Of a DNA stretch of 64,000 bases, positions 1 through 64,000 are shown one piece after another. The notes beneath the pieces are model-generated. The model worked only from the letters and a program-made list of their open reading frames with translations. It did no database searches and was not told the origin of the DNA. The DNA comes from an uncultured Candidatus Saccharibacteria bacterium (GTDB taxonomy: Bacteria; Patescibacteriota; UBA1384; XYA2-FULL-43-10; 1-14-0-10-43-13), in the NCBI GenBank assembly GCA_964543385.1, contig CAZIYE010000001.1, forward strand, positions 127,143-191,142, written 5' to 3'. How positions within the stretch are numbered: position 1 is the stretch's first letter; each line of letters starts with the position of its first letter. Both the position numbers and the translations under genes were made by a program.

Positions 1-2155
1 AGATACCAACCTTGCTCAGAATGAAATTGTAAAACTACTGGCAAGTCGAGATAAAAATATCACCGTAGTTGGAGATGATGACCAATCCATTTACCGTTTC
101 AGAGGCGCATCCATTTCCAACATTATGGATTTCGTAGATTATTATTCTGATGCAAAACAAGTAGTCCTAAATAATAATTACCGATCTACACAGGAAATCC
201 TGGATTCTTCATACAAATTAATCAGCCACAATAATCCAGATCGGTTAGAAATACAAAACAATATTAATAAGAGGCTAATTTCGCCCAAGCACGGTAGCAA
301 TCCAGAATTATTATTCTGCGATAATCTTAGTTGCGAAGCAGATAAAGTTGTCGAAAAAATTAAAGGACTAAAAGAAAAACATAATTTTAAGAATAATGAT
401 TTTGCATTACTCGTAAGAGCTAACAGCCAAGCCGAACCTTTCCTGCAGTCACTAAATATTGCCGGCATTCCATATATTTTCTCCGGTACCTCCGGTTTAT
501 TCTCACAAACAGAGATCAAAATGCTCGTGGCATTCCTAAAATCTCTTGTTTATACAGACGACTCATTAGCCCTATACCAACTCGCAACTTCAGAGATTTA
601 CTCCATATCTCATGAGACTTTAGCTGAATATTATACTAAAGCAAAAAGATACAACCGCTCGCTAAAAACTATCCTAGAACAATCAGAGAGACAATCTCTT
701 TTTAATGATGACATAAATGAGAATGGTAAATTAAAAGAATTAATCCTTGATATTCAGTCATATTCCGAAAAGAAAAATGATCCCTGCGGTGAAGTCCTTT
801 ATGATTATCTAAAAGAAAAAAAGTATCTAAAAAAACTGATAGAACAAACGTCGGTTGAAAATGAATTAAAGATTTACAATATTGCGAAATTTTTTGACAG
901 GATTGCCCAATTCAATCACTCTAGCGACGACAAAGGAGTACACGCTTTCTTGAATAATCTAGAGCTAATTCTAGAAGTAGGGGATGAAGTTATCACCTCC
1001 GACATCGACCCAGATATTGATGCTATTAATATTTTGACGGCTCATGCCTCAAAAGGATTAGAGTGGCCAGTCGTTTTTATAGTGAATTGTGTTTCAGATA
1101 AATTTCCCGGAAGAAATAGGAGAGATCCGTTACCTATTCCACAAGAGCTCATTAAGGAAAGACTCCCTGAGGGGGACTTTCATCTGCAAGAGGAGCGAAG
1201 ATTGTTCTATGTCGCTGCCACTCGTGCCAAGAACTATCTCTTTTTGACCTCAGCAGAGGATTATGGAGGTAAGCGTACGAAAAAGCTATCTCAGTTCGTC
1301 CTAGAGCTCCTGGACCAGCCAGATACCGATAAACTAAAGCACAAACTCTCCCCGTTAGAAAAGATTGAACGGTTTAAAAAACTTGAGCTTAAAAAGGCCA
1401 AACTCCCAAATAAATTTACCGCCGATATTATCAGACTCTCACGCCAGCAAATTGATGATTATTTTTCATGTCCAAAAAAGTTTTACTTTGCTCATGTAAT
1501 AAAGATACCGCTCTTAGAAAACCACTATCTTATGTACGGCACAGCGATTCATGCAGCTCTTGATCATTATTTTTCAAGAAAAATAAATGGCGCAACTCCA
1601 ACTTTTGATCAATTAGTAGCTGATTACAATCAAGCTTTTCATAGTATTGGCTTTATTACTCGTGATCAGGAAGAGCTTCGTCATAAGCAAGGGATAATTA
1701 CACTGACCCGGTTCTACGATGAAGACCAGAATAATCCGACCATGCCGACCAAAGTTGAAGATGCTTTCGAATTTTATGAAAATAAAGTTCGAGTAAATGG
1801 CCGTTATGACTTGGTCTGTGGAGAAGGGGATACAACCGAAATAAGAGACTTCAAAACCTCAGACGTTAAAGAACAAAAAGATGCCGATCGAAGAATAAAA
1901 GATTCAACTCAGATGATGATCTATGCTCTTGCTTGGTATGAAAAATATAAAATAATTCCAAAAACGTCTCTAATTTTTATAGAATCTGGTCTTATGGGCA
2001 GTAAAACATTCAGTCTTAAAGATCTTGATAATACCAAGCAGATGATCTTCGAAGTTGCCGAAGGAATCAGAAAACAAGATATGACTGCCAAACCAGATAG
2101 TTACCAATGCAAACTGTGCCCATACTCAGACATATGCCCAGATAGTAAAGTTTAA
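1..2155 (+). CDS. UvrD/PcrA-type SF1 helicase (5' partial) fused to a C-terminal PD-(D/E)XK nuclease with a Cas4/AddB-like Fe-S Cys cluster
   Basis: The frame is open from nt 2 with no start codon, so the gene begins upstream of the window. Helicase motif III is at the N-terminus (VGDDDQSIYRFRGA). The C-terminus carries RecB-family nuclease motifs (RYDLV, EIRDFK, QMMIYA) and four Cys (CPKKF ... CKLCPYSDIC) typical of AddB/Cas4 iron-sulfur nucleases. Confidence 0.75.
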   Translation, partial: DTNLAQNEIVKLLASRDKNITVVGDDDQSIYRFRGASISNIMDFVDYYSDAKQVVLNNNYRSTQEILDSSYKLISHNNPDRLEIQNNINKRLISPKHGSNPELLFCDNLSCEADKVVEKIKGLKEKHNFKNNDFALLVRANSQAEPFLQSLNIAGIPYIFSGTSGLFSQTEIKMLVAFLKSLVYTDDSLALYQLATSEIYSISHETLAEYYTKAKRYNRSLKTILEQSERQSLFNDDINENGKLKELILDIQSYSEKKNDPCGEVLYDYLKEKKYLKKLIEQTSVENELKIYNIAKFFDRIAQFNHSSDDKGVHAFLNNLELILEVGDEVITSDIDPDIDAINILTAHASKGLEWPVVFIVNCVSDKFPGRNRRDPLPIPQELIKERLPEGDFHLQEERRLFYVAATRAKNYLFLTSAEDYGGKRTKKLSQFVLELLDQPDTDKLKHKLSPLEKIERFKKLELKKAKLPNKFTADIIRLSRQQIDDYFSCPKKFYFAHVIKIPLLENHYLMYGTAIHAALDHYFSRKINGATPTFDQLVADYNQAFHSIGFITRDQEELRHKQGIITLTRFYDEDQNNPTMPTKVEDAFEFYENKVRVNGRYDLVCGEGDTTEIRDFKTSDVKEQKDADRRIKDSTQMMIYALAWYEKYKIIPKTSLIFIESGLMGSKTFSLKDLDNTKQMIFEVAEGIRKQDMTAKPDSYQCKLCPYSDICPDSKV

Positions 2156-2165
2156 AGGGAATAAA

Positions 2166-2756
2166 ATGAAAAAAATATTATTAAATGGCAAAGCCATTGA
2201 TCTCTCAGAAAACGACTTGTCAATGATTATACATGGCAAAGAGGGGAGCGGTGCTTCATTTTTTGCCATTGACGCTGTTGCCAATTTATTCTTGAATGGT
2301 TCAAAAGTTCTCTTTTTTACTGCCTTTCCGGCAGCAAAAGAAGAAATTGAGAATCAGCTTGACGATACTGATCAAGAAAACAATCTCTTTTATCTCGAAG
2401 ATATAACTGAGATTAATGCTGCAAAATCAGCCAATTTAATCATCATAAAAAGCGGTGATACAAGTTTTTTTCATACCGTATTAAAAAAACTCCCGGATAT
2501 TCAAGAAAGAGTAATCTTTATTAAGAATATTGAAACCCTGCTAAATTTAAATCTGCTTAACACTATACCGAAGAATAAGTTGCTGCTTTCTGGAGATCTA
2601 GGTAAATCTCAGATAAAAGAAGATATTGCTAAACTTAGCTTCAAATCAAAAATTCTCTTTTCAAGTTGCCAACTACTGGTAGATAACATGCCTATTTTAG
2701 ATAAATATGAATCATATGCCTGGGGCACAGTCAGAGGAAAATTAACATTGCAATAG
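2166..2756 (+). CDS. hypothetical protein with a degenerate P-loop-like segment (IHGKEGSGAS)
   Basis: ORF starts 10 nt after the helicase-nuclease gene and appears translationally coupled; no confident family match by eye. Confidence 0.4.
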   Translation: MKKILLNGKAIDLSENDLSMIIHGKEGSGASFFAIDAVANLFLNGSKVLFFTAFPAAKEEIENQLDDTDQENNLFYLEDITEINAAKSANLIIIKSGDTSFFHTVLKKLPDIQERVIFIKNIETLLNLNLLNTIPKNKLLLSGDLGKSQIKEDIAKLSFKSKILFSSCQLLVDNMPILDKYESYAWGTVRGKLTLQ

Positions 2757-2774
2757 TTTAAAGCGGTGTAATCA

Positions 2775-2966
2775 ATGGGAAAAATCAACAAGGAGTGGCA
2801 CTTGGCCAACAAAATGCCCAAGAATCCAACCACTAAAGAGAGAATCAATTGGCATATTGAGCATGCCAAACATTGCCAATGTCGGCAAATGCCAGAGAGC
2901 ATTAAACAAATGATCTTCGACGTCGCCGCCGACATCTGCCAGAACAAAAGGTTTAATAAGAAATAA
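2775..2966 (+). CDS. small His/Cys-containing hypothetical protein
   Basis: 63-aa ORF with a WH..KMPKNPT..RI.WH.EH.KHCQCR motif, in the same direction as the neighbouring genes. Confidence 0.3.
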   Translation: MGKINKEWHLANKMPKNPTTKERINWHIEHAKHCQCRQMPESIKQMIFDVAADICQNKRFNKK

Positions 2967-3046
2967 CGACCACTAGTTTTTAATATTATTAAATTGCTAT
3001 CATATTTATAGAAACTGCCCTATCTTGTGAAAAGGAGGATGGGTTT

Positions 3047-3520
3047 ATGCGCACCCCGGATTATCGGCAGTTCAGAGTAGCCAGCCGCCTCGAAGGCACG
3101 GCAAGAGAGCAAAAGATAAGAGACATTGCTCTCGCTCTTGTTAACACGGGTAATCTTAACGGCTTCTACGCCGCTTGGGATTCCGGCAACCCTGAGCTAT
3201 GCAGTATTGCATCAGCCGCGATTTGCCTGAACATCCCCGAGATGGTTACCCTCCTCTACGATGAGGAATTCGCCTGTGAAATCGCTTGCATCCTTGCAAA
3301 GCAGGGTCTCACATCATCCGACCCTGCCATCAGAGGTGAGGCGATCCCCGCATTACAATGGATAGCACTTTGTGGTGGCATAAGTTCCATCGCTAAACCG
3401 CTATCCAATCTCGTTGGCCAGTTCAACTCCGATGACTTTGTGCCTGAAGAATTCGAGCAGATACTCGATCTTCATGCAGATATTGCACAAGCCTATGGAC
3501 CATTTGACCAGGCCGCATGA
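3047..3520 (+). CDS. hypothetical protein on a GC-elevated patch
   Basis: 157-aa ORF with an RBS (aaggagg) upstream. Local GC is clearly above the genome background, and the ORF is followed by a perfect 17-bp inverted repeat. Confidence 0.4.
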   Translation: MRTPDYRQFRVASRLEGTAREQKIRDIALALVNTGNLNGFYAAWDSGNPELCSIASAAICLNIPEMVTLLYDEEFACEIACILAKQGLTSSDPAIRGEAIPALQWIALCGGISSIAKPLSNLVGQFNSDDFVPEEFEQILDLHADIAQAYGPFDQAA

Positions 3521-3530
3521 GACCGTTTCC

Positions 3531-3568
3531 GTTGGCGTGGGATCGCAGATTTGCGATCCCACGCCAAC
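3531..3568 (+). repeat. perfect 17-bp inverted repeat (GTTGGCGTGGGATCGCA / TGCGATCCCACGCCAAC) forming a stable hairpin
   Basis: Read directly from the sequence. It lies directly 3' of the GC-rich ORF and has no downstream U-tract, so it is not a canonical intrinsic terminator. Confidence 0.5.
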
Positions 3569-3598
3569 CATACAAATTCATTTATAATTTACACGAAA

Positions 3599-4201
3599 AT
3601 GATTATGACAAAGATAATTTTAGCTTCCGGCTCACAAGCCAGAAAAAATATAATCTCATCACTTAATTTTCCATATATCACGATACCTGCCGATATCGAC
3701 GAAAAAAGTATTCAAGATAGTGATCCTGCCAAAAGAGCAGAGATGATCGCTATTGCTAAAGCGGAAAAGATCTCCAAAGAAGAAAAGGCAATAGTTATTG
3801 CCGCTGATACCTTCTGTGTTCATGAAAGTGGCAAAGTGCTTGAAAAACCAGAGTCATTAAATGAAGCAAAAGAAATGCTTAAACTACAGTCTGATTCAGT
3901 TGATTTTATTTATAGCGGCTTTTGTTACATCGATAGCATCAATAACTTTAGATTCTCAGGAGCTGCTGTCACAAAAGTTTATTTTAGAAAATTTTCCGAA
4001 GAAGAAATTAATAATTGCATAGAAAATATGCCTGTGCTGACTTGGTCTGGTGCATTTTACCCTGGTATTCCTTATGGAGCATCGTTAATCAAAAAAGTTG
4101 AAGGCTCGCTTTCTTCTTTTCTATACGGCTTGCCTACAGAATTGCTTATCCCCCAATTAGAAAAGTCTGGAATTAAATTTTCACCAAAACAAGGATTTTA
4201 A
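3599..4201 (+). CDS. maf: Maf-like nucleoside triphosphate pyrophosphatase
   Basis: N-terminal IILASGSQAR matches the Maf signature (LASxSPRR). The start was moved to the internal ATG at 3599 because the upstream part of the ORF overlaps the hairpin. Confidence 0.65.
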   Translation: MIMTKIILASGSQARKNIISSLNFPYITIPADIDEKSIQDSDPAKRAEMIAIAKAEKISKEEKAIVIAADTFCVHESGKVLEKPESLNEAKEMLKLQSDSVDFIYSGFCYIDSINNFRFSGAAVTKVYFRKFSEEEINNCIENMPVLTWSGAFYPGIPYGASLIKKVEGSLSSFLYGLPTELLIPQLEKSGIKFSPKQGF

Positions 4202-4795
4202 ATGAAATTGATTATTGTAAGACACGGTGAGACAGAGGATAACGCAAAGAAAATAATTCAGGGTCAAAATCCCGGAAAACTATCAGCACTAGGCAAAGAA
4301 CAGGCTAAGAAAGTAGCTAGCAGATTAAAAAACGAAAAGATTGATTTTATTTATTGCAGCGATCTTGGAAGAGCAAAAGAAACGCTTGTTCCCATAGTAG
4401 AAAGCCACCAGAACATACCCACAATATATGAACCCATGCTAAGAGAGCGTAAGTTTGGCGTTTTTGATGGCAAAACAATGAAGGATTACAAACAGGCAAA
4501 AGACGCCGCAAATGATAGGAAATGGCGACCAGAAAATGGCGAGAACTTTTATGATGTTAAAAGAAGGATCAGGAAATTTCTAAAACATTTATTAAAAAAT
4601 CATAGCGGAAATGATACTATATTGATAATTACTCATGGTGGCTGGAAGGGGACATTTTTCAGTCAAATCATGCAAATACCAAGAGAGAAAGCCTTCTTTC
4701 TTCAGTTCGATAATACCTCCGTCTCTAAAATAGAATTACGAGGAGATGGTAAGCACAAATTCGGAGTGATCAATTGTACTAAACACCTAGACTGA
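4202..4795 (+). CDS. histidine phosphatase (phosphoglycerate mutase family)
   Basis: The RHGET catalytic motif is present at the N-terminus (IIVRHGETEDN). The gene abuts the stop codon of maf. Confidence 0.65.
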   Translation: MKLIIVRHGETEDNAKKIIQGQNPGKLSALGKEQAKKVASRLKNEKIDFIYCSDLGRAKETLVPIVESHQNIPTIYEPMLRERKFGVFDGKTMKDYKQAKDAANDRKWRPENGENFYDVKRRIRKFLKHLLKNHSGNDTILIITHGGWKGTFFSQIMQIPREKAFFLQFDNTSVSKIELRGDGKHKFGVINCTKHLD

Positions 4796-4873
4796 GATTT
4801 GCTATTTTGTTCTTTTTTGTTATATTGAGCTCATCTCCAAAAGAGATAAATCCACTCTGCATGAGGTGATGTT

Positions 4874-5683
4874 ATGAAGCCCTGGATTGAAGCTTTGCGG
4901 TTACCCGCTGGCTTGTTCACAGCATTTACTGTATTTGCCAGCTTCAATCTTGCTGGCCTGGACTACAAGCTGGCCATCATGCCAGCAATCGTGACTATTA
5001 CTATATTCTCTGCCACTGTAGCATTGAATGATTGGCACGACCGTCATCGGGATAGTCTGGCAGGAAAAACCTTTGCTTCCGACAAGGGCGAGACGTACGA
5101 ATCGTTCTGTTCTGCCCTCTGTCTACTGGCCGTAGGATCAGTCGCACTAATCCGGGAAATAAACGGTATGCTCTTGAGCATACTTATGATCTTCTTCGGT
5201 TTCACTTACCACAAAACCGAAAAGGTCACTGGATTATCGATGGTAATTGTGGCGATCACCACCGCCATTCCAGCGCTGTTTCCACTAACAGTAGTATTTA
5301 GTCTTGCTTCGATACTAGTTGCAGTATTTATTGTTGTTATTATGAATGTGCGTGAGATCTTCAAGGATTTCAAAGACGTCCCTGTCGACTCTCATCCGAC
5401 ACTAGGGAAAGCAACACTGCCAGTAAAGATTGGTACTGAGAAGTCTATCGTCGTAATAAGGATCGGACTAATAATAGCCTCTGGGCTGCTAAGTGCCCTG
5501 ATCTCATGCGATAGTAATCCACTTACTCATGGATTGCTGACATTCTCAATGATTCTGATGATCGCTATTGTCCTGATGATATATAACGATCAGAAGAACA
5601 TCGAAACAATGCACCTACTCCTCGATATCGCCCTCGGGATCGCCGCCATAGCTACTGGCATCCTTTGGCCGATATTCCACTGA
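4874..5683 (+). CDS. UbiA-family membrane prenyltransferase-like protein
   Basis: Polytopic membrane protein carrying the NDxxDxxxD motif (LNDWHDRHRD). GC is elevated relative to flanking DNA. Confidence 0.5.
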   Translation: MKPWIEALRLPAGLFTAFTVFASFNLAGLDYKLAIMPAIVTITIFSATVALNDWHDRHRDSLAGKTFASDKGETYESFCSALCLLAVGSVALIREINGMLLSILMIFFGFTYHKTEKVTGLSMVIVAITTAIPALFPLTVVFSLASILVAVFIVVIMNVREIFKDFKDVPVDSHPTLGKATLPVKIGTEKSIVVIRIGLIIASGLLSALISCDSNPLTHGLLTFSMILMIAIVLMIYNDQKNIETMHLLLDIALGIAAIATGILWPIFH

Positions 5684-5686
5684 CCC

Positions 5687-5727
5687 AACCCCTCGCGCAG
5701 AGCCTCTCGCCCGAGGGGTTTCTGTTT
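5687..5727 (+). terminator. rho-independent terminator
   Basis: The hairpin AACCCCTCG...CGAGGGGTT is followed by TCTGTTT. Confidence 0.6.
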
Positions 5728-5752
5728 AAGTTGGTTTTGGTATAATTAGTCC

Positions 5753-6226
5753 ATGAATTTAGACCAAAATAAATTTAAAGACTTCTTGTTCAAAGCAAAC
5801 GCAAATGGCTATGCTGCAAATGAAGCACGCATCCTTCCCGAGAGGCCAGGCTTTAAGGAGCTAGAATACAGAGAAGGGGAATGGTATTTTCGTGATTCAT
5901 ACGCTGGACATTTTTGTGCACCAGGGCAAGAAGTTGTCTACTACAAAAATCAACCAATTTGGACCATGTCATATAGCGGTGGCATGAAAACAGAGTACCG
6001 AAATGACGAATATTTTACAGACGAAACCTTCAAATTTCTAAAAGAAACATTACTGGAAATGGACAAGGATAAACCGTTCCGCGGACCATCAAATTACCGT
6101 AGAGAAGAATGGTGGTATATTAGTAAGATAAAGGGTGATATCGATGATTTTATAGGCAACGAAAAAATATACAATAACAATAAGCTTGTTTTCGAGCAAA
6201 ACTTTATCGGCGGAATAATAATATAA
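5753..6226 (+). CDS. hypothetical protein
   Basis: 157-aa ORF in operon orientation. Confidence 0.4.
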   Translation: MNLDQNKFKDFLFKANANGYAANEARILPERPGFKELEYREGEWYFRDSYAGHFCAPGQEVVYYKNQPIWTMSYSGGMKTEYRNDEYFTDETFKFLKETLLEMDKDKPFRGPSNYRREEWWYISKIKGDIDDFIGNEKIYNNNKLVFEQNFIGGIII

Positions 6227-6239
6227 ATAAAGGAAATAT

Positions 6240-6518
6240 ATGGGACAAAATGAAGTTAATATCAAAGCTGACGATCAAACTATCAAGGGAGCTTATTCAA
6301 ACAACCTAATAGTTCAGCACACACCCGAAGAATTTGTCTTGGATTTCCTGAATGTTTTTCCGCCACAAGGAAGTTTAGTTTCACGTATTGTTACTAGCCC
6401 TGGCCATATGAAAAGAATTGTTAAAGTAATCGAAGAAAATTTGAAGCTCTATGAGAAAAATTTCGGACAGATCAAAGAAGCCGATGAACCCAAAAGAAGT
6501 ATTGGTTTTAAAGTCTAA
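6240..6518 (+). CDS. DUF3467-like small protein
   Basis: The pattern NNLIVQHTPEEFVLDF resembles the DUF3467 family. Confidence 0.4.
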   Translation: MGQNEVNIKADDQTIKGAYSNNLIVQHTPEEFVLDFLNVFPPQGSLVSRIVTSPGHMKRIVKVIEENLKLYEKNFGQIKEADEPKRSIGFKV

Positions 6519-6549
6519 AATTTTAAACTATTTTTAAAAAAGGAATCGA

Positions 6550-7236
6550 TTGCCTGGCGAAATCCCTAGTGGTCTTGGAGAAATAATGCCTCCAAAAACT
6601 GAAGTAAATACACTTCGGTCGATTGAAGGCGCAGACACTCAAATACAGCGTACCGATAGGGGACTTGGATCATACGAAGATATCTTTGGCCCACTATATA
6701 AAGAAGTAAAAGATAAAGTTGTATTGGATCTTGGCTCAGGTCCGACCCAGCGTTTTGCACGAGAGCTAGAAGCTTGGTATGAACCAAAAATGGTCGTCAA
6801 TATTGACCCTTTTGCCGAAGAAGAACACGCACGGCATGTTATAAAAGCAAGAGCCGAGAAATTACCATTCCCTGACGAAAGCATCGATTTAATATATTCG
6901 AATAACTCAATTCCCCAATATTTAAGAACAAGAGAAAGTATTATCCACTCACTAAGAGAGGTAATTAGAGTTCTAAAGCCTGATGGAAAAGCCAATCTTT
7001 TTCCTTTAGCTTATATACCTATACCGAGCCAAGAAGGAGAGGAAAGCTATCCTGCGCAGTATGACGATGATCCAGCCTTTTTCGATGAAATTATCAAGAC
7101 TTTGCTAGATGAATATAAAGAAGCAATGCGTATATACATACAAAGGACAGGTATCGAGAGACCATCGTTAATAAATGAGAATCATCAAATTGATGCCAGA
7201 AAACTTTTAATTCAAAAGATGAAAAGCCTTAAATAA
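6550..7236 (+). CDS. class I SAM-dependent methyltransferase
   Basis: Motif I VLDLGSGPT, then LPFPDESIDLI and LKPDG. The ORF as called starts on TTG; an ATG at 6586 with a GGAG RBS is an alternative start. Confidence 0.55.
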   Translation: MPGEIPSGLGEIMPPKTEVNTLRSIEGADTQIQRTDRGLGSYEDIFGPLYKEVKDKVVLDLGSGPTQRFARELEAWYEPKMVVNIDPFAEEEHARHVIKARAEKLPFPDESIDLIYSNNSIPQYLRTRESIIHSLREVIRVLKPDGKANLFPLAYIPIPSQEGEESYPAQYDDDPAFFDEIIKTLLDEYKEAMRIYIQRTGIERPSLINENHQIDARKLLIQKMKSLK

Positions 7237-7260
7237 TTTTTGTCCTGGACTCTTAAACTG

Positions 7261-7289
7261 TTGACAAACAGTGACTTTACGTTTATAAT
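7261..7289 (+). promoter_or_regulatory. sigma70-type promoter with consensus TTGACA, 17-nt spacer and TATAAT
   Basis: Both hexamers are exact consensus matches and lie about 95 nt upstream of the ATG at 7386. The leader contains a hairpin (AAAGCGCCA...TGGCGTTT). Confidence 0.45.
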
Positions 7290-7385
7290 ATCAAGGTTGT
7301 CTAACAAGAGTTCTCTTGTTTGACGCAATAAAAAAGCGCCATGTACTTTTGGCGTTTCATATATCCTACCCAGAGGAGGCATTCA

Positions 7386-7787
7386 ATGCCAACAACAGTC
7401 CCAACACGCACTCCTGTGGTGCCGGCACCAAAGTTAACAACCGAATTTCGGCGGTTAACACGCTGGGAGAGATACTATCGTATGGTATATCTCATCAATC
7501 TCGGCGAATCTATACTTGCTGAGATTAGGAATCCAGTGACCCTAGATCCCGGTGATGACGCCTCGATACTAGCGCTCAGCCTGGAGCATGCAGAAGCAGA
7601 CTACCTAACCGCACTTGCACACAAGCGCATTCTCGTAGCAAAACGACTGCAATGTTTCTTGCATGACCCGCTACCTTCGCACCGAAGAAAGGCCCACTTG
7701 GCCTTACGCACTATCATGTGCATGGACATCCTGCCGTTCGCCATCACTTGGCGCACAGCAATCGCACATGCGAAATGTGCCTCATAA
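7386..7787 (+). CDS. hypothetical protein (GC-rich orphan)
   Basis: ATG at 7386 is preceded by GAGGAGG. GC is about 50%, against about 35% for the background. Confidence 0.35.
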   Translation: MPTTVPTRTPVVPAPKLTTEFRRLTRWERYYRMVYLINLGESILAEIRNPVTLDPGDDASILALSLEHAEADYLTALAHKRILVAKRLQCFLHDPLPSHRRKAHLALRTIMCMDILPFAITWRTAIAHAKCAS

Positions 7788-7846
7788 CCATTTCGCAAGA
7801 TCAGAATTCGACCCACACCAGGGTCGTTTTCTATATATAGAACATT

Positions 7847-9079
7847 TTATTTTGCAGCATTATTTCCGGCCACATAGCCACTAGACCAAGCCCATTGCAG
7901 GTTGAAACCACCAGAATCACCATCGACGTCCAAGACTTCGCCAGCAAAATATAAATTGGACACGATTTTAGATTCAAGAGTCTTGGAATTTATTTCTTTT
8001 AAGCTCACACCACCGGAAGTGACCTGAGCCTCTTTAAGAGGTCTTAATTCCTTTACTGTTAGGGTCATTTCTTTCATATTATCAACAATTTTCGTTCGCT
8101 CTGTTTTGGAGATCTCAGCAGCCTTTTTAGAAGCATCCACTCCGGCATTTCTCAGAATTATCGGTAAGATATTAATAGGAGCAACTCCAATCAAAGAATT
8201 TTTAACCGTTTTGGCCCCACTATTAGAAAATATCATCGCTAATTTTTTATCAAGATCCTCAGCACTCAATTCAGTGAATATATCAATTTTTAATTTTACA
8301 ATCCCATCTTCAAGAAGAGGAGCAATCTTACTTGACTGAGCCATAACTGCAGGACCGGATAATCCAAAATGAGTGAATAAAAGGTCACCAGATTTTTGTG
8401 AAATGATTTTACCACCAACCTCAACCCCAACGTTTGCTTCTAGTTTGATACCAGAAACTTCTTTTGGCCAAGATTCTGTAGTTTCAATAGGGACAAGGGC
8501 AGCATAAATAGGTGATACAATATGACCAAATTTTTTAGCCCAAAAGAAGCCATCGCCAGAAGATCCAAGTTGATATGCCGCACGCCCGCCAGTTGATATT
8601 ATTAGCTTCGAACTCTCAACCATTTGACCATTAGCATCGGTAATTTTCCAAAACCCATCTTTTATAATATTTTTGACTTCAAAACTGGTCAATACAGTAA
8701 TGTTATTATGTCTAATCTCTAAACCGAGTATGTCGACAACACTTGAAGCCTGGTTTGTTCGTGGAAACATCCTTCCATTATTTTCCTCTTTCAAAATAAG
8801 CCCCATGGACTCAAAAAAATCTATTGTAGTATCTTGATCAAATTGTCTCAATACATCAGCAATAAAATATTTGTCAGAACCGCGATAATCGGATTCTGCA
8901 ATATTCCTATTTGTAATATTGCATCTGCCATTACCAGTTGCTAATATTTTCCGGCCAATCTTTTCATTTTTTTCTAAAAGTACAACTTTTTTACCATTTT
9001 TAGCCGCAAAAATAGCCGCCATTATCCCAGCCGGTCCAGCACCAATTATTGCAATGTCAAAATTTTTATTCATATTCAT
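7847..9079 (-). CDS. HI0933-family FAD/NAD(P)-binding flavoprotein (BaiN/aminoacetone oxidase family)
   Basis: N-terminal dinucleotide-binding motif IAIIGAGPAGIMAA ... ATGNGRCNITN. Confidence 0.7.
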   Translation of the reverse strand: MNMNKNFDIAIIGAGPAGIMAAIFAAKNGKKVVLLEKNEKIGRKILATGNGRCNITNRNIAESDYRGSDKYFIADVLRQFDQDTTIDFFESMGLILKEENNGRMFPRTNQASSVVDILGLEIRHNNITVLTSFEVKNIIKDGFWKITDANGQMVESSKLIISTGGRAAYQLGSSGDGFFWAKKFGHIVSPIYAALVPIETTESWPKEVSGIKLEANVGVEVGGKIISQKSGDLLFTHFGLSGPAVMAQSSKIAPLLEDGIVKLKIDIFTELSAEDLDKKLAMIFSNSGAKTVKNSLIGVAPINILPIILRNAGVDASKKAAEISKTERTKIVDNMKEMTLTVKELRPLKEAQVTSGGVSLKEINSKTLESKIVSNLYFAGEVLDVDGDSGGFNLQWAWSSGYVAGNNAAK

Positions 9080-9375
9080 TCTTTACTATACAATATTTTA
9101 TCATTTTTGTGAAGTATACAAAAGAGAAACCTCACCCAGCAAGCTAGGTGAGGCGAAAATTGGCGGGAAGCCATGGAAATCAGACCGTGCGGCTTAACGG
9201 TGAAAAAGCGAGCTTTTACAATAAGCTCATTATTGCTTGTTCACACCGCAAGAGCTTTATGTTGCTAGTATCTGAACATCAGGCTTCCACGCACAATGAT
9301 TTATACCACTAGTACCTACCACTTGTCAAAATAATTGTGGTATTATGGCAACAGAAAAAATAAAGAAGGATAACC

Positions 9376-9963
9376 GTGGAAGATATCAGAAAATTTTGTT
9401 CAGAAATCCAAATGCTAAAAAGATTAGAGCACATTGGTTTTAAACTTGCAGGAGTAGAAGAAAAAGATGTACTTGCTGGCCATATAGTCATCTCTGCTCA
9501 AATTGCTTTTATCATTGCCGAGCTAGAAGGTGCAGACCCCTTTAAAGCTGCTACTATAAATCTATTTCATGACAATCATGAGACTAGAATCGGCGACCAT
9601 AATAAAGTAAGTGCCAGGTACATTGATACCCACAGGGCCGAAACAGAATCGGAAATAGAACAATTTGCTAATCTCCCGAATAGAATAGGAGATCGTATAC
9701 TAAAAATGCTTGAAGAAAAACATACTAGAAATACAAAAGAAGGGATAATTGCTCAAGATGCCGATTGGTTAGAAGTAGCAATTCAGGCAAAGATTTTTGT
9801 AGAACATGGCTATAACGGATGTAGCGATTGGATTGAAAATGTAGAAAAAGCCCTCGAAACAGAATCGGCAAAGAAAATACTTGCCGAGATAAAAACAGAC
9901 CCGGACTTTACTAATTGCTGGTGGCAAGGATTAAAAAAAATGACCTACAACAAACTAAAATAG
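9376..9963 (+). CDS. HD-domain phosphohydrolase (YfbR-like)
   Basis: His...HD...D arrangement (GHIV ... LFHDNHETRIGD). Confidence 0.55.
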   Translation: MEDIRKFCSEIQMLKRLEHIGFKLAGVEEKDVLAGHIVISAQIAFIIAELEGADPFKAATINLFHDNHETRIGDHNKVSARYIDTHRAETESEIEQFANLPNRIGDRILKMLEEKHTRNTKEGIIAQDADWLEVAIQAKIFVEHGYNGCSDWIENVEKALETESAKKILAEIKTDPDFTNCWWQGLKKMTYNKLK

Positions 9964-10245
9964 CTCCTTAGAAAAACATAACAATTACATTAAAATAGGA
10001 TCAGCAGATCAAAGGTGGTAGCGATATCTCAAGAAACTTACAATCGTGCTCTTGATTGCTCTCATCCTAGCTCCGATGTGGCTAGAAATTTACATAAAAG
10101 CTTTCGGAAACAATAAGCATCGGAAGCTATGATTCAGCCTTTTTCTAATAAGACTAGGATCGTTTATATTCTTGTTCTTATTTTGTTCGGTATGATATAA
10201 TTAACCAATAAAGTTAGTAATTGTTGACACAGAAGAAGGGATTTC

Positions 10246-11376
10246 ATGAATTATATATTAGTCACTGTTTGTGCATTTGTTGCTGCAATGCTTGGCACTA
10301 TAGCAGTAACGTTGTTATTGAGGAAAAGTAACAAATCCGATATTGAAGAAAAAGGCCTTGAAGATAAGATAGCCCGAATATCAAGCGATGCCTTAAAAAA
10401 TAATACTGAGCAATTTTTGATTTTAGCAAAAGAAGTCTTGGGTGCACAAAAAAATGAAATCAAAGTTGATCTTGACGGTAAAAAATCAGCAATATCCAAT
10501 CTGATTGATGAAATTAGAAAAGATATTAGGAAAAACGAAGAAAGACTTACAAAAAGTGACGAGGATAGGGTTCGTTCGTTTTCAACTCTTCAAAACGAAC
10601 TAAAATCATATAAAGAGATAACAAATGATCTGAAAATGAGCACCGATAAGCTAAAAAGTCTGCTCTCCAATAATCAGCTCAGAGGGGCCTTTGGAGAACA
10701 AGTAGCGGAAGATTTATTAAAAATGGCCGGCTTTGTTGAAGGAACTTCATATACTAAAAACGAAACACAACAGACACAGAGCACCAGACCGGACTTTACT
10801 ATTCTGCTGCCAGATCAAACAAAGATCAATATCGATGTTAAATTTCCATATTCTGCTCTTGTTAAAACACTTGAGTCAGAAAACGATACAGACAAGAAAA
10901 AACACTTTATGCAGTTCCGCACAGATGTCAAGGAAAAAATCAAACAAGTGTCTACCCGCGATTATATAAACCCCGAGGAAAAGACCGTCGATTTCGTCAT
11001 ACTTTTTATCCCTAACGAGATGATCTTTAGCTACATTTACGATCAGATGAACGATGTCTGGGAAGAAGCAATGCGCAAGAAAGTTGTATTAGCTGGACCA
11101 TTTAGCTTTACTGCAATTCTTCGAATGGTTGGTCAAGCCTATTCTAATTTCCGATATCAGGAAAACCTTCAACATATTATTGGATTAATTCACAAATTCG
11201 ACGAAGAATATCAGAAATACTCTGCAGCAGTTGATACGCTTGGAGACAGGATAAGTTCGACCAGTAAACAATTTGAAGTTGTCACAACCACCAGAAACCG
11301 CCAGTTAACATCAGTCGTTGATAAAATAAAAAACCAGAATATTATAGATGATAATAAGCCCAGTCTAATTGAATAA
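10246..11376 (+). CDS. rmuC: DNA recombination protein RmuC
   Basis: N-terminal TM helix, coiled coil, and conserved RmuC core (LRGAFGEQVAEDLL ... RPDFTILLPDQTKINIDVKFP ... FVILFIPNE). Confidence 0.7.
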   Translation: MNYILVTVCAFVAAMLGTIAVTLLLRKSNKSDIEEKGLEDKIARISSDALKNNTEQFLILAKEVLGAQKNEIKVDLDGKKSAISNLIDEIRKDIRKNEERLTKSDEDRVRSFSTLQNELKSYKEITNDLKMSTDKLKSLLSNNQLRGAFGEQVAEDLLKMAGFVEGTSYTKNETQQTQSTRPDFTILLPDQTKINIDVKFPYSALVKTLESENDTDKKKHFMQFRTDVKEKIKQVSTRDYINPEEKTVDFVILFIPNEMIFSYIYDQMNDVWEEAMRKKVVLAGPFSFTAILRMVGQAYSNFRYQENLQHIIGLIHKFDEEYQKYSAAVDTLGDRISSTSKQFEVVTTTRNRQLTSVVDKIKNQNIIDDNKPSLIE

Positions 11377-12235
11377 AATGAAACAAAAAAAGAAGATTTT
11401 CAATCCTATAATTCTGCTAGTTTTTACAGCCATTGCCCTGATGGCCCTAATTGTATTGAAGCAAGAAGCACATGCACCAATAGCTGCAAGAGATTCTGTC
11501 CCTGAAAATATTGAAGCAAACACAGAGACAAGCCCTTCTGCCATACAACTAATCGCTGAGCAAAAGGATGTCAAAATACAAGAAACTATCAATGATTTAA
11601 ATATACCAATCCTAATGTATCACTATATCAGGATTGTCGAAGATACAAGCGACCAACTTGGCATTAATTTGTCAGTAACGCCAGAAAAATTTGCCCAGCA
11701 ATTGGATTCAATCAAAAGCAAGGGATATGCAACTATAACCTTTGAAGATATTGTGAAGGGCGAAATCCCAGCCAAGCCGATTATCCTAACATTTGATGAC
11801 GGATATAAAGATTTCTATACAAACGCTTATCCAGAATTAAAAAAACACAATATGACCGCTGTTTCCTATATAATCGGAAACAAAAATAATACTCAATATA
11901 TGAACGAAAAAGAGATACTGGAGATTTCTCAAAACAATATTGAGCTAGGATCGCATACTTTATCACACCCAGATTTAGCAAAGACCTCTTCTCAAACGGC
12001 GATCAAAGAGATCACTGAAAGCAAAGAGAGGATTGAAAATATAATCGGCAAAAAGATTGTAAGTTTTTGCTATCCAGCCGGAAAATACAACGACGAGACA
12101 ATCAGCATAGTTAAAAGTGCAGGCTATTCTTTCGCTGTAACAACGAACCCAGGGCTAGGAGAACTTAAATCACCGCTTACTTTAAATCGTCACAGAATAA
12201 ATGCAGATACAGACATTAATACATACCTAAAATAA
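11369..12235 (+). CDS. polysaccharide deacetylase (NodB-homology domain)
   Basis: Signal/TM at the N-terminus; NodB motifs (TFDDGYKD, HTLSHPDL). Confidence 0.65.
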   Translation: MNKMKQKKKIFNPIILLVFTAIALMALIVLKQEAHAPIAARDSVPENIEANTETSPSAIQLIAEQKDVKIQETINDLNIPILMYHYIRIVEDTSDQLGINLSVTPEKFAQQLDSIKSKGYATITFEDIVKGEIPAKPIILTFDDGYKDFYTNAYPELKKHNMTAVSYIIGNKNNTQYMNEKEILEISQNNIELGSHTLSHPDLAKTSSQTAIKEITESKERIENIIGKKIVSFCYPAGKYNDETISIVKSAGYSFAVTTNPGLGELKSPLTLNRHRINADTDINTYLK

Positions 12236-13206
12236 TGAAAGAAAAAATTACAATTACAGTCAATAAAGACGAAATAGGGGAGAGAATTGACTCTTTTCTA
12301 GCAAAAAGGTTTCCTGATTTCTCCAGATCATATTTTGGTAACTTGCTAAAAAAAGACTTAATCCTTGTGAATAAGGAAAAGCAAAAAGCAAGCCATAGAA
12401 TTAAAGAAAATGATCAGATTGAGATTAATTTTCAAGATAATGCTCCTCCCGATTTAATCCCTGAGGCAGTCAACCTTGATATCATCTACGAAGACAATAA
12501 CGTGCTGGTAATAAATAAACAGCCAGGAATTATCGTCCACCCTGGTGCTGGTAATCCTCAAGGGACAATAGCAAATGCACTGTTAGCATATGTACCAAAA
12601 ATTGGAGAAGCTGTTTTTGAAAAAGGAAATCCACTCTCTGAATCAAGACCAGGCTTAGTACATCGTCTAGATAAAGATACTTCTGGCGTTATGATTATCG
12701 CAAAGAATAGTGATACCATGTACTATCTTTCAAAACAAATAAAAGACAGAACTGTCAAAAAATCATATTTAGCCCTCTGCTATGGTTGGCCTAAAAACGA
12801 TGATGGTAGAGTAGTAAACTTTCTCGGCAGGCACCCTGTTAATAGAAAAATGATTACCGATATTGGAGATGATAAAGGAAAAATAGCAATATCTAATTAC
12901 CACGTCGATAAATACTTTACCAAAGGAAAAAATAAAATATCTTTGGTTAAATTTGATATACAAACAGGCAGAACACATCAGATTAGAACTCAAGCAAAAA
13001 TATTAGGCTTTCCTGTTTTAGGGGATAGCACTTATAATACAAAAGAGTCTATTCAATTATCCAAAGAACTAAATGCACAAAGGCAGTTACTACATGCTTA
13101 TAAACTAACAATTACATTGCCTGGCAATGCTAAGCCTAACGATTTTATAGCTCCCACTCCGAAAGATTTTGAAATTATAATAAATAAGCTCAATCTAGAG
13201 TACTAA
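12235..13206 (+). CDS. RluA-family pseudouridine synthase (RluD-like)
   Basis: S4-like N-terminus and the catalytic HRLDKDTSGVMIIAKN motif. Confidence 0.75.
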   Translation: MKEKITITVNKDEIGERIDSFLAKRFPDFSRSYFGNLLKKDLILVNKEKQKASHRIKENDQIEINFQDNAPPDLIPEAVNLDIIYEDNNVLVINKQPGIIVHPGAGNPQGTIANALLAYVPKIGEAVFEKGNPLSESRPGLVHRLDKDTSGVMIIAKNSDTMYYLSKQIKDRTVKKSYLALCYGWPKNDDGRVVNFLGRHPVNRKMITDIGDDKGKIAISNYHVDKYFTKGKNKISLVKFDIQTGRTHQIRTQAKILGFPVLGDSTYNTKESIQLSKELNAQRQLLHAYKLTITLPGNAKPNDFIAPTPKDFEIIINKLNLEY

Positions 13207-13289
13207 TCTACTCATAAAAAATCATAATTATATTTGACTCTGTTTTTAGAGGTGTGATAAATTATGAGTATTATTAATGATTGGAGTTT

Positions 13290-13922
13290 ATGGACAGAGA
13301 AAGAATTACAATTTCAATTAAGAAAAATGTTCTTGAGAAGATTGATCAAGTAATTGACGGTACTAATATCAGGAATAGGTCACATGCGGTTGAAACGTTA
13401 ACGTTGAAATCTCTAGGCTCCGCAACATCAAATCAAGCTATTATAATACTCGGCGGCGGCGATGCTATCAGGGCTATACCGGCAGCTAAGGCATACCTGC
13501 CGAAGTTAAAAGACGCAGGATTTGACAGTGTTATTATAGCTGTGGGCTTCCTGGCTGATAAGGTCAAGGAGAAAATTGGATTTGGCATCGAATTTGATCT
13601 TGCAATCAAATATTGCGACAAAGGCGAGGGCTCTGGCGGTGCACTAAATGTAATAAGAAAAGATCTAAAATCTACTTTTATTATCATAAATACTGCCAAA
13701 GATTATGATATAGACCTTAAGTCTTTATTGGAATATCACAGAAACCACAAGTCAAAGTTTACCGTTGCTACAGATGACTTAAGATCAATGCTTGGTATTT
13801 ATGTAGTTGAGCCAGAAATGCTTTCCCTAATTCCTAAAGGCTTTTCCATGCTAGATGAGGATCTAATTCCAAAACTAATAAATAATAAGGAGCTGGTTGT
13901 TTTTCCAGCATATAATAGATAA
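13290..13922 (+). CDS. ribbon-helix-helix (CopG-like) domain fused to a nucleotidyltransferase-like domain
   Basis: N-terminus ITISIKKNVLEKIDQVID...RSHAVE looks like an RHH fold. The downstream IILGGGDAIRAIP...GGALNV resembles a degenerate sugar-nucleotidyltransferase G-loop. Start placed at the ATG at 13290, which has a GGAG RBS. Confidence 0.35.
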   Translation: MDRERITISIKKNVLEKIDQVIDGTNIRNRSHAVETLTLKSLGSATSNQAIIILGGGDAIRAIPAAKAYLPKLKDAGFDSVIIAVGFLADKVKEKIGFGIEFDLAIKYCDKGEGSGGALNVIRKDLKSTFIIINTAKDYDIDLKSLLEYHRNHKSKFTVATDDLRSMLGIYVVEPEMLSLIPKGFSMLDEDLIPKLINNKELVVFPAYNR

Positions 13923-13981
13923 GTAATAGATTGACTAATTATTATCTGCTATATTATATTAAATAGCAGGAGAAAATTTTT

Positions 13982-15277
13982 ATGAAAACAAAACTTTGGG
14001 TGCTCCTTTCAGTAATTATTATAGTAATTGGCTTCAGCGTTCTTATTGTAATGCCAAAAAGTCCACTTGGCGGTGAAAAGATTAAAGCCTCTCTCGGGCT
14101 TGATTTGGTAGGAGGAACCGAACTTACATATGAAGCCGACCTCACCCAATCCAAAGATAAAATAAAAGACCTTGATAATCTAAAAAATGTTTTTGAAAAA
14201 AGAGTTAATGAGTTGGGTGTCTCGGAACCAACAATCCAAACAAGCGGTGGCAACAAGGTGATTATTGAGCTACCAGGCATCAAAGAAATAGACACTGCAA
14301 TTCAAAAAATTGGTGCTACCTATGAGCTATCTTTTATGACGGAAACTACTGATGATGACGGCATTTCCCTGAGTGATTACTATGACTCAAGTTATATATA
14401 TCCAGGTAAATGGAAAAAATCAGATCTCACGGGCAGAAATCTTGTCAAAGCTGACGCCACTTTTGAAGGAGGTACTCAAACATCGGTAAACACTACTCCT
14501 GTCGTTTCAATCAAGTTTGACAACTCTGGAAAAGAAAGATTCCGCAATCTCACCAAAAATAATGTTAATAAAAGAATTGCGATCGTACTAGATAACCAGA
14601 TCGTTTCCGCACCGAGTGTAAATGAAGAAATAGCAAGCGGAGAAGCTATCATTACTGGATCAAAAGACATTAAAGAAGCTCAACAATTAGCAAAAAGATT
14701 AAATGAAGGCATTCTACCCGTACCAACCAAGTTGATCGGACAACAAAATATCGGTGCCACACTCGGTCAAGATTCACTAAAACTGAGTATAGTTGCAGGA
14801 TTGATAGGAATGATTTTGATAACTATATTTATGCTATCATTCTACAAATTCCCAGGCCTTATCGCTGTTGTCGCACTTTTCATTTATGCATTAATAACCT
14901 TAGCAATATACAAACTAATTCCAGTAACGTTAACCCTTGCTGGTATTGCCGGTTTTATACTCTCCATTGGCATGGCTATAGACGCGAATATCCTAATTTT
15001 CGAAAGAATGAAGGAAGAACTGAGATCAGGCAAGGAGCTTAATCTATCGATTTTAGATGGTTTCAAGAGATCTTGGAATTCTATTAGAGACTCAAATATA
15101 TCTTCTATTATTACCTGCCTTATCCTTTATCTTGCAACCGGATCAGGCCCTATCCGAGGTTTTGCCCTTACACTTCTTATTGGTATTATTATAAGTCTAT
15201 TCACAGCCATCACTGTTACCAGAACAATGTTATTATTGCTATCAACTAGCCCATTAAAGAGGTTTATCCATGTTTAG
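13982..15277 (+). CDS. secD: protein translocase subunit SecD
   Basis: LGLDLVGGTEL signature; twelve-helix-type membrane topology; overlaps the start of the downstream secF. Confidence 0.85.
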   Translation: MKTKLWVLLSVIIIVIGFSVLIVMPKSPLGGEKIKASLGLDLVGGTELTYEADLTQSKDKIKDLDNLKNVFEKRVNELGVSEPTIQTSGGNKVIIELPGIKEIDTAIQKIGATYELSFMTETTDDDGISLSDYYDSSYIYPGKWKKSDLTGRNLVKADATFEGGTQTSVNTTPVVSIKFDNSGKERFRNLTKNNVNKRIAIVLDNQIVSAPSVNEEIASGEAIITGSKDIKEAQQLAKRLNEGILPVPTKLIGQQNIGATLGQDSLKLSIVAGLIGMILITIFMLSFYKFPGLIAVVALFIYALITLAIYKLIPVTLTLAGIAGFILSIGMAIDANILIFERMKEELRSGKELNLSILDGFKRSWNSIRDSNISSIITCLILYLATGSGPIRGFALTLLIGIIISLFTAITVTRTMLLLLSTSPLKRFIHV

Positions 15278-16172
15278 AATAGTCAAAAATTCCTGGGTAT
15301 GGTTTTCTGTATCCATAGCTTTAGCAGTATTGTCTATTGTCGCCATAGCTGTTTTCGGCCTTAGAATCGGAATCGATTATAGGGGTGGCACAGTGATAGA
15401 GTTCACATCGTCACAAGAGCAAAAACTCGATCTCACAAAAGAGGTATTGAACAATGAAAAATACAATGGTTATCAGATCAAAGAGAGTGGCCCAAACAAG
15501 ATAATCTTGAGAATGCAAACTCTAACGAATGATGAGCATAAAAAATTGGAAAATAGCTTCAAAGATAAATTGCCTGATTACACAGAAACCCAATATGATA
15601 CAGTCGGTCCAACAATTGGCAAGGAATTAACCAATAAGTCAATCTTCGCTGTTATCCTGGCTTCTTTGGGCATAATTATATTTATTGCATTTGCCTTTAG
15701 AAAAGTTCCAAAGCCACTATCATCATGGAAGTTTGGAGCTTGTGCCGTAGTAGCTCTAATGCATGATCTTCTTATTACTACCGGATTTGTTGCTGTTATG
15801 GGACATTTCTTTATTTGGATGGAAGTTGATGCCCTTTTTATCACAGCCCTTCTTACAATTATGGGTTTCTCTGTTCATGACACAATCGTAGTTTATGACA
15901 GACTTAGAGAAAATTTCATTAAAAATCCTCATGAGGATATCGAGCTAGCCGCAGAAGAAAGTATTAACCAAACGATAGCGCGATCGATCAATACATCTAT
16001 GACAACCATCATTGTGCTTACCGCACTATTAATCTTCGGCAGCTTCTCAATACGACACTTTATCCTGATATTAGTCTTCGGTATTGTTTTGGGAACTTAT
16101 TCGTCAATCTTCAATGCTACACCGCTATTAGTCCTTTGGCAGAAAAAAGGCCTTAAGAATGCTCAGAAATAG
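15270..16172 (+). CDS. secF: protein translocase subunit SecF
   Basis: GIDYRGGTVIEF signature, translationally coupled to secD. Confidence 0.85.
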   Translation: MFRIVKNSWVWFSVSIALAVLSIVAIAVFGLRIGIDYRGGTVIEFTSSQEQKLDLTKEVLNNEKYNGYQIKESGPNKIILRMQTLTNDEHKKLENSFKDKLPDYTETQYDTVGPTIGKELTNKSIFAVILASLGIIIFIAFAFRKVPKPLSSWKFGACAVVALMHDLLITTGFVAVMGHFFIWMEVDALFITALLTIMGFSVHDTIVVYDRLRENFIKNPHEDIELAAEESINQTIARSINTSMTTIIVLTALLIFGSFSIRHFILILVFGIVLGTYSSIFNATPLLVLWQKKGLKNAQK

Positions 16173-16319
16173 GGGAGTGAGCAGAGACAAAAACATCAAT
16201 TTTATATTTTAATAACTATTTTATGAAATTGGTTTTCAAGAGGCAGTAGGCTACTCTGGATATTTGAGAAAATAGAATTTATAATAAAAACATCTTAATT
16301 TTTAATTTTTAATTTAATT

Positions 16320-16679
16320 ATGTACCTAATTATTCTTGGTCTAGCTTTGGGACTTATCATCGGGGGATTCCTGCAATTTGATATACCCCCTGAATATGCC
16401 CGCTACACTGCAGTGGCTATTATAGGAATACTTGACTCTTTATTTGGCGCTGTCAGAGCTTCTGTTGAGAAAAAATATGATACAACCGTTTTTATAACCG
16501 GTCTTGCATTTAATATGGCTATAGCCGTTCTTATTACATTCTTTGGCGATAAATTAAATCTAGATCTTTATCTCGCGATTCTTGTCGCCTTTATGATTAG
16601 AATATTCTCTAACATCGGTCAAATAAAAACCACAACTCTCAATAAGATACAGAAAAAGGTGACAGAGAAAGCCGAATAG
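16320..16679 (+). CDS. DUF1290 / small basic protein (Sbp)-like membrane protein
   Basis: The pattern ILGLALGLIIGGFL...PEYARY...ILDSLFGAVRA...LDLYLAILVAFMIRIF matches the DUF1290 family. Confidence 0.5.
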   Translation: MYLIILGLALGLIIGGFLQFDIPPEYARYTAVAIIGILDSLFGAVRASVEKKYDTTVFITGLAFNMAIAVLITFFGDKLNLDLYLAILVAFMIRIFSNIGQIKTTTLNKIQKKVTEKAE

Positions 16680-16715
16680 TCTTTATTTGACACACAAACA
16701 GTCATCCTAGATATA

Positions 16716-16750
16716 AAAAGGCCCTAGAAACGATTCTAGGGCCTTTTATA
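16716..16750 (+). terminator. rho-independent terminator
   Basis: The hairpin AAAGGCCCTAGAAACGATTCTAGGGCCTTT is followed by TATATAT. Confidence 0.6.
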
Positions 16751-17290
16751 TATGATTATTGCCATAGCCATTAAAGACACTGTTATATAGCGGTGGGAGA
16801 TAGTAAATAAAGTTTTTTTGACACTGATAGAACATAAGATAAGAGAGGAACGAGAAGCATCATCAAATATATAAATAAGCCTATAACATCAGGCCTTGAT
16901 TGGGCAGGGAAGACGAACCTTTTGCAATCAAACGGAATAATAGGGGAATAATATCACTATTCTAATGATTATCTAATGTCGCATAATGTATGTTATGCGA
17001 CGCTTTACGCCATGATCAACGAACTCATTTTGAGCTTAATTATAGTTAGCTACCGTTAGGCTGATAATCGCCTAATAAAATCCCAAAAATCAGTGGACAA
17101 AAAAACATTTTTACCAAAGATTCTATTCTCCAATCTATTCTGCTTAAATTTTAGACAACAGTCGATTCTTATTAATGTGCGCCCGCAACAAGTGCTTTTC
17201 TATAATAAAAGCAACGATAATGACCACTCCCCCAAGCAGCCACTTCCCTACCGTTTTTAAAGAAAAATAGCTTCCAAAAATCCAGTCTTT

Positions 17291-20200
17291 CTACTCGGAT
17301 AAGTTAACTGGCTTACCTTCCTCAAGATGTTTATGATCGGCAATATTATGAGTATTATTAACAATTAAGTCCTTATCCTGCTGTGCGGATACTTCCCTGC
17401 TCTCTTTCACTGCAGGCACAGATATAAAAACATTTTCCTCTGCTGAAATAATAGATGTCTGTTGCGTCGATAATGCTCTCGACTCCGGTATTATCGGCAA
17501 GTTCTGACTATTATCAGGCTTCTGATTATCAGCAACTAGATCAGGCTCAGTCTTACTTTCGGTATCAGGTGATTGCTTTATATCTTTATTTAAATGACTG
17601 GAATCATTCTTTTTTTCAGCATTTTGATCATTGGAGTGATGTTTATCATTCGCTAACGACCCATTCTTATTTTTCTGGTCATGATGCATACTTTTTGGAT
17701 TCTTCTCGGTCTTTTGATCGGCAACTTTTCGAGATAGATCAATAATCTTTTGGCCGTTATCATCTATAATTGTACCTGACTTTTCTATTTTTTCTTTATC
17801 AATTTCTTCGCCCAAATACCACTTCACTCCCCCTCTAGCAGTGCGTTCCTTATAAATTTTACCATGCAAGATATTATCGTACCTAATAACACGAGGCTCC
17901 TTTTTTTTCTCGATCTCCCCCACCTCGCTATCTGCAGTAGTAACATCAGCATTGGATTGATTAGAGCCAGAAGCTACTTCAGGCTCGGCAGCAGCTAAAT
18001 TAACTACAGTTTTCGACTCTATTTGCTGAGATAAAGGAGCAGCCGCTGATATACTAGTGTTAGCAGTGTTTGTAGCAGCATGAGTAGTAATAGGAGTAAC
18101 TACGGGGGCAGAAACAGGAGTATGTGTAGTAGGAGCTGGTCGGTCGTGCTTTTTCAAAAGAATTGCCTCCAGACCACCCTTTTTAAAAGCCTCTGCTTCA
18201 GCTTTCAATTCATGTTCTTCCTGGGTACTTCGACCGCTTATCATCTCCTCGACATCAACACGTCGAGTAGAATAAGTAGCGTGAGAATGCTCAATAACCT
18301 TTTGAATATTGCCTGTTAATCTCTGTACTGGTGGTAATGTTTTGGCAGAAAATGCGGGAGCAGCAACACCATCAACTAACAATTTGATATAGATATTAAA
18401 TTTCTCAAGATTCAAAAGATCATTGGTTGTGAAAACTGGCTCAAACTCTTTTACCAAGACATCTGCATCAGCTCCACCTACCCTAAATGAAATAAGCGTA
18501 CCAGCGTTACCAAAGATCGCATCTCTAAGCTCTTCCGGAAGCTGTGTTATGTACTGGTGAGCCATCGTTAGACCGAGACCGTATTTTCTGGCTTCTGACA
18601 ATATCACTGCAAAAGCTTCTGTTGCAAAGTTCTGAAACTCGTCCACATATAAGAAGCAATCGGGGCGTTTATCCACAGTTACATTTGCCCGACTCATAGC
18701 TGCGAGCTGAATTTTAGTAATCATCATAGCACCAAGCAGTGCAGAGTTATCTTCACCAATTTTCCCCCGAGATAGATTTACAATCAATATCTTTTCCTGA
18801 TCCATTATCTCTCGGATGTTTATCCGTGATTTTGGTTGACCAACTATATTTCTAATTGTTGAAGAAGAAAGAAATTGACCGACTTTGTTTAGAATTGGTG
18901 AAACGGCTTCCGTTCTAAATTTATTATCAAATGAAGCAAACTCATTCATCCAGAACTCTTTAATAATAGGATCTTTGACATTTAATAAAACATTGTCCCT
19001 AAAGCGATTATTTGTTAACATTCGCGGAATATCAAGCATGGTAGCCCCCGGATGATCAAGAAGAGCCAAAACCGTGTTTCTAAGAATATGTTCCAGTCTT
19101 GGACCCCATGATTTATCGAAAAGTTTTTTAATAATACCAATAAAACCAGAGGCGACTAATCCCTTGAAATCATCGTCAACAGTTTCTAGAAGATTAAAGG
19201 CAATTGGAAAATCGCGATCCGAAGGATCAAATACTATTACATCATTTACTCTCTCATCTGGTATACAAGATAAAACTTTTTCAGCAAGTTCTCCATGAGG
19301 ATCAACAACAATAACACCAGATCCCTTGCATACATCGTTTATCGCCATATTCTCAATCAAAACAGATTTACCTACACCAGATTTACCTACAAGATAAATA
19401 TGTCTTCTTCTATCGTCTCTCTTAATACCAAATTCAGTGAAAACATTGCGAAAATTAGTCATGCCAATAACCGTAAAATCCTCTGGCGGAATATTTGACC
19501 TAATTGGTAAATTTGCTGGCGGTTCACCCTTTTTCGAACCAGACCACACAATATTAGGTGTTGACACGGTGCTAGATGGAAAATGGAATAAAGATGCAAG
19601 CTCGGCGATATTAAATATATTGCCATCATCCTCGAAAGAACGACCGACATAATCTTGCCAAAGAGTATGGTCATTCGACTTTATCTCCCCTACTCTAAAA
19701 CCATTTAGATTTGTTGTATTAAACTGTTTAAAAGCAGCGCAAACATTTCGACACTTTAATTTGGCCGAGGTTGGATCTGTGCCCAATGCAACTATTCTTA
19801 TCTTTGTCTCAAAACCTAATTTTGTAATTTTTTGCTCAATTCCCTTCAAAGCTTCCTCGACAGAAGCCTGTAGTTTGATATCTTTCTTATCATCTTTTTC
19901 GGAATAACCAGGATTAACAGCCTGAGACAAAAGACCCTTACCAACATTAGTAAATTCCTTTAGGAGAAGATTTGCAAAACCAAGTTTGGCTGTCGGCTTG
20001 CCACCAGATCGGACTGAATTTACCCTCGTATGCCCCTTTTCCTGCCAACGGTCACCCTTTGGTCTAATTATCATCTGAAACCAAATTTCTTCTCCTGCGC
20101 TCAATTGTGACATTACAGAAGTAATCGCTGAGATTGGGTCAACTTCGAAGTCTGTAAATTGCTTGATAGGATATACATCGGGCTTTGTAAGCGCTAATTC

Positions 20201-20614
20201 AGTAATTGCAAAATTCTTTGATTCAACATCTGGCCGAACTGTATAATCCTCAACTTCATGAATTTCAACATTCGGATATTGAGCGTAGACCTGCCCTTCA
20301 ACAAAATCCTTCAAGTGAACTGGCAAATAGACGAAAAACTGTATGAATTTTTCCTTGGAAATAATCTCAAAACTTAAATGATATTGAAATTTAGCACTCT
20401 CTGAATAGATACCATGAATTGTAGCGAACATCTGTTCGGCAGCCATCGGTGATTTCTCATTCATCCTAGGCACATCTATGCGAATAACGGTGTATTCCTG
20501 TGATGTCATCCACTGTATCTTCTTCATTCTATGATTAATACGAAAAATCGCCCATATCAAATAGATTGGACCAAAAATTAGAATAATATATAAAAGGTAT
20601 AGGATAAAAGACAT
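17291..20614 (-). CDS. membrane-anchored VirB4/VirD4-superfamily (HerA/FtsK-fold, DUF87/TraG-D_C-like) ATPase with a roughly 350-aa low-complexity C-terminal tail
   Basis: N-terminal TM helix. Walker A is GKSGVGKS, followed by a VVDPHGELAE motif. Walker B is FLYVDEFQNF, and the ARKYGLGLTMAHQY motif resembles TrwB/VirD4/VirB4 motifs. The C-terminal third is K/D/N/S-rich and predicted disordered. Confidence 0.6.
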   Translation of the reverse strand: MSFILYLLYIILIFGPIYLIWAIFRINHRMKKIQWMTSQEYTVIRIDVPRMNEKSPMAAEQMFATIHGIYSESAKFQYHLSFEIISKEKFIQFFVYLPVHLKDFVEGQVYAQYPNVEIHEVEDYTVRPDVESKNFAITELALTKPDVYPIKQFTDFEVDPISAITSVMSQLSAGEEIWFQMIIRPKGDRWQEKGHTRVNSVRSGGKPTAKLGFANLLLKEFTNVGKGLLSQAVNPGYSEKDDKKDIKLQASVEEALKGIEQKITKLGFETKIRIVALGTDPTSAKLKCRNVCAAFKQFNTTNLNGFRVGEIKSNDHTLWQDYVGRSFEDDGNIFNIAELASLFHFPSSTVSTPNIVWSGSKKGEPPANLPIRSNIPPEDFTVIGMTNFRNVFTEFGIKRDDRRRHIYLVGKSGVGKSVLIENMAINDVCKGSGVIVVDPHGELAEKVLSCIPDERVNDVIVFDPSDRDFPIAFNLLETVDDDFKGLVASGFIGIIKKLFDKSWGPRLEHILRNTVLALLDHPGATMLDIPRMLTNNRFRDNVLLNVKDPIIKEFWMNEFASFDNKFRTEAVSPILNKVGQFLSSSTIRNIVGQPKSRINIREIMDQEKILIVNLSRGKIGEDNSALLGAMMITKIQLAAMSRANVTVDKRPDCFLYVDEFQNFATEAFAVILSEARKYGLGLTMAHQYITQLPEELRDAIFGNAGTLISFRVGGADADVLVKEFEPVFTTNDLLNLEKFNIYIKLLVDGVAAPAFSAKTLPPVQRLTGNIQKVIEHSHATYSTRRVDVEEMISGRSTQEEHELKAEAEAFKKGGLEAILLKKHDRPAPTTHTPVSAPVVTPITTHAATNTANTSISAAAPLSQQIESKTVVNLAAAEPEVASGSNQSNADVTTADSEVGEIEKKKEPRVIRYDNILHGKIYKERTARGGVKWYLGEEIDKEKIEKSGTIIDDNGQKIIDLSRKVADQKTEKNPKSMHHDQKNKNGSLANDKHHSNDQNAEKKNDSSHLNKDIKQSPDTESKTEPDLVADNQKPDNSQNLPIIPESRALSTQQTSIISAEENVFISVPAVKESREVSAQQDKDLIVNNTHNIADHKHLEEGKPVNLSE

Positions 20615-20743
20615 TTAAACCTTCAATAAATCTGGGAAGGATAATATTCCTTCTAACAATATTATATAAGAGATTAGATTTTTTTGCAAAGAGATCGAAG
20701 ATAAAAATGACCTTTTGCGGCCGTAAAGCGCCATGGCAAAGGA

Positions 20744-30221: not shown

Positions 30222-30912
30222 GGTGTTCTCCCGCTGTATGGTGGCGACCCGCTCGATTGTGAATTTTTTTATTACCGAGCAAACAAGATAGAAAAGTGTA
30301 AATTCAGGCGCTCAAAAGCGCCGTTTAAGCGTAATTTCTACTCTCTTTGCTCAGTAATACTATTTAATTGTTAAGGTACTTTGTGCTCATATTCACCCTT
30401 TTAGGGTAAACAAAAGGCGACACTGTTCTGCATAACTCGATAGGCGGAGGGGGAACCTATTTCCCTGATAAATCAGGGAAGTTGAGCTATGCAGGACGCT
30501 GCCGCCTGCATATTGACCACTTATATTAGATACTGACTCTGTTTCCTCCATCGTGCAGTTGTCTATTATTAGTTGTCTTTGGGATTGTTTTGATACTTGC
30601 TCGGCCACTTTCCTAACCGTGCATATTTATATTATACAATATTTATTTTAATTTGTCAATAGATATTGATACTTTCTGTGACAATATGCTGGCAATCCAT
30701 ACGGCCGGAGGGGGGGGCCGTATCTACAATTAAATGCTAGGATTACCAACATGCTGGCACAGACTTAATACAAATCAGACTCATAATTTGTTACTATTTA
30801 TTCCTCCTGAGAATTCCACCTCGCCTACCCTCAGAACATCGCATTGTAACATAACAAAAATACTTTGTCAAGACGAATCCCAACAAAGTATTTATATCAG
30901 ATTAAAACAGCA

Positions 30913-31206
30913 CTACAAATTGGAAATTTCGTCTCTGATTCTTTTTAGCTCGAAGCTTTTGTCTACTTCACTCTCTATATTATCCAGCTCCTCTAAAGAT
31001 TTCTTTATCTGCAGTAGCTCTGTTATATAGGCTTTATTTATATTATTACTCAGCTCTATATACTCTTCAACAAGATTCACATAATACTCACCCTGATCCT
31101 CTTTCGTCCATTCGGAGTTAATAAATGTCTTGAGAAGCGCTTTAGCTTCATCGTATTTCCCTTGGCTAAGCAATTCGTTAAATTGAACATTATCTAAATT
31201 TGGCAT
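30913..31206 (-). CDS. hypothetical protein
   Basis: 97-aa helical ORF. Confidence 0.35.
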   Translation of the reverse strand: MPNLDNVQFNELLSQGKYDEAKALLKTFINSEWTKEDQGEYYVNLVEEYIELSNNINKAYITELLQIKKSLEELDNIESEVDKSFELKRIRDEISNL

Positions 31207-31225
31207 AATTTGCCTTTCATAAAAA

Positions 31226-32536
31226 TTAAATAGTTTTGACTGCTTGAGTTCTTCCTAGCATCAATGTCAGTTGTGCTGCTCTAGGTGAACTCTTCTCCGC
31301 AACTGGTATTGCTGTAAGCTCAGCCTGTATGACACTCTCCATCATATCTCTGGCTGCCTTGTTACTGATATTGGCATGGAGAAAGTTATTAAATTGTCCC
31401 ATTTTTGTAGTGCTGATAGCCCTTGCGTCTTTACCCAGATCAGCTGATGACGTAACTTCTCTTTTATAAACCTCAGTCATCATTTTTTGCATTTCTGCAT
31501 CAAATGCTGGATCGCTACCGCCCCATACATCACCCATTTCATCTAGAGTTGAAGCTGCATCATCGGTATCGAATACCTTATCTTTAGCTTTTTTGCCCGG
31601 ACCCTTGATGATGGCATCTTTTGCTATCTTTAAGAGAGTATCGCGTAGAGTATCAAAATCCTCTAGGTTATCCAATATCTCTTTGCGGGTAACACCAATT
31701 TGTTCAGTAAGGGTAGCTTTCTCCGTTGCTTTGACAGCGATATCTTTACTAGCCTCTGCTAGTCCCTTGATCCTTTCATCTAATTTTTTCTGAGAAAGTT
31801 CATATTGCTGTTTTTCAGCAAGCTCTCCATCTGACAATCTTTGTCTACCAAAAGATCTTAGAGTATTTTTAAATCTACCCCACCCGTTGAATCTTTCTTT
31901 ACCGATTTTATCTTTAGCATCAGTATAAGCTGTTTCATTACCTGTTCTTACATCTGCCCCCTTATCCGCTTGAAGCTGCCAAGCAGCAGCAGTCTCAGTA
32001 AGACCCTCTTGAGTTAATTGGTGGTCCTTCAATTTATATTTAGATTTTAATTCCTGATCAATCTTCTTTGCATCATCAGTAAATTTATTGAAATCATCAA
32101 TCAGTTTCATATATTTCTCAGCGAAGTCCGGATCAGTTGCAGCCTTTTTGCCGAGATGAGATTCTATAGCATCACTAGCCTCCTTGAGGTTATCACCTTG
32201 AATAATCTTTAGCTTGCCTACAAATTCGTCAGACAAGAATTTCTTGAATTTATCCAAGGCAGGCTTAATCTTTGTATCATAATTTTCTGCCCAACTTGCA
32301 ATCTCAGTAATATTGCCAGCCCCTGCTAAATAAGCGTTCATATCCAGGCTCTTTTCTTTTTGCGCTCTTGCCTGAACATATGCAAAAAAACCAGGGTCTC
32401 CGAGCTTGGCCTCGACATTTGCCTGGTCATATAGATTTGCATTTTCAGTGGAAATATTCCCCATCTCCTGACGAACGTCAGCCTCTGGAAGACTTTGAGC
32501 GCTTGGTACATCGACACTATATTTTCCCTCTACCAT
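31226..32536 (-). CDS. hypothetical coiled-coil protein
   Basis: 436 aa, K/D/E/A-rich and helical. Confidence 0.4.
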   Translation of the reverse strand: MVEGKYSVDVPSAQSLPEADVRQEMGNISTENANLYDQANVEAKLGDPGFFAYVQARAQKEKSLDMNAYLAGAGNITEIASWAENYDTKIKPALDKFKKFLSDEFVGKLKIIQGDNLKEASDAIESHLGKKAATDPDFAEKYMKLIDDFNKFTDDAKKIDQELKSKYKLKDHQLTQEGLTETAAAWQLQADKGADVRTGNETAYTDAKDKIGKERFNGWGRFKNTLRSFGRQRLSDGELAEKQQYELSQKKLDERIKGLAEASKDIAVKATEKATLTEQIGVTRKEILDNLEDFDTLRDTLLKIAKDAIIKGPGKKAKDKVFDTDDAASTLDEMGDVWGGSDPAFDAEMQKMMTEVYKREVTSSADLGKDARAISTTKMGQFNNFLHANISNKAARDMMESVIQAELTAIPVAEKSSPRAAQLTLMLGRTQAVKTI

Positions 32537-32605
32537 ATCACCTCCGAATTATATTTATGATTATTATCACAAAAATAATTAGATAGTGTCAAATAAATGA
32601 GACTA

Positions 32606-33739
32606 TTATTTCTTCAGTTCTTTCATTAGATATAGGTATTGCCAAAGATTATGAAGTGTAGTCAGCCGTAATCCTAATATTTCTTTAGATCTTAAAAGGT
32701 GTGAAATATATGCTTTGCTAAATCCTTTACCATTTTTACAAGACGGACAGGCACAATCTATGTCTATTACATCAGAGTCAGTGCGATATTGAGAATTCAA
32801 AAGATTAATAAGTTTATATTCGTCCCCTTCTACTTTCCCCGCTCCCCTTTCTGCTTTTACATAGACATTCCCATGTCTAGCAAGCCGCGTTGGTAAAACA
32901 CAATCAAACATATCCATCCCAAGTTTTGTGGCTTTAATTATATCATCGGGAGTACCGACACCCATCAGATATCGCTGTTTTTTTTCTGGTAGCATCTCAC
33001 CCATTTGTTTCACAATATCCCACATTTCCCGTGTCTCTAAGTCAACTGCAAGACCGCCAACTGAGTAACCATCAAAATCAAGCGCTATTAGTTCTTTTGC
33101 TGATTTTTCTCTTAGATCTGGATAAAGTCCACCTTGGACAATACCATGAAGCAACGGACGCTTCTCCACCGGTAAATCTTTTATTTGTAAATCAAAATAT
33201 TCTTTTGCTCTCTTCGCCCAGACAGTTGTCAGTCTGATAGCTTCTTCCACAATCTTTTTGGAAGCGTTTCCGCTCGGACAAACATCGAGAGGCATTAATA
33301 TATCAACTCCCAGATCTAGTTGTATTTGAATAACTTTTTCGGGAGTAAATAAGTGTTTACTACCATCAAGAAATGATTTGAATTCCACGCCATCCTCAGT
33401 AATCTTGACTAAGGAAGCATCTTTTTTGTTTCCCCTATCACTAAGAGAAAACACTTGATAGCCACCGGAGTCAGTGAGAATAGGGCGATCCCATTTCATA
33501 AAATTATGAAGCCCTCCTAATTCCTTTATCAATTTCTCACCTGGTCGGAGATACAGATGATAAGTATTGGATAAAACAATTTGAGCCCCCAGATTTTCCA
33601 ACTCTTCTGGAGAAACAGATTTCACACTGCCAACCGTACCGACAGGCATGAAAAAAGGCGTCTCGATCTTACCGTGAGGTGTATCAAGCTCGCCGATACG
33701 AACACCATTATCTAATTTTTGTATAAGTTTAAAAGACAT
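32606..33739 (-). CDS. tgt: queuine tRNA-ribosyltransferase (tRNA-guanine transglycosylase)
   Basis: FMPVGT, LTDSGGYQVFSL and the zinc site CACPSC ... H. Confidence 0.85.
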   Translation of the reverse strand: MSFKLIQKLDNGVRIGELDTPHGKIETPFFMPVGTVGSVKSVSPEELENLGAQIVLSNTYHLYLRPGEKLIKELGGLHNFMKWDRPILTDSGGYQVFSLSDRGNKKDASLVKITEDGVEFKSFLDGSKHLFTPEKVIQIQLDLGVDILMPLDVCPSGNASKKIVEEAIRLTTVWAKRAKEYFDLQIKDLPVEKRPLLHGIVQGGLYPDLREKSAKELIALDFDGYSVGGLAVDLETREMWDIVKQMGEMLPEKKQRYLMGVGTPDDIIKATKLGMDMFDCVLPTRLARHGNVYVKAERGAGKVEGDEYKLINLLNSQYRTDSDVIDIDCACPSCKNGKGFSKAYISHLLRSKEILGLRLTTLHNLWQYLYLMKELKK

Positions 33740-33808
33740 ATTTGTTTTGTTGTGTGGTCAGGTCCTCCAAAGGAGGAGGGCCTGACCACGGAAGACCGAC
33801 GATGTATC

Positions 33809-34162
33809 TTATATCAGTTCACTGCTGACACAGCAGAGGTCGATGACCTCTTGTCCGATCTGACGAATAACCGTCGCGTACTCGTCATCGCCGAAATCGG
33901 ACGAGCCGATCCACTGAATCTGGGCACCGATTGCCTCAGCAATCTTAACCGCCGTGTGGAAACTGCCAATCAGCTCTTCAGTTGGTGCATTCCGACAAAT
34001 CGAAGCCGGAACTGACTCCAAGCAAGCTGCCAGAACCTCAAGCGGTAGCATGCGGCTACCCAGACTTGACGTGCTTTCGACTCCGTAGATATCGTCATGT
34101 AGACGACGACGAAGCACATAAAGCGCATCTTGAAACCCATTAATGGCATCCATAAGTGCCAC
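33809..34162 (-). CDS. hypothetical protein on a GC-elevated patch
   Basis: 117-aa ORF with GC near 54%. Confidence 0.3.
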   Translation of the reverse strand: MALMDAINGFQDALYVLRRRLHDDIYGVESTSSLGSRMLPLEVLAACLESVPASICRNAPTEELIGSFHTAVKIAEAIGAQIQWIGSSDFGDDEYATVIRQIGQEVIDLCCVSSELI

Positions 34163-34206
34163 CTCCTAACATTTTTATAACATTTTTAGCAAAGATTGTC
34201 CATGAC

Positions 34207-34247
34207 AGAGTCCGCCACGAAAAAAGAGCCCTTGCGGACTCTTTTTC
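34207..34247. terminator. terminator-like hairpin between rplL and the downstream gene
   Basis: AGAGTCCGC...GCGGACTCT 9-bp stem with T-runs on both sides. Confidence 0.35.
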
Positions 34248-34279
34248 CAATATTCAAGACTCTATATTATAGACTCTGA

Positions 34280-34684
34280 CTATTTCATTTCGACAGTTGC
34301 GCCAGCAGCTTCAAGTTTTGCTTTTGCAGCTTCAGCATCTTCTTTTTTAGCACCCTTTAGAACTTCTTTTGGAGCACCATCAACAAGATCTTTTGCTTCT
34401 TTAAGACCTAGATCAGGTTTGATCTCTCGAACAGCCTTAATAACATTGATCTTCTGAGCACCAGCGGCAGACAAGATAACATCGAAAGATGTTTTCTCTT
34501 CAACAGCTTCAGCAGGAGCAGCAGCACCACCAGCAACCATGGCAACTGGAGCAGCAGCAGATACGCCGAATTTCTCTTCAAGAACTTTTACAAGCTCTGC
34601 AAGGTCAAGAACTGATAGGTTCTCAATCTTTTCTACTAGTTCCTTGAATTTCTCAGGAACAACAACTTCTTTTTTCTCTTCCAT
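34280..34684 (-). CDS. rplL: 50S ribosomal protein L7/L12
   Basis: Ala/Glu-rich hinge and a conserved C-terminal domain ([26 protein letters not shown]). Confidence 0.9.
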
Positions 34685-34736
34685 TGTAAACCCTTTACTT
34701 AAATATTTATTAATAAAATACTAACTTACTTATTTT

Positions 34737-35258
34737 TTAAGCTTTTTTCTCTTTATAAGAATTCAATACATTTACCAAACCACGGATATTGCCTGCCAAT
34801 ACGTTGACCATCCCGGACAATGGTGCTGATATTGAACCGACCATCTTTGCCAATAATTCCTCTCGACTAGGAAGCAATGCAAGTCTTTTAACAGCTGATG
34901 CGTCAATCATCTTTTTTTCCAAGATACCAGCAAGAATTTCAATTGCTTCATGTTTCTTTGCAAAAAGATCGATTTCCTTTGCAGGTGCAACTTCATCTTC
35001 CATTGCGAAAGCAATCGCTACAGGTTTTTTGAAGATATTCTCATCAAATTCAATACCATGCTTTTTCAATGCGATTTTAACCAAGGTATTTTTTGCAACA
35101 TTGAATTGAACACCCTTTGCTCTCAAGATATTTCTCAGTTCTTCTGTTTCATTAACCTTCAAACCTTTATAGTCAACAATAACTGCAGATTTAGCAATCT
35201 GTAATTGACCATCTAACTTTGAAATTAACTCTTCTTTTTTTTGCTTTGTTTTTGCCAT
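34737..35258 (-). CDS. rplJ: 50S ribosomal protein L10
   Basis: Typical L10 N-terminus (KSAVIVDYKGLKVNETEELR); located directly upstream of rplL. Confidence 0.85.
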   Translation of the reverse strand: MAKTKQKKEELISKLDGQLQIAKSAVIVDYKGLKVNETEELRNILRAKGVQFNVAKNTLVKIALKKHGIEFDENIFKKPVAIAFAMEDEVAPAKEIDLFAKKHEAIEILAGILEKKMIDASAVKRLALLPSREELLAKMVGSISAPLSGMVNVLAGNIRGLVNVLNSYKEKKA

Positions 35259-35454
35259 TTTTTATCCGTATTTTTAAATATTAATAATTCTTAACAAAAA
35301 ATCCTGCGACCAACGCAGGAAATAATAATTAAACTCTATAGCTCAGAACCTATAACTTTTAATTATCCTGCACGAGACTTACTTCAGATGAATGCTTGTG
35401 GTCATTGGGATAAAATTACTATAGCAAAAAGTGGTATAGACGTCAACAGTTTCA

Positions 35455-35488
35455 AAAACCGCCCATGCAGCAATGCTTGAGCGGTTTT
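35455..35488 (-). promoter_or_regulatory. rplA-rplJ intercistronic hairpin (attenuator/terminator in the L10 leader region)
   Basis: On the minus strand AAAACCGC...GCGGTTTT is followed by a U-run. The position corresponds to the known L10-leader regulatory region of rplKAJL operons. Confidence 0.45.
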
Positions 35489-35508
35489 CTTTAGAACTTT
35501 ATAACTTT

Positions 35509-36336
35509 CTACTTCTTCGCAACCTTGATACCAGGACCCATGGTTGTCGATAGATAAATCGAATCAATTCTTTTAGGCAGGTGATCAATAATTGCCACAA
35601 AATTCTGTTTCATTCTATCTGCGCCAAACGATATTTTACCGATAGTCATATGAACAACATTCAATTTATCAGCTCTAAATTCAACTTTACCCCCCTTTAA
35701 TTCTGCTGCTGCTTTTTTAACATCAGGAACTACGGTACCAGCTTTTGGAGAAGGCATTAGGCCTTTAGGACCTAAAACTTTAGCTAGTTGTGCTAATTTT
35801 GGCATTACCTTCATATCAGCAATCATAACATCAAAATCGATTTTTCCAGCTTTGATATTGACTATAACCTCTTCTACATTATCTTCAATAACTTCCAATA
35901 CTTTTTTCTCTTTGGTTACGCCACCTGGCAAGATTACCATGCCACGAGTATTTTTTTCCTTGATGTTTAATTTGACATGCATTTCTACGGTTGCATCAAA
36001 CTTTGAAGGATTTGTTTCGAGGGCAAGAGCAATAGCCTCATCTACAGAATATTCTTTATCTTTTTCAACCTTTTCAGCGATTTGGCGATATTTTTTGCCA
36101 TGTCTAGGCTTTACCCTTTGCTGTACTTTTCTAGCAATTTTTTCCTCACGCTCTTCTGCTTTTTCCTTCTTCTCTTCTGCTTTCTTTTCTTCCTTCTCAG
36201 CTTCTTCTTGCATCTTGCGCAATTTCTCACGCTCTTCTGCTTGTTTTAGAACCTCTTTTTCCGAAAGTTCGACAGTTGCTTCTTGTACAACCTCTTCTAG
36301 GACTTTCTCTTCCTTTTTCACATCTTTCTTAACCAT
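35509..36336 (-). CDS. rplA: 50S ribosomal protein L1 with a roughly 70-aa Lys/Glu-rich N-terminal extension
   Basis: L1 core (GMVILPGG..., GPKGLMPSPKAGTV). The N-terminal about 70 aa is a KEEK/AEEKKEK low-complexity region that typical L1 lacks. A candidate promoter TTGTCA-17-TATAAG lies upstream. Confidence 0.85.
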   Translation of the reverse strand: MVKKDVKKEEKVLEEVVQEATVELSEKEVLKQAEEREKLRKMQEEAEKEEKKAEEKKEKAEEREEKIARKVQQRVKPRHGKKYRQIAEKVEKDKEYSVDEAIALALETNPSKFDATVEMHVKLNIKEKNTRGMVILPGGVTKEKKVLEVIEDNVEEVIVNIKAGKIDFDVMIADMKVMPKLAQLAKVLGPKGLMPSPKAGTVVPDVKKAAAELKGGKVEFRADKLNVVHMTIGKISFGADRMKQNFVAIIDHLPKRIDSIYLSTTMGPGIKVAKK

Positions 36337-36462
36337 TTTTCTCCTTTGTGGTACAAGCGTCCAAAAGATTAGACTCCCACTTAATTTAGTAATACTTTAT
36401 TCTTATAACAAAAAAACTGTTTTTTGACAAGGAAATCCCCCGCTATATAGCGAGGGATAGGT

Positions 36463-36547
36463 TGGTCGGGGCCCCCAGAATCGAACTGGGAAATCTGCAG
36501 AGGATACTTTTGTATCTTGCAGCGCAACTTCCTGTTGCCAGGCCCTG
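36463..36547 (-). tRNA. tRNA-like gene with an expanded 18-nt anticodon loop (intron-containing tRNA, pseudo-tRNA or tRNA-like element)
   Basis: The minus-strand sequence CAGGGCC-TG-GCAA..TTGC-G-CTGCA[18 nt]TGCAG-ATTT-CCCAG-TTCGATT-CTGGG-GGCCCCG-A-CCA folds into a canonical acceptor (6/7 bp), D-arm, T-arm (TTCGATT loop) and an encoded CCA. The anticodon stem, however, encloses 18 nt instead of 7. Confidence 0.45.
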
Positions 36548-36578
36548 AAAAAACAAAAATCCGCGACTGTCGCGGATT
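36547..36578 (-). terminator. rho-independent terminator downstream of pth
   Basis: On the minus strand ATCCGCGAC-AG-TCGCGGAT is followed by TTTTTGTTTTTT. Confidence 0.65.
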
Positions 36579-36609
36579 AGTTGCTCGGAGTTAAATTTGA
36601 TTTTAAAAA

Positions 36610-37272
36610 TTACTGTGAATCAAATTTCACTTCAAGCGTATGAGCCGGAATTTCTGTCTTACTACCGAGAAATGGCATGATATATTTGATAATTTCTTCT
36701 ATCATACTTTTTAGAACTGGCTTTTCTCTCTGGTTAAATTTTGACAATACAAAATCGGCAGTATCAATATTGTTCATTATTGGCTCTGGCTTGTCAGCGT
36801 CTCCACCGATGGCATTTATACCAATACGGATACGCAGAAAGCTATTGTCCCCCAACAAATCAATAATGTTTTGCAAACCTTTTTGCCCGCCACTAGAACC
36901 CTCATGACGGATACGTGCTGTGCCAAGTGGCAAGTCTTTATCATCAGATATTACTATCAGATCAGAAATATCCATTTTGTAAAATGACATTATTTTTTGA
37001 ACTGCTTGTCCAGAAAGGTTCATATAAGTCTGAGGTTTTACTAAAATTAACTTCTCACCCTTATATAAAGTCTCTGCGATCATAGAATCAAACTTATCTG
37101 ATTTCTGGAAATTAATGCATTCCCCATCCATCATCAATTCGTCATCGCAAATAATTTGATCAAGAAAATAGAAGCCGGCATTGTGACGAGTTCCTTCATA
37201 CTGTTTACCTGGATTTCCTAAACCAACGATTAATTTCATTATTTTCCATTCATCATTTTTTACATTTTTCAT
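36610..37272 (-). CDS. pth: peptidyl-tRNA hydrolase
   Basis: MKLIVGLGNPG...RHNAGF signature. The conserved start is probably the internal ATG at 37239; the ORF as called has an 11-aa extension. Confidence 0.85.
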   Translation of the reverse strand: MKNVKNDEWKIMKLIVGLGNPGKQYEGTRHNAGFYFLDQIICDDELMMDGECINFQKSDKFDSMIAETLYKGEKLILVKPQTYMNLSGQAVQKIMSFYKMDISDLIVISDDKDLPLGTARIRHEGSSGGQKGLQNIIDLLGDNSFLRIRIGINAIGGDADKPEPIMNNIDTADFVLSKFNQREKPVLKSMIEEIIKYIMPFLGSKTEIPAHTLEVKFDSQ

Positions 37273-37335
37273 TAATTTATCATTTCATTATTTTCCATTT
37301 AAATGGGTAATGAAAAACGATCAATGAGCAATTGA

Positions 37336-37641
37336 TTATAGCCCTGGTATCCCTAGTCCCCCCGCAACATCCTTCATTTTCTCTGCAGCGACAGCTTGCG
37401 CTCTAGAGATTGCCTGAGAGATAGAATTTTTCAAATCTTTCTCAAGCTCTCTTTTATTTTCTGGACGAAGAGCATCCTCAGAAATCTGAATCTCAGTTAG
37501 ATGCTGCTCACCATTGAATACAACTGTTACCCATCCATCATTGCTGGAAGCTTCTACCTCGATATCCTTCAACTCTTTTTGGATTGCTTTTGCTTTTTTC
37601 TGTAATGCGTACAAATCTTTAATCTTGCCAAAATCCACCAT
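37336..37641 (-). CDS. ybaB: YbaB/EbfC nucleoid-associated protein
   Basis: 101 aa; the family shows in the pattern ...LQKKAKAIQKELKD...VTVVFNGEQHLTEIQISEDAL... Confidence 0.8.
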   Translation of the reverse strand: MVDFGKIKDLYALQKKAKAIQKELKDIEVEASSNDGWVTVVFNGEQHLTEIQISEDALRPENKRELEKDLKNSISQAISRAQAVAAEKMKDVAGGLGIPGL

Positions 37642-37724
37642 CTGTCTCCTTAGTAACTTACTTAATAATTTATTAAATTTACTTATATATTTTTACAATC
37701 TTGTCCAAATATTTTTCCGGTTGC

Positions 37725-38498
37725 TCATCTCTTGAAAAGTTTTGATAGAGCAAAAATAATAATACTGAAAACAAAGGCTAAAATCAACAACAGGAGTATC
37801 GGGGATAGTAATACTAATATGCGATCAGTTGGAAAATTGACCATCTCCAAAAAGCTAAACTTAAAATAAAAAATTATGGCAGCTAAAAATATGAGTAGCA
37901 ACGCTGGAATCAAAATATTTTTCATGTCCTGTTTACTAGGAGTCATTGTAACCGCAACAGAAAGAGCTAGATAAATAATTATCCAATTTTTATAATCAGA
38001 TAGATTTATAGCGGAAACTAAATTCTTAAAATAACTTATTAGATCTTGATACTTGAAAGCAATAACATTTAAATCATATTCCTTCATACCAATCCAGCTT
38101 GAGAGGAAATAAATTGCGACAACTCCGGCAGCAAATGGAGCAATAGATATAAGGACTGGACCAATCACTGGTATTTTTGAAGATTCATGCTCTACACTAC
38201 CACCGTCCTTGTCAAATAAAGAAATGCTTTTTATCTTTGCGCCAGTCAAAAAGCAAAGAAGTGCATGAGACAATTCATGCAAAATTACACCTGGCGATAC
38301 AAAAAGGCGATACCCTAATCCTAAAAATGAATTAACAAGAAGACGATCAATCGCAAAAGAGATAAATAATATCAACAAAATACAAATCATGAGCTCCACT
38401 TCCCTAGACTGGAAATCAAATTTTAGAATAGGCCAAGAGAACCCATCTAATAACTCAGAGAAATAACTACTGATATTATCAATGTATGAATTTATCAT
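37725..38498 (-). CDS. polytopic membrane protein with an HExxH metalloprotease-like motif
   Basis: HELSH lies inside a TM segment (VILHELSHALLCF); several TM helices. Confidence 0.45.
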   Translation of the reverse strand: MINSYIDNISSYFSELLDGFSWPILKFDFQSREVELMICILLILFISFAIDRLLVNSFLGLGYRLFVSPGVILHELSHALLCFLTGAKIKSISLFDKDGGSVEHESSKIPVIGPVLISIAPFAAGVVAIYFLSSWIGMKEYDLNVIAFKYQDLISYFKNLVSAINLSDYKNWIIIYLALSVAVTMTPSKQDMKNILIPALLLIFLAAIIFYFKFSFLEMVNFPTDRILVLLSPILLLLILAFVFSIIIFALSKLFKR

Positions 38499-38516
38499 AT
38501 ACCCTCCAGATAGTTT

Positions 38517-39542
38517 CTACTCTTTATTTTCTACTTTTCTTAGCTCTGCGTCTATAAATCCACCTATATCACCGCCCAAGACTTCATCCGGATTCTTCGA
38601 TTCAAATCCAGTCCGATGGTCTTTAACTAATTTATATGGATGCAGCACGTATGATCTTATTTGATTCCCCCACTCAGGAGATGCAAAGTTGCCTTTCAAC
38701 TCTTCGACTCTCTCTTTCTGCTGTTCAATCATCAATTGAGCAAGACGGGAACGCAGAACTTTCATCGCCATTTCTTTATTTTGCAATTGGCTTCTCTCAT
38801 TTTGACATATAGAGACAATTCCGGTTGGAATATGAGTTATTCTCACAGCTGAATCAGTAGTATTTACAGATTGACCACCGTGACCACCTGCGCGATATAC
38901 ATCGATTCGCAAATCATTTTGATCAATTACAACTTCTTTCTCTGTTTCGATTTCAGGCAGGACTTGAACAAGAGCGAAAGAAGTCTGACGCAAAGCCTTA
39001 GCATTAAATGGTGATTGTCGGACTAATCGGTGAACTCCGGATTCACCACTTAGTTTGCCATAGGCATAGGGACCATTTACCTCCACCACAGCGCTCTTTA
39101 TCCCTGCTTCAGTACCCTTGGATTGGTCAATGATATTTGTATCGAAATTATTTTGTTCTGCCCAACGCAGATACATTCGAAGAAGCATCTCGGTCCAATC
39201 TTGGGCATCGACACCACCAGCCCCGGCATAAAAGTTTAGAATTGCATTGTGCTGATCAAATTTTCCATTAAAAAAAGTTAGCTTCTCTAATTCGGCGATT
39301 TCGCCGCTCAGTGATTCTAGCTCGCTATCGTTAGCGATTTCTGCAATATCACTTATCTCGTCGAAACGGCTGACCTCGTCTTTTAGATTCTTTAGCTCTT
39401 TATTTCGCTTGTTTGCTCTTACTTCGTCTAACCAGAAATCAGGCTCCATCATCTCGCCTTCTATGCCAATAATCATCTCTTTTTTCTGATCTATGTTGAG
39501 TATTTTTCGCAAATCTTCTATTTTTTGTCTTAGATTTTCCAT
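38517..39542 (-). CDS. prfB: peptide chain release factor 2 (single uninterrupted frame)
   Basis: SPF and GGQ motifs (RQSPFNAK, GGHGGQSVNTTDSAVRITHIPTGIV). The N-terminus is in frame, so no programmed +1 frameshift site is present. Confidence 0.85.
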   Translation of the reverse strand: MENLRQKIEDLRKILNIDQKKEMIIGIEGEMMEPDFWLDEVRANKRNKELKNLKDEVSRFDEISDIAEIANDSELESLSGEIAELEKLTFFNGKFDQHNAILNFYAGAGGVDAQDWTEMLLRMYLRWAEQNNFDTNIIDQSKGTEAGIKSAVVEVNGPYAYGKLSGESGVHRLVRQSPFNAKALRQTSFALVQVLPEIETEKEVVIDQNDLRIDVYRAGGHGGQSVNTTDSAVRITHIPTGIVSICQNERSQLQNKEMAMKVLRSRLAQLMIEQQKERVEELKGNFASPEWGNQIRSYVLHPYKLVKDHRTGFESKNPDEVLGGDIGGFIDAELRKVENKE

Positions 39543-39610
39543 GCCATTATCCTAACACAAAGTAAATATAAAATCACCCCGCGAATGCAGGGTGATTTTA
39601 TTATTAGACT

Positions 39611-41152
39611 TTATTTTTTCAAGAGTGAAAGCATCTTTCTCGACTTAACATAGTAAATCGATAACATACCTGTCAGAGTGAAAAGTAAGCTTAATAGCGG
39701 TGTACTTGGTCCAGTCATTGGCAAAGCTGGAGTGACTGCTATAGGAGTTACAACAATTTTTGTTTTAGCGATATCATTTAAAGTCTGATTATCAAACCGA
39801 AGAGTTGCAGTGTTCACTAGTATTTCTCCAGTTGCGATTCCAGATGATATTTTAACTTTAAATTTGATAATGCCGTCTTCATTTTTGCCCAAAGAACCAA
39901 TTTTGATTCCATCAAAGATAGCCTTGTTACCTAAAGCGGTGCTAACACCATTTCTGATAAGAGAAGCACTGCCATTTACAAATGAAACATTTGCAGGTAA
40001 AACATCGCTTATTGTAATGTTATCAGCTTTTTCACCAGAGTTTGCAAAGAATATCTGATATTCCAGAACATCTCCGGGTTTAGCTTGATTTTCTTTCGAA
40101 AAGCCAGCCTCGTTTATAGTAACGTTTCGAACTGATTTCTCAATTCGCAGCGTTGGTTGACCAGGAATTATCTTGCCGATATTTACAAAAACTAAGTTTC
40201 CATAAATATTTTCCATAATACCATCGAAATGTTTTCCGTCTTGGGTATTTGTAGGCTGAGGATTCTTAACTATTACCTTAAAGGTCCTTACGTTTGTCTC
40301 TCCTGCAACAATTCTAACTGCAGGGTAGCTGATTACACCGTTTGACAAAGTACCACCGATTGAGGCGCTAGTAAAATCTGCCAGCTCTAAGATATCGCTT
40401 ATGTCATCAGTGACAGTGAAGTCAGTTGCTGCATTTCCTGTGTTCTTTGTCGTTAGAGTGTAAAGAACCTCATCACCCGGATTTGCTGAAATATTTACGC
40501 CCTCGGCGCCAGATACTAAATTCTTAGCAATCTTACTCTTTACTATATTTGGTGTAGGCATTTTGATTGTCTTGAATTGAAACAAAACATATCCAATATG
40601 TTCCCAACAACCTCTTACATCACCTATTTTTAATCCACCAGTAGTGAGAAGTTCATCGCCATTCTGGCTAAATAAAAGGTCAGACGGAGGAGTACCAAAA
40701 CTTTTAAAATCTGGAAACCATTGTACTGATCCAGGAATCATAACTACATTTGCATCTGTATCTAGATTGACAGTTAAACTGTCAAAAACAGTAGAGGCGT
40801 TATCTGCGGAAATTGCAGTATTGATAACTATCTTTTTGTTACTTGACACTGAAGGCAAGCTAACTTTGACTCGAGTATCACGAGCTGTGGTATCTACTAC
40901 GCCATTGTGGTAGTAAATAATTGCTGCAAAAGTATCGCCAGCAAGACCATCAACTGGTTTACGCCACGAAACTTCACCTGCAGACTTGTTTGCACCACGT
41001 ATTTGTTGAAGATCATCTTTCAAGTAATTGAACCTTGGACCAGATGCATTTACAGACAAAGCCGGTGCGATTAATTGTGATAGCAATGCAGAAACAAGCG
41101 CTATTCCTAGCACTTTCTTCCACCCTCCAGTGATTTTTTGGATCAAATTCAT
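39611..41152 (-). CDS. LPXTG-anchored cell-surface protein with DUF11-type repeat domains
   Basis: Signal peptide; DUF11-like beta-repeat segments (NTGNAATDFTVTDDIS, ANSGEKADNITISDVLPANVSF); C-terminal LPMTG followed by a hydrophobic segment and a KSRK tail, which is a sortase sorting signal. Confidence 0.6.
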   Translation of the reverse strand: MNLIQKITGGWKKVLGIALVSALLSQLIAPALSVNASGPRFNYLKDDLQQIRGANKSAGEVSWRKPVDGLAGDTFAAIIYYHNGVVDTTARDTRVKVSLPSVSSNKKIVINTAISADNASTVFDSLTVNLDTDANVVMIPGSVQWFPDFKSFGTPPSDLLFSQNGDELLTTGGLKIGDVRGCWEHIGYVLFQFKTIKMPTPNIVKSKIAKNLVSGAEGVNISANPGDEVLYTLTTKNTGNAATDFTVTDDISDILELADFTSASIGGTLSNGVISYPAVRIVAGETNVRTFKVIVKNPQPTNTQDGKHFDGIMENIYGNLVFVNIGKIIPGQPTLRIEKSVRNVTINEAGFSKENQAKPGDVLEYQIFFANSGEKADNITISDVLPANVSFVNGSASLIRNGVSTALGNKAIFDGIKIGSLGKNEDGIIKFKVKISSGIATGEILVNTATLRFDNQTLNDIAKTKIVVTPIAVTPALPMTGPSTPLLSLLFTLTGMLSIYYVKSRKMLSLLKK

Positions 41153-41375
41153 TTTTTTCCTTAATCCTCTAGCTAAAAGCTATCGGCACTTTCATAATTG
41201 TTATTACTTTTTTAAATTTAACTCTCTATATATATTAATAGCCATTATGGTTAGCAATTGCAATGGACTCATCTCCGAAAGTATGAATAAATCATAACTT
41301 CGGGATGAGGGGGTGCGCGCCTTTCAACAGGCACCCCGCTCAAGTTAGTTGCCACCGGGTACGGTGGCGGGCGTC

Positions 41376-42140
41376 CTAATACGGGACGCCAGGTTCGGGA
41401 ATCGGCCCCGCACCAGGCCAATGCCCACAGCTCTGGCTCGTCCCCCCACAAAACGGGCAGCGGAATAGCCATAGCAGGCCAAGCCGCCACTCCATCACCG
41501 GCTCTTTCTGCCAGAATGGCATCCGGTCCGGGGTGAGTCCCGACTTGGCGAAGCAAAGCTTTGATATGATCACTGCTTGCTGTTCGCGGGTTGGGAGCGG
41601 CTTTTGTGCAGCCACCGTTGGCTTATCGAGACTGATCGCCTCGAGGCACCATTGGTCGACAGTGGCAGTTGCCATGACGCCGGTATACGGCAGCTTTTGA
41701 GGGCAAATAATCCGGACATACCAGTCAATACGTGTGAGTAACTGCGTAATGATCTGGTATGCCAGGTCGACTTCTTCAAACGTCCTGCAGAGGTAGATCG
41801 GGGTGTGGATGATGTCCAGTTGGAGCATCAGCACAAGCCCATTCTTCACTGAAGGAGTCATATGTCGACCCTTCTTTGCCCAATAGCAACGGTAACGCTC
41901 GATTTCGGCGTAGTCATACGCCGTTAACGTGCGCTTTTCTGCGACCCGCTGAACGGTAACCTTCACCCAATCGCATTGCTGCGAAGAATAGGTTTGTCCA
42001 TCCGAAGTCCAGGAAGGAACAGTCGGTGCCGGCGTGGTTGCCGACTGAGTGCTTGCTTGCGGCACTCCCGCGTTATTACCCATCTCGGCCATCACCGGCA
42101 AGCCGGCAAGGACGAGAATCAGGGCCATGATCATTTTCAT
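41376..42140 (-). CDS. secreted hypothetical protein on a high-GC island
   Basis: The start was moved to MKMIMALILVLAGLPVMA (a signal peptide) preceded by an AGGAGG RBS. GC is about 55-58%. Confidence 0.4.
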   Translation of the reverse strand: MKMIMALILVLAGLPVMAEMGNNAGVPQASTQSATTPAPTVPSWTSDGQTYSSQQCDWVKVTVQRVAEKRTLTAYDYAEIERYRCYWAKKGRHMTPSVKNGLVLMLQLDIIHTPIYLCRTFEEVDLAYQIITQLLTRIDWYVRIICPQKLPYTGVMATATVDQWCLEAISLDKPTVAAQKPLPTREQQAVIISKLCFAKSGLTPDRMPFWQKEPVMEWRLGLLWLFRCPFCGGTSQSCGHWPGAGPIPEPGVPY

Positions 42141-42151
42141 CTGCACACCTC

Positions 42152-43444
42152 CTAAAGCGGCAGGACGATGACGTTTGAAACGCCAGGGCGGTAAGTGATC
42201 ATCTCTGACCAATTCCGACCATCAGTTGAATATTTCAGATTATATTCATATGACACGAGGTTTCCATTCACACGCTCACCGATGGCAGCATTGTTTATAG
42301 GAATATCCCCAGGAGCATATGGACCGAAGACTCGCCCTTGCGGGTAAGCACGATCATACAATCTAATCCACACCTTCTTTGAAGTGCGGAAGCAGTAGTT
42401 TCCATGGACCACTTCTGTTTGTTTCTGAGTGGTAACGGAAGACGATATGCCGGGTGCCGGCGCTTTGAGATACTCGATGACTTGCACCAGGGTTAACTGG
42501 TGATTGGCAACGAGTTGCCTTAAACGCTGAATCTCGGCCTCGGTTTTACCCGAGTTCCGAGCGACGACTTGAATCGCCTCCCAAACCTTCAAGTCAAAAG
42601 CTTCACAAGCAGCCACACGGGCTTCAAGATTGGCAATTTGGACAAGAAGACTGGAATCATCGTAGGCAGGAACAGAAGTGATGCCTCCACCAGTCAGCCC
42701 AGTACCGGTACTACCCATCGCCTTGTCATTGGCAAGTAAGGTCTCGAAGACGAGCCCGTTACCACCATTGCCAGCGCGACGAAGCAGATCGGTCAAGTAC
42801 TGAACTGAAGGAGCGGAACAGTTGGCAGGCCAACACTCCGTTTTGAAGCGGAGAGTGTCGACCATTGCTGACAGGTTAGTTTTTCCTGCCCACTTGATCT
42901 TGAAGAGGATCAAGTTTATAGCTTTGTCGTTGCGTTTTCCATCCTGGACCAACGCATAGAAACGGAAGCAATGCAGATCAGCACCAACAGCTACCTCAAG
43001 AGGCATCTCTAGGTACCAGCGCCCGCCAGCGTCCCGTTTGAGAACCAGCACACCCGGAGTTGTAAACGACCAGGTATTGGTCCTGCGATCATAGCTATAC
43101 TCGAGCTTTTTCTCTAGCTCGCCTTGTGCAGCGACCATCGCCACCACCGGCATGTCAGCGAGGACGTTAGGGTATACCTTCATGGTTGCCCCAATCCCCA
43201 CAGGAAATGTGCCGAGGTACGAGGTCTCTGCCTCGTCCCATTGCCAGGTGACTGCTTGCGCATAAGTCACCTGCACCTGGACTTTTCCACTGGTAACCTG
43301 CTGCGATGCCTGTTCAGTATAGACCGGACCGTCTAGGACGGCACCAGTTGCACCGAATGGAGCAGCACTTGCTGGCGTGATTGCCAGCGCGCCAACCATT
43401 AAGGTCAGCAATACGAGGCCAATTACGGCCAGCGGGTTACGCAT
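42152..43444 (-). CDS. secreted hypothetical protein on a high-GC island
   Basis: The start was moved to MRNPLAVIGLVLLTLMVGALAITPASA (a signal peptide) with an AGAGGAGGA RBS. GC is about 55-58%. A strong hairpin sits in the 5' leader. Confidence 0.4.
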   Translation of the reverse strand: MRNPLAVIGLVLLTLMVGALAITPASAAPFGATGAVLDGPVYTEQASQQVTSGKVQVQVTYAQAVTWQWDEAETSYLGTFPVGIGATMKVYPNVLADMPVVAMVAAQGELEKKLEYSYDRRTNTWSFTTPGVLVLKRDAGGRWYLEMPLEVAVGADLHCFRFYALVQDGKRNDKAINLILFKIKWAGKTNLSAMVDTLRFKTECWPANCSAPSVQYLTDLLRRAGNGGNGLVFETLLANDKAMGSTGTGLTGGGITSVPAYDDSSLLVQIANLEARVAACEAFDLKVWEAIQVVARNSGKTEAEIQRLRQLVANHQLTLVQVIEYLKAPAPGISSSVTTQKQTEVVHGNYCFRTSKKVWIRLYDRAYPQGRVFGPYAPGDIPINNAAIGERVNGNLVSYEYNLKYSTDGRNWSEMITYRPGVSNVIVLPL

Positions 43445-44126
43445 CTGCGTTCCTCCTCTTTCATTTTTGGGGTACCTCTCGCCACCAGGCGAGGAGGTAC
43501 CTGATTGCAAGAAAATTGAGACGATTGGATTGCTCCGATTTCGTCTGCAAGGAAGTATTATTTATTCGAGATCAATTGATAGCTTTTATCTGCCTACTTC
43601 TAGCTATCACTCGAAGAATAAATTCTTCTATTGCAGCTGAAATTGCTTCTAAACATTTTCACTGATTTTTATTCTATTTGATTTTTAATTGCCATTTTTT
43701 AGCAATTCATAAATTATCTATAGTTGAAATAATTTATTTTTGTGAGATTTTATATATTTTACAATTTTTAAATATACTATTGTGACTTCAATCGCCTTTT
43801 GCTTTCTTAAATCCAACCAGGAAGAAGGCGAGAAGTGATAGAAGCTAACATGGCCAGGTCCACTTATTTTAAGGAACCTCTCTGCCGGTTAGCCGGAATG
43901 CCTATCACCCTAATACCCCTAAATCCCAGTCGGATTTAAGAAAACAAAAAAGGATCGTCAGCGATATATTTGGCACTTAAAGACCAATGATCGCCGCCCC
44001 ATCCTTTTGTCCACCGCACATAGTATTCCTAAGTGTGGTAGTAATTAACCCCTTGTTAGCTTAGCGCTAACTTAACTACTGACAAATTTTAGCACCTTTG
44101 CTTGACTTTGTCAATAGTTTATGGCC

Positions 44127-45098
44127 TTATAATTGGTCCACGACCCGACTGACGTCTCGTAAATCAACAATAGAAACTGCCTCTTTGCGCAGTTCCTTAG
44201 CTCCAGGAAACCCTTTCAAATAAGAGAGAAGGTGTTTTCTAAACTCTACAATGCCAAGCTCTCCTTTCGTCTCAAAGGCAAGCTTGGCATGGAGAGGGAT
44301 TATTGTCTTTAATTCATCTAGTTCGATCTCATCTCGAGAAAATATCCAGGGCCTACCAAAAGTAGCTTGCCCGATCGCACAACCATCTATTTGAACACCA
44401 AATTTTGAGTATTGAACATCAGAGATTGATCTGAGACTACCGTTTCCAATCACAGTAAGATTGGGCAACATTTTCTTGACCTCATAAATATTATCCCAAT
44501 CAGCATTGCCTGAAAATCCCTGCTTGTATGTTCGTCCATGCACTATGAGAGCGTCAATTCCGGCGTTCACCAAAACCGGCGCGAATTCGAGTATTTGATC
44601 TTGATTATCCCAACCAAGCCTTGTTTTCACCGAAACTGGTAAATTAGTATTATTCTTGACAGCCGCAACTATTTCTGCCGCTAATTTTGGGTATTTCATC
44701 AAAGCCGCACCGTGATCGCTACCAACAACTTTTCTAGCAGGACAACCCATATTTATATCAATTCCGTCTGGTTTGAGATTTTTTGTGATCCAACTAGAAG
44801 CAAAGGCAAACTTTTCCGGAAATTTGCCAAATAGTTGAATAGCAATCGGACGCTCTTTTTCAACAAACTTTAGCATTTCCAAGGTCTCATCTCTCCCCTT
44901 CTTCGATTGCCAGATTCCTGCCTCATCCTTAAACCAGTTTTTTGCATGATAGAAGATTGCATCGGCCGAAACCAACTCCGTTATTACAACGTCAGCACCA
45001 AAGCTACGACAAAGAGTACGAAAAGCAGAGTCAGTGTATCCTGCCATCGGTGCTAGAACTTTTATTGGTCTATTTAGTTCTTTCCAAAAGTTAGCCAT
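44127..45098 (-). CDS. tRNA-dihydrouridine synthase
   Basis: LAPMAGYTDSAFR and a TIM-barrel FMN site (DINMGCP). Confidence 0.8.
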   Translation of the reverse strand: MANFWKELNRPIKVLAPMAGYTDSAFRTLCRSFGADVVITELVSADAIFYHAKNWFKDEAGIWQSKKGRDETLEMLKFVEKERPIAIQLFGKFPEKFAFASSWITKNLKPDGIDINMGCPARKVVGSDHGAALMKYPKLAAEIVAAVKNNTNLPVSVKTRLGWDNQDQILEFAPVLVNAGIDALIVHGRTYKQGFSGNADWDNIYEVKKMLPNLTVIGNGSLRSISDVQYSKFGVQIDGCAIGQATFGRPWIFSRDEIELDELKTIIPLHAKLAFETKGELGIVEFRKHLLSYLKGFPGAKELRKEAVSIVDLRDVSRVVDQL

Positions 45099-46449
45099 TT
45101 ATCTTCTCTAACTTATACTCATTGGCACCAAGATCTTCTATTTGCCAGCCCAGTGAATTAATTTCAGATCTTAGATCATCTGATGCCTTGAAATCTTTAT
45201 TTTCTCTCGCCGTCTTCCTTTGCTGTGCTAATTTGGCAATTTCAGCCGGTATACTAACGACTCTTTCGGTTCCTAGATTTAATCCCAAAACAGCATCCAT
45301 TAGAATAGCAGTTACCCTCTTATCTTCGCCTGAAATATTTTCATCCCTAAGTAATGACCACAGAACAGCTAAAGCTTCTGAGATACTAAGATCATTTGAT
45401 ATCTTTTCTTTGAATAGATCTATATGTTCTTGGGATACTTTGCCATTTTCTTTTGGCAAGTCATCAATGATTCTAACCAATCTTTCTCTTGTGTTCTTTG
45501 CTGACTCCAAGCCCTCCCAAGTGAAATTCAATTTGCTGCGATAGTGAGCACCGATAACAAGATAACGAAAATCAAGTGGTGAAAAACCTTTCTCCTCCAA
45601 ATCCGATAATCGGTAAAAATTACCAAGACTCTTTGACATTTTCTTGCCATCCACTAAAAGGTGTTCATTGTGAACCCAATAATTAACAAATTTCTTTCCA
45701 CTTCTAGCCTCCGACTGAGCAATTTCATTCTCATGATGAGGGAAAATATTATCTACGCCCCCAGTATGAATATCTATCGTCTCGCCAAGCTTGTCCATCG
45801 ACATTGCTGAACACTCTATGTGCCATCCTGGTCTGCCCTTGCCAAGTGACGTTTCCCAGAAAATATCACCATCATTTTCGTCCCAAGCTTTCCAGAGCGC
45901 AAAGTCGGAAGGATTCTCTTTATCATATTCATCTTGCGCTACTCTAGCCCCAACTTTTATCTCCCTGTTTTCAAGTCCCGATAATTTACCATAATTTTTG
46001 AACTTAGATATTGAGAAATAGATAGAGCCGTCATTGGCCTTATAAGCGAAGCCCTTTTGAAGTAGATCTTCTATAAAGCTGACCATTTTTTCAATATATT
46101 GGGTCGCCCTAGTAATATTTTCAGACGATGGTTTCTCAATATTTAATTTATCCAGATCAGCAAAAAAAGACTCCTCGTACATTTTCGTCAGTTCGTCGAA
46201 CTTTTTATGGTCTCCTCCTGATCGGTTAATTGTCTTATCGTCAACATCAGTAATATTCATCACTCTTCTAACATCAAAATTGTTGAATTTTAGTGTTCGA
46301 TAGAGCAAATCGTCACAGATATATTTTCTTAGATTTCCAATATGAGCCACATCATAAACAGTTGGTCCACAAGTGTAGATTCCAACTTTTTGATCTCCTA
46401 TCGATTTGAATTCCTCTATCTGTTTTGTAAGCGTATTATAAATCTTCAT
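45091..46449 (-). CDS. cysS: cysteinyl-tRNA synthetase
   Basis: HIGN(LR) as the HIGH motif, KMSKS, and a zinc-binding Cys (TCGPTVYD). Confidence 0.9.
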   Translation of the reverse strand: MKIYNTLTKQIEEFKSIGDQKVGIYTCGPTVYDVAHIGNLRKYICDDLLYRTLKFNNFDVRRVMNITDVDDKTINRSGGDHKKFDELTKMYEESFFADLDKLNIEKPSSENITRATQYIEKMVSFIEDLLQKGFAYKANDGSIYFSISKFKNYGKLSGLENREIKVGARVAQDEYDKENPSDFALWKAWDENDGDIFWETSLGKGRPGWHIECSAMSMDKLGETIDIHTGGVDNIFPHHENEIAQSEARSGKKFVNYWVHNEHLLVDGKKMSKSLGNFYRLSDLEEKGFSPLDFRYLVIGAHYRSKLNFTWEGLESAKNTRERLVRIIDDLPKENGKVSQEHIDLFKEKISNDLSISEALAVLWSLLRDENISGEDKRVTAILMDAVLGLNLGTERVVSIPAEIAKLAQQRKTARENKDFKASDDLRSEINSLGWQIEDLGANEYKLEKING

Positions 46450-46581
46450 CGCTGTGTTTCTCCTATTTTTAATCTCATGCTAGCACATCGGCTCAACATT
46501 TTAAATGATTAATTAAAAAATGCTATCCATATTGTCGGATAACATCTCTTAATAATTGGGATACTAGAGTTTTAAATATTT

Positions 46582-46809
46582 TTATATCCCTGCAGGTTCG
46601 TCTGAATACCAGGATATATCTTCAGGATCATCATTGAAATCGCTAGCCATAGGAATGGGTGCTCCACCATCTTCAGAATCATCATTTGCCGAATAGTAAT
46701 CTTCTCCCTTTATTTTTTCAAGTTGCAAACCACACAATGGACATTCGCCGCTGTCAAAATTTGTATAACTGCAATCAACATCAGGACAATTGTACTTCTC
46801 TTCCTTCAT
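46582..46809 (-). CDS. small acidic zinc-ribbon-like protein
   Basis: CPDVDC ... CPLC spacing; acidic C-terminus. Confidence 0.35.
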   Translation of the reverse strand: MKEEKYNCPDVDCSYTNFDSGECPLCGLQLEKIKGEDYYSANDDSEDGGAPIPMASDFNDDPEDISWYSDEPAGI

Positions 46810-46964
46810 TTAGAGCCTCTTTTTTTGTTTTAATTTTTTAATAACTGAATTGGATTGTAACGGCCAACATTTATAATTGTCAACAAATAGTTATCCCCAG
46901 CCAAGCAATTAGCATTTTTTTATAGTTCAGTAAAAGGTTTTTTATAAAATTAATAATTTTATTT

Positions 46965-47570
46965 TTAGTATTCTCGTCTGCCCTCAAGCGAACGTTTTAG
47001 CGTCACCTCGTCTGCATACTCTAGATCTCCACCCACTGGTAAACCTCTTGCTATCCGAGTAACTTTGACTGGCAAATTTAACTCTTGAATTTTCCCTCTG
47101 ATGTATGTAGCTGTGGCTTCTCCTTCAAGATTTGGATTGGTAGCTAATATTACTTCGCTCGGGTCATCATTGCTGACACGGTCGATTAACTGGGCAATTC
47201 TCAATTCATCTGGCCCTATGCCGTTTATAGGAGATATCACTCCACCCAACACGTGATATAAGCTAGAAAGGCCATATGATCTCTCCAGGGCTATGACATC
47301 AAGCGGTTCTTCCACAACGGTTATTATTGTTTTGTCCCTTTTGTCATCAGAGCAAATTAGACATGTTTCTGTCTCAGAAATATTAAAACACTTATTACAA
47401 TAAGTTAGATTTGATGCCAATTCCAAAACACTCTTTCCGAGCGTGTTAATATCGGCCTTAGATTTTGTCAGCAGATAAAAAACCAGCCTGGCGGCAGTTT
47501 TTGGTCCAACTCCTGGTAGTTTAGAAAATTCATCAATTAAATTTTGGACTGATCTAGGTAGCATTTGCAT
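46965..47570 (-). CDS. recR: recombination protein RecR
   Basis: HhH at the N-terminus, a C4 zinc finger (CNKCFN...CLIC) and a Toprim domain. Confidence 0.9.
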   Translation of the reverse strand: MQMLPRSVQNLIDEFSKLPGVGPKTAARLVFYLLTKSKADINTLGKSVLELASNLTYCNKCFNISETETCLICSDDKRDKTIITVVEEPLDVIALERSYGLSSLYHVLGGVISPINGIGPDELRIAQLIDRVSNDDPSEVILATNPNLEGEATATYIRGKIQELNLPVKVTRIARGLPVGGDLEYADEVTLKRSLEGRREY

Positions 47571-47626
47571 AAAAACTGTCGACTGACAACTGTCGACAGC
47601 CCCATTATTTTAATAACAATTGTCTT

Positions 47627-49786
47627 TTAGCTATTGTCTATTGTCTGTTCTGGCTTATCCCATGTCGCATAATCACACTCTGGATATCTGGAGCATCCCC
47701 AGAAAGATCTCCTTCTTTTTGTCTTTCTCTCTATCACTTCGCCTTTTTCACATTTCGGACACTTAATTCCAGTTTTACCAACGATAGCCTTTGTATTCTT
47801 GCATTTTGGATAATTCTCGCAAGCCAAAAATTTGCCAAATCTCCCCTCTTTAAGAACCATCTTGCCGCCACATTTTTCACATTTTTCCTTCTCAGCGTCG
47901 GGCAAGCTTTCTGTTTTGCCATCACCTTCTAGAACCTCTAAATTTTTGTCATCGGTTTTTGTTTCGATCGGTCTTGAATATTTGCAAGTCGGATATCCAG
48001 TACAAGCAATAAATTTACCAAATCTACCATGTTTAATTACCAATGGCTTGTCACATTCTGGACAAGATTCACCAGTTTCTTCAACAGGCATTACTTCATT
48101 TTTATTTATTTCTTTATCTTTTAAAGCTAGATTCTTAGCAAAGGGCTTGTAAAATTCATCAATAACGCCATGCCACTCTCTTTTTCCTTCGGCAATTTCA
48201 TCAAACTCATCTTCCATCTTTGCGGTAAACTGGTAATCGACTATCTCTTGAAAATGTTTTACAAGTAGATCGTTTACGATAGATCCTATTTCAGTTGGCT
48301 GAAATCTTTTTGTAATTAGCTCAACATAGCCACGTTTTTGTATTGTTTCAAGGGTTGGAGCATAGGTTGAAGGACGTCCGATACCCAAACTTTCGAGTTT
48401 CTTAACGAGAGTTGCTTCGGAATATCGTTTAGGCGGCTCGGTAAATTTCTGATCTTTGATCATTCTAATAAAATCAAGAATATCGCTTACTTCCATTTTT
48501 GGTATCTTGGTTGTTTCTTTCTCGGTATCATCATCGCTACTCTCCTGATAAACCTTCATAAAACCATCAAATTTAACCATCTCTCCCTTGGCTAGAAATA
48601 CATACTTCTTTGCGGTATCAGCAAGCACTTTTACCTTAACAACATCAATAATTGCATCTGCCATTTGAGTTGCAACAGTTCTTTTCCATATAAGATCGTA
48701 TAATTTTTGACCACGGCGGTCGTCTGTTACATTCAATTTCTCAAAATGAGTTGGTCTGATTGCCTCATGCGCTTCCTGTGCATGTTTTGTCTTTGTGGCA
48801 AAAGATCTTCCCTTGCCTGCTATATATTCTTCTCCAAATTGATTAGTTATTACTCCCTTTATCGCCAAGACAGCTTCAACAGACAAATTTATTGAGTCAG
48901 TACGCATATAGGTAATATGTCCAGCCTCATAAAGCTGCTGAGCTAAAACCATTGTTTGCTTAGGTGAATAGCCAAGTTTTCTCGAAGCCTCCATCTGCAA
49001 GGTCGATGTTGTAAATGGCGCCGATGGACGGCGGATTGAATCTTCATGTTTAATATCTAAAACCTGATAAGAAGCATTTTTTAGATTATTATAAATTTCT
49101 GTTGCTGCTTCCTCGGTCTTAATATCCATTTTTCCAACCGATTTACCATCTATTTCTGATAATAATGCAACAAATGATTCTTTGCTCTTTGTCGCAAGCT
49201 CTGCACCAATCAACCAATATTCCACTGGCTTGAAGTTCTCTATTTCTCTTTCTTTTTCCACTACCAAACGGACAGCAACAGACTGGACACGACCAGCCGA
49301 AAGTCCTTTTTTGACCTTTTTCCAAAGTAATGGAGACAGTTTATATCCAACAAGACGATCAAGAACTCTTCGCGCTTGCTGTGCATCAACTAAATTTATA
49401 TCAAGGTCTCTAGGATTCTTAACTGCATTTTCAATCGCATTTTTTGTTATTTCATGAAAAACAATCCTTTTTACTCTGGAATCTTTCTTCTTAAGCCCTA
49501 AAGCATGAGTCAAATGCCACGAGATTGCTTCTCCTTCACGATCCAAGTCAGTTGCTAAATAAACTATTTCTGCCTTCGATGAATATTCTTTGAGCGCTGA
49601 AATAGTTTTTTTTGCCTTTGGTAAAATTTGATACTGAGGATCATAATTTTTCTCAATATCGATCCCGATATTCTTCTCCAGCAAATCCCGAACATGACCA
49701 AAAGAAGCCAAGACCTTATAGTCACGACCAAGATATTTTTCTATTGTCTTTGCTTTCGCAGGAGACTCTACTATTACTAGATTCAT
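47627..49786 (-). CDS. topA: DNA topoisomerase I
   Basis: Toprim N-terminus (MNLVIVESPAKAKTI), active-site Tyr region (YMRTDS), and three C-terminal C4 zinc ribbons. Confidence 0.9.
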   Translation of the reverse strand: MNLVIVESPAKAKTIEKYLGRDYKVLASFGHVRDLLEKNIGIDIEKNYDPQYQILPKAKKTISALKEYSSKAEIVYLATDLDREGEAISWHLTHALGLKKKDSRVKRIVFHEITKNAIENAVKNPRDLDINLVDAQQARRVLDRLVGYKLSPLLWKKVKKGLSAGRVQSVAVRLVVEKEREIENFKPVEYWLIGAELATKSKESFVALLSEIDGKSVGKMDIKTEEAATEIYNNLKNASYQVLDIKHEDSIRRPSAPFTTSTLQMEASRKLGYSPKQTMVLAQQLYEAGHITYMRTDSINLSVEAVLAIKGVITNQFGEEYIAGKGRSFATKTKHAQEAHEAIRPTHFEKLNVTDDRRGQKLYDLIWKRTVATQMADAIIDVVKVKVLADTAKKYVFLAKGEMVKFDGFMKVYQESSDDDTEKETTKIPKMEVSDILDFIRMIKDQKFTEPPKRYSEATLVKKLESLGIGRPSTYAPTLETIQKRGYVELITKRFQPTEIGSIVNDLLVKHFQEIVDYQFTAKMEDEFDEIAEGKREWHGVIDEFYKPFAKNLALKDKEINKNEVMPVEETGESCPECDKPLVIKHGRFGKFIACTGYPTCKYSRPIETKTDDKNLEVLEGDGKTESLPDAEKEKCEKCGGKMVLKEGRFGKFLACENYPKCKNTKAIVGKTGIKCPKCEKGEVIERKTKRRRSFWGCSRYPECDYATWDKPEQTIDNS

Positions 49787-49898
49787 ACTTTTTGCCTTTT
49801 TTGATTTGTTTTTGTTTTATACTATTAGTTAAATTAACAGCTAGAAAATAAAATTACAACAGATGCTGGTATGACAATAAATAAGTTTGTCCAAAATT

Positions 49899-50978
49899 TT
49901 ATTTATTTAATTTATAAAAACCACCACCTGAGTTTACAACCATGCCCTTCATCTCGAGTATTGTTAGGACTGAATTTACAGCCACAATGTTAAGCTTACT
50001 TTGCCTAATCAAATCATCAATCAGGCAATCACCATTTGATAAAATATTGGCTATGATTTTTTCATCGTCCGACTCCGGTATCAGCTCTTTCGCTTTTTGT
50101 CGACATTGTGTTATTTCTATATTTAGTTCTTTCAATATATCTTCTACACCCAACACTAATTTTGCACCCTCCTGGATCAGTTTATTGGTACCAATAGAAT
50201 TTTCATTATCAATATTTCCAGGAAGAGCAAACACATCTCTGCTACATTCAAGAGCCTGATAAGCGGTTATTAAGGCACCGGATCTTTCTGCCGCCTCAAT
50301 TACCAAAACGCCACGAGATAATCCTGCTATTATTCTATTGCGAGCAGGAAAATTTTGCTTCATAGGCGGTACACCTAAGGGAAATTCCGTTATTATCGCC
50401 CCACCTTTTTCAATTATTTCTTGACCAAGATGAAAATTACTAACTGGATAAATACTGTCCAAACCGCAGCCCAGGACACCTACCGTTTTCCCATTTACAT
50501 CCAAGGCCGCCTGATGTGCAAATGAGTCAACGCCTAATGCTAAACCAGAAATAATAGTTATACCTAGGTCTGCACACTCTTTCGATAATTTGTATGAAAA
50601 CTTCTTACCATAGTTTGTATATTTTCGACTACCAACAACTCCGAGAGAAAATGTATCTAAGATACTAATATCCCCTTTTATATAAAGTACCGCTGGGCAA
50701 TCATAAACTTCCTTCAAAAGTTTAGGGTAATTTTTATCAAAAATTGTAATATAGCCCACACCAAATCTTGTCAGCTTATCTATCTCATCGTCAGGATTAT
50801 ATTTAGATCTAGCTTCTATAATATATGAAGCAATTTTTTCCCCAAGCTTCTGGACAAGATGTTCTTTACTATCGGACCACAAAGTTTTTGGGTTATTGTA
50901 CGAGATCAATATTTTTTTAAGAGTTTGTCCACCAATTTTATGGTGACAATTCAAGGCAATAAGATATTTAGTATCCAT
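49899..50978 (-). CDS. dprA: DNA processing protein DprA (Smf)
   Basis: Rossmann-like DprA core (GVVGSRKYTNYG ... GLALGVDS..H) and a C-terminal winged helix. Confidence 0.85.
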   Translation of the reverse strand: MDTKYLIALNCHHKIGGQTLKKILISYNNPKTLWSDSKEHLVQKLGEKIASYIIEARSKYNPDDEIDKLTRFGVGYITIFDKNYPKLLKEVYDCPAVLYIKGDISILDTFSLGVVGSRKYTNYGKKFSYKLSKECADLGITIISGLALGVDSFAHQAALDVNGKTVGVLGCGLDSIYPVSNFHLGQEIIEKGGAIITEFPLGVPPMKQNFPARNRIIAGLSRGVLVIEAAERSGALITAYQALECSRDVFALPGNIDNENSIGTNKLIQEGAKLVLGVEDILKELNIEITQCRQKAKELIPESDDEKIIANILSNGDCLIDDLIRQSKLNIVAVNSVLTILEMKGMVVNSGGGFYKLNK

Positions 50979-51051
50979 TTCCCTCCCTTAAACAATCTTA
51001 GCTATTTGAAAACTACTAATTTTACATTTGTTATATTATATAACTCTAATA

Positions 51052-52893
51052 CTACTTTGTTGCCTTAATCTTTTCTACTGCTTTATTGAGCAACTTCGAA
51101 TAAAGAACTAGGCCCATTGTTTCCATACTGCCATGTTGCTCTTTGCCTAATATATTTCCACCTCCCCTTATTTCCAAATCATGAAGAGCAATATTATAGC
51201 CACAACCCAATTCTGTATTTTCAGCAATCGCCCTGAGTCTTTTGATAGCATTTTCGCTAATTTTTTTATTTCGATATGTAAATAGTGCATAAGCCTTTTT
51301 AATACTCCTACCGATTCGTCCCCTGATTTGATAAAGTTGCGAGAGACCAAAATTATCTGAATCGTCTACTATGAGAGTATTCACGTTTTGCATGTCTAAA
51401 CCGTTTTCGATAATAGTTGAACAAACTAAGATGTCTATTCTCTTTTCCAGGAAATCCTTCATTGTTCGAGCCAAAGCTTTTTCTCCCATTTGACCATGGG
51501 CTACTTCAATATTCAGATCAGGAAATTTTTCCGACAACATTCTTTTAACTGAATTAATATTTGCTACTTTATTATGAAGATAATAAACCTGGCCAGATCT
51601 TTCTATCTCTCTCCCTATATATTTACAGATTTTATCAATATCAAAAACAGCAACTTCAGTTAAAACTGGCAGGCGCCCTTTTGGTATAGAACTTATAGAA
51701 GAAATGTCTCTCAAACCAGAGAGGGCCATAAATAAAGTTCTCGGTATGGGCGTAGCAGTCAAACTCAATACATCTATATGTTCACGATATTTCTTAAGAT
51801 TTTCCTTATCTTTAACACCAAACTTCTGCTCTTCATCTATTATCAAAAGACCAATATTCTTAAAATTAATATTACGACGTATGATTGAATGCGTACCGAT
51901 TAATATATCAACGTTTCCACTTTCACATTTAGATATTGTCTTATTCTGTGAGTCCACTTCAACAAACCTACTAAGCCGATCTATATTGATAGGAAGTTTT
52001 GATAAACGCTGGCAAAAAGTAGAATAATGTTGTTCCGCTAAAATTGTTGTAGGAACGAGTATAGCTACCTGATAGCCATTGGCTACAGTTTGCACGGCAG
52101 CTCTGAGAGCAACCTCTGTTTTGCCAAAACCAACATCACCACAAACCAATCTGTCCATCGGCTTCTTACTAGATAAATCTTTGAATACCTCTTTTATCGC
52201 TTGGATTTGATCTTCGGTCTCAGAGAATCCAAATGAATCGACTGATTTGTTATTCCATTCAGAATTAATCTCTCTTGGAACTTTTATAGTTAACTCTCTT
52301 TTCGCATAAACCAGTAAAAGCTCACGTGCTATTTTTATGACATCTTCATACACTCTCTTATAGCTTTTCTTCCAGGCTGTTCCGCCCAACTTATTCAGCT
52401 TAGGCCTTCTCCTGCCCACACCAATGTATTTACTCAATTTATCAGCCTGAGTTGATGGCACATACAAGACATCATTATTTAGATATTCTATTTCAAAATA
52501 GACAATTTCTTCCCCAGCAACGACTTTTACTCTAACCCTCTTGAAAATACCGATTCCATGATCTTCATGAACAATAAAATCGCCAGGGAACACTACACTT
52601 TTATCAACTAGTTTTAATTGGTTAGGTAGAAGATTTATTTCCAATAAATCTTTGCTCTTCTTTCCCGTTTCTAAGTCATATAAAAATATTTGTTCTATTT
52701 CATTACCAAAAAAATCTATTTTTATAGGCACTGAAATATCAGATGGAAAAATATTAATCATGCCCCCCGCCGAAACAAACTCTCCGCTATTAGAAATGTT
52801 TATTACTTTTTCATAACCAAAATCTACTAAAGCCCTAGTGAGATCAGCAATAGTATGATTTGTTCCTACTTTTAGTAAAATACTTCCCTGCAT
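51052..52893 (-). CDS. mfd: compact Mfd-like transcription-repair coupling factor (613 aa)
   Basis: CarD/TRCF RNAP-interaction motif (FIVHEDHGIGIFKRV), SF2 translocase motifs (GDVGFGKTEVALRAA, DEEQKFGV, QLYQIRGRIGRS) and a UvrB-like fragment (MINIFP...IDFFGNEIEQIFLYD). It is about half the length of canonical Mfd and lacks most of the N-terminal UvrB-homology region and D7. Confidence 0.7.
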   Translation of the reverse strand: MQGSILLKVGTNHTIADLTRALVDFGYEKVINISNSGEFVSAGGMINIFPSDISVPIKIDFFGNEIEQIFLYDLETGKKSKDLLEINLLPNQLKLVDKSVVFPGDFIVHEDHGIGIFKRVRVKVVAGEEIVYFEIEYLNNDVLYVPSTQADKLSKYIGVGRRRPKLNKLGGTAWKKSYKRVYEDVIKIARELLLVYAKRELTIKVPREINSEWNNKSVDSFGFSETEDQIQAIKEVFKDLSSKKPMDRLVCGDVGFGKTEVALRAAVQTVANGYQVAILVPTTILAEQHYSTFCQRLSKLPINIDRLSRFVEVDSQNKTISKCESGNVDILIGTHSIIRRNINFKNIGLLIIDEEQKFGVKDKENLKKYREHIDVLSLTATPIPRTLFMALSGLRDISSISSIPKGRLPVLTEVAVFDIDKICKYIGREIERSGQVYYLHNKVANINSVKRMLSEKFPDLNIEVAHGQMGEKALARTMKDFLEKRIDILVCSTIIENGLDMQNVNTLIVDDSDNFGLSQLYQIRGRIGRSIKKAYALFTYRNKKISENAIKRLRAIAENTELGCGYNIALHDLEIRGGGNILGKEQHGSMETMGLVLYSKLLNKAVEKIKATK

Positions 52894-53069
52894 AATTTGA
52901 CAATATACTAAAGATACTGCTAATATTCAAATGTTGAATAAAGTCCTATTGTCTGTGATCGAAAAACGTTGCCCCTCCTTTCGTTTTGAGATCACAGACG
53001 GTACCTACTTTATAAAAGAATTCCGCCGCAAGGTGGAATTCTTTTTTTATATGTATATTTTTATTCTTA

Positions 53070-53495
53070 CTATTTCTCGATCTCTACGCCCATGCTTCGT
53101 GCAGTACCGGCAATAATCTTTTTGGCCGCCTCAATATCATTCGCGTTCAGATCACTCATCTTAGAATTAGCAATCTCTTCTAACTGACCTTGAGATAGTT
53201 TACCGATTTTATTCTTCTTCGAATTATCAGAACCTTTTTCTTTTTTCATGGCCTGCATTATTAATACTGCTGCAGGTGGTTGCTTCAGGATAAAGCTAAA
53301 TGTTCTATCTTCGTAGATAGTTATCTCTACTGGAATAATAGTGTTACCCTTATCTTTAGTCTGGTCATTGAACGATTTACAGAATTCCATAATATTCACG
53401 CCATGCTGACCCAACGCAGGACCAACAGGAGGCGCTGGATTTGCTTTACCAGCAGGACACTGAAGTTTTACTATTGCTTTTATTGCTTTTGCCAT
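53070..53495 (-). CDS. rplK: 50S ribosomal protein L11
   Basis: [34 protein letters not shown]. Confidence 0.9.
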
Positions 53496-53607
53496 AATTA
53501 CCTTTTTGATTATAATCTGAAATTAGAAGCTTAAAAAATTTAGGATTATAACTTAATTATTCGTTATTTGTTTATTAGTTTGATTGGTTATCTGTATTAT
53601 TTGGCCA

Positions 53608-54249
53608 CTACATTTTCTTAACTTGAAGAAAATCAAGGTTTACGGGGGTTTCTCTACCAAACATGTTTACCATAACTTTAAGCTTGCCTTTGTCTTGGTC
53701 GACTTCCTCTACTTTGCCCTCAAAACCCTTGAGAGCTCCATCTGTGATTTTTACAAGATCGCCAACCACAAAATCAATCTGATATTTTGGCTCTTTTACA
53801 CCCATTCTCTTCTTTAATCTGTCGATTTCTTCCTTAGACATTGGGGTTGGCCTTACGCCAAAACCAATAAATCCGGTGACGTTTGGTGTATTTCTAACCA
53901 CATACCAGGAATCATCGGTTACAATCATATCTACCAAAACATATCCTGGAAAAATCTTCTTTTCTGCAATTTTTCTTTTGCCATTCTTGATTTCGATGGT
54001 CTTCTCTTTGGGCACAATCACATCAAAGATCTTGTCTTGCATGTTCATTGATTCAATTCTCTGTTTTAGAGAATCAGCAACTTGCTCTTCATATCCAGAA
54101 TAGGTATGAATAACATACCAACTTCGCTCACCGGTCTGCTTCAAAGTAAGAAACTTTTTACGTTCCTCTTTAACAGTTTCCTCTCCGTCTAGGCTCGCCT
54201 CAGCCGAGACTGATGGGCTCTCTTTTTCGATTGTTTTTTCTTCTGTCAT
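53608..54249 (-). CDS. nusG: transcription termination/antitermination factor NusG (with an N-terminal extension)
   Basis: NGN domain (WYVIHTYSGYE) and KOW (GDLVKITDGALKGFEGKV). Confidence 0.85.
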   Translation of the reverse strand: MTEEKTIEKESPSVSAEASLDGEETVKEERKKFLTLKQTGERSWYVIHTYSGYEEQVADSLKQRIESMNMQDKIFDVIVPKEKTIEIKNGKRKIAEKKIFPGYVLVDMIVTDDSWYVVRNTPNVTGFIGFGVRPTPMSKEEIDRLKKRMGVKEPKYQIDFVVGDLVKITDGALKGFEGKVEEVDQDKGKLKVMVNMFGRETPVNLDFLQVKKM

Positions 54250-54256
54250 TTTGCCC

Positions 54257-54454
54257 CTAACCTCTATTTTGTACTAAGTACTCAACTAATTTTGTTAAAC
54301 CGAAGTCAATGGCCGAAGTCAAAGCAATTGCAATGGCTGCAGAGACTAAGACAATGATCGTATGATTCACCACTTGCTTACCTGTTGGCCAACTAACTTT
54401 TTTAAGTTCCGACCATACCCCTTTGAAGTAAGTAACAATATTTAAGTTTTTCAT
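54257..54454 (-). CDS. secE: preprotein translocase subunit SecE
   Basis: 65 aa with a single TM; SELKKVSWPT motif; located directly upstream of nusG. Confidence 0.7.
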   Translation of the reverse strand: MKNLNIVTYFKGVWSELKKVSWPTGKQVVNHTIIVLVSAAIAIALTSAIDFGLTKLVEYLVQNRG

Positions 54455-54456
54455 AA

Positions 54457-54768
54457 TTAAAGTTTAATTTTTTTGATTGCAACAATTGTGTATTGTTGTC
54501 TGTGACCAAGATTTCTCTTGTAATGCTTCTTGGCATGAAATTTTATGCCGGAAACCTTATCATCCTTAATGTCTTTCACAATCTCCCCGCTCACAGTTGC
54601 TCCGGCAATATATGGATTGCCAACCTTAACATCTTTACCGTCATCAACTAAAAGAATATTAGAGAAAACGATTTCCTTATCATCCTCTTGATCAATAAGA
54701 TCTATCTTATACTCTTTACCTTCTTCTACTCTGTACTGTTTTCCTTTGTAAGAAACGATTGCAAACAT
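54457..54768 (-). CDS. rplU: 50S ribosomal protein L21
   Basis: N-terminus MFAIVSYKGKQYRV and C-terminus FHAKKHYKRNLGHRQQYT match the L21 termini. Confidence 0.8.
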   Translation of the reverse strand: MFAIVSYKGKQYRVEEGKEYKIDLIDQEDDKEIVFSNILLVDDGKDVKVGNPYIAGATVSGEIVKDIKDDKVSGIKFHAKKHYKRNLGHRQQYTIVAIKKIKL

Positions 54769-54862
54769 TATTCTCCTAACTTAAAAAAGACCCGAGGTCT
54801 ATCTTCAATGATAATATCACAAGGGATAAAAATGTCAAGACTTGTAAGCATTATAATAATTC

Positions 54863-55978
54863 CTAAAATGACAATTTTTTATGTCTTATAAAAATACTTT
54901 CGACAATCCCGATTGACAAAAAAGAAACAAGCAATGATGTACCACCAGAACTTAAGAACGGCAAAGGTATCCCCGTAACAGGCAAAAGACCGAGATTCAT
55001 GCCGACATTTTCAAGAACTTGAAAGAAGAACATAGCGGCAACGCCAAAAGCAATCAACATACCAAAATTATCTAACGCCAATTGAGCAATGGTAATTATT
55101 CTGACGATGAAGTAGCAATAAAGGAAAAGTAATACTATGCAGCCCAAAAAGCCAAAAGACTCAGCAATTCCCGCAAAAATAAAATCCGTATGTGCTTCCG
55201 GTAAGAATTGAAGCTGACTCTGTGTCCCCTTTCCAAGATTCTTGCCAGTAATACCTCCGGACCCAATAGTTATTTGGGCTTGTTTGACATTATATCCCCT
55301 ACCATAGGGGTCCATATTGGGATTCAAAAAAACTTCGATACGTTTACGCTGATAGTCTTTAAACATCTGCCCAAATGGTTTTATATCTAAATAAGCCAAT
55401 GCTATTGTCGATATTCCAATCGCGATAGTGACAAAGATAGCTGCAAGTTGGATCTTTGAAGGTTTTGAAAGTATCAGCATTATAAAATATATAAATACTA
55501 TTACCATCGCCGTTCCTAGGTCAGGTTCTATTAATATTAGAACGAGTGGCGGCAGAAGCATCAGTATGGAAACCAATATGTCTCTCCATTTTATTTTGCC
55601 TATCTTATCAGAGAAAAAGGTAGCGTATGAGAAAATTAAGCAGATCTTAGCTACTTCCGATGGCTGAAGCTGGAAAAATTTTAGGTCAATCCAGTTTTCT
55701 GCCCCGTTTGCAGTCTTGCCAATAAAATTCACTAATATCAGAAGTATCATCGAGATAATATAGAATATCCAAGAAGTTCCACGAAAGAAACGATAGTCTA
55801 TAAAAGAGACTGCGATCATGGAAACTATCCCAATGCCGCCAATAAGTGCCTGTTTTAAACCCAGGCCATCATTTGTTCCACCAAAAACAAGACTATATAT
55901 CACAGATACACTTACAGCCAGAAAAATAAGGGCAATAATCACTAGAGAATAATCAAATGTTTTGATCTTCTTTGACAT
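54863..55978 (-). CDS. ftsW: SEDS-family peptidoglycan glycosyltransferase FtsW/RodA
   Basis: Ten-TM topology and conserved SEDS loops (PSEVAKI, GSGGITGKNLGKG). Confidence 0.8.
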   Translation of the reverse strand: MSKKIKTFDYSLVIIALIFLAVSVSVIYSLVFGGTNDGLGLKQALIGGIGIVSMIAVSFIDYRFFRGTSWIFYIISMILLILVNFIGKTANGAENWIDLKFFQLQPSEVAKICLIFSYATFFSDKIGKIKWRDILVSILMLLPPLVLILIEPDLGTAMVIVFIYFIMLILSKPSKIQLAAIFVTIAIGISTIALAYLDIKPFGQMFKDYQRKRIEVFLNPNMDPYGRGYNVKQAQITIGSGGITGKNLGKGTQSQLQFLPEAHTDFIFAGIAESFGFLGCIVLLFLYCYFIVRIITIAQLALDNFGMLIAFGVAAMFFFQVLENVGMNLGLLPVTGIPLPFLSSGGTSLLVSFLSIGIVESIFIRHKKLSF

Positions 55979-55980
55979 AT

Positions 55981-58929
55981 CTATCTATTTATACCTATTA
56001 CGATCTTGGCACCATCTATATTATACTCTGCCTTGCCTTCAAAATTATTTTCTTCGCCATCGTCATGCCAATTTTTGCTATAAGATATGCTGTTAGCCAG
56101 AACTTCCTTGGCTACAATTTTCAACTCAATAGCTTTTATCAAATTCTCAGAACTAGTCTCATAATATACATTTATACGATCCGAGACATTGAAATTTGAC
56201 TCCTTGCGCAATGATTGAATATTCCTAATAATCTCCCGAGACAAACCCTCTATCTTAAGATCTTCGGTGATATCGGTATCTAACTCAACAGTATTCACAT
56301 CACCATCGGAATATCTAACATCTTTTACATTAACCTCTTCGGCAATAATTAATTCTAGCTCCTTATCCAATTTATCCCCGTGGTAGATCAGGGAATTTAA
56401 TGGCTGGCGAACTTTTATCTTCGCCTGAGCTCGAGATGACAAACCCATTTCAACTGTCTTGCGAACCTGTTGCATCTTGATATTCAAACCATCGTCAATC
56501 ATTTCCAAATTTTCTAATGGATAATTCTCCAGATGCACAGAATTTTTGTTTGTTAAGTTTCTATAGATCTCATCAGCGATAAATGGTGTAAATGGTGCCA
56601 AAAGCTTTGATAATTCAACCAGCACCGTCCAGAGAGTCGCATAGGCGTTATCTTTGTCTCCATCATTCTCTGATTTCCAGAATCTTTTTCTGGATCGTCT
56701 AATATACCAATTTGAGAGATTATCAACAAAAGGCGCAATAAGTCTGGCTGACTTTGTCAAATCATAGTCTTCCATGTTTTTGTTTATTTCAACAATCAGC
56801 TTATTCAACTCAGAGATAATCCATTTGTCCAACAGATTAATCGAACTGTTTTCTGTTGTCTGTTGTCTGTTGTCTTGAGCCGGTATCCACTGATCGATAT
56901 TCGCATATAAGACAAAGAATGAATAAGAATTCCAAAGCATCCTAAACATACCGCGTGATAATTCTGCCAAATCCTTCTCCGAAAAGTTGAGATTCTCTGC
57001 TTGTAAGACGGGAGAATTAAGAATGTATAATCTGACCACATCAGCACCATATTTATCAAACATTAGCATTGGATCAGGATAATTTTGAAGCTTCTTGGAC
57101 ATCTTTTTACCATCCTCTGCCAAGATAATGCCGGAAACAACTACATTCTTATAAGCATTTTTTTGCTTTATTGCCGTTGCCAAAATATGAAGATAGTAAA
57201 ACCATGCTCTTGTCTGGTCCTGCGCTTCACCAATAAAATCAGCTGGAAAAGTTTCGTCAAATTTATCAACGTTTTCAAAAGGATAATGAAGTTGAGCATA
57301 CGGCATCGAGCCAGAATCAAACCAAGTATCTAATACATCTGGAATTCGTTTCATCATGCCCTTACACTTAGCACAAGGAAAATCTATTTTGTCTACAACA
57401 TCTTTATGCAAATCGTTAACCTTCTTTCCGCTTGCTTTCTCCAGTTCTTCTACTGATCCGAAAACCACCATCTCTCCGCAATCATCACATTTCCAGATTG
57501 GGATAACAGAAGCCCAAAACCGCTGTCTGGAGATCGACCAGTCTCTAGCACCTTCTAACCACTTGCCGAATCTACCATCCTTAATATGCTTTGGCGACCA
57601 GTTTATCTCCTTGGCAAGCTTTAAAGCATCATCTTTGATTTCAGTTACCGAAACAAACCACGAAGAGGTGGCATAATTCAAAAGCGGCGTATCACATCTC
57701 CAACAATGTGGATATGAATGCTCATATTTTTCCTTCGAAAAAAGCAGCCCTCGATGTGCTAAATCTTTGATAATTTCGATATCGGTTTTCTGTGTGTCAT
57801 TTATATCTTTGACGTGCATGCCAGCAAAATTGCCAGCTTCTTCATTAATAATTCCGTCCATACCAACATGCTGAAGGAATGGAAGGTTATTTTTCTTACC
57901 GAGCTCCATATCATCTTCACCAAATGCTGGCGCAATATGAACTACCCCCGTTCCGTCCTCTGTCGTAACAAAATCACCAGCATAGATTTTCCAGCCATTC
58001 TCCCTATTTGGTAATTTGGAATCATCAGCATAATAACCAAAAAGTGGTTTATATGATTTGCCGATTAACTGACTAGATTTAAACTCTTCAACAATCTCAT
58101 AATTTCTGTCTTTCATGACATCGGCTAGGCGCTCCTTTGCAAGGATATAATTTTCCGTAACTCCTGACTCATCATTCTTAACTAGAACCTTTACATAATT
58201 AATGTCTTTTCCAACCGCCAAGGCGACATTTCCAATCAACGTCCAAGGAGTTGTTGTCCATGCCAGCACAAATGTCCCTGGCTCATCCACTAGCTCAAAT
58301 TTTGCAATTGCCGATAAATCTTTAACCAATTTATAGCCTTCGGAGACTTCAGACTGAGATAAAGTCGTCTCGCATCTTGGACAGATATGCATTGAACGAT
58401 AACTTTCATAGATAAGTCCCCTGTCCCAAAGCTCTTTAAAAACCCACCAGACAGATTCCATATAGGACAGATCCATCGTCTTGTAGGCATTTTCCATATC
58501 AGCCCAACGCCCCATTCGACGAATTACTGTCTCCCAGATTGAGGCATATTCCATAACCTTTGATCTGCAAATAGCGTTGAATTTATCCACACCCAAGTCC
58601 AAGATTTCTTTCTTGTGCGTGTATCCAAGTTCTTTTTCGACAATATTTTCGATTGGCAAACCATGACAATCCCAGCCCCAGCGTCTCGGAACTTTATATC
58701 CCTTCATAGTCCAATATCTTGGTACTACATCTTTAGTAATACTCTGCAGAATATGACCATAGTGCGGCGTGCCAGTGGCAAATGGAGGACCATCATAGAA
58801 GCTGTAAAGCTTTGCATCTTTTCGATTTTCAATAGATTTTTCAAAAGTCTTATTTTCATCCCAAAAATCAAGAATTTCTTCTTCAATTTTTGGTAAATTC
58901 ATCGCTGATTCAACTTCTTTAAATGACAT
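55981..58929 (-). CDS. ileS: isoleucyl-tRNA synthetase
   Basis: HYGH, KMSKK, CP1 editing domain, and zinc-binding Cys pairs. Confidence 0.9.
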   Translation of the reverse strand: MSFKEVESAMNLPKIEEEILDFWDENKTFEKSIENRKDAKLYSFYDGPPFATGTPHYGHILQSITKDVVPRYWTMKGYKVPRRWGWDCHGLPIENIVEKELGYTHKKEILDLGVDKFNAICRSKVMEYASIWETVIRRMGRWADMENAYKTMDLSYMESVWWVFKELWDRGLIYESYRSMHICPRCETTLSQSEVSEGYKLVKDLSAIAKFELVDEPGTFVLAWTTTPWTLIGNVALAVGKDINYVKVLVKNDESGVTENYILAKERLADVMKDRNYEIVEEFKSSQLIGKSYKPLFGYYADDSKLPNRENGWKIYAGDFVTTEDGTGVVHIAPAFGEDDMELGKKNNLPFLQHVGMDGIINEEAGNFAGMHVKDINDTQKTDIEIIKDLAHRGLLFSKEKYEHSYPHCWRCDTPLLNYATSSWFVSVTEIKDDALKLAKEINWSPKHIKDGRFGKWLEGARDWSISRQRFWASVIPIWKCDDCGEMVVFGSVEELEKASGKKVNDLHKDVVDKIDFPCAKCKGMMKRIPDVLDTWFDSGSMPYAQLHYPFENVDKFDETFPADFIGEAQDQTRAWFYYLHILATAIKQKNAYKNVVVSGIILAEDGKKMSKKLQNYPDPMLMFDKYGADVVRLYILNSPVLQAENLNFSEKDLAELSRGMFRMLWNSYSFFVLYANIDQWIPAQDNRQQTTENSSINLLDKWIISELNKLIVEINKNMEDYDLTKSARLIAPFVDNLSNWYIRRSRKRFWKSENDGDKDNAYATLWTVLVELSKLLAPFTPFIADEIYRNLTNKNSVHLENYPLENLEMIDDGLNIKMQQVRKTVEMGLSSRAQAKIKVRQPLNSLIYHGDKLDKELELIIAEEVNVKDVRYSDGDVNTVELDTDITEDLKIEGLSREIIRNIQSLRKESNFNVSDRINVYYETSSENLIKAIELKIVAKEVLANSISYSKNWHDDGEENNFEGKAEYNIDGAKIVIGINR

Positions 58930-64000: not shown

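Follow-up and report, generated by a model that had tools for sequence, protein, structure and literature searches.

Two paralogous DUF8128 ATPases with a VirB4-type N-terminal domain and T4CP-like motors in a chromosomal core locus of Patescibacteria

Introduction

Patescibacteria (CPR) form a substantial part of bacterial diversity and obtain their building blocks from host cells, and a type IV secretion system (T4SS) is essential in Southlakia, the one species of the group that is genetically tractable (PMC10633639 supplements). The closest described relatives of the ATPases reported here come from a survey of the phylum (Quinonero-Coronel et al. 2025, PMC12102498), in which T4CP homologues were found as 5,713 genes in 2,918 of 3,035 Patescibacteria genomes (96%), compared to VirB4 in 80%, and in which a possible exaptation of these VirD4-like proteins was already raised. 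Since the first share exceeds the second, some carriers may have no T4SS, and incompleteness of the MAGs could explain part of the difference. A subset of 148 of the 5,713 homologues lies near virB4, showing that linkage to a T4SS does occur. By Tn-seq of Southlakia, SEML1_0142 and the small gene upstream of it, SEML1_0141, are essential, as is the HTH gene SEML1_0294, with SEML1_0293 being non-essential; a separate and canonical FtsK (SEML1_0096) is also essential (PMC10633639 supplements).

The locus described here, in a 64-kb stretch of DNA from an uncultured Candidatus Saccharibacteria bacterium (the window), encodes two T4SS-related ATPases, the only such enzymes with a nearly universal distribution in Patescibacteria, earlier noted just as 'T4CP homologues, possibly exapted'. 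That these ATPases are T4CP homologues and that their N-terminal domain is Pfam DUF8128 (PF26449) is already known; DUF8128 itself is not mentioned in papers, as far as our literature search reached.

Results

Organization of the array

Seven co-directional minus-strand ORFs at 17291-29298 were confirmed by ORF calling, each in the place that an earlier note on this DNA had given, and their features are listed here together with those of the upstream boundary.

17291-20614, minus strand: ATPase paralog 1, 1107 aa (from BLASTP, Pfam and motif inspection)
20543-20611, minus strand: TM anchor of ATPase 1, residues 2-24
19421-20470, minus strand: DUF8128 / VirB4-NTD-like domain of ATPase 1, residues ~49-398
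18305-19420, minus strand: T4CP-like motor domain of ATPase 1, residues ~399-770
17294-18304, minus strand: long low-complexity C-terminal tail of ATPase 1, residues 771-1107
20744-21772, minus strand: 342-aa protein with Sigma70_r4 (Pfam, 44 bits) and HARE-HTH (41 bits)
21575-21739, minus strand: sigma-70 region 4 HTH of the 342-aa protein, residues 12-66
20936-21109, minus strand: HARE-HTH of the 342-aa protein, residues 222-279
21786-22298, minus strand: conserved 170-aa protein, beta-rich after an N-terminal helix
22412-24970, minus strand: ATPase paralog 2, 852 aa
24836-24904, minus strand: TM anchor of ATPase 2, residues 23-45
23756-24817, minus strand: DUF8128 / VirB4-NTD-like domain of ATPase 2, residues 52-405
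22571-23743, minus strand: T4CP-like motor of ATPase 2 with an inserted all-helical subdomain, residues ~410-800
24986-26041, minus strand: acidic low-complexity 351-aa protein, pI 4.7, directly upstream of ATPase 2 (15-nt gap)
26055-26402, minus strand: acidic DUF5663-like 115-aa protein, pI 4.8
26422-29298, minus strand: 958-aa Gly/Ala/Arg-rich protein, first gene of the array
29399-29469, minus strand: two terminator-like hairpins (12 and 8 bp stems, then T-runs) at the end of the upstream 236-aa gene

The intergenic gaps are 129, 13, 113, 15, 13 and 19 nt in ascending coordinate order, with promoter-like sites and one weak hairpin inside the 113-nt and 129-nt gaps, and the strong hairpins at 29399-29469 are the upstream boundary of the array. 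The GC content of the cluster is similar to that of the rest of the window, with the exception of the 958-aa gene. There are no tRNA genes or Rfam matches in the window, and its other large genes that were scanned are housekeeping genes. Neither a relaxase nor VirB4, VirB6, VirB8 or VirB11 is present among the window proteins scanned, and equivalents of VirB3, VirB6 and VirB8 are missing from cluster and window, in agreement with the earlier finding of no other T4SS part nearby.

The ATPase pair

The two ATPases share 36% identity over 833 columns (BLASTP, E=2e-170), as expected of the paralogs they were taken to be, and the similarity spans both the ATPase core and the ~400-aa N-terminal region. 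Every motif quoted earlier for the pair is present: Walker A (GKSGVGKS / GKTGVGKT in the two proteins), DPHGE / DPNGD, a Walker B (LYVDEFQNF) common to both, and ARKYGLGL..HQY / SRKYKLGL..NQY. Each also has the single N-terminal TM helix previously attributed to it, seen as a hydrophobic segment in the sequence and as helix 23-56 in an AF2 model, which places a helical insertion in the NBD at residues 512-627. A folded domain of ~350 aa (DUF8128) sits between the TM helix and the NBD; this VirB4-type N-terminal domain (NTD) had been overlooked in the earlier note. PF26449 is precomputed on the identical ATPase 1 gene in locus L001. The tail of ATPase 1 contains a single conserved mini-motif, near residues 905-960 in the tail consensus.

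Family placement

Each ATPase has the VirB4 two-domain architecture, a VirB4-type NTD fold followed by a RecA-like C-terminal motor of the VirB4/VirD4 type, and the signatures that Pfam profiles assign to the motor half are those of T4CPs. ATPase 1 matches TrwB_AAD_bind (PF10412) at 33.4 bits (GA 20.5) and TraG-D_C at 22.4 bits, with DUF87 at 22.6 bits being under its GA of 23.2, and ATPase 2 matches T4SS-DNA_transf (PF02534) at 27.5 bits (GA 20.1). Among 51 family members, TraG-D_C is matched at E<=0.01 by all 51, PF10412 by 39 and PF02534 by 36, and CagE_TrbE_VirB (PF03135) and AAA_10 (PF12846) by none; the FtsK_SpoIIIE Pfam family is likewise unmatched among the 51. These profiles, with T4CP families above their gathering thresholds, place both ATPases in the VirB4/VirD4 branch of the FtsK-HerA superfamily, where the earlier note had put them, and not in an unrelated family with no T4SS affinity. 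More specific comparisons give lower scores, with 15-55 bits against NCBIfam TraD/TraG equivalogs that have cut-offs of 366-686, and just Walker-A-level matches to DotL and TrwB in a sequence-only comparison with the PDB.

Several features of the neighbouring families are missing. The NBD does not follow straight after the membrane domain as in T4CPs, a large N-terminal cytoplasmic domain lying between them, and no linkage to a relaxase or T4SS channel is seen in the window or in syntenic loci. The motor profile, the alpha and gamma domains and the polytopic N-terminal domain of FtsK/SpoIIIE are lacking, as are the HerA central domain at threshold, the HAS barrel, and a nuclease or effector partner. 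Structural matches of the ATPase to DptH and HerA led us to consider a defence system; this was rejected, as PADLOC gave just partial mad8/HerA and MzaA sigma-r4 matches, without partner genes, and the context is universal and syntenic.

Plasmid and phage relatives

A DUF87 protein of a Bacillus subtilis plasmid aligns with the family over 685 columns and both domains (hhalign probability 99.9%, E=2.5e-35). Its gene immediately precedes a Replic_Relax gene, the operon also encoding TcpC, TcpE and an AAA_10 VirB4 (387 bits to AAA_10), and because a relative of the family coexists there with a true VirB4, the family is a paralogous lineage distinct from VirB4. Most of the other 344 plasmid records match in the motor half only and carry T4CP or TraM-recognition annotations. 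Among phage families, phrog_5156 is matched over its full length (E=1e-99 and 6e-91), and tblastn coverage of the plasmid and phage homologs is 66-92%. The Bacillus phage homologs occur without a complete T4SS, which suggests that a T4SS is not the only setting in which the family functions. The ancestor of the family was most likely an ATPase of the kind that lies, in at least one plasmid of Firmicutes, beside a relaxase-family gene and next to a separate true VirB4.

Partner genes

The 342-aa protein is basic (pI 9.4), and the two Pfam scores listed above uphold its identification as a sigma70-r4/HARE-HTH protein; its PDB sequence matches are limited to sigma region 4. In Berkelbacteria- and Doudnabacteria-like lineages the 170-aa gene accompanies ATPase 2, following the ATPase-2-type gene in loci L002-L010, L014-L022, L089-L092 and L096, and its product has 48-57% identity in syntenic loci, with 7,958 of 8,000 scored candidates passing E<=0.001. 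It has no Pfam or PDB sequence match, with sub-threshold hints to small beta-barrels only. One JGI name describes it as an AbrB/MazE-like antitoxin, which is unsupported by a PDB-sequence profile search and a Pfam scan of 40 members.

The two proteins upstream of ATPase 2 are acidic, as had been observed before. The position of the 351-aa protein is conserved but its sequence is not, and there is no BLAST counterpart; the slot is filled by a gene of 161-531 aa in L002, L004 and L005, and a small gene at position -1 before the ATPase-2-type gene is also present in 22 Microgenomatia loci. The 115-aa protein scores 23.1 bits against Pfam DUF5663, slightly below the GA of 23.7; PF18908 is precomputed on this gene in L001, L002 and L005, and identity is 38-48% in L002 and L005. 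Homology of DUF5663 to the small Microgenomatia gene was rejected (hhalign probability 0.2%).

For the 958-aa ORF the more probable start codon is the ATG at 29265, for a product of 947 aa, which is the start that gene callers assign on other contigs. It contains 3-4 glycine-zipper TM-like segments (residues ~110-150, 282-305, 495-515), and these Gly/Ala-zipper segments are conserved in position among homologs, which sustains the glycine-zipper character claimed for it. The protein is otherwise fast-evolving, with a poorly conserved C-terminal third, 28-33% identity to its positional counterparts, and 6 homologs only among 5.8 billion proteins; it has no Pfam, NCBIfam, PADLOC, PHROG or PDB sequence match.

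Synteny and distribution

The cluster and its Tgt / SecDF / DUF1290 / RluA flanks recur in L002 (on a 971-kb contig), L004, L005 and L006, with the ATPases being 54-73% identical across syntenic loci (54-62% for ATPase 1 in L002, L004 and L005). No relaxase, integrase, replication or mating-pair-formation genes and no variable context, as expected of an ICE or plasmid T4SS, were encountered. The cluster is thus a chromosomal core locus that is vertically inherited and not a mobile element: the earlier note was right to call it atypical for a conjugative T4SS, and the standard ICE or plasmid T4SS that it had allowed for is not what the syntenic housekeeping flanks indicate.

Matches extend well beyond these loci, over 590 stretches being matched among the species genomes of GTDB (Berkel-, Doudna-, Gracili-, Peri- and Paceibacteria, and Microgenomatia). 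The two ATPases are two old orthogroups with different conserved partners: type 1 goes with an HTH gene, and type 2 with both a small -1 gene and the 170-aa gene. Phylum-wide, 42 of the 62 evaluable ATPase-1-type loci have the Sigma70_r4/HARE-HTH gene as the next gene upstream, in the same orientation, and in Microgenomatia loci the ATPase-2-type gene has XerD-like and FtsB-like neighbours. The operon-like unit of the earlier note thus holds across CPR genomes in its sub-modules, which are widely conserved, but not as a whole, the full seven-gene array being confined to a Berkelbacteria-like lineage. Nor is the duplication of the motor unusual, as had been thought, because about two copies per genome are the rule in the phylum (PMC12102498), in two old orthogroups. 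Genetic code 25 was considered as the cause of 'split' ATPase-1 ORFs; it fits four loci and fails in ten others.

Counterparts in Southlakia were assigned by domain coordinates, annotation and synteny. By these measures SEML1_0142 (essential) would be ATPase-2-like and SEML1_0293 (dispensable) ATPase-1-like, SEML1_0294/0293 would be the local version of the HTH-ATPase 1 pair, and SEML1_0141 would be the -1 small gene of the ATPase-2-type locus.

Discussion

We favour, with a probability of about 0.5, the interpretation that the two ATPases are conjugation-derived membrane motors that feed a T4SS encoded elsewhere. They would assemble into ATP-driven rings on the cytoplasmic side of the membrane, selecting nucleic acid and/or protein and pushing it into the VirB4-based T4SS that most Patescibacteria have at another chromosomal site. 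ATPase 2, with its variable acidic upstream protein and the downstream 170-aa protein, would form the core module, and ATPase 1, with its long disordered tail and the sigma-region-4/HARE-HTH DNA-binding protein, would form an accessory and possibly DNA-linked module; the inferred Southlakia counterparts are essential for the former and dispensable for the latter. The glycine-zipper membrane protein of 958 aa and DUF5663 would have been added in particular lineages. Counting against T4SS coupling are the lack of any T4SS structural gene in the 64-kb window, the small proportion of T4CP-like genes near virB4 (148 of 5,713), an architecture (one TM helix and a ~350-aa NTD) unlike that of characterised T4CPs, the Bacillus phage homologs that occur without a complete T4SS, and conjugative TraD/TraG matches in NCBIfam that are far under the cut-offs.

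Alternatively, the ATPases, the glycine-zipper protein and the small acidic proteins could constitute a minimal translocon of their own, a T4SS-independent machine for export or import that might take up host nucleic acid or deliver DNA or protein. We regard this as doubtful. It would account for T4CP-like genes being commoner than VirB4 (96% versus 80% of genomes) and almost never adjacent to it, for the conserved partners that the ATPases have of their own (the HTH gene, the 170-aa gene and the -1 small gene), and for a membrane protein with conserved glycine-zipper segments heading the array; phage homologs, too, function without a full T4SS. However, the glycine-zipper protein and DUF5663 are fast-evolving and confined to Berkelbacteria-like lineages, and therefore not a universal channel for a phylum-wide ATPase, and across the phylum the ATPases have no linked polytopic channel protein that is conserved. 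Moreover, a relative of the family lies alongside a VirB4 machine in the one conjugation operon inspected, and 148 T4CP-like genes do adjoin virB4.

A bolder proposal, which we consider unlikely, is that the DUF8128 ATPases are inner-membrane motors that import host RNA and/or DNA, through the T4SS pilus or channel or through partners of their own, and so act as coupling ATPases 'in reverse'. The ATPase-2 module would then be the feeding motor and the HTH-linked ATPase-1 module a DNA-specific accessory, the whole representing a third VirB4/VirD4 lineage with VirB4 architecture and T4CP signatures.

Somewhat more unlikely again is HerA-/DptH-like processing of nucleic acid on the cytoplasmic side of the membrane, with the sigma-r4/HARE-HTH protein as partner and no transport involved; repair, surveillance of a restriction-like kind and remodelling coupled to transcription are examples. 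A PADLOC mad8 match of 53 bits with partial HerA matches, the sub-threshold DUF87 matches, and the close association, throughout the phylum, of ATPase 1 with a DNA-binding HTH protein would fit such a role, but nuclease partners such as NurA, Sir2 or DptF/G are absent from the cluster, the locus differs from defence islands in being universal, syntenic and flanked by housekeeping genes, the N-terminal membrane anchor and VirB4-type NTD indicate a membrane machine, and sequence profiles favour T4CP families over HerA. A mobile conjugative element (an ICE or plasmid remnant) or an FtsK-type chromosome-segregation translocase is very improbable and largely refuted by the synteny and family tests, as the conjugation-related family with relatives on plasmids and phages, and the XerD-like and FtsB-like neighbours in Microgenomatia, are set against the lack of relaxase, integrase or repeats, housekeeping flanks that recur in several genomes, a GC content that departs from the window's only in the 958-aa gene, and the separate essential FtsK of Southlakia.

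The VirB4-type NTD, the two ancient orthogroups with their different conserved partners and the apparent essentiality of one of them in Southlakia make these ATPases targets for depletion, interaction and nucleic-acid-transport experiments. Pfam DUF8128 gains a fold assignment (VirB4-NTD), and the family is now connected with ATPases in the coupling slot of Firmicutes plasmids, as well as with Bacillus phage genes that had lacked an explanation, SPO1 gp27.4 among them.

Comparison with known systems

Relative to VirB4 (TrwK of R388; T. pseudethanolicus VirB4), whose sequence profiles are unmatched by the 51 members, the ATPases here have a TM helix of their own at the N-terminus and are not linked to VirB3, VirB6 or VirB8. 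With the T4CPs (TrwB, VirD4, TraD, DotL, Cag-beta) they share TrwB_AAD_bind, T4SS-DNA_transf and TraG-D_C matches, membrane anchoring, and an NBD helical insertion at the position of the all-alpha domain, and the Bacillus plasmid homolog adjoins a relaxase-family gene; they differ in having one TM helix where classical T4CPs have two, in a ~350-aa VirB4-like NTD absent from classical T4CPs, in scoring an order of magnitude below the cut-offs of the specific NCBIfam TraD/TraG equivalogs, and in having no relaxase or T4SS nearby. In contrast to HerA and DptH (DndH), the NTD is VirB4-like and not a HAS barrel, and nuclease partners are absent from the surroundings. Homology to the Bacillus/Clostridium plasmid 'DUF87 domain-containing protein', Bacillus phage SPO1 gp27.4 and phage G gp156 extends over NTD and motor, although at 21-28% identity only; the plasmid homolog lacks the N-terminal TM helix (the alignment begins at query residue 62), and these homologs lie on mobile elements (a conjugation operon, a phage module), whereas the ATPases here occupy a conserved chromosomal core locus.

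The closest correspondence is to the 'T4CP homologues to VirD4' of PMC12102498, which are the same proteins: about two per genome, chromosomal, rarely near virB4 and with no relaxase. That survey mentions only a non-essential t4cp, whereas SEML1_0142, the second Southlakia paralog, is scored essential, and as far as our literature search shows, this essentiality, the VirB4-NTD fold, and the two orthogroups with their partners are absent from the survey.

Organization of the array

The seven co-directional open reading frames lie on the minus strand exactly where the earlier note placed them, and are separated by intergenic gaps of 13–129 nt. Conservation drops across the array, as seen from the identities of the encoded proteins to their positional counterparts in three compared loci.

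Genes of the array in transcription order (all minus strand), with percent identity to the counterparts in L002, L005 and L004
26422-29298, 958-aa protein: 28, 33, none
26055-26402, 115-aa DUF5663 protein: 48, 38, none
24986-26041, 351-aa acidic protein: none in any
22412-24970, ATPase 2, 852 aa: 73, 69, 60
21786-22298, 170-aa protein: 57, 54, 48
20744-21772, 342-aa HTH protein (Sigma70_r4 and HARE-HTH): 73, 53, 32
17291-20614, ATPase 1, 1107 aa: 58, 62, 54

Just six homologs of the 958-aa protein are detectable among 5.8 billion sequences, with TM-like Gly/Ala-zipper segments that keep their positions; on other contigs its reading frame is 947 aa (ATG at 29265). Because promoter-like matches lie inside the 113-nt and 129-nt gaps, transcription of the array as one operon is only possible. 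Two strong terminator hairpins (29399-29469) set it apart from the upstream 236-aa gene (29511-30221), whose product combines a signal-peptide-like N-terminus with a coiled coil, a Pro/Thr-rich linker and hydrophobic segments at the C-terminus. This gene and a 71-aa ORF follow a 12/12 sigma-70 consensus promoter (TTGACA-17-TATAAT, 30631-30659, minus strand) and form a unit whose termination precedes the start of the array.

Going by the names of homologs, the window belongs to a Berkelbacteria-like member of the Patescibacteria (CPR). Housekeeping functions account for the remaining large window genes that were scanned (IleRS, TopA, DprA, Mfd-like, CysRS, Dus, FtsW, RF, Tgt and SecDF), there are no tRNA or Rfam matches in the window, and VirB4, VirB6, VirB8 and relaxase were not found among the window proteins scanned, in agreement with the earlier note. 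The TopA, DprA and Mfd-like helicase genes lie together (47627-52893), about 20 kb from the array; DprA is DNA-processing protein A, a competence and recombination mediator. GC content peaks at 0.44–0.48 at 28001-30000 and 40001-44000 (about 0.36–0.40 elsewhere), overlapping the fast-evolving Gly/Ala/Arg-rich 958-aa gene and a DUF11/DUF7927 surface-protein region (39611-41152, 42152-43510). The array and its flanks, Tgt upstream and DUF1290, SecF, SecD and a pseudouridine synthase downstream, recur in other genomes, including on contigs of 971 kb and 396 kb; because the same flanks enclose the same cluster, the array is a stable chromosomal core locus, and neither an ICE nor a plasmid.

Domain structure of the ATPases

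The two ATPases are paralogous (36% identity over 833 columns, E=2e-170), with both the N-terminal ~400 residues and the ATPase core covered. The earlier description from the sequence holds for the Walker A, DP[HN]G[ED], YVDEFQNF and [AS]RKY.LGL motifs, for the lone N-terminal hydrophobic helix of each ATPase, and for the acidic pI of both small proteins. The proposed resemblance to coupling proteins is borne out by profile searches, in which both exceed the Pfam gathering thresholds of coupling-protein families (TrwB_AAD_bind, 33.4 bits; T4SS-DNA_transf, 27.5 bits). All 51 family members match TraG-D_C, 39 match TrwB_AAD_bind and 36 match T4SS-DNA_transf, and none of the 51 matches FtsK_SpoIIIE or the VirB4 families CagE_TrbE_VirB and AAA_10. 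Direct sequence comparison with PDB chains gives DotL and TrwB, at the Walker-A level only.

Structure comparison (figures without a column label) gives 29.4 for the VirB4 C-terminal domain, 28.0 for DptH, 26.3 for TrwB, 23.9 for both DotL and HerA, and 15.0 for FtsK. The top Foldseek matches are full-length VirB4 (TrwK), aligned end to end, and therefore the N-terminal region might be VirB4-like too. Precomputed annotations assign this region to Pfam DUF8128, a name mentioned by no paper in the literature searched; it comprises about 1,580 clusters at 50% identity and, among the top 150, is always N-terminal, in full-length proteins of about 700–1,100 aa. The ATPases are composed of a membrane anchor, a VirB4-type N-terminal domain and a VirB4/VirD4-type motor with coupling-protein-like sequence signatures. 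The VirB4-type fold of DUF8128 appears to be new, and points to a distinct lineage combining VirB4 architecture with coupling-protein signatures.

The C-terminal tail of ATPase 1 (residues 771-1107; 17294-18304) is a low-complexity, probably disordered stretch of ~330 residues, and its orthologs range from 937 to 1172 aa in total length. It contains a single conserved island (consensus ...QNIIGDKIYKEQTARGGVKWY.G..ID..., residues ~905-960 of the window protein) that matches no family.

Distribution and gene partners

Scanning GTDB species genomes yielded >590 matching stretches, in Berkel-, Doudna-, Curtiss-, Woese-, Gottesman-, Davies-, Roizman-, Levy-, Gracili-, Peri- and Staskawiczbacteria. 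The complete seven-gene array is confined to Berkelbacteria-like genomes; outside these, the ATPase-2-type gene is mostly alone amid housekeeping genes, with the 170-aa gene downstream of it in Doudnabacteria-like loci. Directly upstream of it (position -1) in 22 Microgenomatia loci (including L027, L029, L032, L035, L041, L042, L044 and L045) is a small gene, whose product is variable and of low complexity at its N-terminus and carries a conserved motif at its C-terminus, LPLTxxQIxxGL...WRWLAEWCxRxLK, forming an amphipathic basic helix. Homology of this protein to DUF5663 is ruled out (hhalign probability 0.2%). The same -1 position is occupied by the 351-aa acidic protein gene in the window and by the essential SEML1_0141 in Southlakia.

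ATPase-1-type loci were gathered from metagenomes, and the two types are cleanly set apart by profile score (e.g. 880 vs 530 bits); the duplication is therefore ancient. Of the 62 ATPase-1-type loci that could be evaluated, 42 have a sigma-region-4/HARE-HTH gene directly upstream and on the same strand. Since region 4 is the only match of its product to sigma factors, this product is, judging from sequence, probably not a complete sigma factor. The recognition of two ATPase orthogroups with distinct conserved partners appears to be new.

At ten metagenome loci (L127, L143, L144, L149, L150, L151, L153, L154, L155 and L157) the ATPase-1-type frame is broken at the boundary of the N- and C-terminal domains by 1–3 in-frame stops, and continues in the same frame (e.g. 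L155:5959-7341 and 7345-8916). All three stop codons (TAA, TAG and TGA) are represented, four of the loci having just one TAA or TAG, and the interruptions reflect either a real split, into a membrane-anchored VirB4-NTD-like protein and a soluble ATPase, or stop-codon readthrough. Genetic code 25 does not account for them; it does account for multiple in-frame TGAs in four other loci (L156, L159, L160 and L168).

Relatives on phages and plasmids

The phage family phrog_5156 covers ATPases 1 and 2 at full length (E=1e-99 and 6e-91), and by tblastn relatives of full length appear in Bacillus phages and on Bacillus, Clostridium and Priestia plasmids. The phage homologs of the DUF8128 ATPases (phrog_5156) are SPO1 gp27.4 (L088, 4572-7292) and phage G gp156 (L170, 5013-7490). 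In phage G a 'VirB-like' gene (gp155, 3348-4997) precedes the ATPase gene, and SPO1 gp27.3, the neighbour of gp27.4, has a homolog in the same phage G genome, suggesting that large Bacillus phages carry a small conserved module around this ATPase. Hundreds of motor-domain-only relatives, annotated as coupling or TraM-recognition proteins, occur on Firmicutes, actinomycete and archaeal plasmids.

Role of the ATPases

The most economical reading is that the locus holds the phylum's two conjugation-derived coupling-type ATPases, kept as core genes; they would be motors or receptors, anchored in the membrane and powered by NTP, that feed a type IV secretion system (T4SS) encoded elsewhere. The coupling-protein signatures favor this, as do the coupling slot occupied by a plasmid homolog, the linkage to virB4 seen now and then, and the situation in Southlakia, where both the T4SS and one paralog are essential. 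A survey of 3,035 genomes found 5,713 VirD4-type coupling-protein homologues in 2,918 of them and VirB4 in 2,417, with only 148 coupling-protein genes near virB4 (Quinonero-Coronel et al. 2025, PMC12102498). The ATPases are more widespread than VirB4, and their genes are hardly ever linked to virB4; these points, together with the atypical architecture and the phage homologs, count against feeding of a T4SS. The same features, with the wide spread, keep alive the stand-alone translocon proposed in the earlier note, which we regard as unlikely, at perhaps one chance in four. That note's observation of the paired ATPases stands and its interpretation holds in part, but its view of motor duplication as unusual is wrong for this phylum. 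A purely cytoplasmic role of the HerA/DptH kind, both being among the structural matches, is less likely for these membrane-anchored proteins, and mobile element, defence system and FtsK-like readings are essentially excluded.

In Southlakia, Tn-seq tables (Wang et al. 2023, PMC10633639) give SEML1_0293 as non-essential and the preceding SEML1_0294 (Sigma70_r4 and HARE-HTH) as essential. All three calls score another paralog, SEML1_0142 (P-loop domain 381-800, 'TraM recognition domain'), as essential; the small upstream gene SEML1_0141 is essential too, and so, separately, is the canonical FtsK, SEML1_0096 (PMC10633639). SEML1_0293 and ATPase 1 have the same Pfam coordinates, and from architecture and synteny we infer that SEML1_0293 is of type 1 and SEML1_0142 of type 2. 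The survey called the Southlakia t4cp non-essential and kept exaptation as a possibility (PMC12102498); it mentions one such gene where the Tn-seq table has two, and seems to have overlooked SEML1_0142, whose recognition as an essential paralog appears to be new. Reviews propose nutrient or nucleic-acid uptake for the patescibacterial T4SS and state that its actual role is unknown, and according to a 2026 preprint host RNA is taken up, by a route not yet resolved.

The existence of orphan coupling-protein-like genes in Patescibacteria is already published; what appears to be new is their connection with coupling-slot ATPases of plasmids and with genes of Bacillus phages. A B. subtilis plasmid of 27.5 kb carries a homolog (hhalign probability 99.9%, E=2.5e-35, 685 columns, both domains) with a Replic_Relax gene of the relaxase family directly after it, and then TcpC, TcpE and an AAA_10 VirB4, a true VirB4 at 387 bits. 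This homolog fills the slot that belongs to the coupling protein in a Gram-positive conjugation module, beside a separate VirB4, which fits the published derivation of the patescibacterial T4SS from monoderm conjugation machinery (PMC12102498).

Follow-up and report, generated by a model that had tools for sequence, protein, structure and literature searches.

Tandem minus-strand copies of a predicted structured RNA family with an invariant C-rich loop in Patescibacteria

Abstract

A hairpin-rich spacer downstream of tgt in a Patescibacteria genome contains, judging from comparative sequence analysis, two tandem minus-strand copies of one structured RNA family of about 95 nt. The family is previously undescribed: it has no match in Rfam 15 and we found no paper that describes it. 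That it represents a genuine conserved structured RNA is almost certain. With 39 sequences, a covariance model and a defined fold, the new family is very well supported, and its invariant anti-Shine-Dalgarno-like loop provides a simple testable feature. By analogy with known C-rich RNAs, we tentatively read the two copies as sibling small RNAs whose loop would pair with G-rich Shine-Dalgarno (SD) regions, a reading to which we give slightly less than even confidence.

Background

The Patescibacteria (Candidate Phyla Radiation, CPR) comprise a large share of bacterial diversity. To our knowledge, almost no regulatory RNAs have been described in them, recognisable regulators are few, and Hfq is largely absent. 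For Saccharibacteria, reports of genetic tools exist. In low-GC Gram-positive bacteria, a strategy is known in which a C-rich loop is directed against the SD sequence. Hairpins H7, H13 and H14 of RNAIII carry UCCC in apical loops that contact SD regions, and RepG of Helicobacter pylori uses a C/U-rich loop to bind a homopolymeric run of G residues within its target's 5' UTR. Addition of the family reported here to Rfam could improve the annotation of CPR genomes.

Results and discussion

The hairpin-rich spacer

The DNA analysed is a stretch of 64 kb, from here on called the window. An earlier note on it had pointed to an intergenic region of about 690 bp, packed with perfect hairpins, as a candidate for a structured small RNA (sRNA). 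The spacer measures 691 bp (30222-30912), lies between a 97-aa ORF (30913-31206) and a 236-aa ORF (29511-30221), both on the minus strand, and contains only ORFs that lack any Pfam match. All four hairpins quoted in the note are present, namely GGCGCTCAAAAGCGCC at 30307-30322, TTCCCTGAT-AA-ATCAGGGAA at 30461-30480, TATGCAGG-N9-CCTGCATA at 30488-30512 and ATACGGCC-GGAGGGGGG-GGCCGTAT at 30699-30723. The G-rich motif that had been placed twice at a distance of about 250 nt is GGAGGGGG, found at 30446 and 30707 with a spacing of 261 nt; on the plus strand it occurs at these two sites only in the whole window.

The dense packing of hairpins is also real. The spacer holds three perfect hairpins of at least 8 bp, compared to 0.11 +/- 0.33 expected from 1000 dinucleotide shuffles, none of which reached three. 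Folding of the whole spacer gave z = -8.3 for the minus strand and -4.3 for the plus strand. A coding reading of the 71-aa ORF at 30393-30608 was rejected, as this ORF has no Pfam match, the element lengths are not kept modulo 3 (evenly spread at 16/12/11 over the 39 family members) and stops interrupt all frames in 7 of the 39 members.

Fold of the unit and its two copies

The consensus fold of the unit is a three-way junction consisting of a long stem P1, a hairpin P2, which is variable and purely structural, and a hairpin P3 of 6-8 bp. P1 is broken by a conserved 2x2 internal loop, whose A-U/G/G-C/U-A context is nearly invariant. P3 is capped by the 9-nt loop NCCCCCUCC, common to all 39 aligned members with a variable first position. 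The loop core CCCCCUCC shows no change in any of the 39 aligned members, whereas the stems around it covary; in two weaker copies the sequence reads CCCCUCC. An invariant loop within covarying stems is the pattern expected of a seed.

The two copies in the window have the following parts:

30675 to 30763, minus strand: RNA copy C (upstream unit), with P1, a short P2 and P3
30699 to 30723, minus strand: P3 of copy C, with the loop CCCCCCUCC at 30707-30715
30414 to 30508, minus strand: RNA copy B (terminal unit), with P1, P2 and P3
30415 to 30438 with 30484 to 30507, minus strand: P1 of copy B
30461 to 30480, minus strand: P2 of copy B, the TTCCCTGAT hairpin of the earlier note
30440 to 30460, minus strand: P3 of copy B, with the loop UCCCCCUCC at 30446-30454
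30488 to 30512, minus strand: alternative hairpin UAUGCAGG-N9-CCUGCAUA, mutually exclusive with P1 of copy B

A newly built covariance model (CM R1) finds both copies. On the minus strand, copy C reaches 67.5 bits (E 4.5e-13) and copy B 78 bits (E 1.1e-15); on the plus strand, copy C has no match at E<=0.1 and copy B reaches 26 bits. For both, the minimum free energy (MFE) fold equals the family consensus, with z = -8.5 for copy C and -7.2 for copy B on the minus strand, while the plus strand gave z = -3.3 for the core of copy C and -6.0 for that of copy B.

The central idea of the earlier note, a structured RNA on the minus strand with a C-rich anti-SD-like loop, is thereby well borne out, and its two G-rich motifs turn out, on the minus strand, to be the matching apical loops in the two copies of the conserved RNA. 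What has to be given up is a single molecule with a single fold, because the four hairpins are split over two units of about 90-95 nt and downstream 5'-UTR elements. The TATGCAGG/CCTGCATA hairpin competes with the conserved P1, is absent from the MFE fold and has no conserved equivalent in the relatives.

Family membership and covariation

The region, for which a lack of conservation had been considered, is conserved in 39 members from 27 Patescibacteria genome or metagenome loci (designated by L numbers), with one or two copies per locus and two in the window. As far as sampled, the family appears confined to one clade (Berkelbacteria-like). By nhmmer, the core was detected downstream of tgt, on the same strand, in relatives whose TGT shares only 54-71% identity; copy B is conserved in L006, L007, L010, L011 and L012 (E<=0.005) and weakly matched in L009 (E 0.69). 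When metagenomes were scanned for the pattern, independently of tgt, 53 stretches matched. Family members account for 20 of these; three re-find L006, L009 and L011, and the other 17 bring the total to 27 loci. The remaining 33 were rejected by the CM as chance matches. Exact-protein look-ups with the two flanking ORFs gave only contigs of the same strain, which are 100% identical and hence carry no information on covariation. In a scan of viral contigs with the 15-mer GGTNCCCCCTCCGCC, the matches listed are probably due to chance.

The comparative alignment proposed in the earlier note yielded compensatory changes throughout the fold. RNAalifold reported them in 27 of 29 pairs, and in the CM alignment of the 39 sequences both sides change in 26 of 29 pairs. 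Standard pairs fill 96.8% of the pair cells in this alignment, compared to 24-44% with slid partners, and the covariation score of 0.631 (0.05-0.12 for slid partners) was reached by none of 500 shuffles. G-U pairs are frequent, for example at the closing pair of P3 in 32 of the 39 members. The presence of G-U pairs on one strand, together with the minus-strand CM scores, argues for an RNA made from the minus strand and against symmetry at the DNA level.

The proposed search against Rfam identified no known family. With gathering scores, Rfam 15 gave no match at the RNA in a scan of the whole window, nor in seven related loci. A permissive scan of 30100-31000 (E<=10) returned 11 matches, all at noise level and RsaE not among them. 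A blastn search of 29400-31300 against a plasmid collection had no match, and in the literature on the loop sequence and on CPR structured RNAs we came across no account of such a family. On the grounds of architecture and of the missing Rfam matches, we rejected 6S RNA, SRP RNA, tmRNA and RNase P RNA, as well as a preQ1 riboswitch, which was considered because of the neighbouring tgt. A TGT substrate mimic was dismissed as there is no UGU loop, and a ToxI-like antitoxin of a type III toxin-antitoxin system as the product of the gene downstream is secreted or membrane-bound and matches no toxin of the ToxN/AbiQ type in Pfam or NCBIfam.

Promoters, leaders and terminators

Both copies are preceded by promoter motifs, and the terminal copy is followed by a U-tract:

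30858 to 30893, minus strand: terminator-like hairpin after the 97-aa ORF, a 16-pair stem followed by TTGTTATGTT
30843 to 30871, minus strand: promoter 1, TTGACA-17-TACAAT with a TG extension, an 11/12 match that would drive copy C
30801 to 30837, minus strand: 5' leader motif GUUCUGAGGGUAGGCGAGG...CUCAGGAGGAA, conserved and G-rich, with an SD-like GGAGG on its 3' side
30631 to 30659, minus strand: promoter 2, TTGACA-17-TATAAT, a 12/12 match that would drive copy B
30509 to 30630, minus strand: leader of copy B, about 115 nt long from the predicted start site, with GAUGGAGGAAAC at 30541-30552
30408 to 30415, minus strand: U-tract UUUUGUUU, directly 3' of P1 of copy B
30392 to 30410, minus strand: small hairpin UUUACCC-UAAA-AGGGUGAA, its 5' arm being the putative terminator U-tract

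Besides promoter 2, the window has only one further perfect site. Sigma-70 sites that match in 11 or 12 of 12 positions number only 8 in 128 kb (both strands), and two of these precede the copies. A promoter homologous to promoter 1 aligns in L013, and the motif TTGACA-17-TAnnnT was found upstream of the first copy in 22 of the 27 loci (in L010 by a wider scan only). Second promoters between the copies also exist in L007, L009, L011, L209, L227, L231 and L244. These strong promoters of housekeeping type would start transcription about 70 nt upstream of the core of copy C and about 115 nt upstream of that of copy B.

In its sequence, P1 of copy B together with UUUUGUUU resembles an intrinsic terminator and would end transcription. 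The predicted products are an RNA of about 220 nt from promoter 2 and a two-loop RNA of about 430 nt from promoter 1. In most loci the terminal copy ends in a U-rich tail, which is weak in L255 and L258 and missing from L009 and L013. Within tandem pairs, the first copy usually has no U-tract, as is the case for copy C, with L009, L011, L209 and L217 as exceptions. Hairpins with a U-arm and an A-arm, analogous to that at 30392-30410, were found in L006, L010, L211, L215, L239, L244, L245 and L250.

Most first units have the motif GUUCUGAGGGUGAG conserved in their leader, and the leaders homologous to that of copy B repeatedly contain G-rich tracts. The segment 30801-30837 may form a further hairpin, P0: compensatory changes are visible only by eye and in a subset of members, no consensus structure came out of RNAalifold when it was run on the MAFFT alignment, and for the window copy by itself the fold has z = -0.8. 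The hairpin at 30858-30893 lies outside the RNA family and overlaps the -35 element of promoter 1.

The units thus combine the marks of an sRNA gene, that is, an own predicted promoter, a predicted intrinsic terminator, no conserved reading frame and conservation of the seed. In place of the single sRNA of the original proposal there are two tandem units.

Readings without any RNA function comprise stacked terminators, chance palindromes, REP or MITE elements, attC, or the oriT of the T4SS-like cluster. They could draw on the location between convergently ordered same-strand genes near TraD/VirD4-like genes and on the folding of the plus strand (z = -4.3). Against them stands the covariation with G-U pairs on one strand only. 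Stacked terminators of the flanking genes, which the earlier note had considered, are excluded: the 97-aa gene has a separate hairpin of its own, copy C lacks a U-tract, both copies have promoters, and the RNA persists in most related loci although these lack the 97-aa gene. A dispersed repeat (REP/MITE) or attC was rejected on the same strand-specific G-U pairs and because there is a single match locus in the window and in each related locus of 10-21 kb, and a single matching stretch on a 799-kb scaffold. The plasmid collection contained no match. We regard this group of readings as effectively refuted and hardly credible.

Genomic setting

In all loci whose flanking sequence is long enough, the RNA is found downstream of tgt and in the orientation of tgt. 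Where enough downstream sequence could be read, the RNA is followed at a distance of 117-430 nt by a gene on its own strand that encodes a protein with a signal peptide and belongs to a class of GC-rich genes for secreted proteins. In the window, this gene and the elements in front of it are:

29511 to 30234, minus strand: 236-aa gene with its SD sequence GGGAG, encoding a signal peptide and a C-terminal TM segment
30275 to 30354, minus strand: clamp hairpin in the 5' UTR of the 236-aa gene, with the conserved base GAGCAA(A/G)/(C/U)UUGCUC
30359 to 30380, minus strand: conserved block AGUACCUUAACAAUUAAAUAGU, between the putative terminator and the downstream gene

The 236-aa gene has a GC content of 59.6%, compared to 38.7% for the window, and is followed by a gene for a large membrane protein and then by VirD4-like genes. 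The fixed locus adjoins genes for rapidly evolving surface proteins and a pilus/T4SS-like cluster, functions that are thought to mediate the episymbiotic lifestyle. The block AGUACCUUAACAAUUAAAUAGU was aligned in the window, L006, L009, L220, L231, L239 and L250; it contains a TTGACA-like hexamer and no recognisable -10 element. The clamp was found in 9 loci as hairpins of 48-232 nt with interiors that differ in length and are hypervariable. The hairpin GGCGCTCAAAAGCGCC, which had been counted as part of the RNA, is merely the lineage-specific tip of this clamp.

This arrangement suggests a rival explanation that we consider rather unlikely yet worth weighing, in which the RNA would act in cis, as 5' leader or attenuator of the envelope-protein operon that follows it. 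Transcription would either stop at P1 and the U-tract or read through into the 236-aa gene and the genes that follow, and a factor bound to the C-rich loop, or the folding of the three-way junction, would set the level of read-through. The terminated product could in addition act in trans, like riboswitch-derived sRNAs. The constant orientation upstream of one gene class and the conserved UTR elements in between (the block and the GAGCAAG/CUUGCUC clamp) fit such a leader as well as they fit an SD-pairing sRNA. In the window, the stretch from copy B to the 236-aa gene showed no sigma-70-like promoter. Insertions, where present, fall between tgt and the RNA, so that the RNA stays close to the downstream gene, and tandem units with a single terminal terminator recall tandem riboswitch aptamers. 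However, an attenuator calls for an alternative pairing of P1, and a conserved one was not found: within 40 nt upstream in the 27 loci, the 5' strand of P1 has no conserved complement (mean z = 0.0, the shuffled expectation), and the only candidate in the window, UAUGCAGG/CCUGCAUA, is not conserved. The second full promoters between the copies in several loci and the U-tracts after first copies (L009, L011) point to independent units. The distance to the downstream gene is also variable, and in L009 the VirD4-like cluster is absent within 9 kb.

Loop complementarity and candidate targets

If the copies are sibling sRNAs, as we tentatively propose, the exposed loop would present the anti-SD core CCUCC, lengthened by further C residues. 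Canonically, the 3' tail of 16S rRNA reads ...CACCUCCUUA; in genomes with this tail, sites of the GGAGGGG type would give the sRNA an advantage over the ribosome. Loop-to-single-strand pairing with G-rich ribosome-binding sites (GGAGG, best GGAGGGG) would block translation initiation. The RNA could do so in trans and perhaps also for the adjacent envelope-protein operon on its downstream side.

Several observations weigh against this proposal. No conserved target emerged from the window and about 250 kb of related loci, in which SDs of the GGAGGGG type precede unrelated genes. Duplex energies between the loop and 61 start regions of the window gave a ranking that merely follows SD strength, and a loop that matches every SD would have little specificity. 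GGAGGG is not clearly enriched at SD positions (6/14 there against 12/47 elsewhere). The near-consensus promoters suggest constitutive rather than regulated expression. In favour of the proposal, the window does contain candidate sites, at two type IV pilin genes, whose SD CGGAGGGGAUAAUG could form 8 bp with the loop and its closing G, and at the second gene of the operon, which carries CGGAGGGU. The pilin lead does not recur in L012, the only related locus with a pilin-like gene, as the SD there is the canonical AAGGAGGUG.

A further rival is a protein-binding RNA, for instance a sponge, scaffold or decoy, with the C-rich loop and perhaps the internal loop of P1 as recognition site. Multiple copies would raise its titration capacity as in RNAs of the CsrB/RsmY type, with C-rich instead of GGA motifs. 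The loop is invariant except for its first position and the context of the P1 internal loop nearly so, and invariance beyond the needs of a helix typically reflects contacts with a protein or within a tertiary fold; the consensus promoters hint at high abundance of the RNA, and no conserved mRNA target was found. We nevertheless judge this explanation unlikely. Among the neighbours we saw no conserved gene that encodes an RNA-binding protein, those of 97 aa and 436 aa being lineage-specific, each unit has one motif whereas known sponges carry many, and the putative binder is wholly conjectural.

A third use of the loop would be internal. In a self-contained pseudoknot, acting like a riboswitch sensor, it would pair with the G-tract of its own leader (GUUCUGAGGGUGAG, GGAGG). 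G-rich tracts do recur in the leaders, and the loop-to-leader duplex reaches a mean of -11.1 kcal/mol compared to -8.0 for downstream sequence of equal length, with a mean z of -1.0 against shuffles. But the effect is weak, with z < -1 in only 47% of the units, and the best site varies in position from 19 to 118 nt before P1, with no good complement in L217, L007 and L209_0. Covariation between loop and leader cannot be assessed because the loop never varies. No associated metabolic gene hints at a ligand. We hold a pseudoknot sensor to be highly improbable.

Hardly more probable is an abundant anti-SD mimic that, instead of regulating particular genes, would compete as a decoy with ribosomes for SDs genome-wide and act as a global throttle on translation. 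Such an RNA, made at housekeeping level in ultra-small episymbiotic bacteria, would display the core CCUCC of the 16S 3' tail, extended to CCCCCUCC, on a rigid three-way junction. It is compatible with the near-consensus constitutive promoters, with a loop that is absolutely invariant, with one conserved locus in each genome and with the lack of specific conserved targets. More speculative still is an export of the RNA via the neighbouring pilus/T4SS-like machinery to act on host mRNAs.

Comparison with known RNAs

RsaE/RoxS, LhrC1-5 and RNAIII use C-rich UCCC/CCCC motifs in their loops to bind SD regions rich in G (PMC4132741, PMC6158497). RsaE/RoxS of the Bacillales (RF01820), the type named in the earlier note, is small, structured and terminator-ended, with a duplicated C-rich motif that blocks SD regions; its C-rich motifs are the most conserved parts and lie in a hairpin loop or an unpaired stretch (PMC6158497). 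The RNA reported here is likewise small, highly structured and predicted to end at a terminator, with a conserved C-rich loop that occurs twice in the window, and would likewise pair with SDs. It is nevertheless not a member of that family: there is no homology in sequence or structure and no Rfam match even at E<=10. RsaE/RoxS carries at least two C-rich motifs per RNA of about 100 nt, in contrast to one 9-nt loop per unit here, which holds the full CCUCC. Here the fold is a three-way junction, P1 itself would be the terminator stem, and the whole gene is duplicated, not a motif within one RNA. Finally, RsaE/RoxS belongs to Firmicutes and our family to Patescibacteria. If the loop does pair with ribosome-binding sites, the C-rich strategy would either have arisen independently in this phylum or be ancient in it.

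LhrC of Listeria monocytogenes is multicopy and partly tandem, and its UCCC loops bind the lapB ribosome-binding site with additive effect; its targets are mRNAs for cell-envelope proteins with a G-rich site at the ribosome-binding site (PMC4132741). One or two copies in tandem next to genes for secreted or envelope proteins are a property shared with LhrC, not a sign of homology, and Rfam gave no match here. LhrC has three UCCC sites per RNA of about 100 nt in two stem-loops, compared to one invariant loop and another fold in our family, and it is induced by LisRK under envelope stress, whereas near-consensus housekeeping promoters precede the units described here.

Tandem riboswitch or attenuator leaders resemble the units as structured 5' elements with a U-tract in front of a fixed gene class, sometimes in two units. 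They differ in that here neither a conserved antiterminator pairing nor a conserved pocket of several strands is apparent, the units are separated by promoters, and the sole invariant single-stranded segment is a hairpin loop. In Staphylococcus aureus RNAIII, a UCCC motif takes part in the binding of mRNA targets (PMC4132741); with this RNA and with RepG, the likeness is one of principle only, between unrelated RNAs of unrelated phyla.

A folded spacer with two conserved cores

The window has a GC content of 38.7%, and its genes encode divergent ribosomal proteins, TGT, DprA, type IV pilins and TraD/VirD4-like ATPases. The closest relatives of its TGT, at 54–71% identity, all come from metagenome-assembled Patescibacteria (labelled Berkelbacteria, 'Saccharibacteria' or Patescibacteria group). 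The spacer of interest and its flanks are:

29511–30221, minus: ORF of 236 aa with signal peptide and C-terminal TM segment, 59.6% GC
30222–30912: spacer of 691 bp holding the RNA copies
30913–31206, minus: ORF of 97 aa

The four hairpins and both GGAGGGGG motifs that the earlier note described in this spacer were located exactly where it had placed them, and a family match was absent for every ORF read in the spacer. Three perfect hairpins of at least 8 bp were counted against 0.11 expected, a number reached in none of 1000 shuffles; relative to shuffles, the spacer folded with z = −8.3 on the minus and z = −4.3 on the plus strand.

Because look-ups by exact protein returned identical contigs only, TGT was taken as the anchor in a species-representative genome collection. 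The spacer itself is conserved in the TGT-anchored loci, unlike the 436-, 97- and 236-aa proteins, for which no conservation was detectable there. With the minus strand of the spacer, nhmmer found matches in L007 (E 3.5e-15), L006, L010, L012, L011 and L013 and a weak one in L009 (E 0.69), located downstream of tgt and on its strand. The conserved core maps to 30393–30513 and a second, paralogous core to 30675–30763, precisely the two sites at which the earlier note had placed the G-rich motif. A metagenome collection was scanned with a two-part DNA pattern derived from the conserved 5′ strand of the long stem P1 and the hairpin P3. Among the 53 stretches matched, 20 were accepted as members by the covariance model, three of them being L006, L009 and L011 again; the remaining matches were rejected by the model as chance. 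Searching with R1, the covariance model of the family, yielded 39 strong matches (51–87 bits) in 27 loci, exactly two of them within the window (copies B and C).

Fold, covariation and strand

Folding each homologue gave a single architecture, in which P1 is a long stem with a small internal loop, P2 a variable hairpin frequently capped by UUCG, GCAA or AUUUAU, and P3 a hairpin of 6–8 bp with the loop NCCCCCUCC. P2 is missing in a few members (L015, L209b, L215a), and L011b has an additional hairpin. The sequence CCCCCUCC is unchanged across all 39 aligned members. In the RNAalifold consensus of alignment A1 (38 sequences), 27 of 29 pairs had compensatory double changes. The model alignment of 39 members likewise contained the compensatory changes that the earlier note had proposed to seek: 26 of 29 pairs were altered on both sides, against 8–14 when partners were slid by 1–3 columns. 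Standard pairs filled 96.8% of the cells (24–44% when slid) and the covariation score was 0.631 (0.05–0.12 when slid), with none of these three values reached in 500 shuffles. That the locus encodes a structured RNA under conservation is, in our view, nearly certain. A coding role of the elements was considered and rejected, as their lengths are evenly spread modulo 3 and all frames contain stops in 7 of the 39.

G-U pairs are common on the minus strand, for example as the closing pair of P3 in 32/39 members, which argues that the functional strand is the window's minus strand and that the molecule is RNA. Two weaker upstream copies of ~31 bits, in L227 (3551–3618, minus) and L244 (1954–2021, plus), are divergent and without P2. 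Their loop, UCCCCUCC, is one C shorter and has CCCCUCC, which is therefore the minimal conserved loop core.

Anatomy of the locus

On the minus strand, from 5′ to 3′, the locus contains:

30858–30893, minus: terminator-like hairpin belonging to the 97-aa gene
30871–30843, minus: promoter 1, TTGACA-17-TACAAT
30837–30801, minus: conserved G-rich leader motif GUUCUGAGGGUAGGCGAGG...CUCAGGAGG
30763–30675, minus: copy C (R1 67.5 bits; no match on the plus strand), no U-tract behind
30659–30631, minus: promoter 2, a perfect TTGACA-17-TATAAT
between promoter 2 and copy B, minus: leader of copy B, ~115 nt
30508–30414, minus: copy B (R1 78 bits; 26 bits on the plus strand), P1 then UUUUGUUU
after copy B, minus: small hairpin with the U-tract as one arm
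30380–30359, minus: conserved 22-nt block AGUACCUUAACAAUUAAAUAGU, past the RNA terminator and ahead of the downstream gene
30354–30275, minus: 'clamp' hairpin, base GAGCAA(A/G)/(C/U)UUGCUC conserved, interior hypervariable
after the clamp hairpin, minus: SD and start codon of the 236-aa gene

The hairpin TTCCCTGAT/ATCAGGGAA of the earlier note corresponds to P2 of copy B and ATACGGCC/GGCCGTAT to P3 of copy C. Its TATGCAGG/CCTGCATA would form in place of P1 of copy B and is neither in the MFE fold nor conserved, and its GGCGCTCAAAAGCGCC forms the tip of the clamp hairpin, which is specific to this lineage at that point. The proposal made there held largely true at its core, in the strand, in the structured RNA and in the C-rich loops as key feature; it erred in detail, as the region holds, instead of a single element, two units in tandem and UTR elements apart from them.

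Eight sigma-70 consensus sites of at least 11/12 occur in the whole window, and two of them stand before the two RNA copies. The sole other perfect TTGACA-17-TATAAT in the window (7261–7289, plus) stands before a leader that can form a hairpin (AACAAGAGTTCTCTTGTT), behind which comes an ORF of 133 aa. The 22-nt block and clamp hairpin form a second conserved non-coding module, present in nine loci with a whole hairpin of 48–232 nt, and it might serve for processing or for the binding of a regulator. At ~30415–30444, Logan contigs of run SRR12261225 end and start within copy B with a 30-nt overlap. This indicates that the assembly graph branches at the RNA, owing either to variants of the strain that coexist or to cross-talk of one copy with the other.

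Genomic context across loci

TGT is encoded upstream of the RNA and on its strand in 22 of the 27 loci, including 13 known through the RNA pattern alone; in the other five, the sequence available upstream is shorter than 1.5 kb. Insertions sit in the gap from tgt to the RNA, those of the window being the 436- and 97-aa genes. In L249 (6971–7240, opposite strand) this gap holds an inverted homologue of the 97-aa protein (33% identity), marking it as an insertion hotspot for small accessory genes. The RNA occurs once per locus or twice in tandem. TTGACA-17-TAnnnT is found upstream of the first copy in 22/27 loci (that of L010 came from a wider scan only), 8–141 nt from the core, and often between copies too. 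A U-rich tail follows the terminal copy in most loci, with weak tails in L255 and L258 and none in L009 and L013. Since the pattern matched in one stretch only of a 799-kb scaffold, the gene for the RNA is probably confined to a single locus.

In loci with enough readable downstream sequence, the gene 117–430 nt downstream of the RNA encodes a signal-peptide, low-complexity protein and is usually GC-rich; in L012 it is pilin-like. Often next are genes for a large membrane protein, DUF5663 and a VirD4-like ATPase, none of which occurs within 9 kb in L009. In the window, this conserved cluster (17291–29298, minus) encodes a 947-aa membrane protein, DUF5663, a 351-aa protein and a VirD4-like ATPase (DUF8128 + T4SS-DNA_transf), together with a 170-aa protein, a second TraD-like ATPase (1107 aa) and a 342-aa protein with sigma-70 region 4 and an RNAP delta-like domain, an unusual fusion.

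Relation to known RNAs and candidate mechanism

Rfam 15 gave no match at the RNA in the window and seven related loci, and no account of the family turned up in text searches on the loop sequence and on structured RNAs of the CPR. The RNA is not RsaE/RoxS, the type to which the earlier note had likened it. The family would resemble the C-rich-seed sRNAs of Firmicutes in its proposed mode of working, and it shares with sibling sRNAs the occurrence in multiple copies. Every test of homology-based membership in either group failed, and it is therefore filed as a new family, akin in kind to C-rich-seed sRNAs. To our knowledge, regulatory RNAs of Patescibacteria are essentially uncharted, and the RNA provides a clear, testable functional feature in this group.

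A single-stranded 9-mer that never varies, set above helices that covary, typifies a recognition element. The 9-mer holds the anti-SD core CCUCC plus additional C residues and is thus complementary to GGAGG, best to GGAGGGG(G). GGAGGGG would suit this loop better than it would suit a 16S tail of canonical sequence, for which GGAGGUG is the preferred partner. The mechanism that we judge most likely, tentatively and at slightly below an even chance, is that of an SD-pairing sRNA whose C-rich loop would base-pair with G-rich ribosome-binding sites. RsaE/RoxS, LhrC1-5 and RNAIII have been established to pair in this way through their UCCC/C-rich motifs (PMC4132741, PMC6158497). Candidate sites in the window are the SD CGGAGGGGAUAAUG of two type IV pilin paralogues with N_methyl motif (59377–59889 and 60189–60701, minus), CGGAGGGU of the 947-aa operon gene and GGGAGGGA of DprA. 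With 8 bp, the pilin SD CGGAGGGG offers the window's best complement to the C-rich loop; the two paralogues are 96% identical over their ORFs and first 40 upstream bases.

As no conserved target emerged from the window and related loci, three further readings are live. The RNA may be a cis-acting leader or attenuator, although no conserved antiterminator was found; it may be a protein-binding RNA; or its loop may form a pseudoknot with its own leader, to which its complementarity is only weakly above background.

Other observations in the window

The 236-aa protein encoded after the RNA is Pro/Thr/Ala-rich with a signal peptide and a C-terminal anchor. Its positional counterparts in L006, L007, L009, L013, L211, L220, L227, L231, L239, L250 and L252 share its architecture and, as judged from their Arg/Pro-rich off-frame translations, its GC bias, with almost no sequence in common, that of L220 alone being detectable (38% identity over 77 aa). 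The protein has the look of a surface protein in rapid evolution. The uL1 ORF (35509–36336, minus; 275 aa) matches its family from residue 78 with a score of 184.7, below the NCBIfam cut-off of 216.3, and has either an N-terminal extension or a mis-called start codon. A second GC-rich island (41000–43500, ~50% GC) holds two minus-strand ORFs of 278 and 452 aa with an 11/12 promoter ahead (44114–44086); the two ORFs may be further GC-rich genes for surface proteins, comparable to the 236-aa gene.

Follow-up and report, generated by a model that had tools for sequence, protein, structure and literature searches.

A tRNA-like element downstream of pth in Patescibacteria with an extended helical arm in place of the anticodon loop

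Introduction

RNAs that derive from tRNA and act outside translation are known from a handful of bacterial cases, and these RNAs usually still look like tRNAs. The tRNA-like domain of tmRNA carries a G3:U70 pair and is charged with alanine, within an RNA of approximately 350 nt that also includes an open reading frame and pseudoknots. In YrlA RNAs, the 5' and 3' termini belong to the Ro-binding stem and are not known to form an acceptor-CCA end. YrlA-type Y RNAs are Ro60-associated bacterial tRNA mimics (PMC4201824). Recruitment of bacterial pseudo-tRNAs to roles outside translation has been formulated as a general concept, with Bacillus cereus tRNA-Other, whose anticodon is that of Trp and whose target is a T-box, as one example (PMC3399842). 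A further comparison is provided by MALAT1-mascRNA, a tRNA-like element at the 3' end of a longer transcript that is cut by RNase P (PMC8457004, PMC4824109). Within the Patescibacteria, a survey found that tRNA genes have been missed owing to introns; group I and group II are the only intron kinds reported from bacteria, this survey included (PMC13011429).

Here we describe an 85-nt tRNA-like element located between pth and rplA in a 64,000-nt stretch of Candidatus Saccharibacteria DNA (the window). A preliminary description of this stretch had reported a tRNA scaffold with an 18-nt anticodon loop and had offered a mini-intron of the bulge-helix-bulge (BHB) type, a disrupted pseudo-tRNA and a tRNA-like structural element as possible readings. 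We compared the element with syntenic loci from related metagenome contigs in order to weigh these readings as well as others, including a local assembly error and a module that acts in cis on pth transcripts. The genome of the host is only about 0.7 Mb in size and dispensable RNA genes are not expected to persist in such a genome, which makes the retention of this element somewhat surprising.

Results

Locus and structure of the element

The minus-strand gene order around the element is prfB, a gene for an M50B-like membrane protein, ybaB, pth, the element, rplA, rplJ, rplL, a small orphan ORF, and tgt; many related metagenome contigs share the pth-rplA synteny. Homologues of its Pth assign the genome to the Patescibacteria (CPR), in the vicinity of MAGs labelled Berkelbacteria, and the source contig has a length of ~671 kb. 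The identity of rplA is also backed by Pfam, and the true start of pth is probably an internal Met (MKLIVGLGNPG), as in relatives of 204-209 aa. Features of the locus are as follows.

36610..37272, minus strand, pth (peptidyl-tRNA hydrolase) coding sequence; Pfam PF01195, E = 1.2e-56
36548..36578, minus strand, intrinsic-terminator-like hairpin AAUCCGCG-ACA-GUCGCGGAUU with U-tract UUUGUUUUUU; terminator scan
36463..36547, minus strand, whole tRNA-like RNA, 85 nt including the encoded ACCA; 106 bits, E = 3e-27 with its own covariance model
36541..36547, minus strand, 5' strand of the acceptor stem (CAGGGCC), partner 36467-36473; 7 bp with one A2.C71 mismatch
36524..36538, minus strand, D-arm; 4-bp stem GCAA/UUGC and 7-nt loop CAGGAAG with GG
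36495..36522, minus strand, extended "anticodon" arm; two helices, an internal loop and an AAAA cap, without an anticodon loop
36474..36490, minus strand, T-arm; stem CCCAG/CUGGG, which covaries, and canonical T-loop UUCGAUU
36463..36473, minus strand, 3' strand of the acceptor stem (GGCCCCG), discriminator A and encoded CCA; R73-CCA in all five homologues
36435..36458, minus strand, second GC-rich hairpin, terminator-like with a weak U-tail; terminator scan
36402..36430, minus strand, rplA promoter TTGTCA, 17 nt, TATAAG, with TTTGTTATAA; read from the sequence

Read directly from the minus strand (36547..36463), the 5' part of the element is CAGGGCC-UG-GCAA-CAGGAAG-UUGC-G-CUGCA-A-GAUAC-AAAA-GUAUC-CUC-UGCAG, and the 3' part is AUUU-CCCAG-UUCGAUU-CUGGG-GGCCCCG-A-CCA. 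The element thus has the 7-bp acceptor stem, D-arm, T-arm, and 3' NCCA of a canonical tRNA, and the scaffold reported previously, with its A.C mismatch in the acceptor stem, U8, discriminator A and CCA, was confirmed in each of these parts. The outer stem of the extended arm (CUGCA/UGCAG, 5 bp) encloses 18 nt that form a second helix (GAUAC/GUAUC, 5 bp) instead of a 7-nt anticodon loop; both the sequence and the minimum free energy (MFE) fold agree with the preliminary description on this helix and its AAAA loop (36508-36511). Between the two helices is a 1x3 internal loop, with A (36517) facing CUC (36500-36502); a K-turn in this loop was considered and rejected, as there are no tandem G.A pairs. 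Folded as a whole, the element has a cloverleaf that includes the extended arm as its MFE structure (-34.4 kcal/mol, z = -3.47), and none of 200 shuffled sequences folded as stably as the native one. ARAGORN with default settings made neither a tRNA nor a tmRNA call across the 64 kb, and the covariance model detected no second copy of the element in the window (next best hit 12.6 bits, E = 0.33), in agreement with the earlier claim that this is the sole tRNA-like sequence in the 64 kb.

The terminator-like hairpin at 36548..36578 lies downstream of pth, and its last base directly adjoins the first nucleotide of the element, which was hence correctly placed right after the pth terminator. The syntenic locus L001 has a different hairpin in the same layout upstream of its element copy. 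On the other side, the second hairpin (36435..36458) begins 4 nt past the CCA and abuts the -35 box of the rplA promoter; equivalents of this hairpin are found downstream of every homologue. The rplA promoter is kept in all related loci, whether or not the element is present. Since this promoter is located downstream of the element, the element is outside the rplA transcript and belongs to the pth 3' region. A scan of the window found no promoter between the pth terminator hairpin and the element, nor was a conserved promoter found within 350 nt upstream of the five known copies; the base at position -1 is U in four of the five.

Several candidate regulatory interactions were rejected. Downstream of the rplA promoter is a separate conserved leader (GUGGGAG...CCAC) that is found with or without the element, which speaks against L1 autoregulation via the element. 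Anti-terminator pairing between CCCCG of the acceptor 3' strand and CGGGG of the downstream hairpin is impossible in L001, and pairings resembling those between Shine-Dalgarno (SD) and anti-SD sequences (involving AGGAG in the T- or D-loops, the CCUC bulge and the rplA ribosome binding site) are inconsistent across the five copies as well as geometrically implausible.

Homologues and distribution

An independent Logan assembly (L162, run SRR12261227) contains an identical 273-nt spacer including the element. In addition, four diverged homologues (L001, L088, L163, and L165) were found at the syntenic pth-rplA site in metagenome contigs of related Patescibacteria, such that the family as known consists of five distinct sequences. 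These homologues share the extended-arm architecture and come from four other metagenome assemblies (ENA, JGI, Logan); L088, L089, and L130 represent the same element copy. The Pth of L001 is 79% identical to that of the window, and a covariance model trained on the window and L001 copies scored L165, L088, and L163 at E = 1e-11 to 1e-5; this model found no copy in the other syntenic loci.

The five copies fall into two clades. In the clade of the window and L001, the D-loop contains GG and the T-loop is canonical, although the T-loop of L001 reads UUUGACU, with a G19.U56 pair still possible. In the clade of L088, L163, and L165, D-loops have no GG, and an invariant 6-nt T-loop, CAGGAG, sits on covarying T-stems. 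L165 revealed that L088 and L163 have an intact T-stem if 5 nt are assigned to the variable region and 6 nt to the loop; a degenerate T-arm in these two copies was therefore rejected. All five copies have conserved the acceptor stem, U8-G9, G26, AUU in the variable region, a purine discriminator, and CCA, and R73-CCA is kept throughout, although the nucleotides that follow it differ. All five also have G-C at pair 3-70. As the two clades differ in the discriminator (A or G) and in pair 2-71, and as G3:U70 is absent, no conserved aminoacylation identity set is visible.

The element is confined to these two small clades and is missing from at least seven sister lineages. It is absent, without a remnant, from L006, the sister of L001 in the Pth tree; from L002-4 and L087, where the spacer carries a different conserved element; from L090/91 and L007, which have short spacers; from L164, where ankyrin genes are inserted; and from L166, at least within 146 nt of pth. 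Within +/-4 kb of the element, no gene shows a matching pattern of presence and absence. ARAGORN detected no normal 7-nt-loop tRNA at the pth-rplA position in any relative, near or far; the comparison of orthologous loci called for in the preliminary description thus yielded an element that is conserved in part of the clade, and no related genome with an ordinary tRNA in its place.

Wider searches added no further family members. A profile scan of genome contigs with a 40-sequence Pth alignment returned mostly distant phyla, L007 being the only near relative among the matches listed. A scan of JGI metagenomes with a degenerate pattern for the 5' acceptor strand and D-arm gave 70 stretches; one was a true match, namely the syntenic copy already known, and the other 69 lay in GC-rich contigs, lacked a closing structure and were due to chance. 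Collections of viral, phage, and plasmid sequences gave 0 matches. With neither multiple copies nor copies on phage, plasmid, or viral contigs, the element is evidently single-copy and non-mobile as well as dispensable, as judged from its distribution.

Covariation and selection on the fold

The window and L001 copies differ by 24 substitutions, yet 23 of the 26 pairs survive in fixed columns (25 with a register shift of one column), and 5-7 pairs are substituted on both sides and still paired. A simulation of neutral substitution reached this result in only about 0.15% of trials (p ~0.0015). A hand alignment of the five sequences, curated by checking each segment against the actual sequence, has standard pairs in 121 of 124 stem cells and double substitutions in 14 of 26 pairs; control alignments in which the 3' partner was shifted by 1-3 columns gave 32-50% pairing and 1-3 doubly substituted pairs. 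RNAalifold recovered the same five helices from this alignment. A model-made alignment, which is less accurate, gave 92% pairing (35-48% for slid partners) and 13 doubly substituted pairs (1-4 for slid partners), and none of 500 shuffles matched these observed values. Both MAFFT and the model alignment place the T-arm of L088 and L163 and the proximal stem of L001 in the wrong register.

Covariation extends over all parts of the fold. Covarying pairs include 2-71 (A.C, A-U, G-C) and 4-69 (G-C, A-U) in the acceptor stem as well as 12-23 and 13-22 in the D-arm (A-U, G.U, G-C) and, in the extended arm, four of the five pairs in the outer helix and the majority of those in the inner one. Stem pairing of 92-98% with 13-14 double changes among 26 pairs, against the low values of the slid-partner controls, indicates that the fold is selected. 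Pth identity between the two element clades is only about 61-64%, and apart from the promoter and the rplA leader the remaining spacer cannot be aligned between them; preservation of paired stems over this distance implies long-standing purifying selection on the element. These alignments show that the tRNA-like fold has been under selection and kept by compensatory substitutions in two diverged clades. The numerous G.U pairs further make the structure specific to the pth-sense strand.

Decoding capacity of the extended arm

In the arm of all five copies, a small and asymmetric internal loop separates an outer helix of 5 bp from an inner helix of 3-5 bp, which is capped by a terminal loop of 4-7 nt. 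The internal loops among the copies are A/CUC, A/UU, A/CUC, and -/CUAU, and the terminal loops vary in both length and sequence (AAAA, GGGAUAA, AAAUA, GAUU). No U33, purine-37, or anticodon triplet is shared among the five homologues; the Cys anticodon (ACA) suggested in the preliminary description is conserved in no homologue.

Programs for tRNA detection gave no coherent alternative. Rfam reported nothing at its gathering thresholds, and the Rfam tRNA model had no match in a 301-nt region even at E <= 10, and likewise none at E <= 5. The recommended ARAGORN check produced a call only in intron mode with a lowered threshold, namely tRNA-Asp(AUC) with a 9-nt "intron" at 32/33; this call is unconvincing, given its shifted, mismatched anticodon stem. 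When every block of 5-19 nt was deleted from the arm in turn, ARAGORN accepted 46 of 255 window variants, with 16 different anticodons, and 2 of 300 variants of L001.

A BHB splice motif (hBHBh') has a 3-nt bulge on each strand, with 4 bp of helix between the two bulges. The element does not have this geometry: the bulges of the window copy lie directly opposite each other (1 x 3), L001 has a single 1-nt bulge, and in the L088 clade the arrangement is 0 x 4. The insert measures 11-14 nt and differs among homologues in length and sequence, and removal of the inner hairpin would leave a loop of 3-4 nt. [quoted passage not shown] With a variable terminal loop, no consistent anticodon after deletion and no bulge-helix-bulge, we conclude on comparative grounds that the element is unable to decode and is not a mini-intron tRNA.

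Origin of the tRNA body

A model of the element was run over 80 pth loci from diverse bacteria and had one match, a genuine tRNA-Gln(UUG), at 32 bits. Among the eight tRNAs in all pth loci compared, tRNA-Gln also gave the best alignment with the element, and a tRNA-Gln is located approximately 1.8 kb from pth in three distant phyla. A Gln-type ancestor therefore seems a reasonable lead, with a comparison set of eight tRNAs that is very small. Unlike the tRNA-Gln genes seen here, which have U1-A72, the element has C-G at pair 1-72. C1-G72 together with A73 is a combination that we take to be tRNA-Pro-like; an origin from tRNA-Pro was set aside, as the sole tRNA-Pro compared scores below tRNA-Gln, and neither origin is established.

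Discussion

The element described here represents a tRNA-derived fold that is under purifying selection and unable to decode. On the evidence of position and covariation, we see about an even chance that it functions as a tRNA-derived, non-decoding mimic, which would be transcribed by read-through from pth, matured by tRNA-processing enzymes, and active off the ribosome. Transcription would occur as the tail of those pth transcripts that read through the terminator. RNase P could then release the RNA at C1, aided by the U-rich leader and the RCCA end; bacterial RNase P RNA has RCCA ends as a ligand. Trimming of the 3' end to the encoded CCA would leave a stable tRNA mimic of about 85 nt that is barred from decoding and that may act through its best-conserved parts, i.e., the acceptor stem and RCCA end, along with the geometry of the long arm. 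One possible role is that of a ligand or decoy of a tRNA-binding protein, with Pth, encoded immediately upstream, as the obvious candidate; a role as an aminoacyl carrier is also conceivable. We put forward more tentatively, as a possibility we ourselves regard as doubtful, that the five sequences represent a new family of bacterial tRNA mimics in which a selected bulged helix replaces the anticodon loop, and which are matured by RNase P and 3' trimming and act in trans via the acceptor/CCA end, maybe as a ligand or regulator of Pth or, in these ultra-reduced Patescibacteria, as a non-ribosomal carrier of aminoacyl groups.

A number of observations count against a mimic. A strong-looking terminator lies directly upstream of the element in the window and in L001, and the RNA could hence be rare. 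The element is dispensable, being missing from L006, L002-4, L007, L087, L090/91, L164, and L166. Neither a conserved set of aminoacylation identity elements nor a co-varying gene within +/-4 kb was found. Canonical D- and T-loops occur only in the window/L001 clade, so that the elbow is not universally kept, which weakens the designation "tRNA mimic" in its strict sense.

The main rival explanation, which we consider unlikely overall, is that the fold is a cis-acting module, recognized by RNase P and 3' exonucleases within read-through pth transcripts. Such a module would define and stabilize the 3' end of pth mRNA and uncouple pth from the separately promoted, L1-autoregulated rplA operon; the released piece would have no function of its own, and the arrangement would be a counterpart of MALAT1-mascRNA, which provides the precedent (PMC8457004, PMC4824109). 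This explanation accounts well for the position of the element, which is promoterless and located in the pth 3' region, with hairpins on both sides and the rplA promoter just beyond, and also for its dispensability, as many lineages do without it and have other hairpins or nothing in the spacer. It is also consistent with the acceptor stem and RCCA, i.e., the main RNase P determinants, being the most conserved parts and with the loss of the D/T-loop elbow in the L088 clade. It does not explain the conserved extended arm, since RNase P needs no anticodon arm, yet the two-helix bulged arm covaries in both clades; nor does it explain the CAGGAG T-loop, which is invariant in three sequences with differing T-stems. 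In the window and L001, moreover, a terminator upstream of the element already ends pth transcripts. A neutral relic, i.e., a dead tRNA gene that lost its anticodon loop via a small insertion and is now decaying, appears considerably less probable. While the patchy distribution with repeated loss, even in the sister of L001, the lack of a detected promoter, the non-canonical D- and T-loops of one clade, and the rejection of the element by tRNA finders and Rfam would all fit a relic, the substitutions of a pseudogene should be blind to pairing, and those of the element are not: its stems remain 92-98% paired with 13-14 double changes although the surrounding spacer has become unalignable, and neutral simulation of the window-L001 comparison gave p ~0.0015. 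The extended arm, in addition, dates back at least to the common ancestor of both clades and has been retained since. Of the earlier reading as a disrupted pseudo-tRNA, the tRNA-derived origin thus stands, whereas neutral decay does not, given that all five helices have been kept by compensatory substitutions.

We judge it very improbable that the element is a genuine decoding tRNA from which a mini-intron of 11-14 nt, BHB-like or other, is removed after transcription. Patescibacteria are known to have tRNA genes that are missed through introns (PMC13011429), ARAGORN in default mode accepts the window scaffold once 6-14 nt are deleted, and its intron mode with a lowered threshold arrives at tRNA-Asp(AUC). 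These points are outweighed by bulges that are opposite and not staggered by 4 bp, by an anticodon, U33, and purine-37 that are conserved in none of the five homologues, by 16 anticodon calls for the window set against 2 acceptances in 300 for L001, by the residual loop of 3-4 nt, and by the lack of an Rfam intron match; the same opposite bulges, variable insert, and discordant deletion calls lead us to abandon the BHB-type mini-intron proposed in the preliminary description. A sequencing or assembly artefact that placed a local insertion in a normal tRNA gene, which had also been raised there, has a negligible chance of being correct, with nothing but the oddity of the loop in its favor and with an identical sequence in an independent assembly from another run as well as extended-arm homologues elsewhere against it. 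The preliminary alternative of a tRNA-like structural element, by contrast, gains support from the covariation and the non-conserved terminal loop.

In practical terms, an odd anticodon loop of this type should not be annotated as an intron-containing tRNA, and tRNA finders and Rfam are blind to elements of this kind. In the element the anticodon has been given up while every helix stays under selection. Should it prove to be a processed RNA that acts in trans, it would represent a compact natural case of a repurposed tRNA body, and would provide a handle on tRNA-binding proteins of uncultivated CPR bacteria, among them RNase P, Pth, and the CCA enzyme; its narrow and patchy distribution limits its wider impact.

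Comparison with canonical tRNAs and with the systems outlined above places the element as follows. It resembles canonical tRNA in its 7-bp acceptor stem, U8, 4-bp D-stem, 5-bp T-stem, variable region of 4-5 nt, purine discriminator, and encoded CCA, to which the window/L001 clade adds a GG D-loop and a T-loop of the UUCGAUU type; it differs in having an arm of about twice the normal length and no 7-nt loop, U33, purine-37, or conserved triplet. Like the tmRNA tRNA-like domain, it mimics the acceptor and T-arm and has a CCA end but no anticodon; unlike tmRNA, it has G3-C70 and a length of 85 nt, and neither an ARAGORN tmRNA search nor Rfam found a tmRNA. With YrlA it shares the character of a bacterial non-coding RNA in which a tRNA-like D/T-arm module is combined with a long helix that replaces the decoding function; Rfam gave no Y-RNA match for the element and no rsr (Ro60) gene is among its neighbors. 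With mascRNA it has in common the shape of a tRNA, a position at the 3' end of a longer transcript, the lack of a promoter of its own and a predicted RNase P cut, whereas mascRNA is eukaryotic, has a reduced anticodon arm, receives its CCA post-transcriptionally, and is not homologous. The likeness to tRNA-Other and to the non-proteinogenic tRNA-Gly of Staphylococcus lies in an RNA that is tRNA-derived, non-decoding, and dispensable yet retained; both of these have a normal anticodon stem-loop, in contrast to the element, and there is no sequence relationship. While the element does not match any of the systems compared, it is, on present comparative evidence, best filed as a variant of the non-decoding tRNA-like RNA or pseudo-tRNA kind.

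RNA gene content and the pth and rplA genes

No tRNA or tmRNA was found anywhere in the window (1-64000), which represents about 1/10 of the ~671-kb genome, and no Rfam family was matched at gathering score across these same 64,000 nt. The tRNA-like element is a non-decoding tRNA-shaped RNA in the pth-rplA spacer; features of the two genes on either side of it are as follows.

35509-36336, minus strand: rplA (Pfam L1)
37240-37272, minus strand: 5' end of the called pth ORF, upstream of the conserved start

Across the whole clade, the gene upstream of rplA is pth, and rplK (L11) is not found 5' of rplA. The L1 protein encoded in the window carries a Lys/Glu-rich N-terminal extension, and the best-scoring Pfam L1 stretch spans only residues 160-268 of its 275. 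As called mechanically, the ORF of pth is 220 aa long and begins 11 codons 5' of the conserved MKLIVGLGNPG start, which is where Pth relatives of 204-209 aa begin; the true start in the window is probably the internal Met.

Apparent sequence turnover around pth and rplL

The related loci L002 and L087 represent two lineages that lack the tRNA-like element and have in its place, between pth and rplA, another conserved element that is common to both.

L002, 3633-3725: conserved spacer element
L087, 4855-4990: conserved spacer element (folding z = -4.4)

This element, for which no Rfam match was found, consists of a GAGGA...UCCUC stem around a GC-rich hairpin; downstream of the stem come (A/U)ACUCCAAC-YC-CUACACG and CAUAAAAAA. 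In one other relative (L164, 1179-2537), two reverse-strand genes are inserted between pth and rplA, one of which encodes a 292-aa ankyrin-repeat protein; this insertion, together with the other spacer variants, suggests that the junction is a hot spot of sequence gain and loss.

The window also has an orphan ORF near these genes.

33809-34153, minus strand: orphan ORF (114 aa) between rplL and tgt

It has promoter-like and ribosome-binding sequences of its own, a hairpin on either side and a G+C content of ~53% (versus 38.7% for the window), and matched no Pfam family. Because the rplL-tgt gap in the related locus L001 is only ~118 nt, this ORF looks like a lineage-specific insertion.

Three pth loci from distant phyla (Desulfobulbaceae, Acidobacteriota and a Holophagales MAG) each carry a tRNA-Gln(UUG) ~1.7-1.9 kb upstream of pth.

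L049, 737-811: tRNA-Gln(UUG)
L055, 662-736: tRNA-Gln(UUG)
L080, 594-668: tRNA-Gln(UUG)

The linkage between tRNA-Gln and pth may be old, and it could be relevant to how the tRNA-like element arose.

A conserved leader 5' of rplA

36348-36380, minus strand: rplA leader, directly 5' of the rplA ribosome-binding site and conserved in relatives

The leader is present in all related loci, with or without the tRNA-like element, and was located just 5' of rplA in L001, L002, L007, L087, L088, L090, L163, L164 and L165; it gave no Rfam match at gathering score. Its layout is GUGGGAG, a variable hairpin and G-U-(A/U)-CCAC, with the middle hairpin varying in sequence between loci while its hairpin form is kept. 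The leader looks like an L1-binding autoregulatory operator that mimics the L1 stalk of 23S rRNA.
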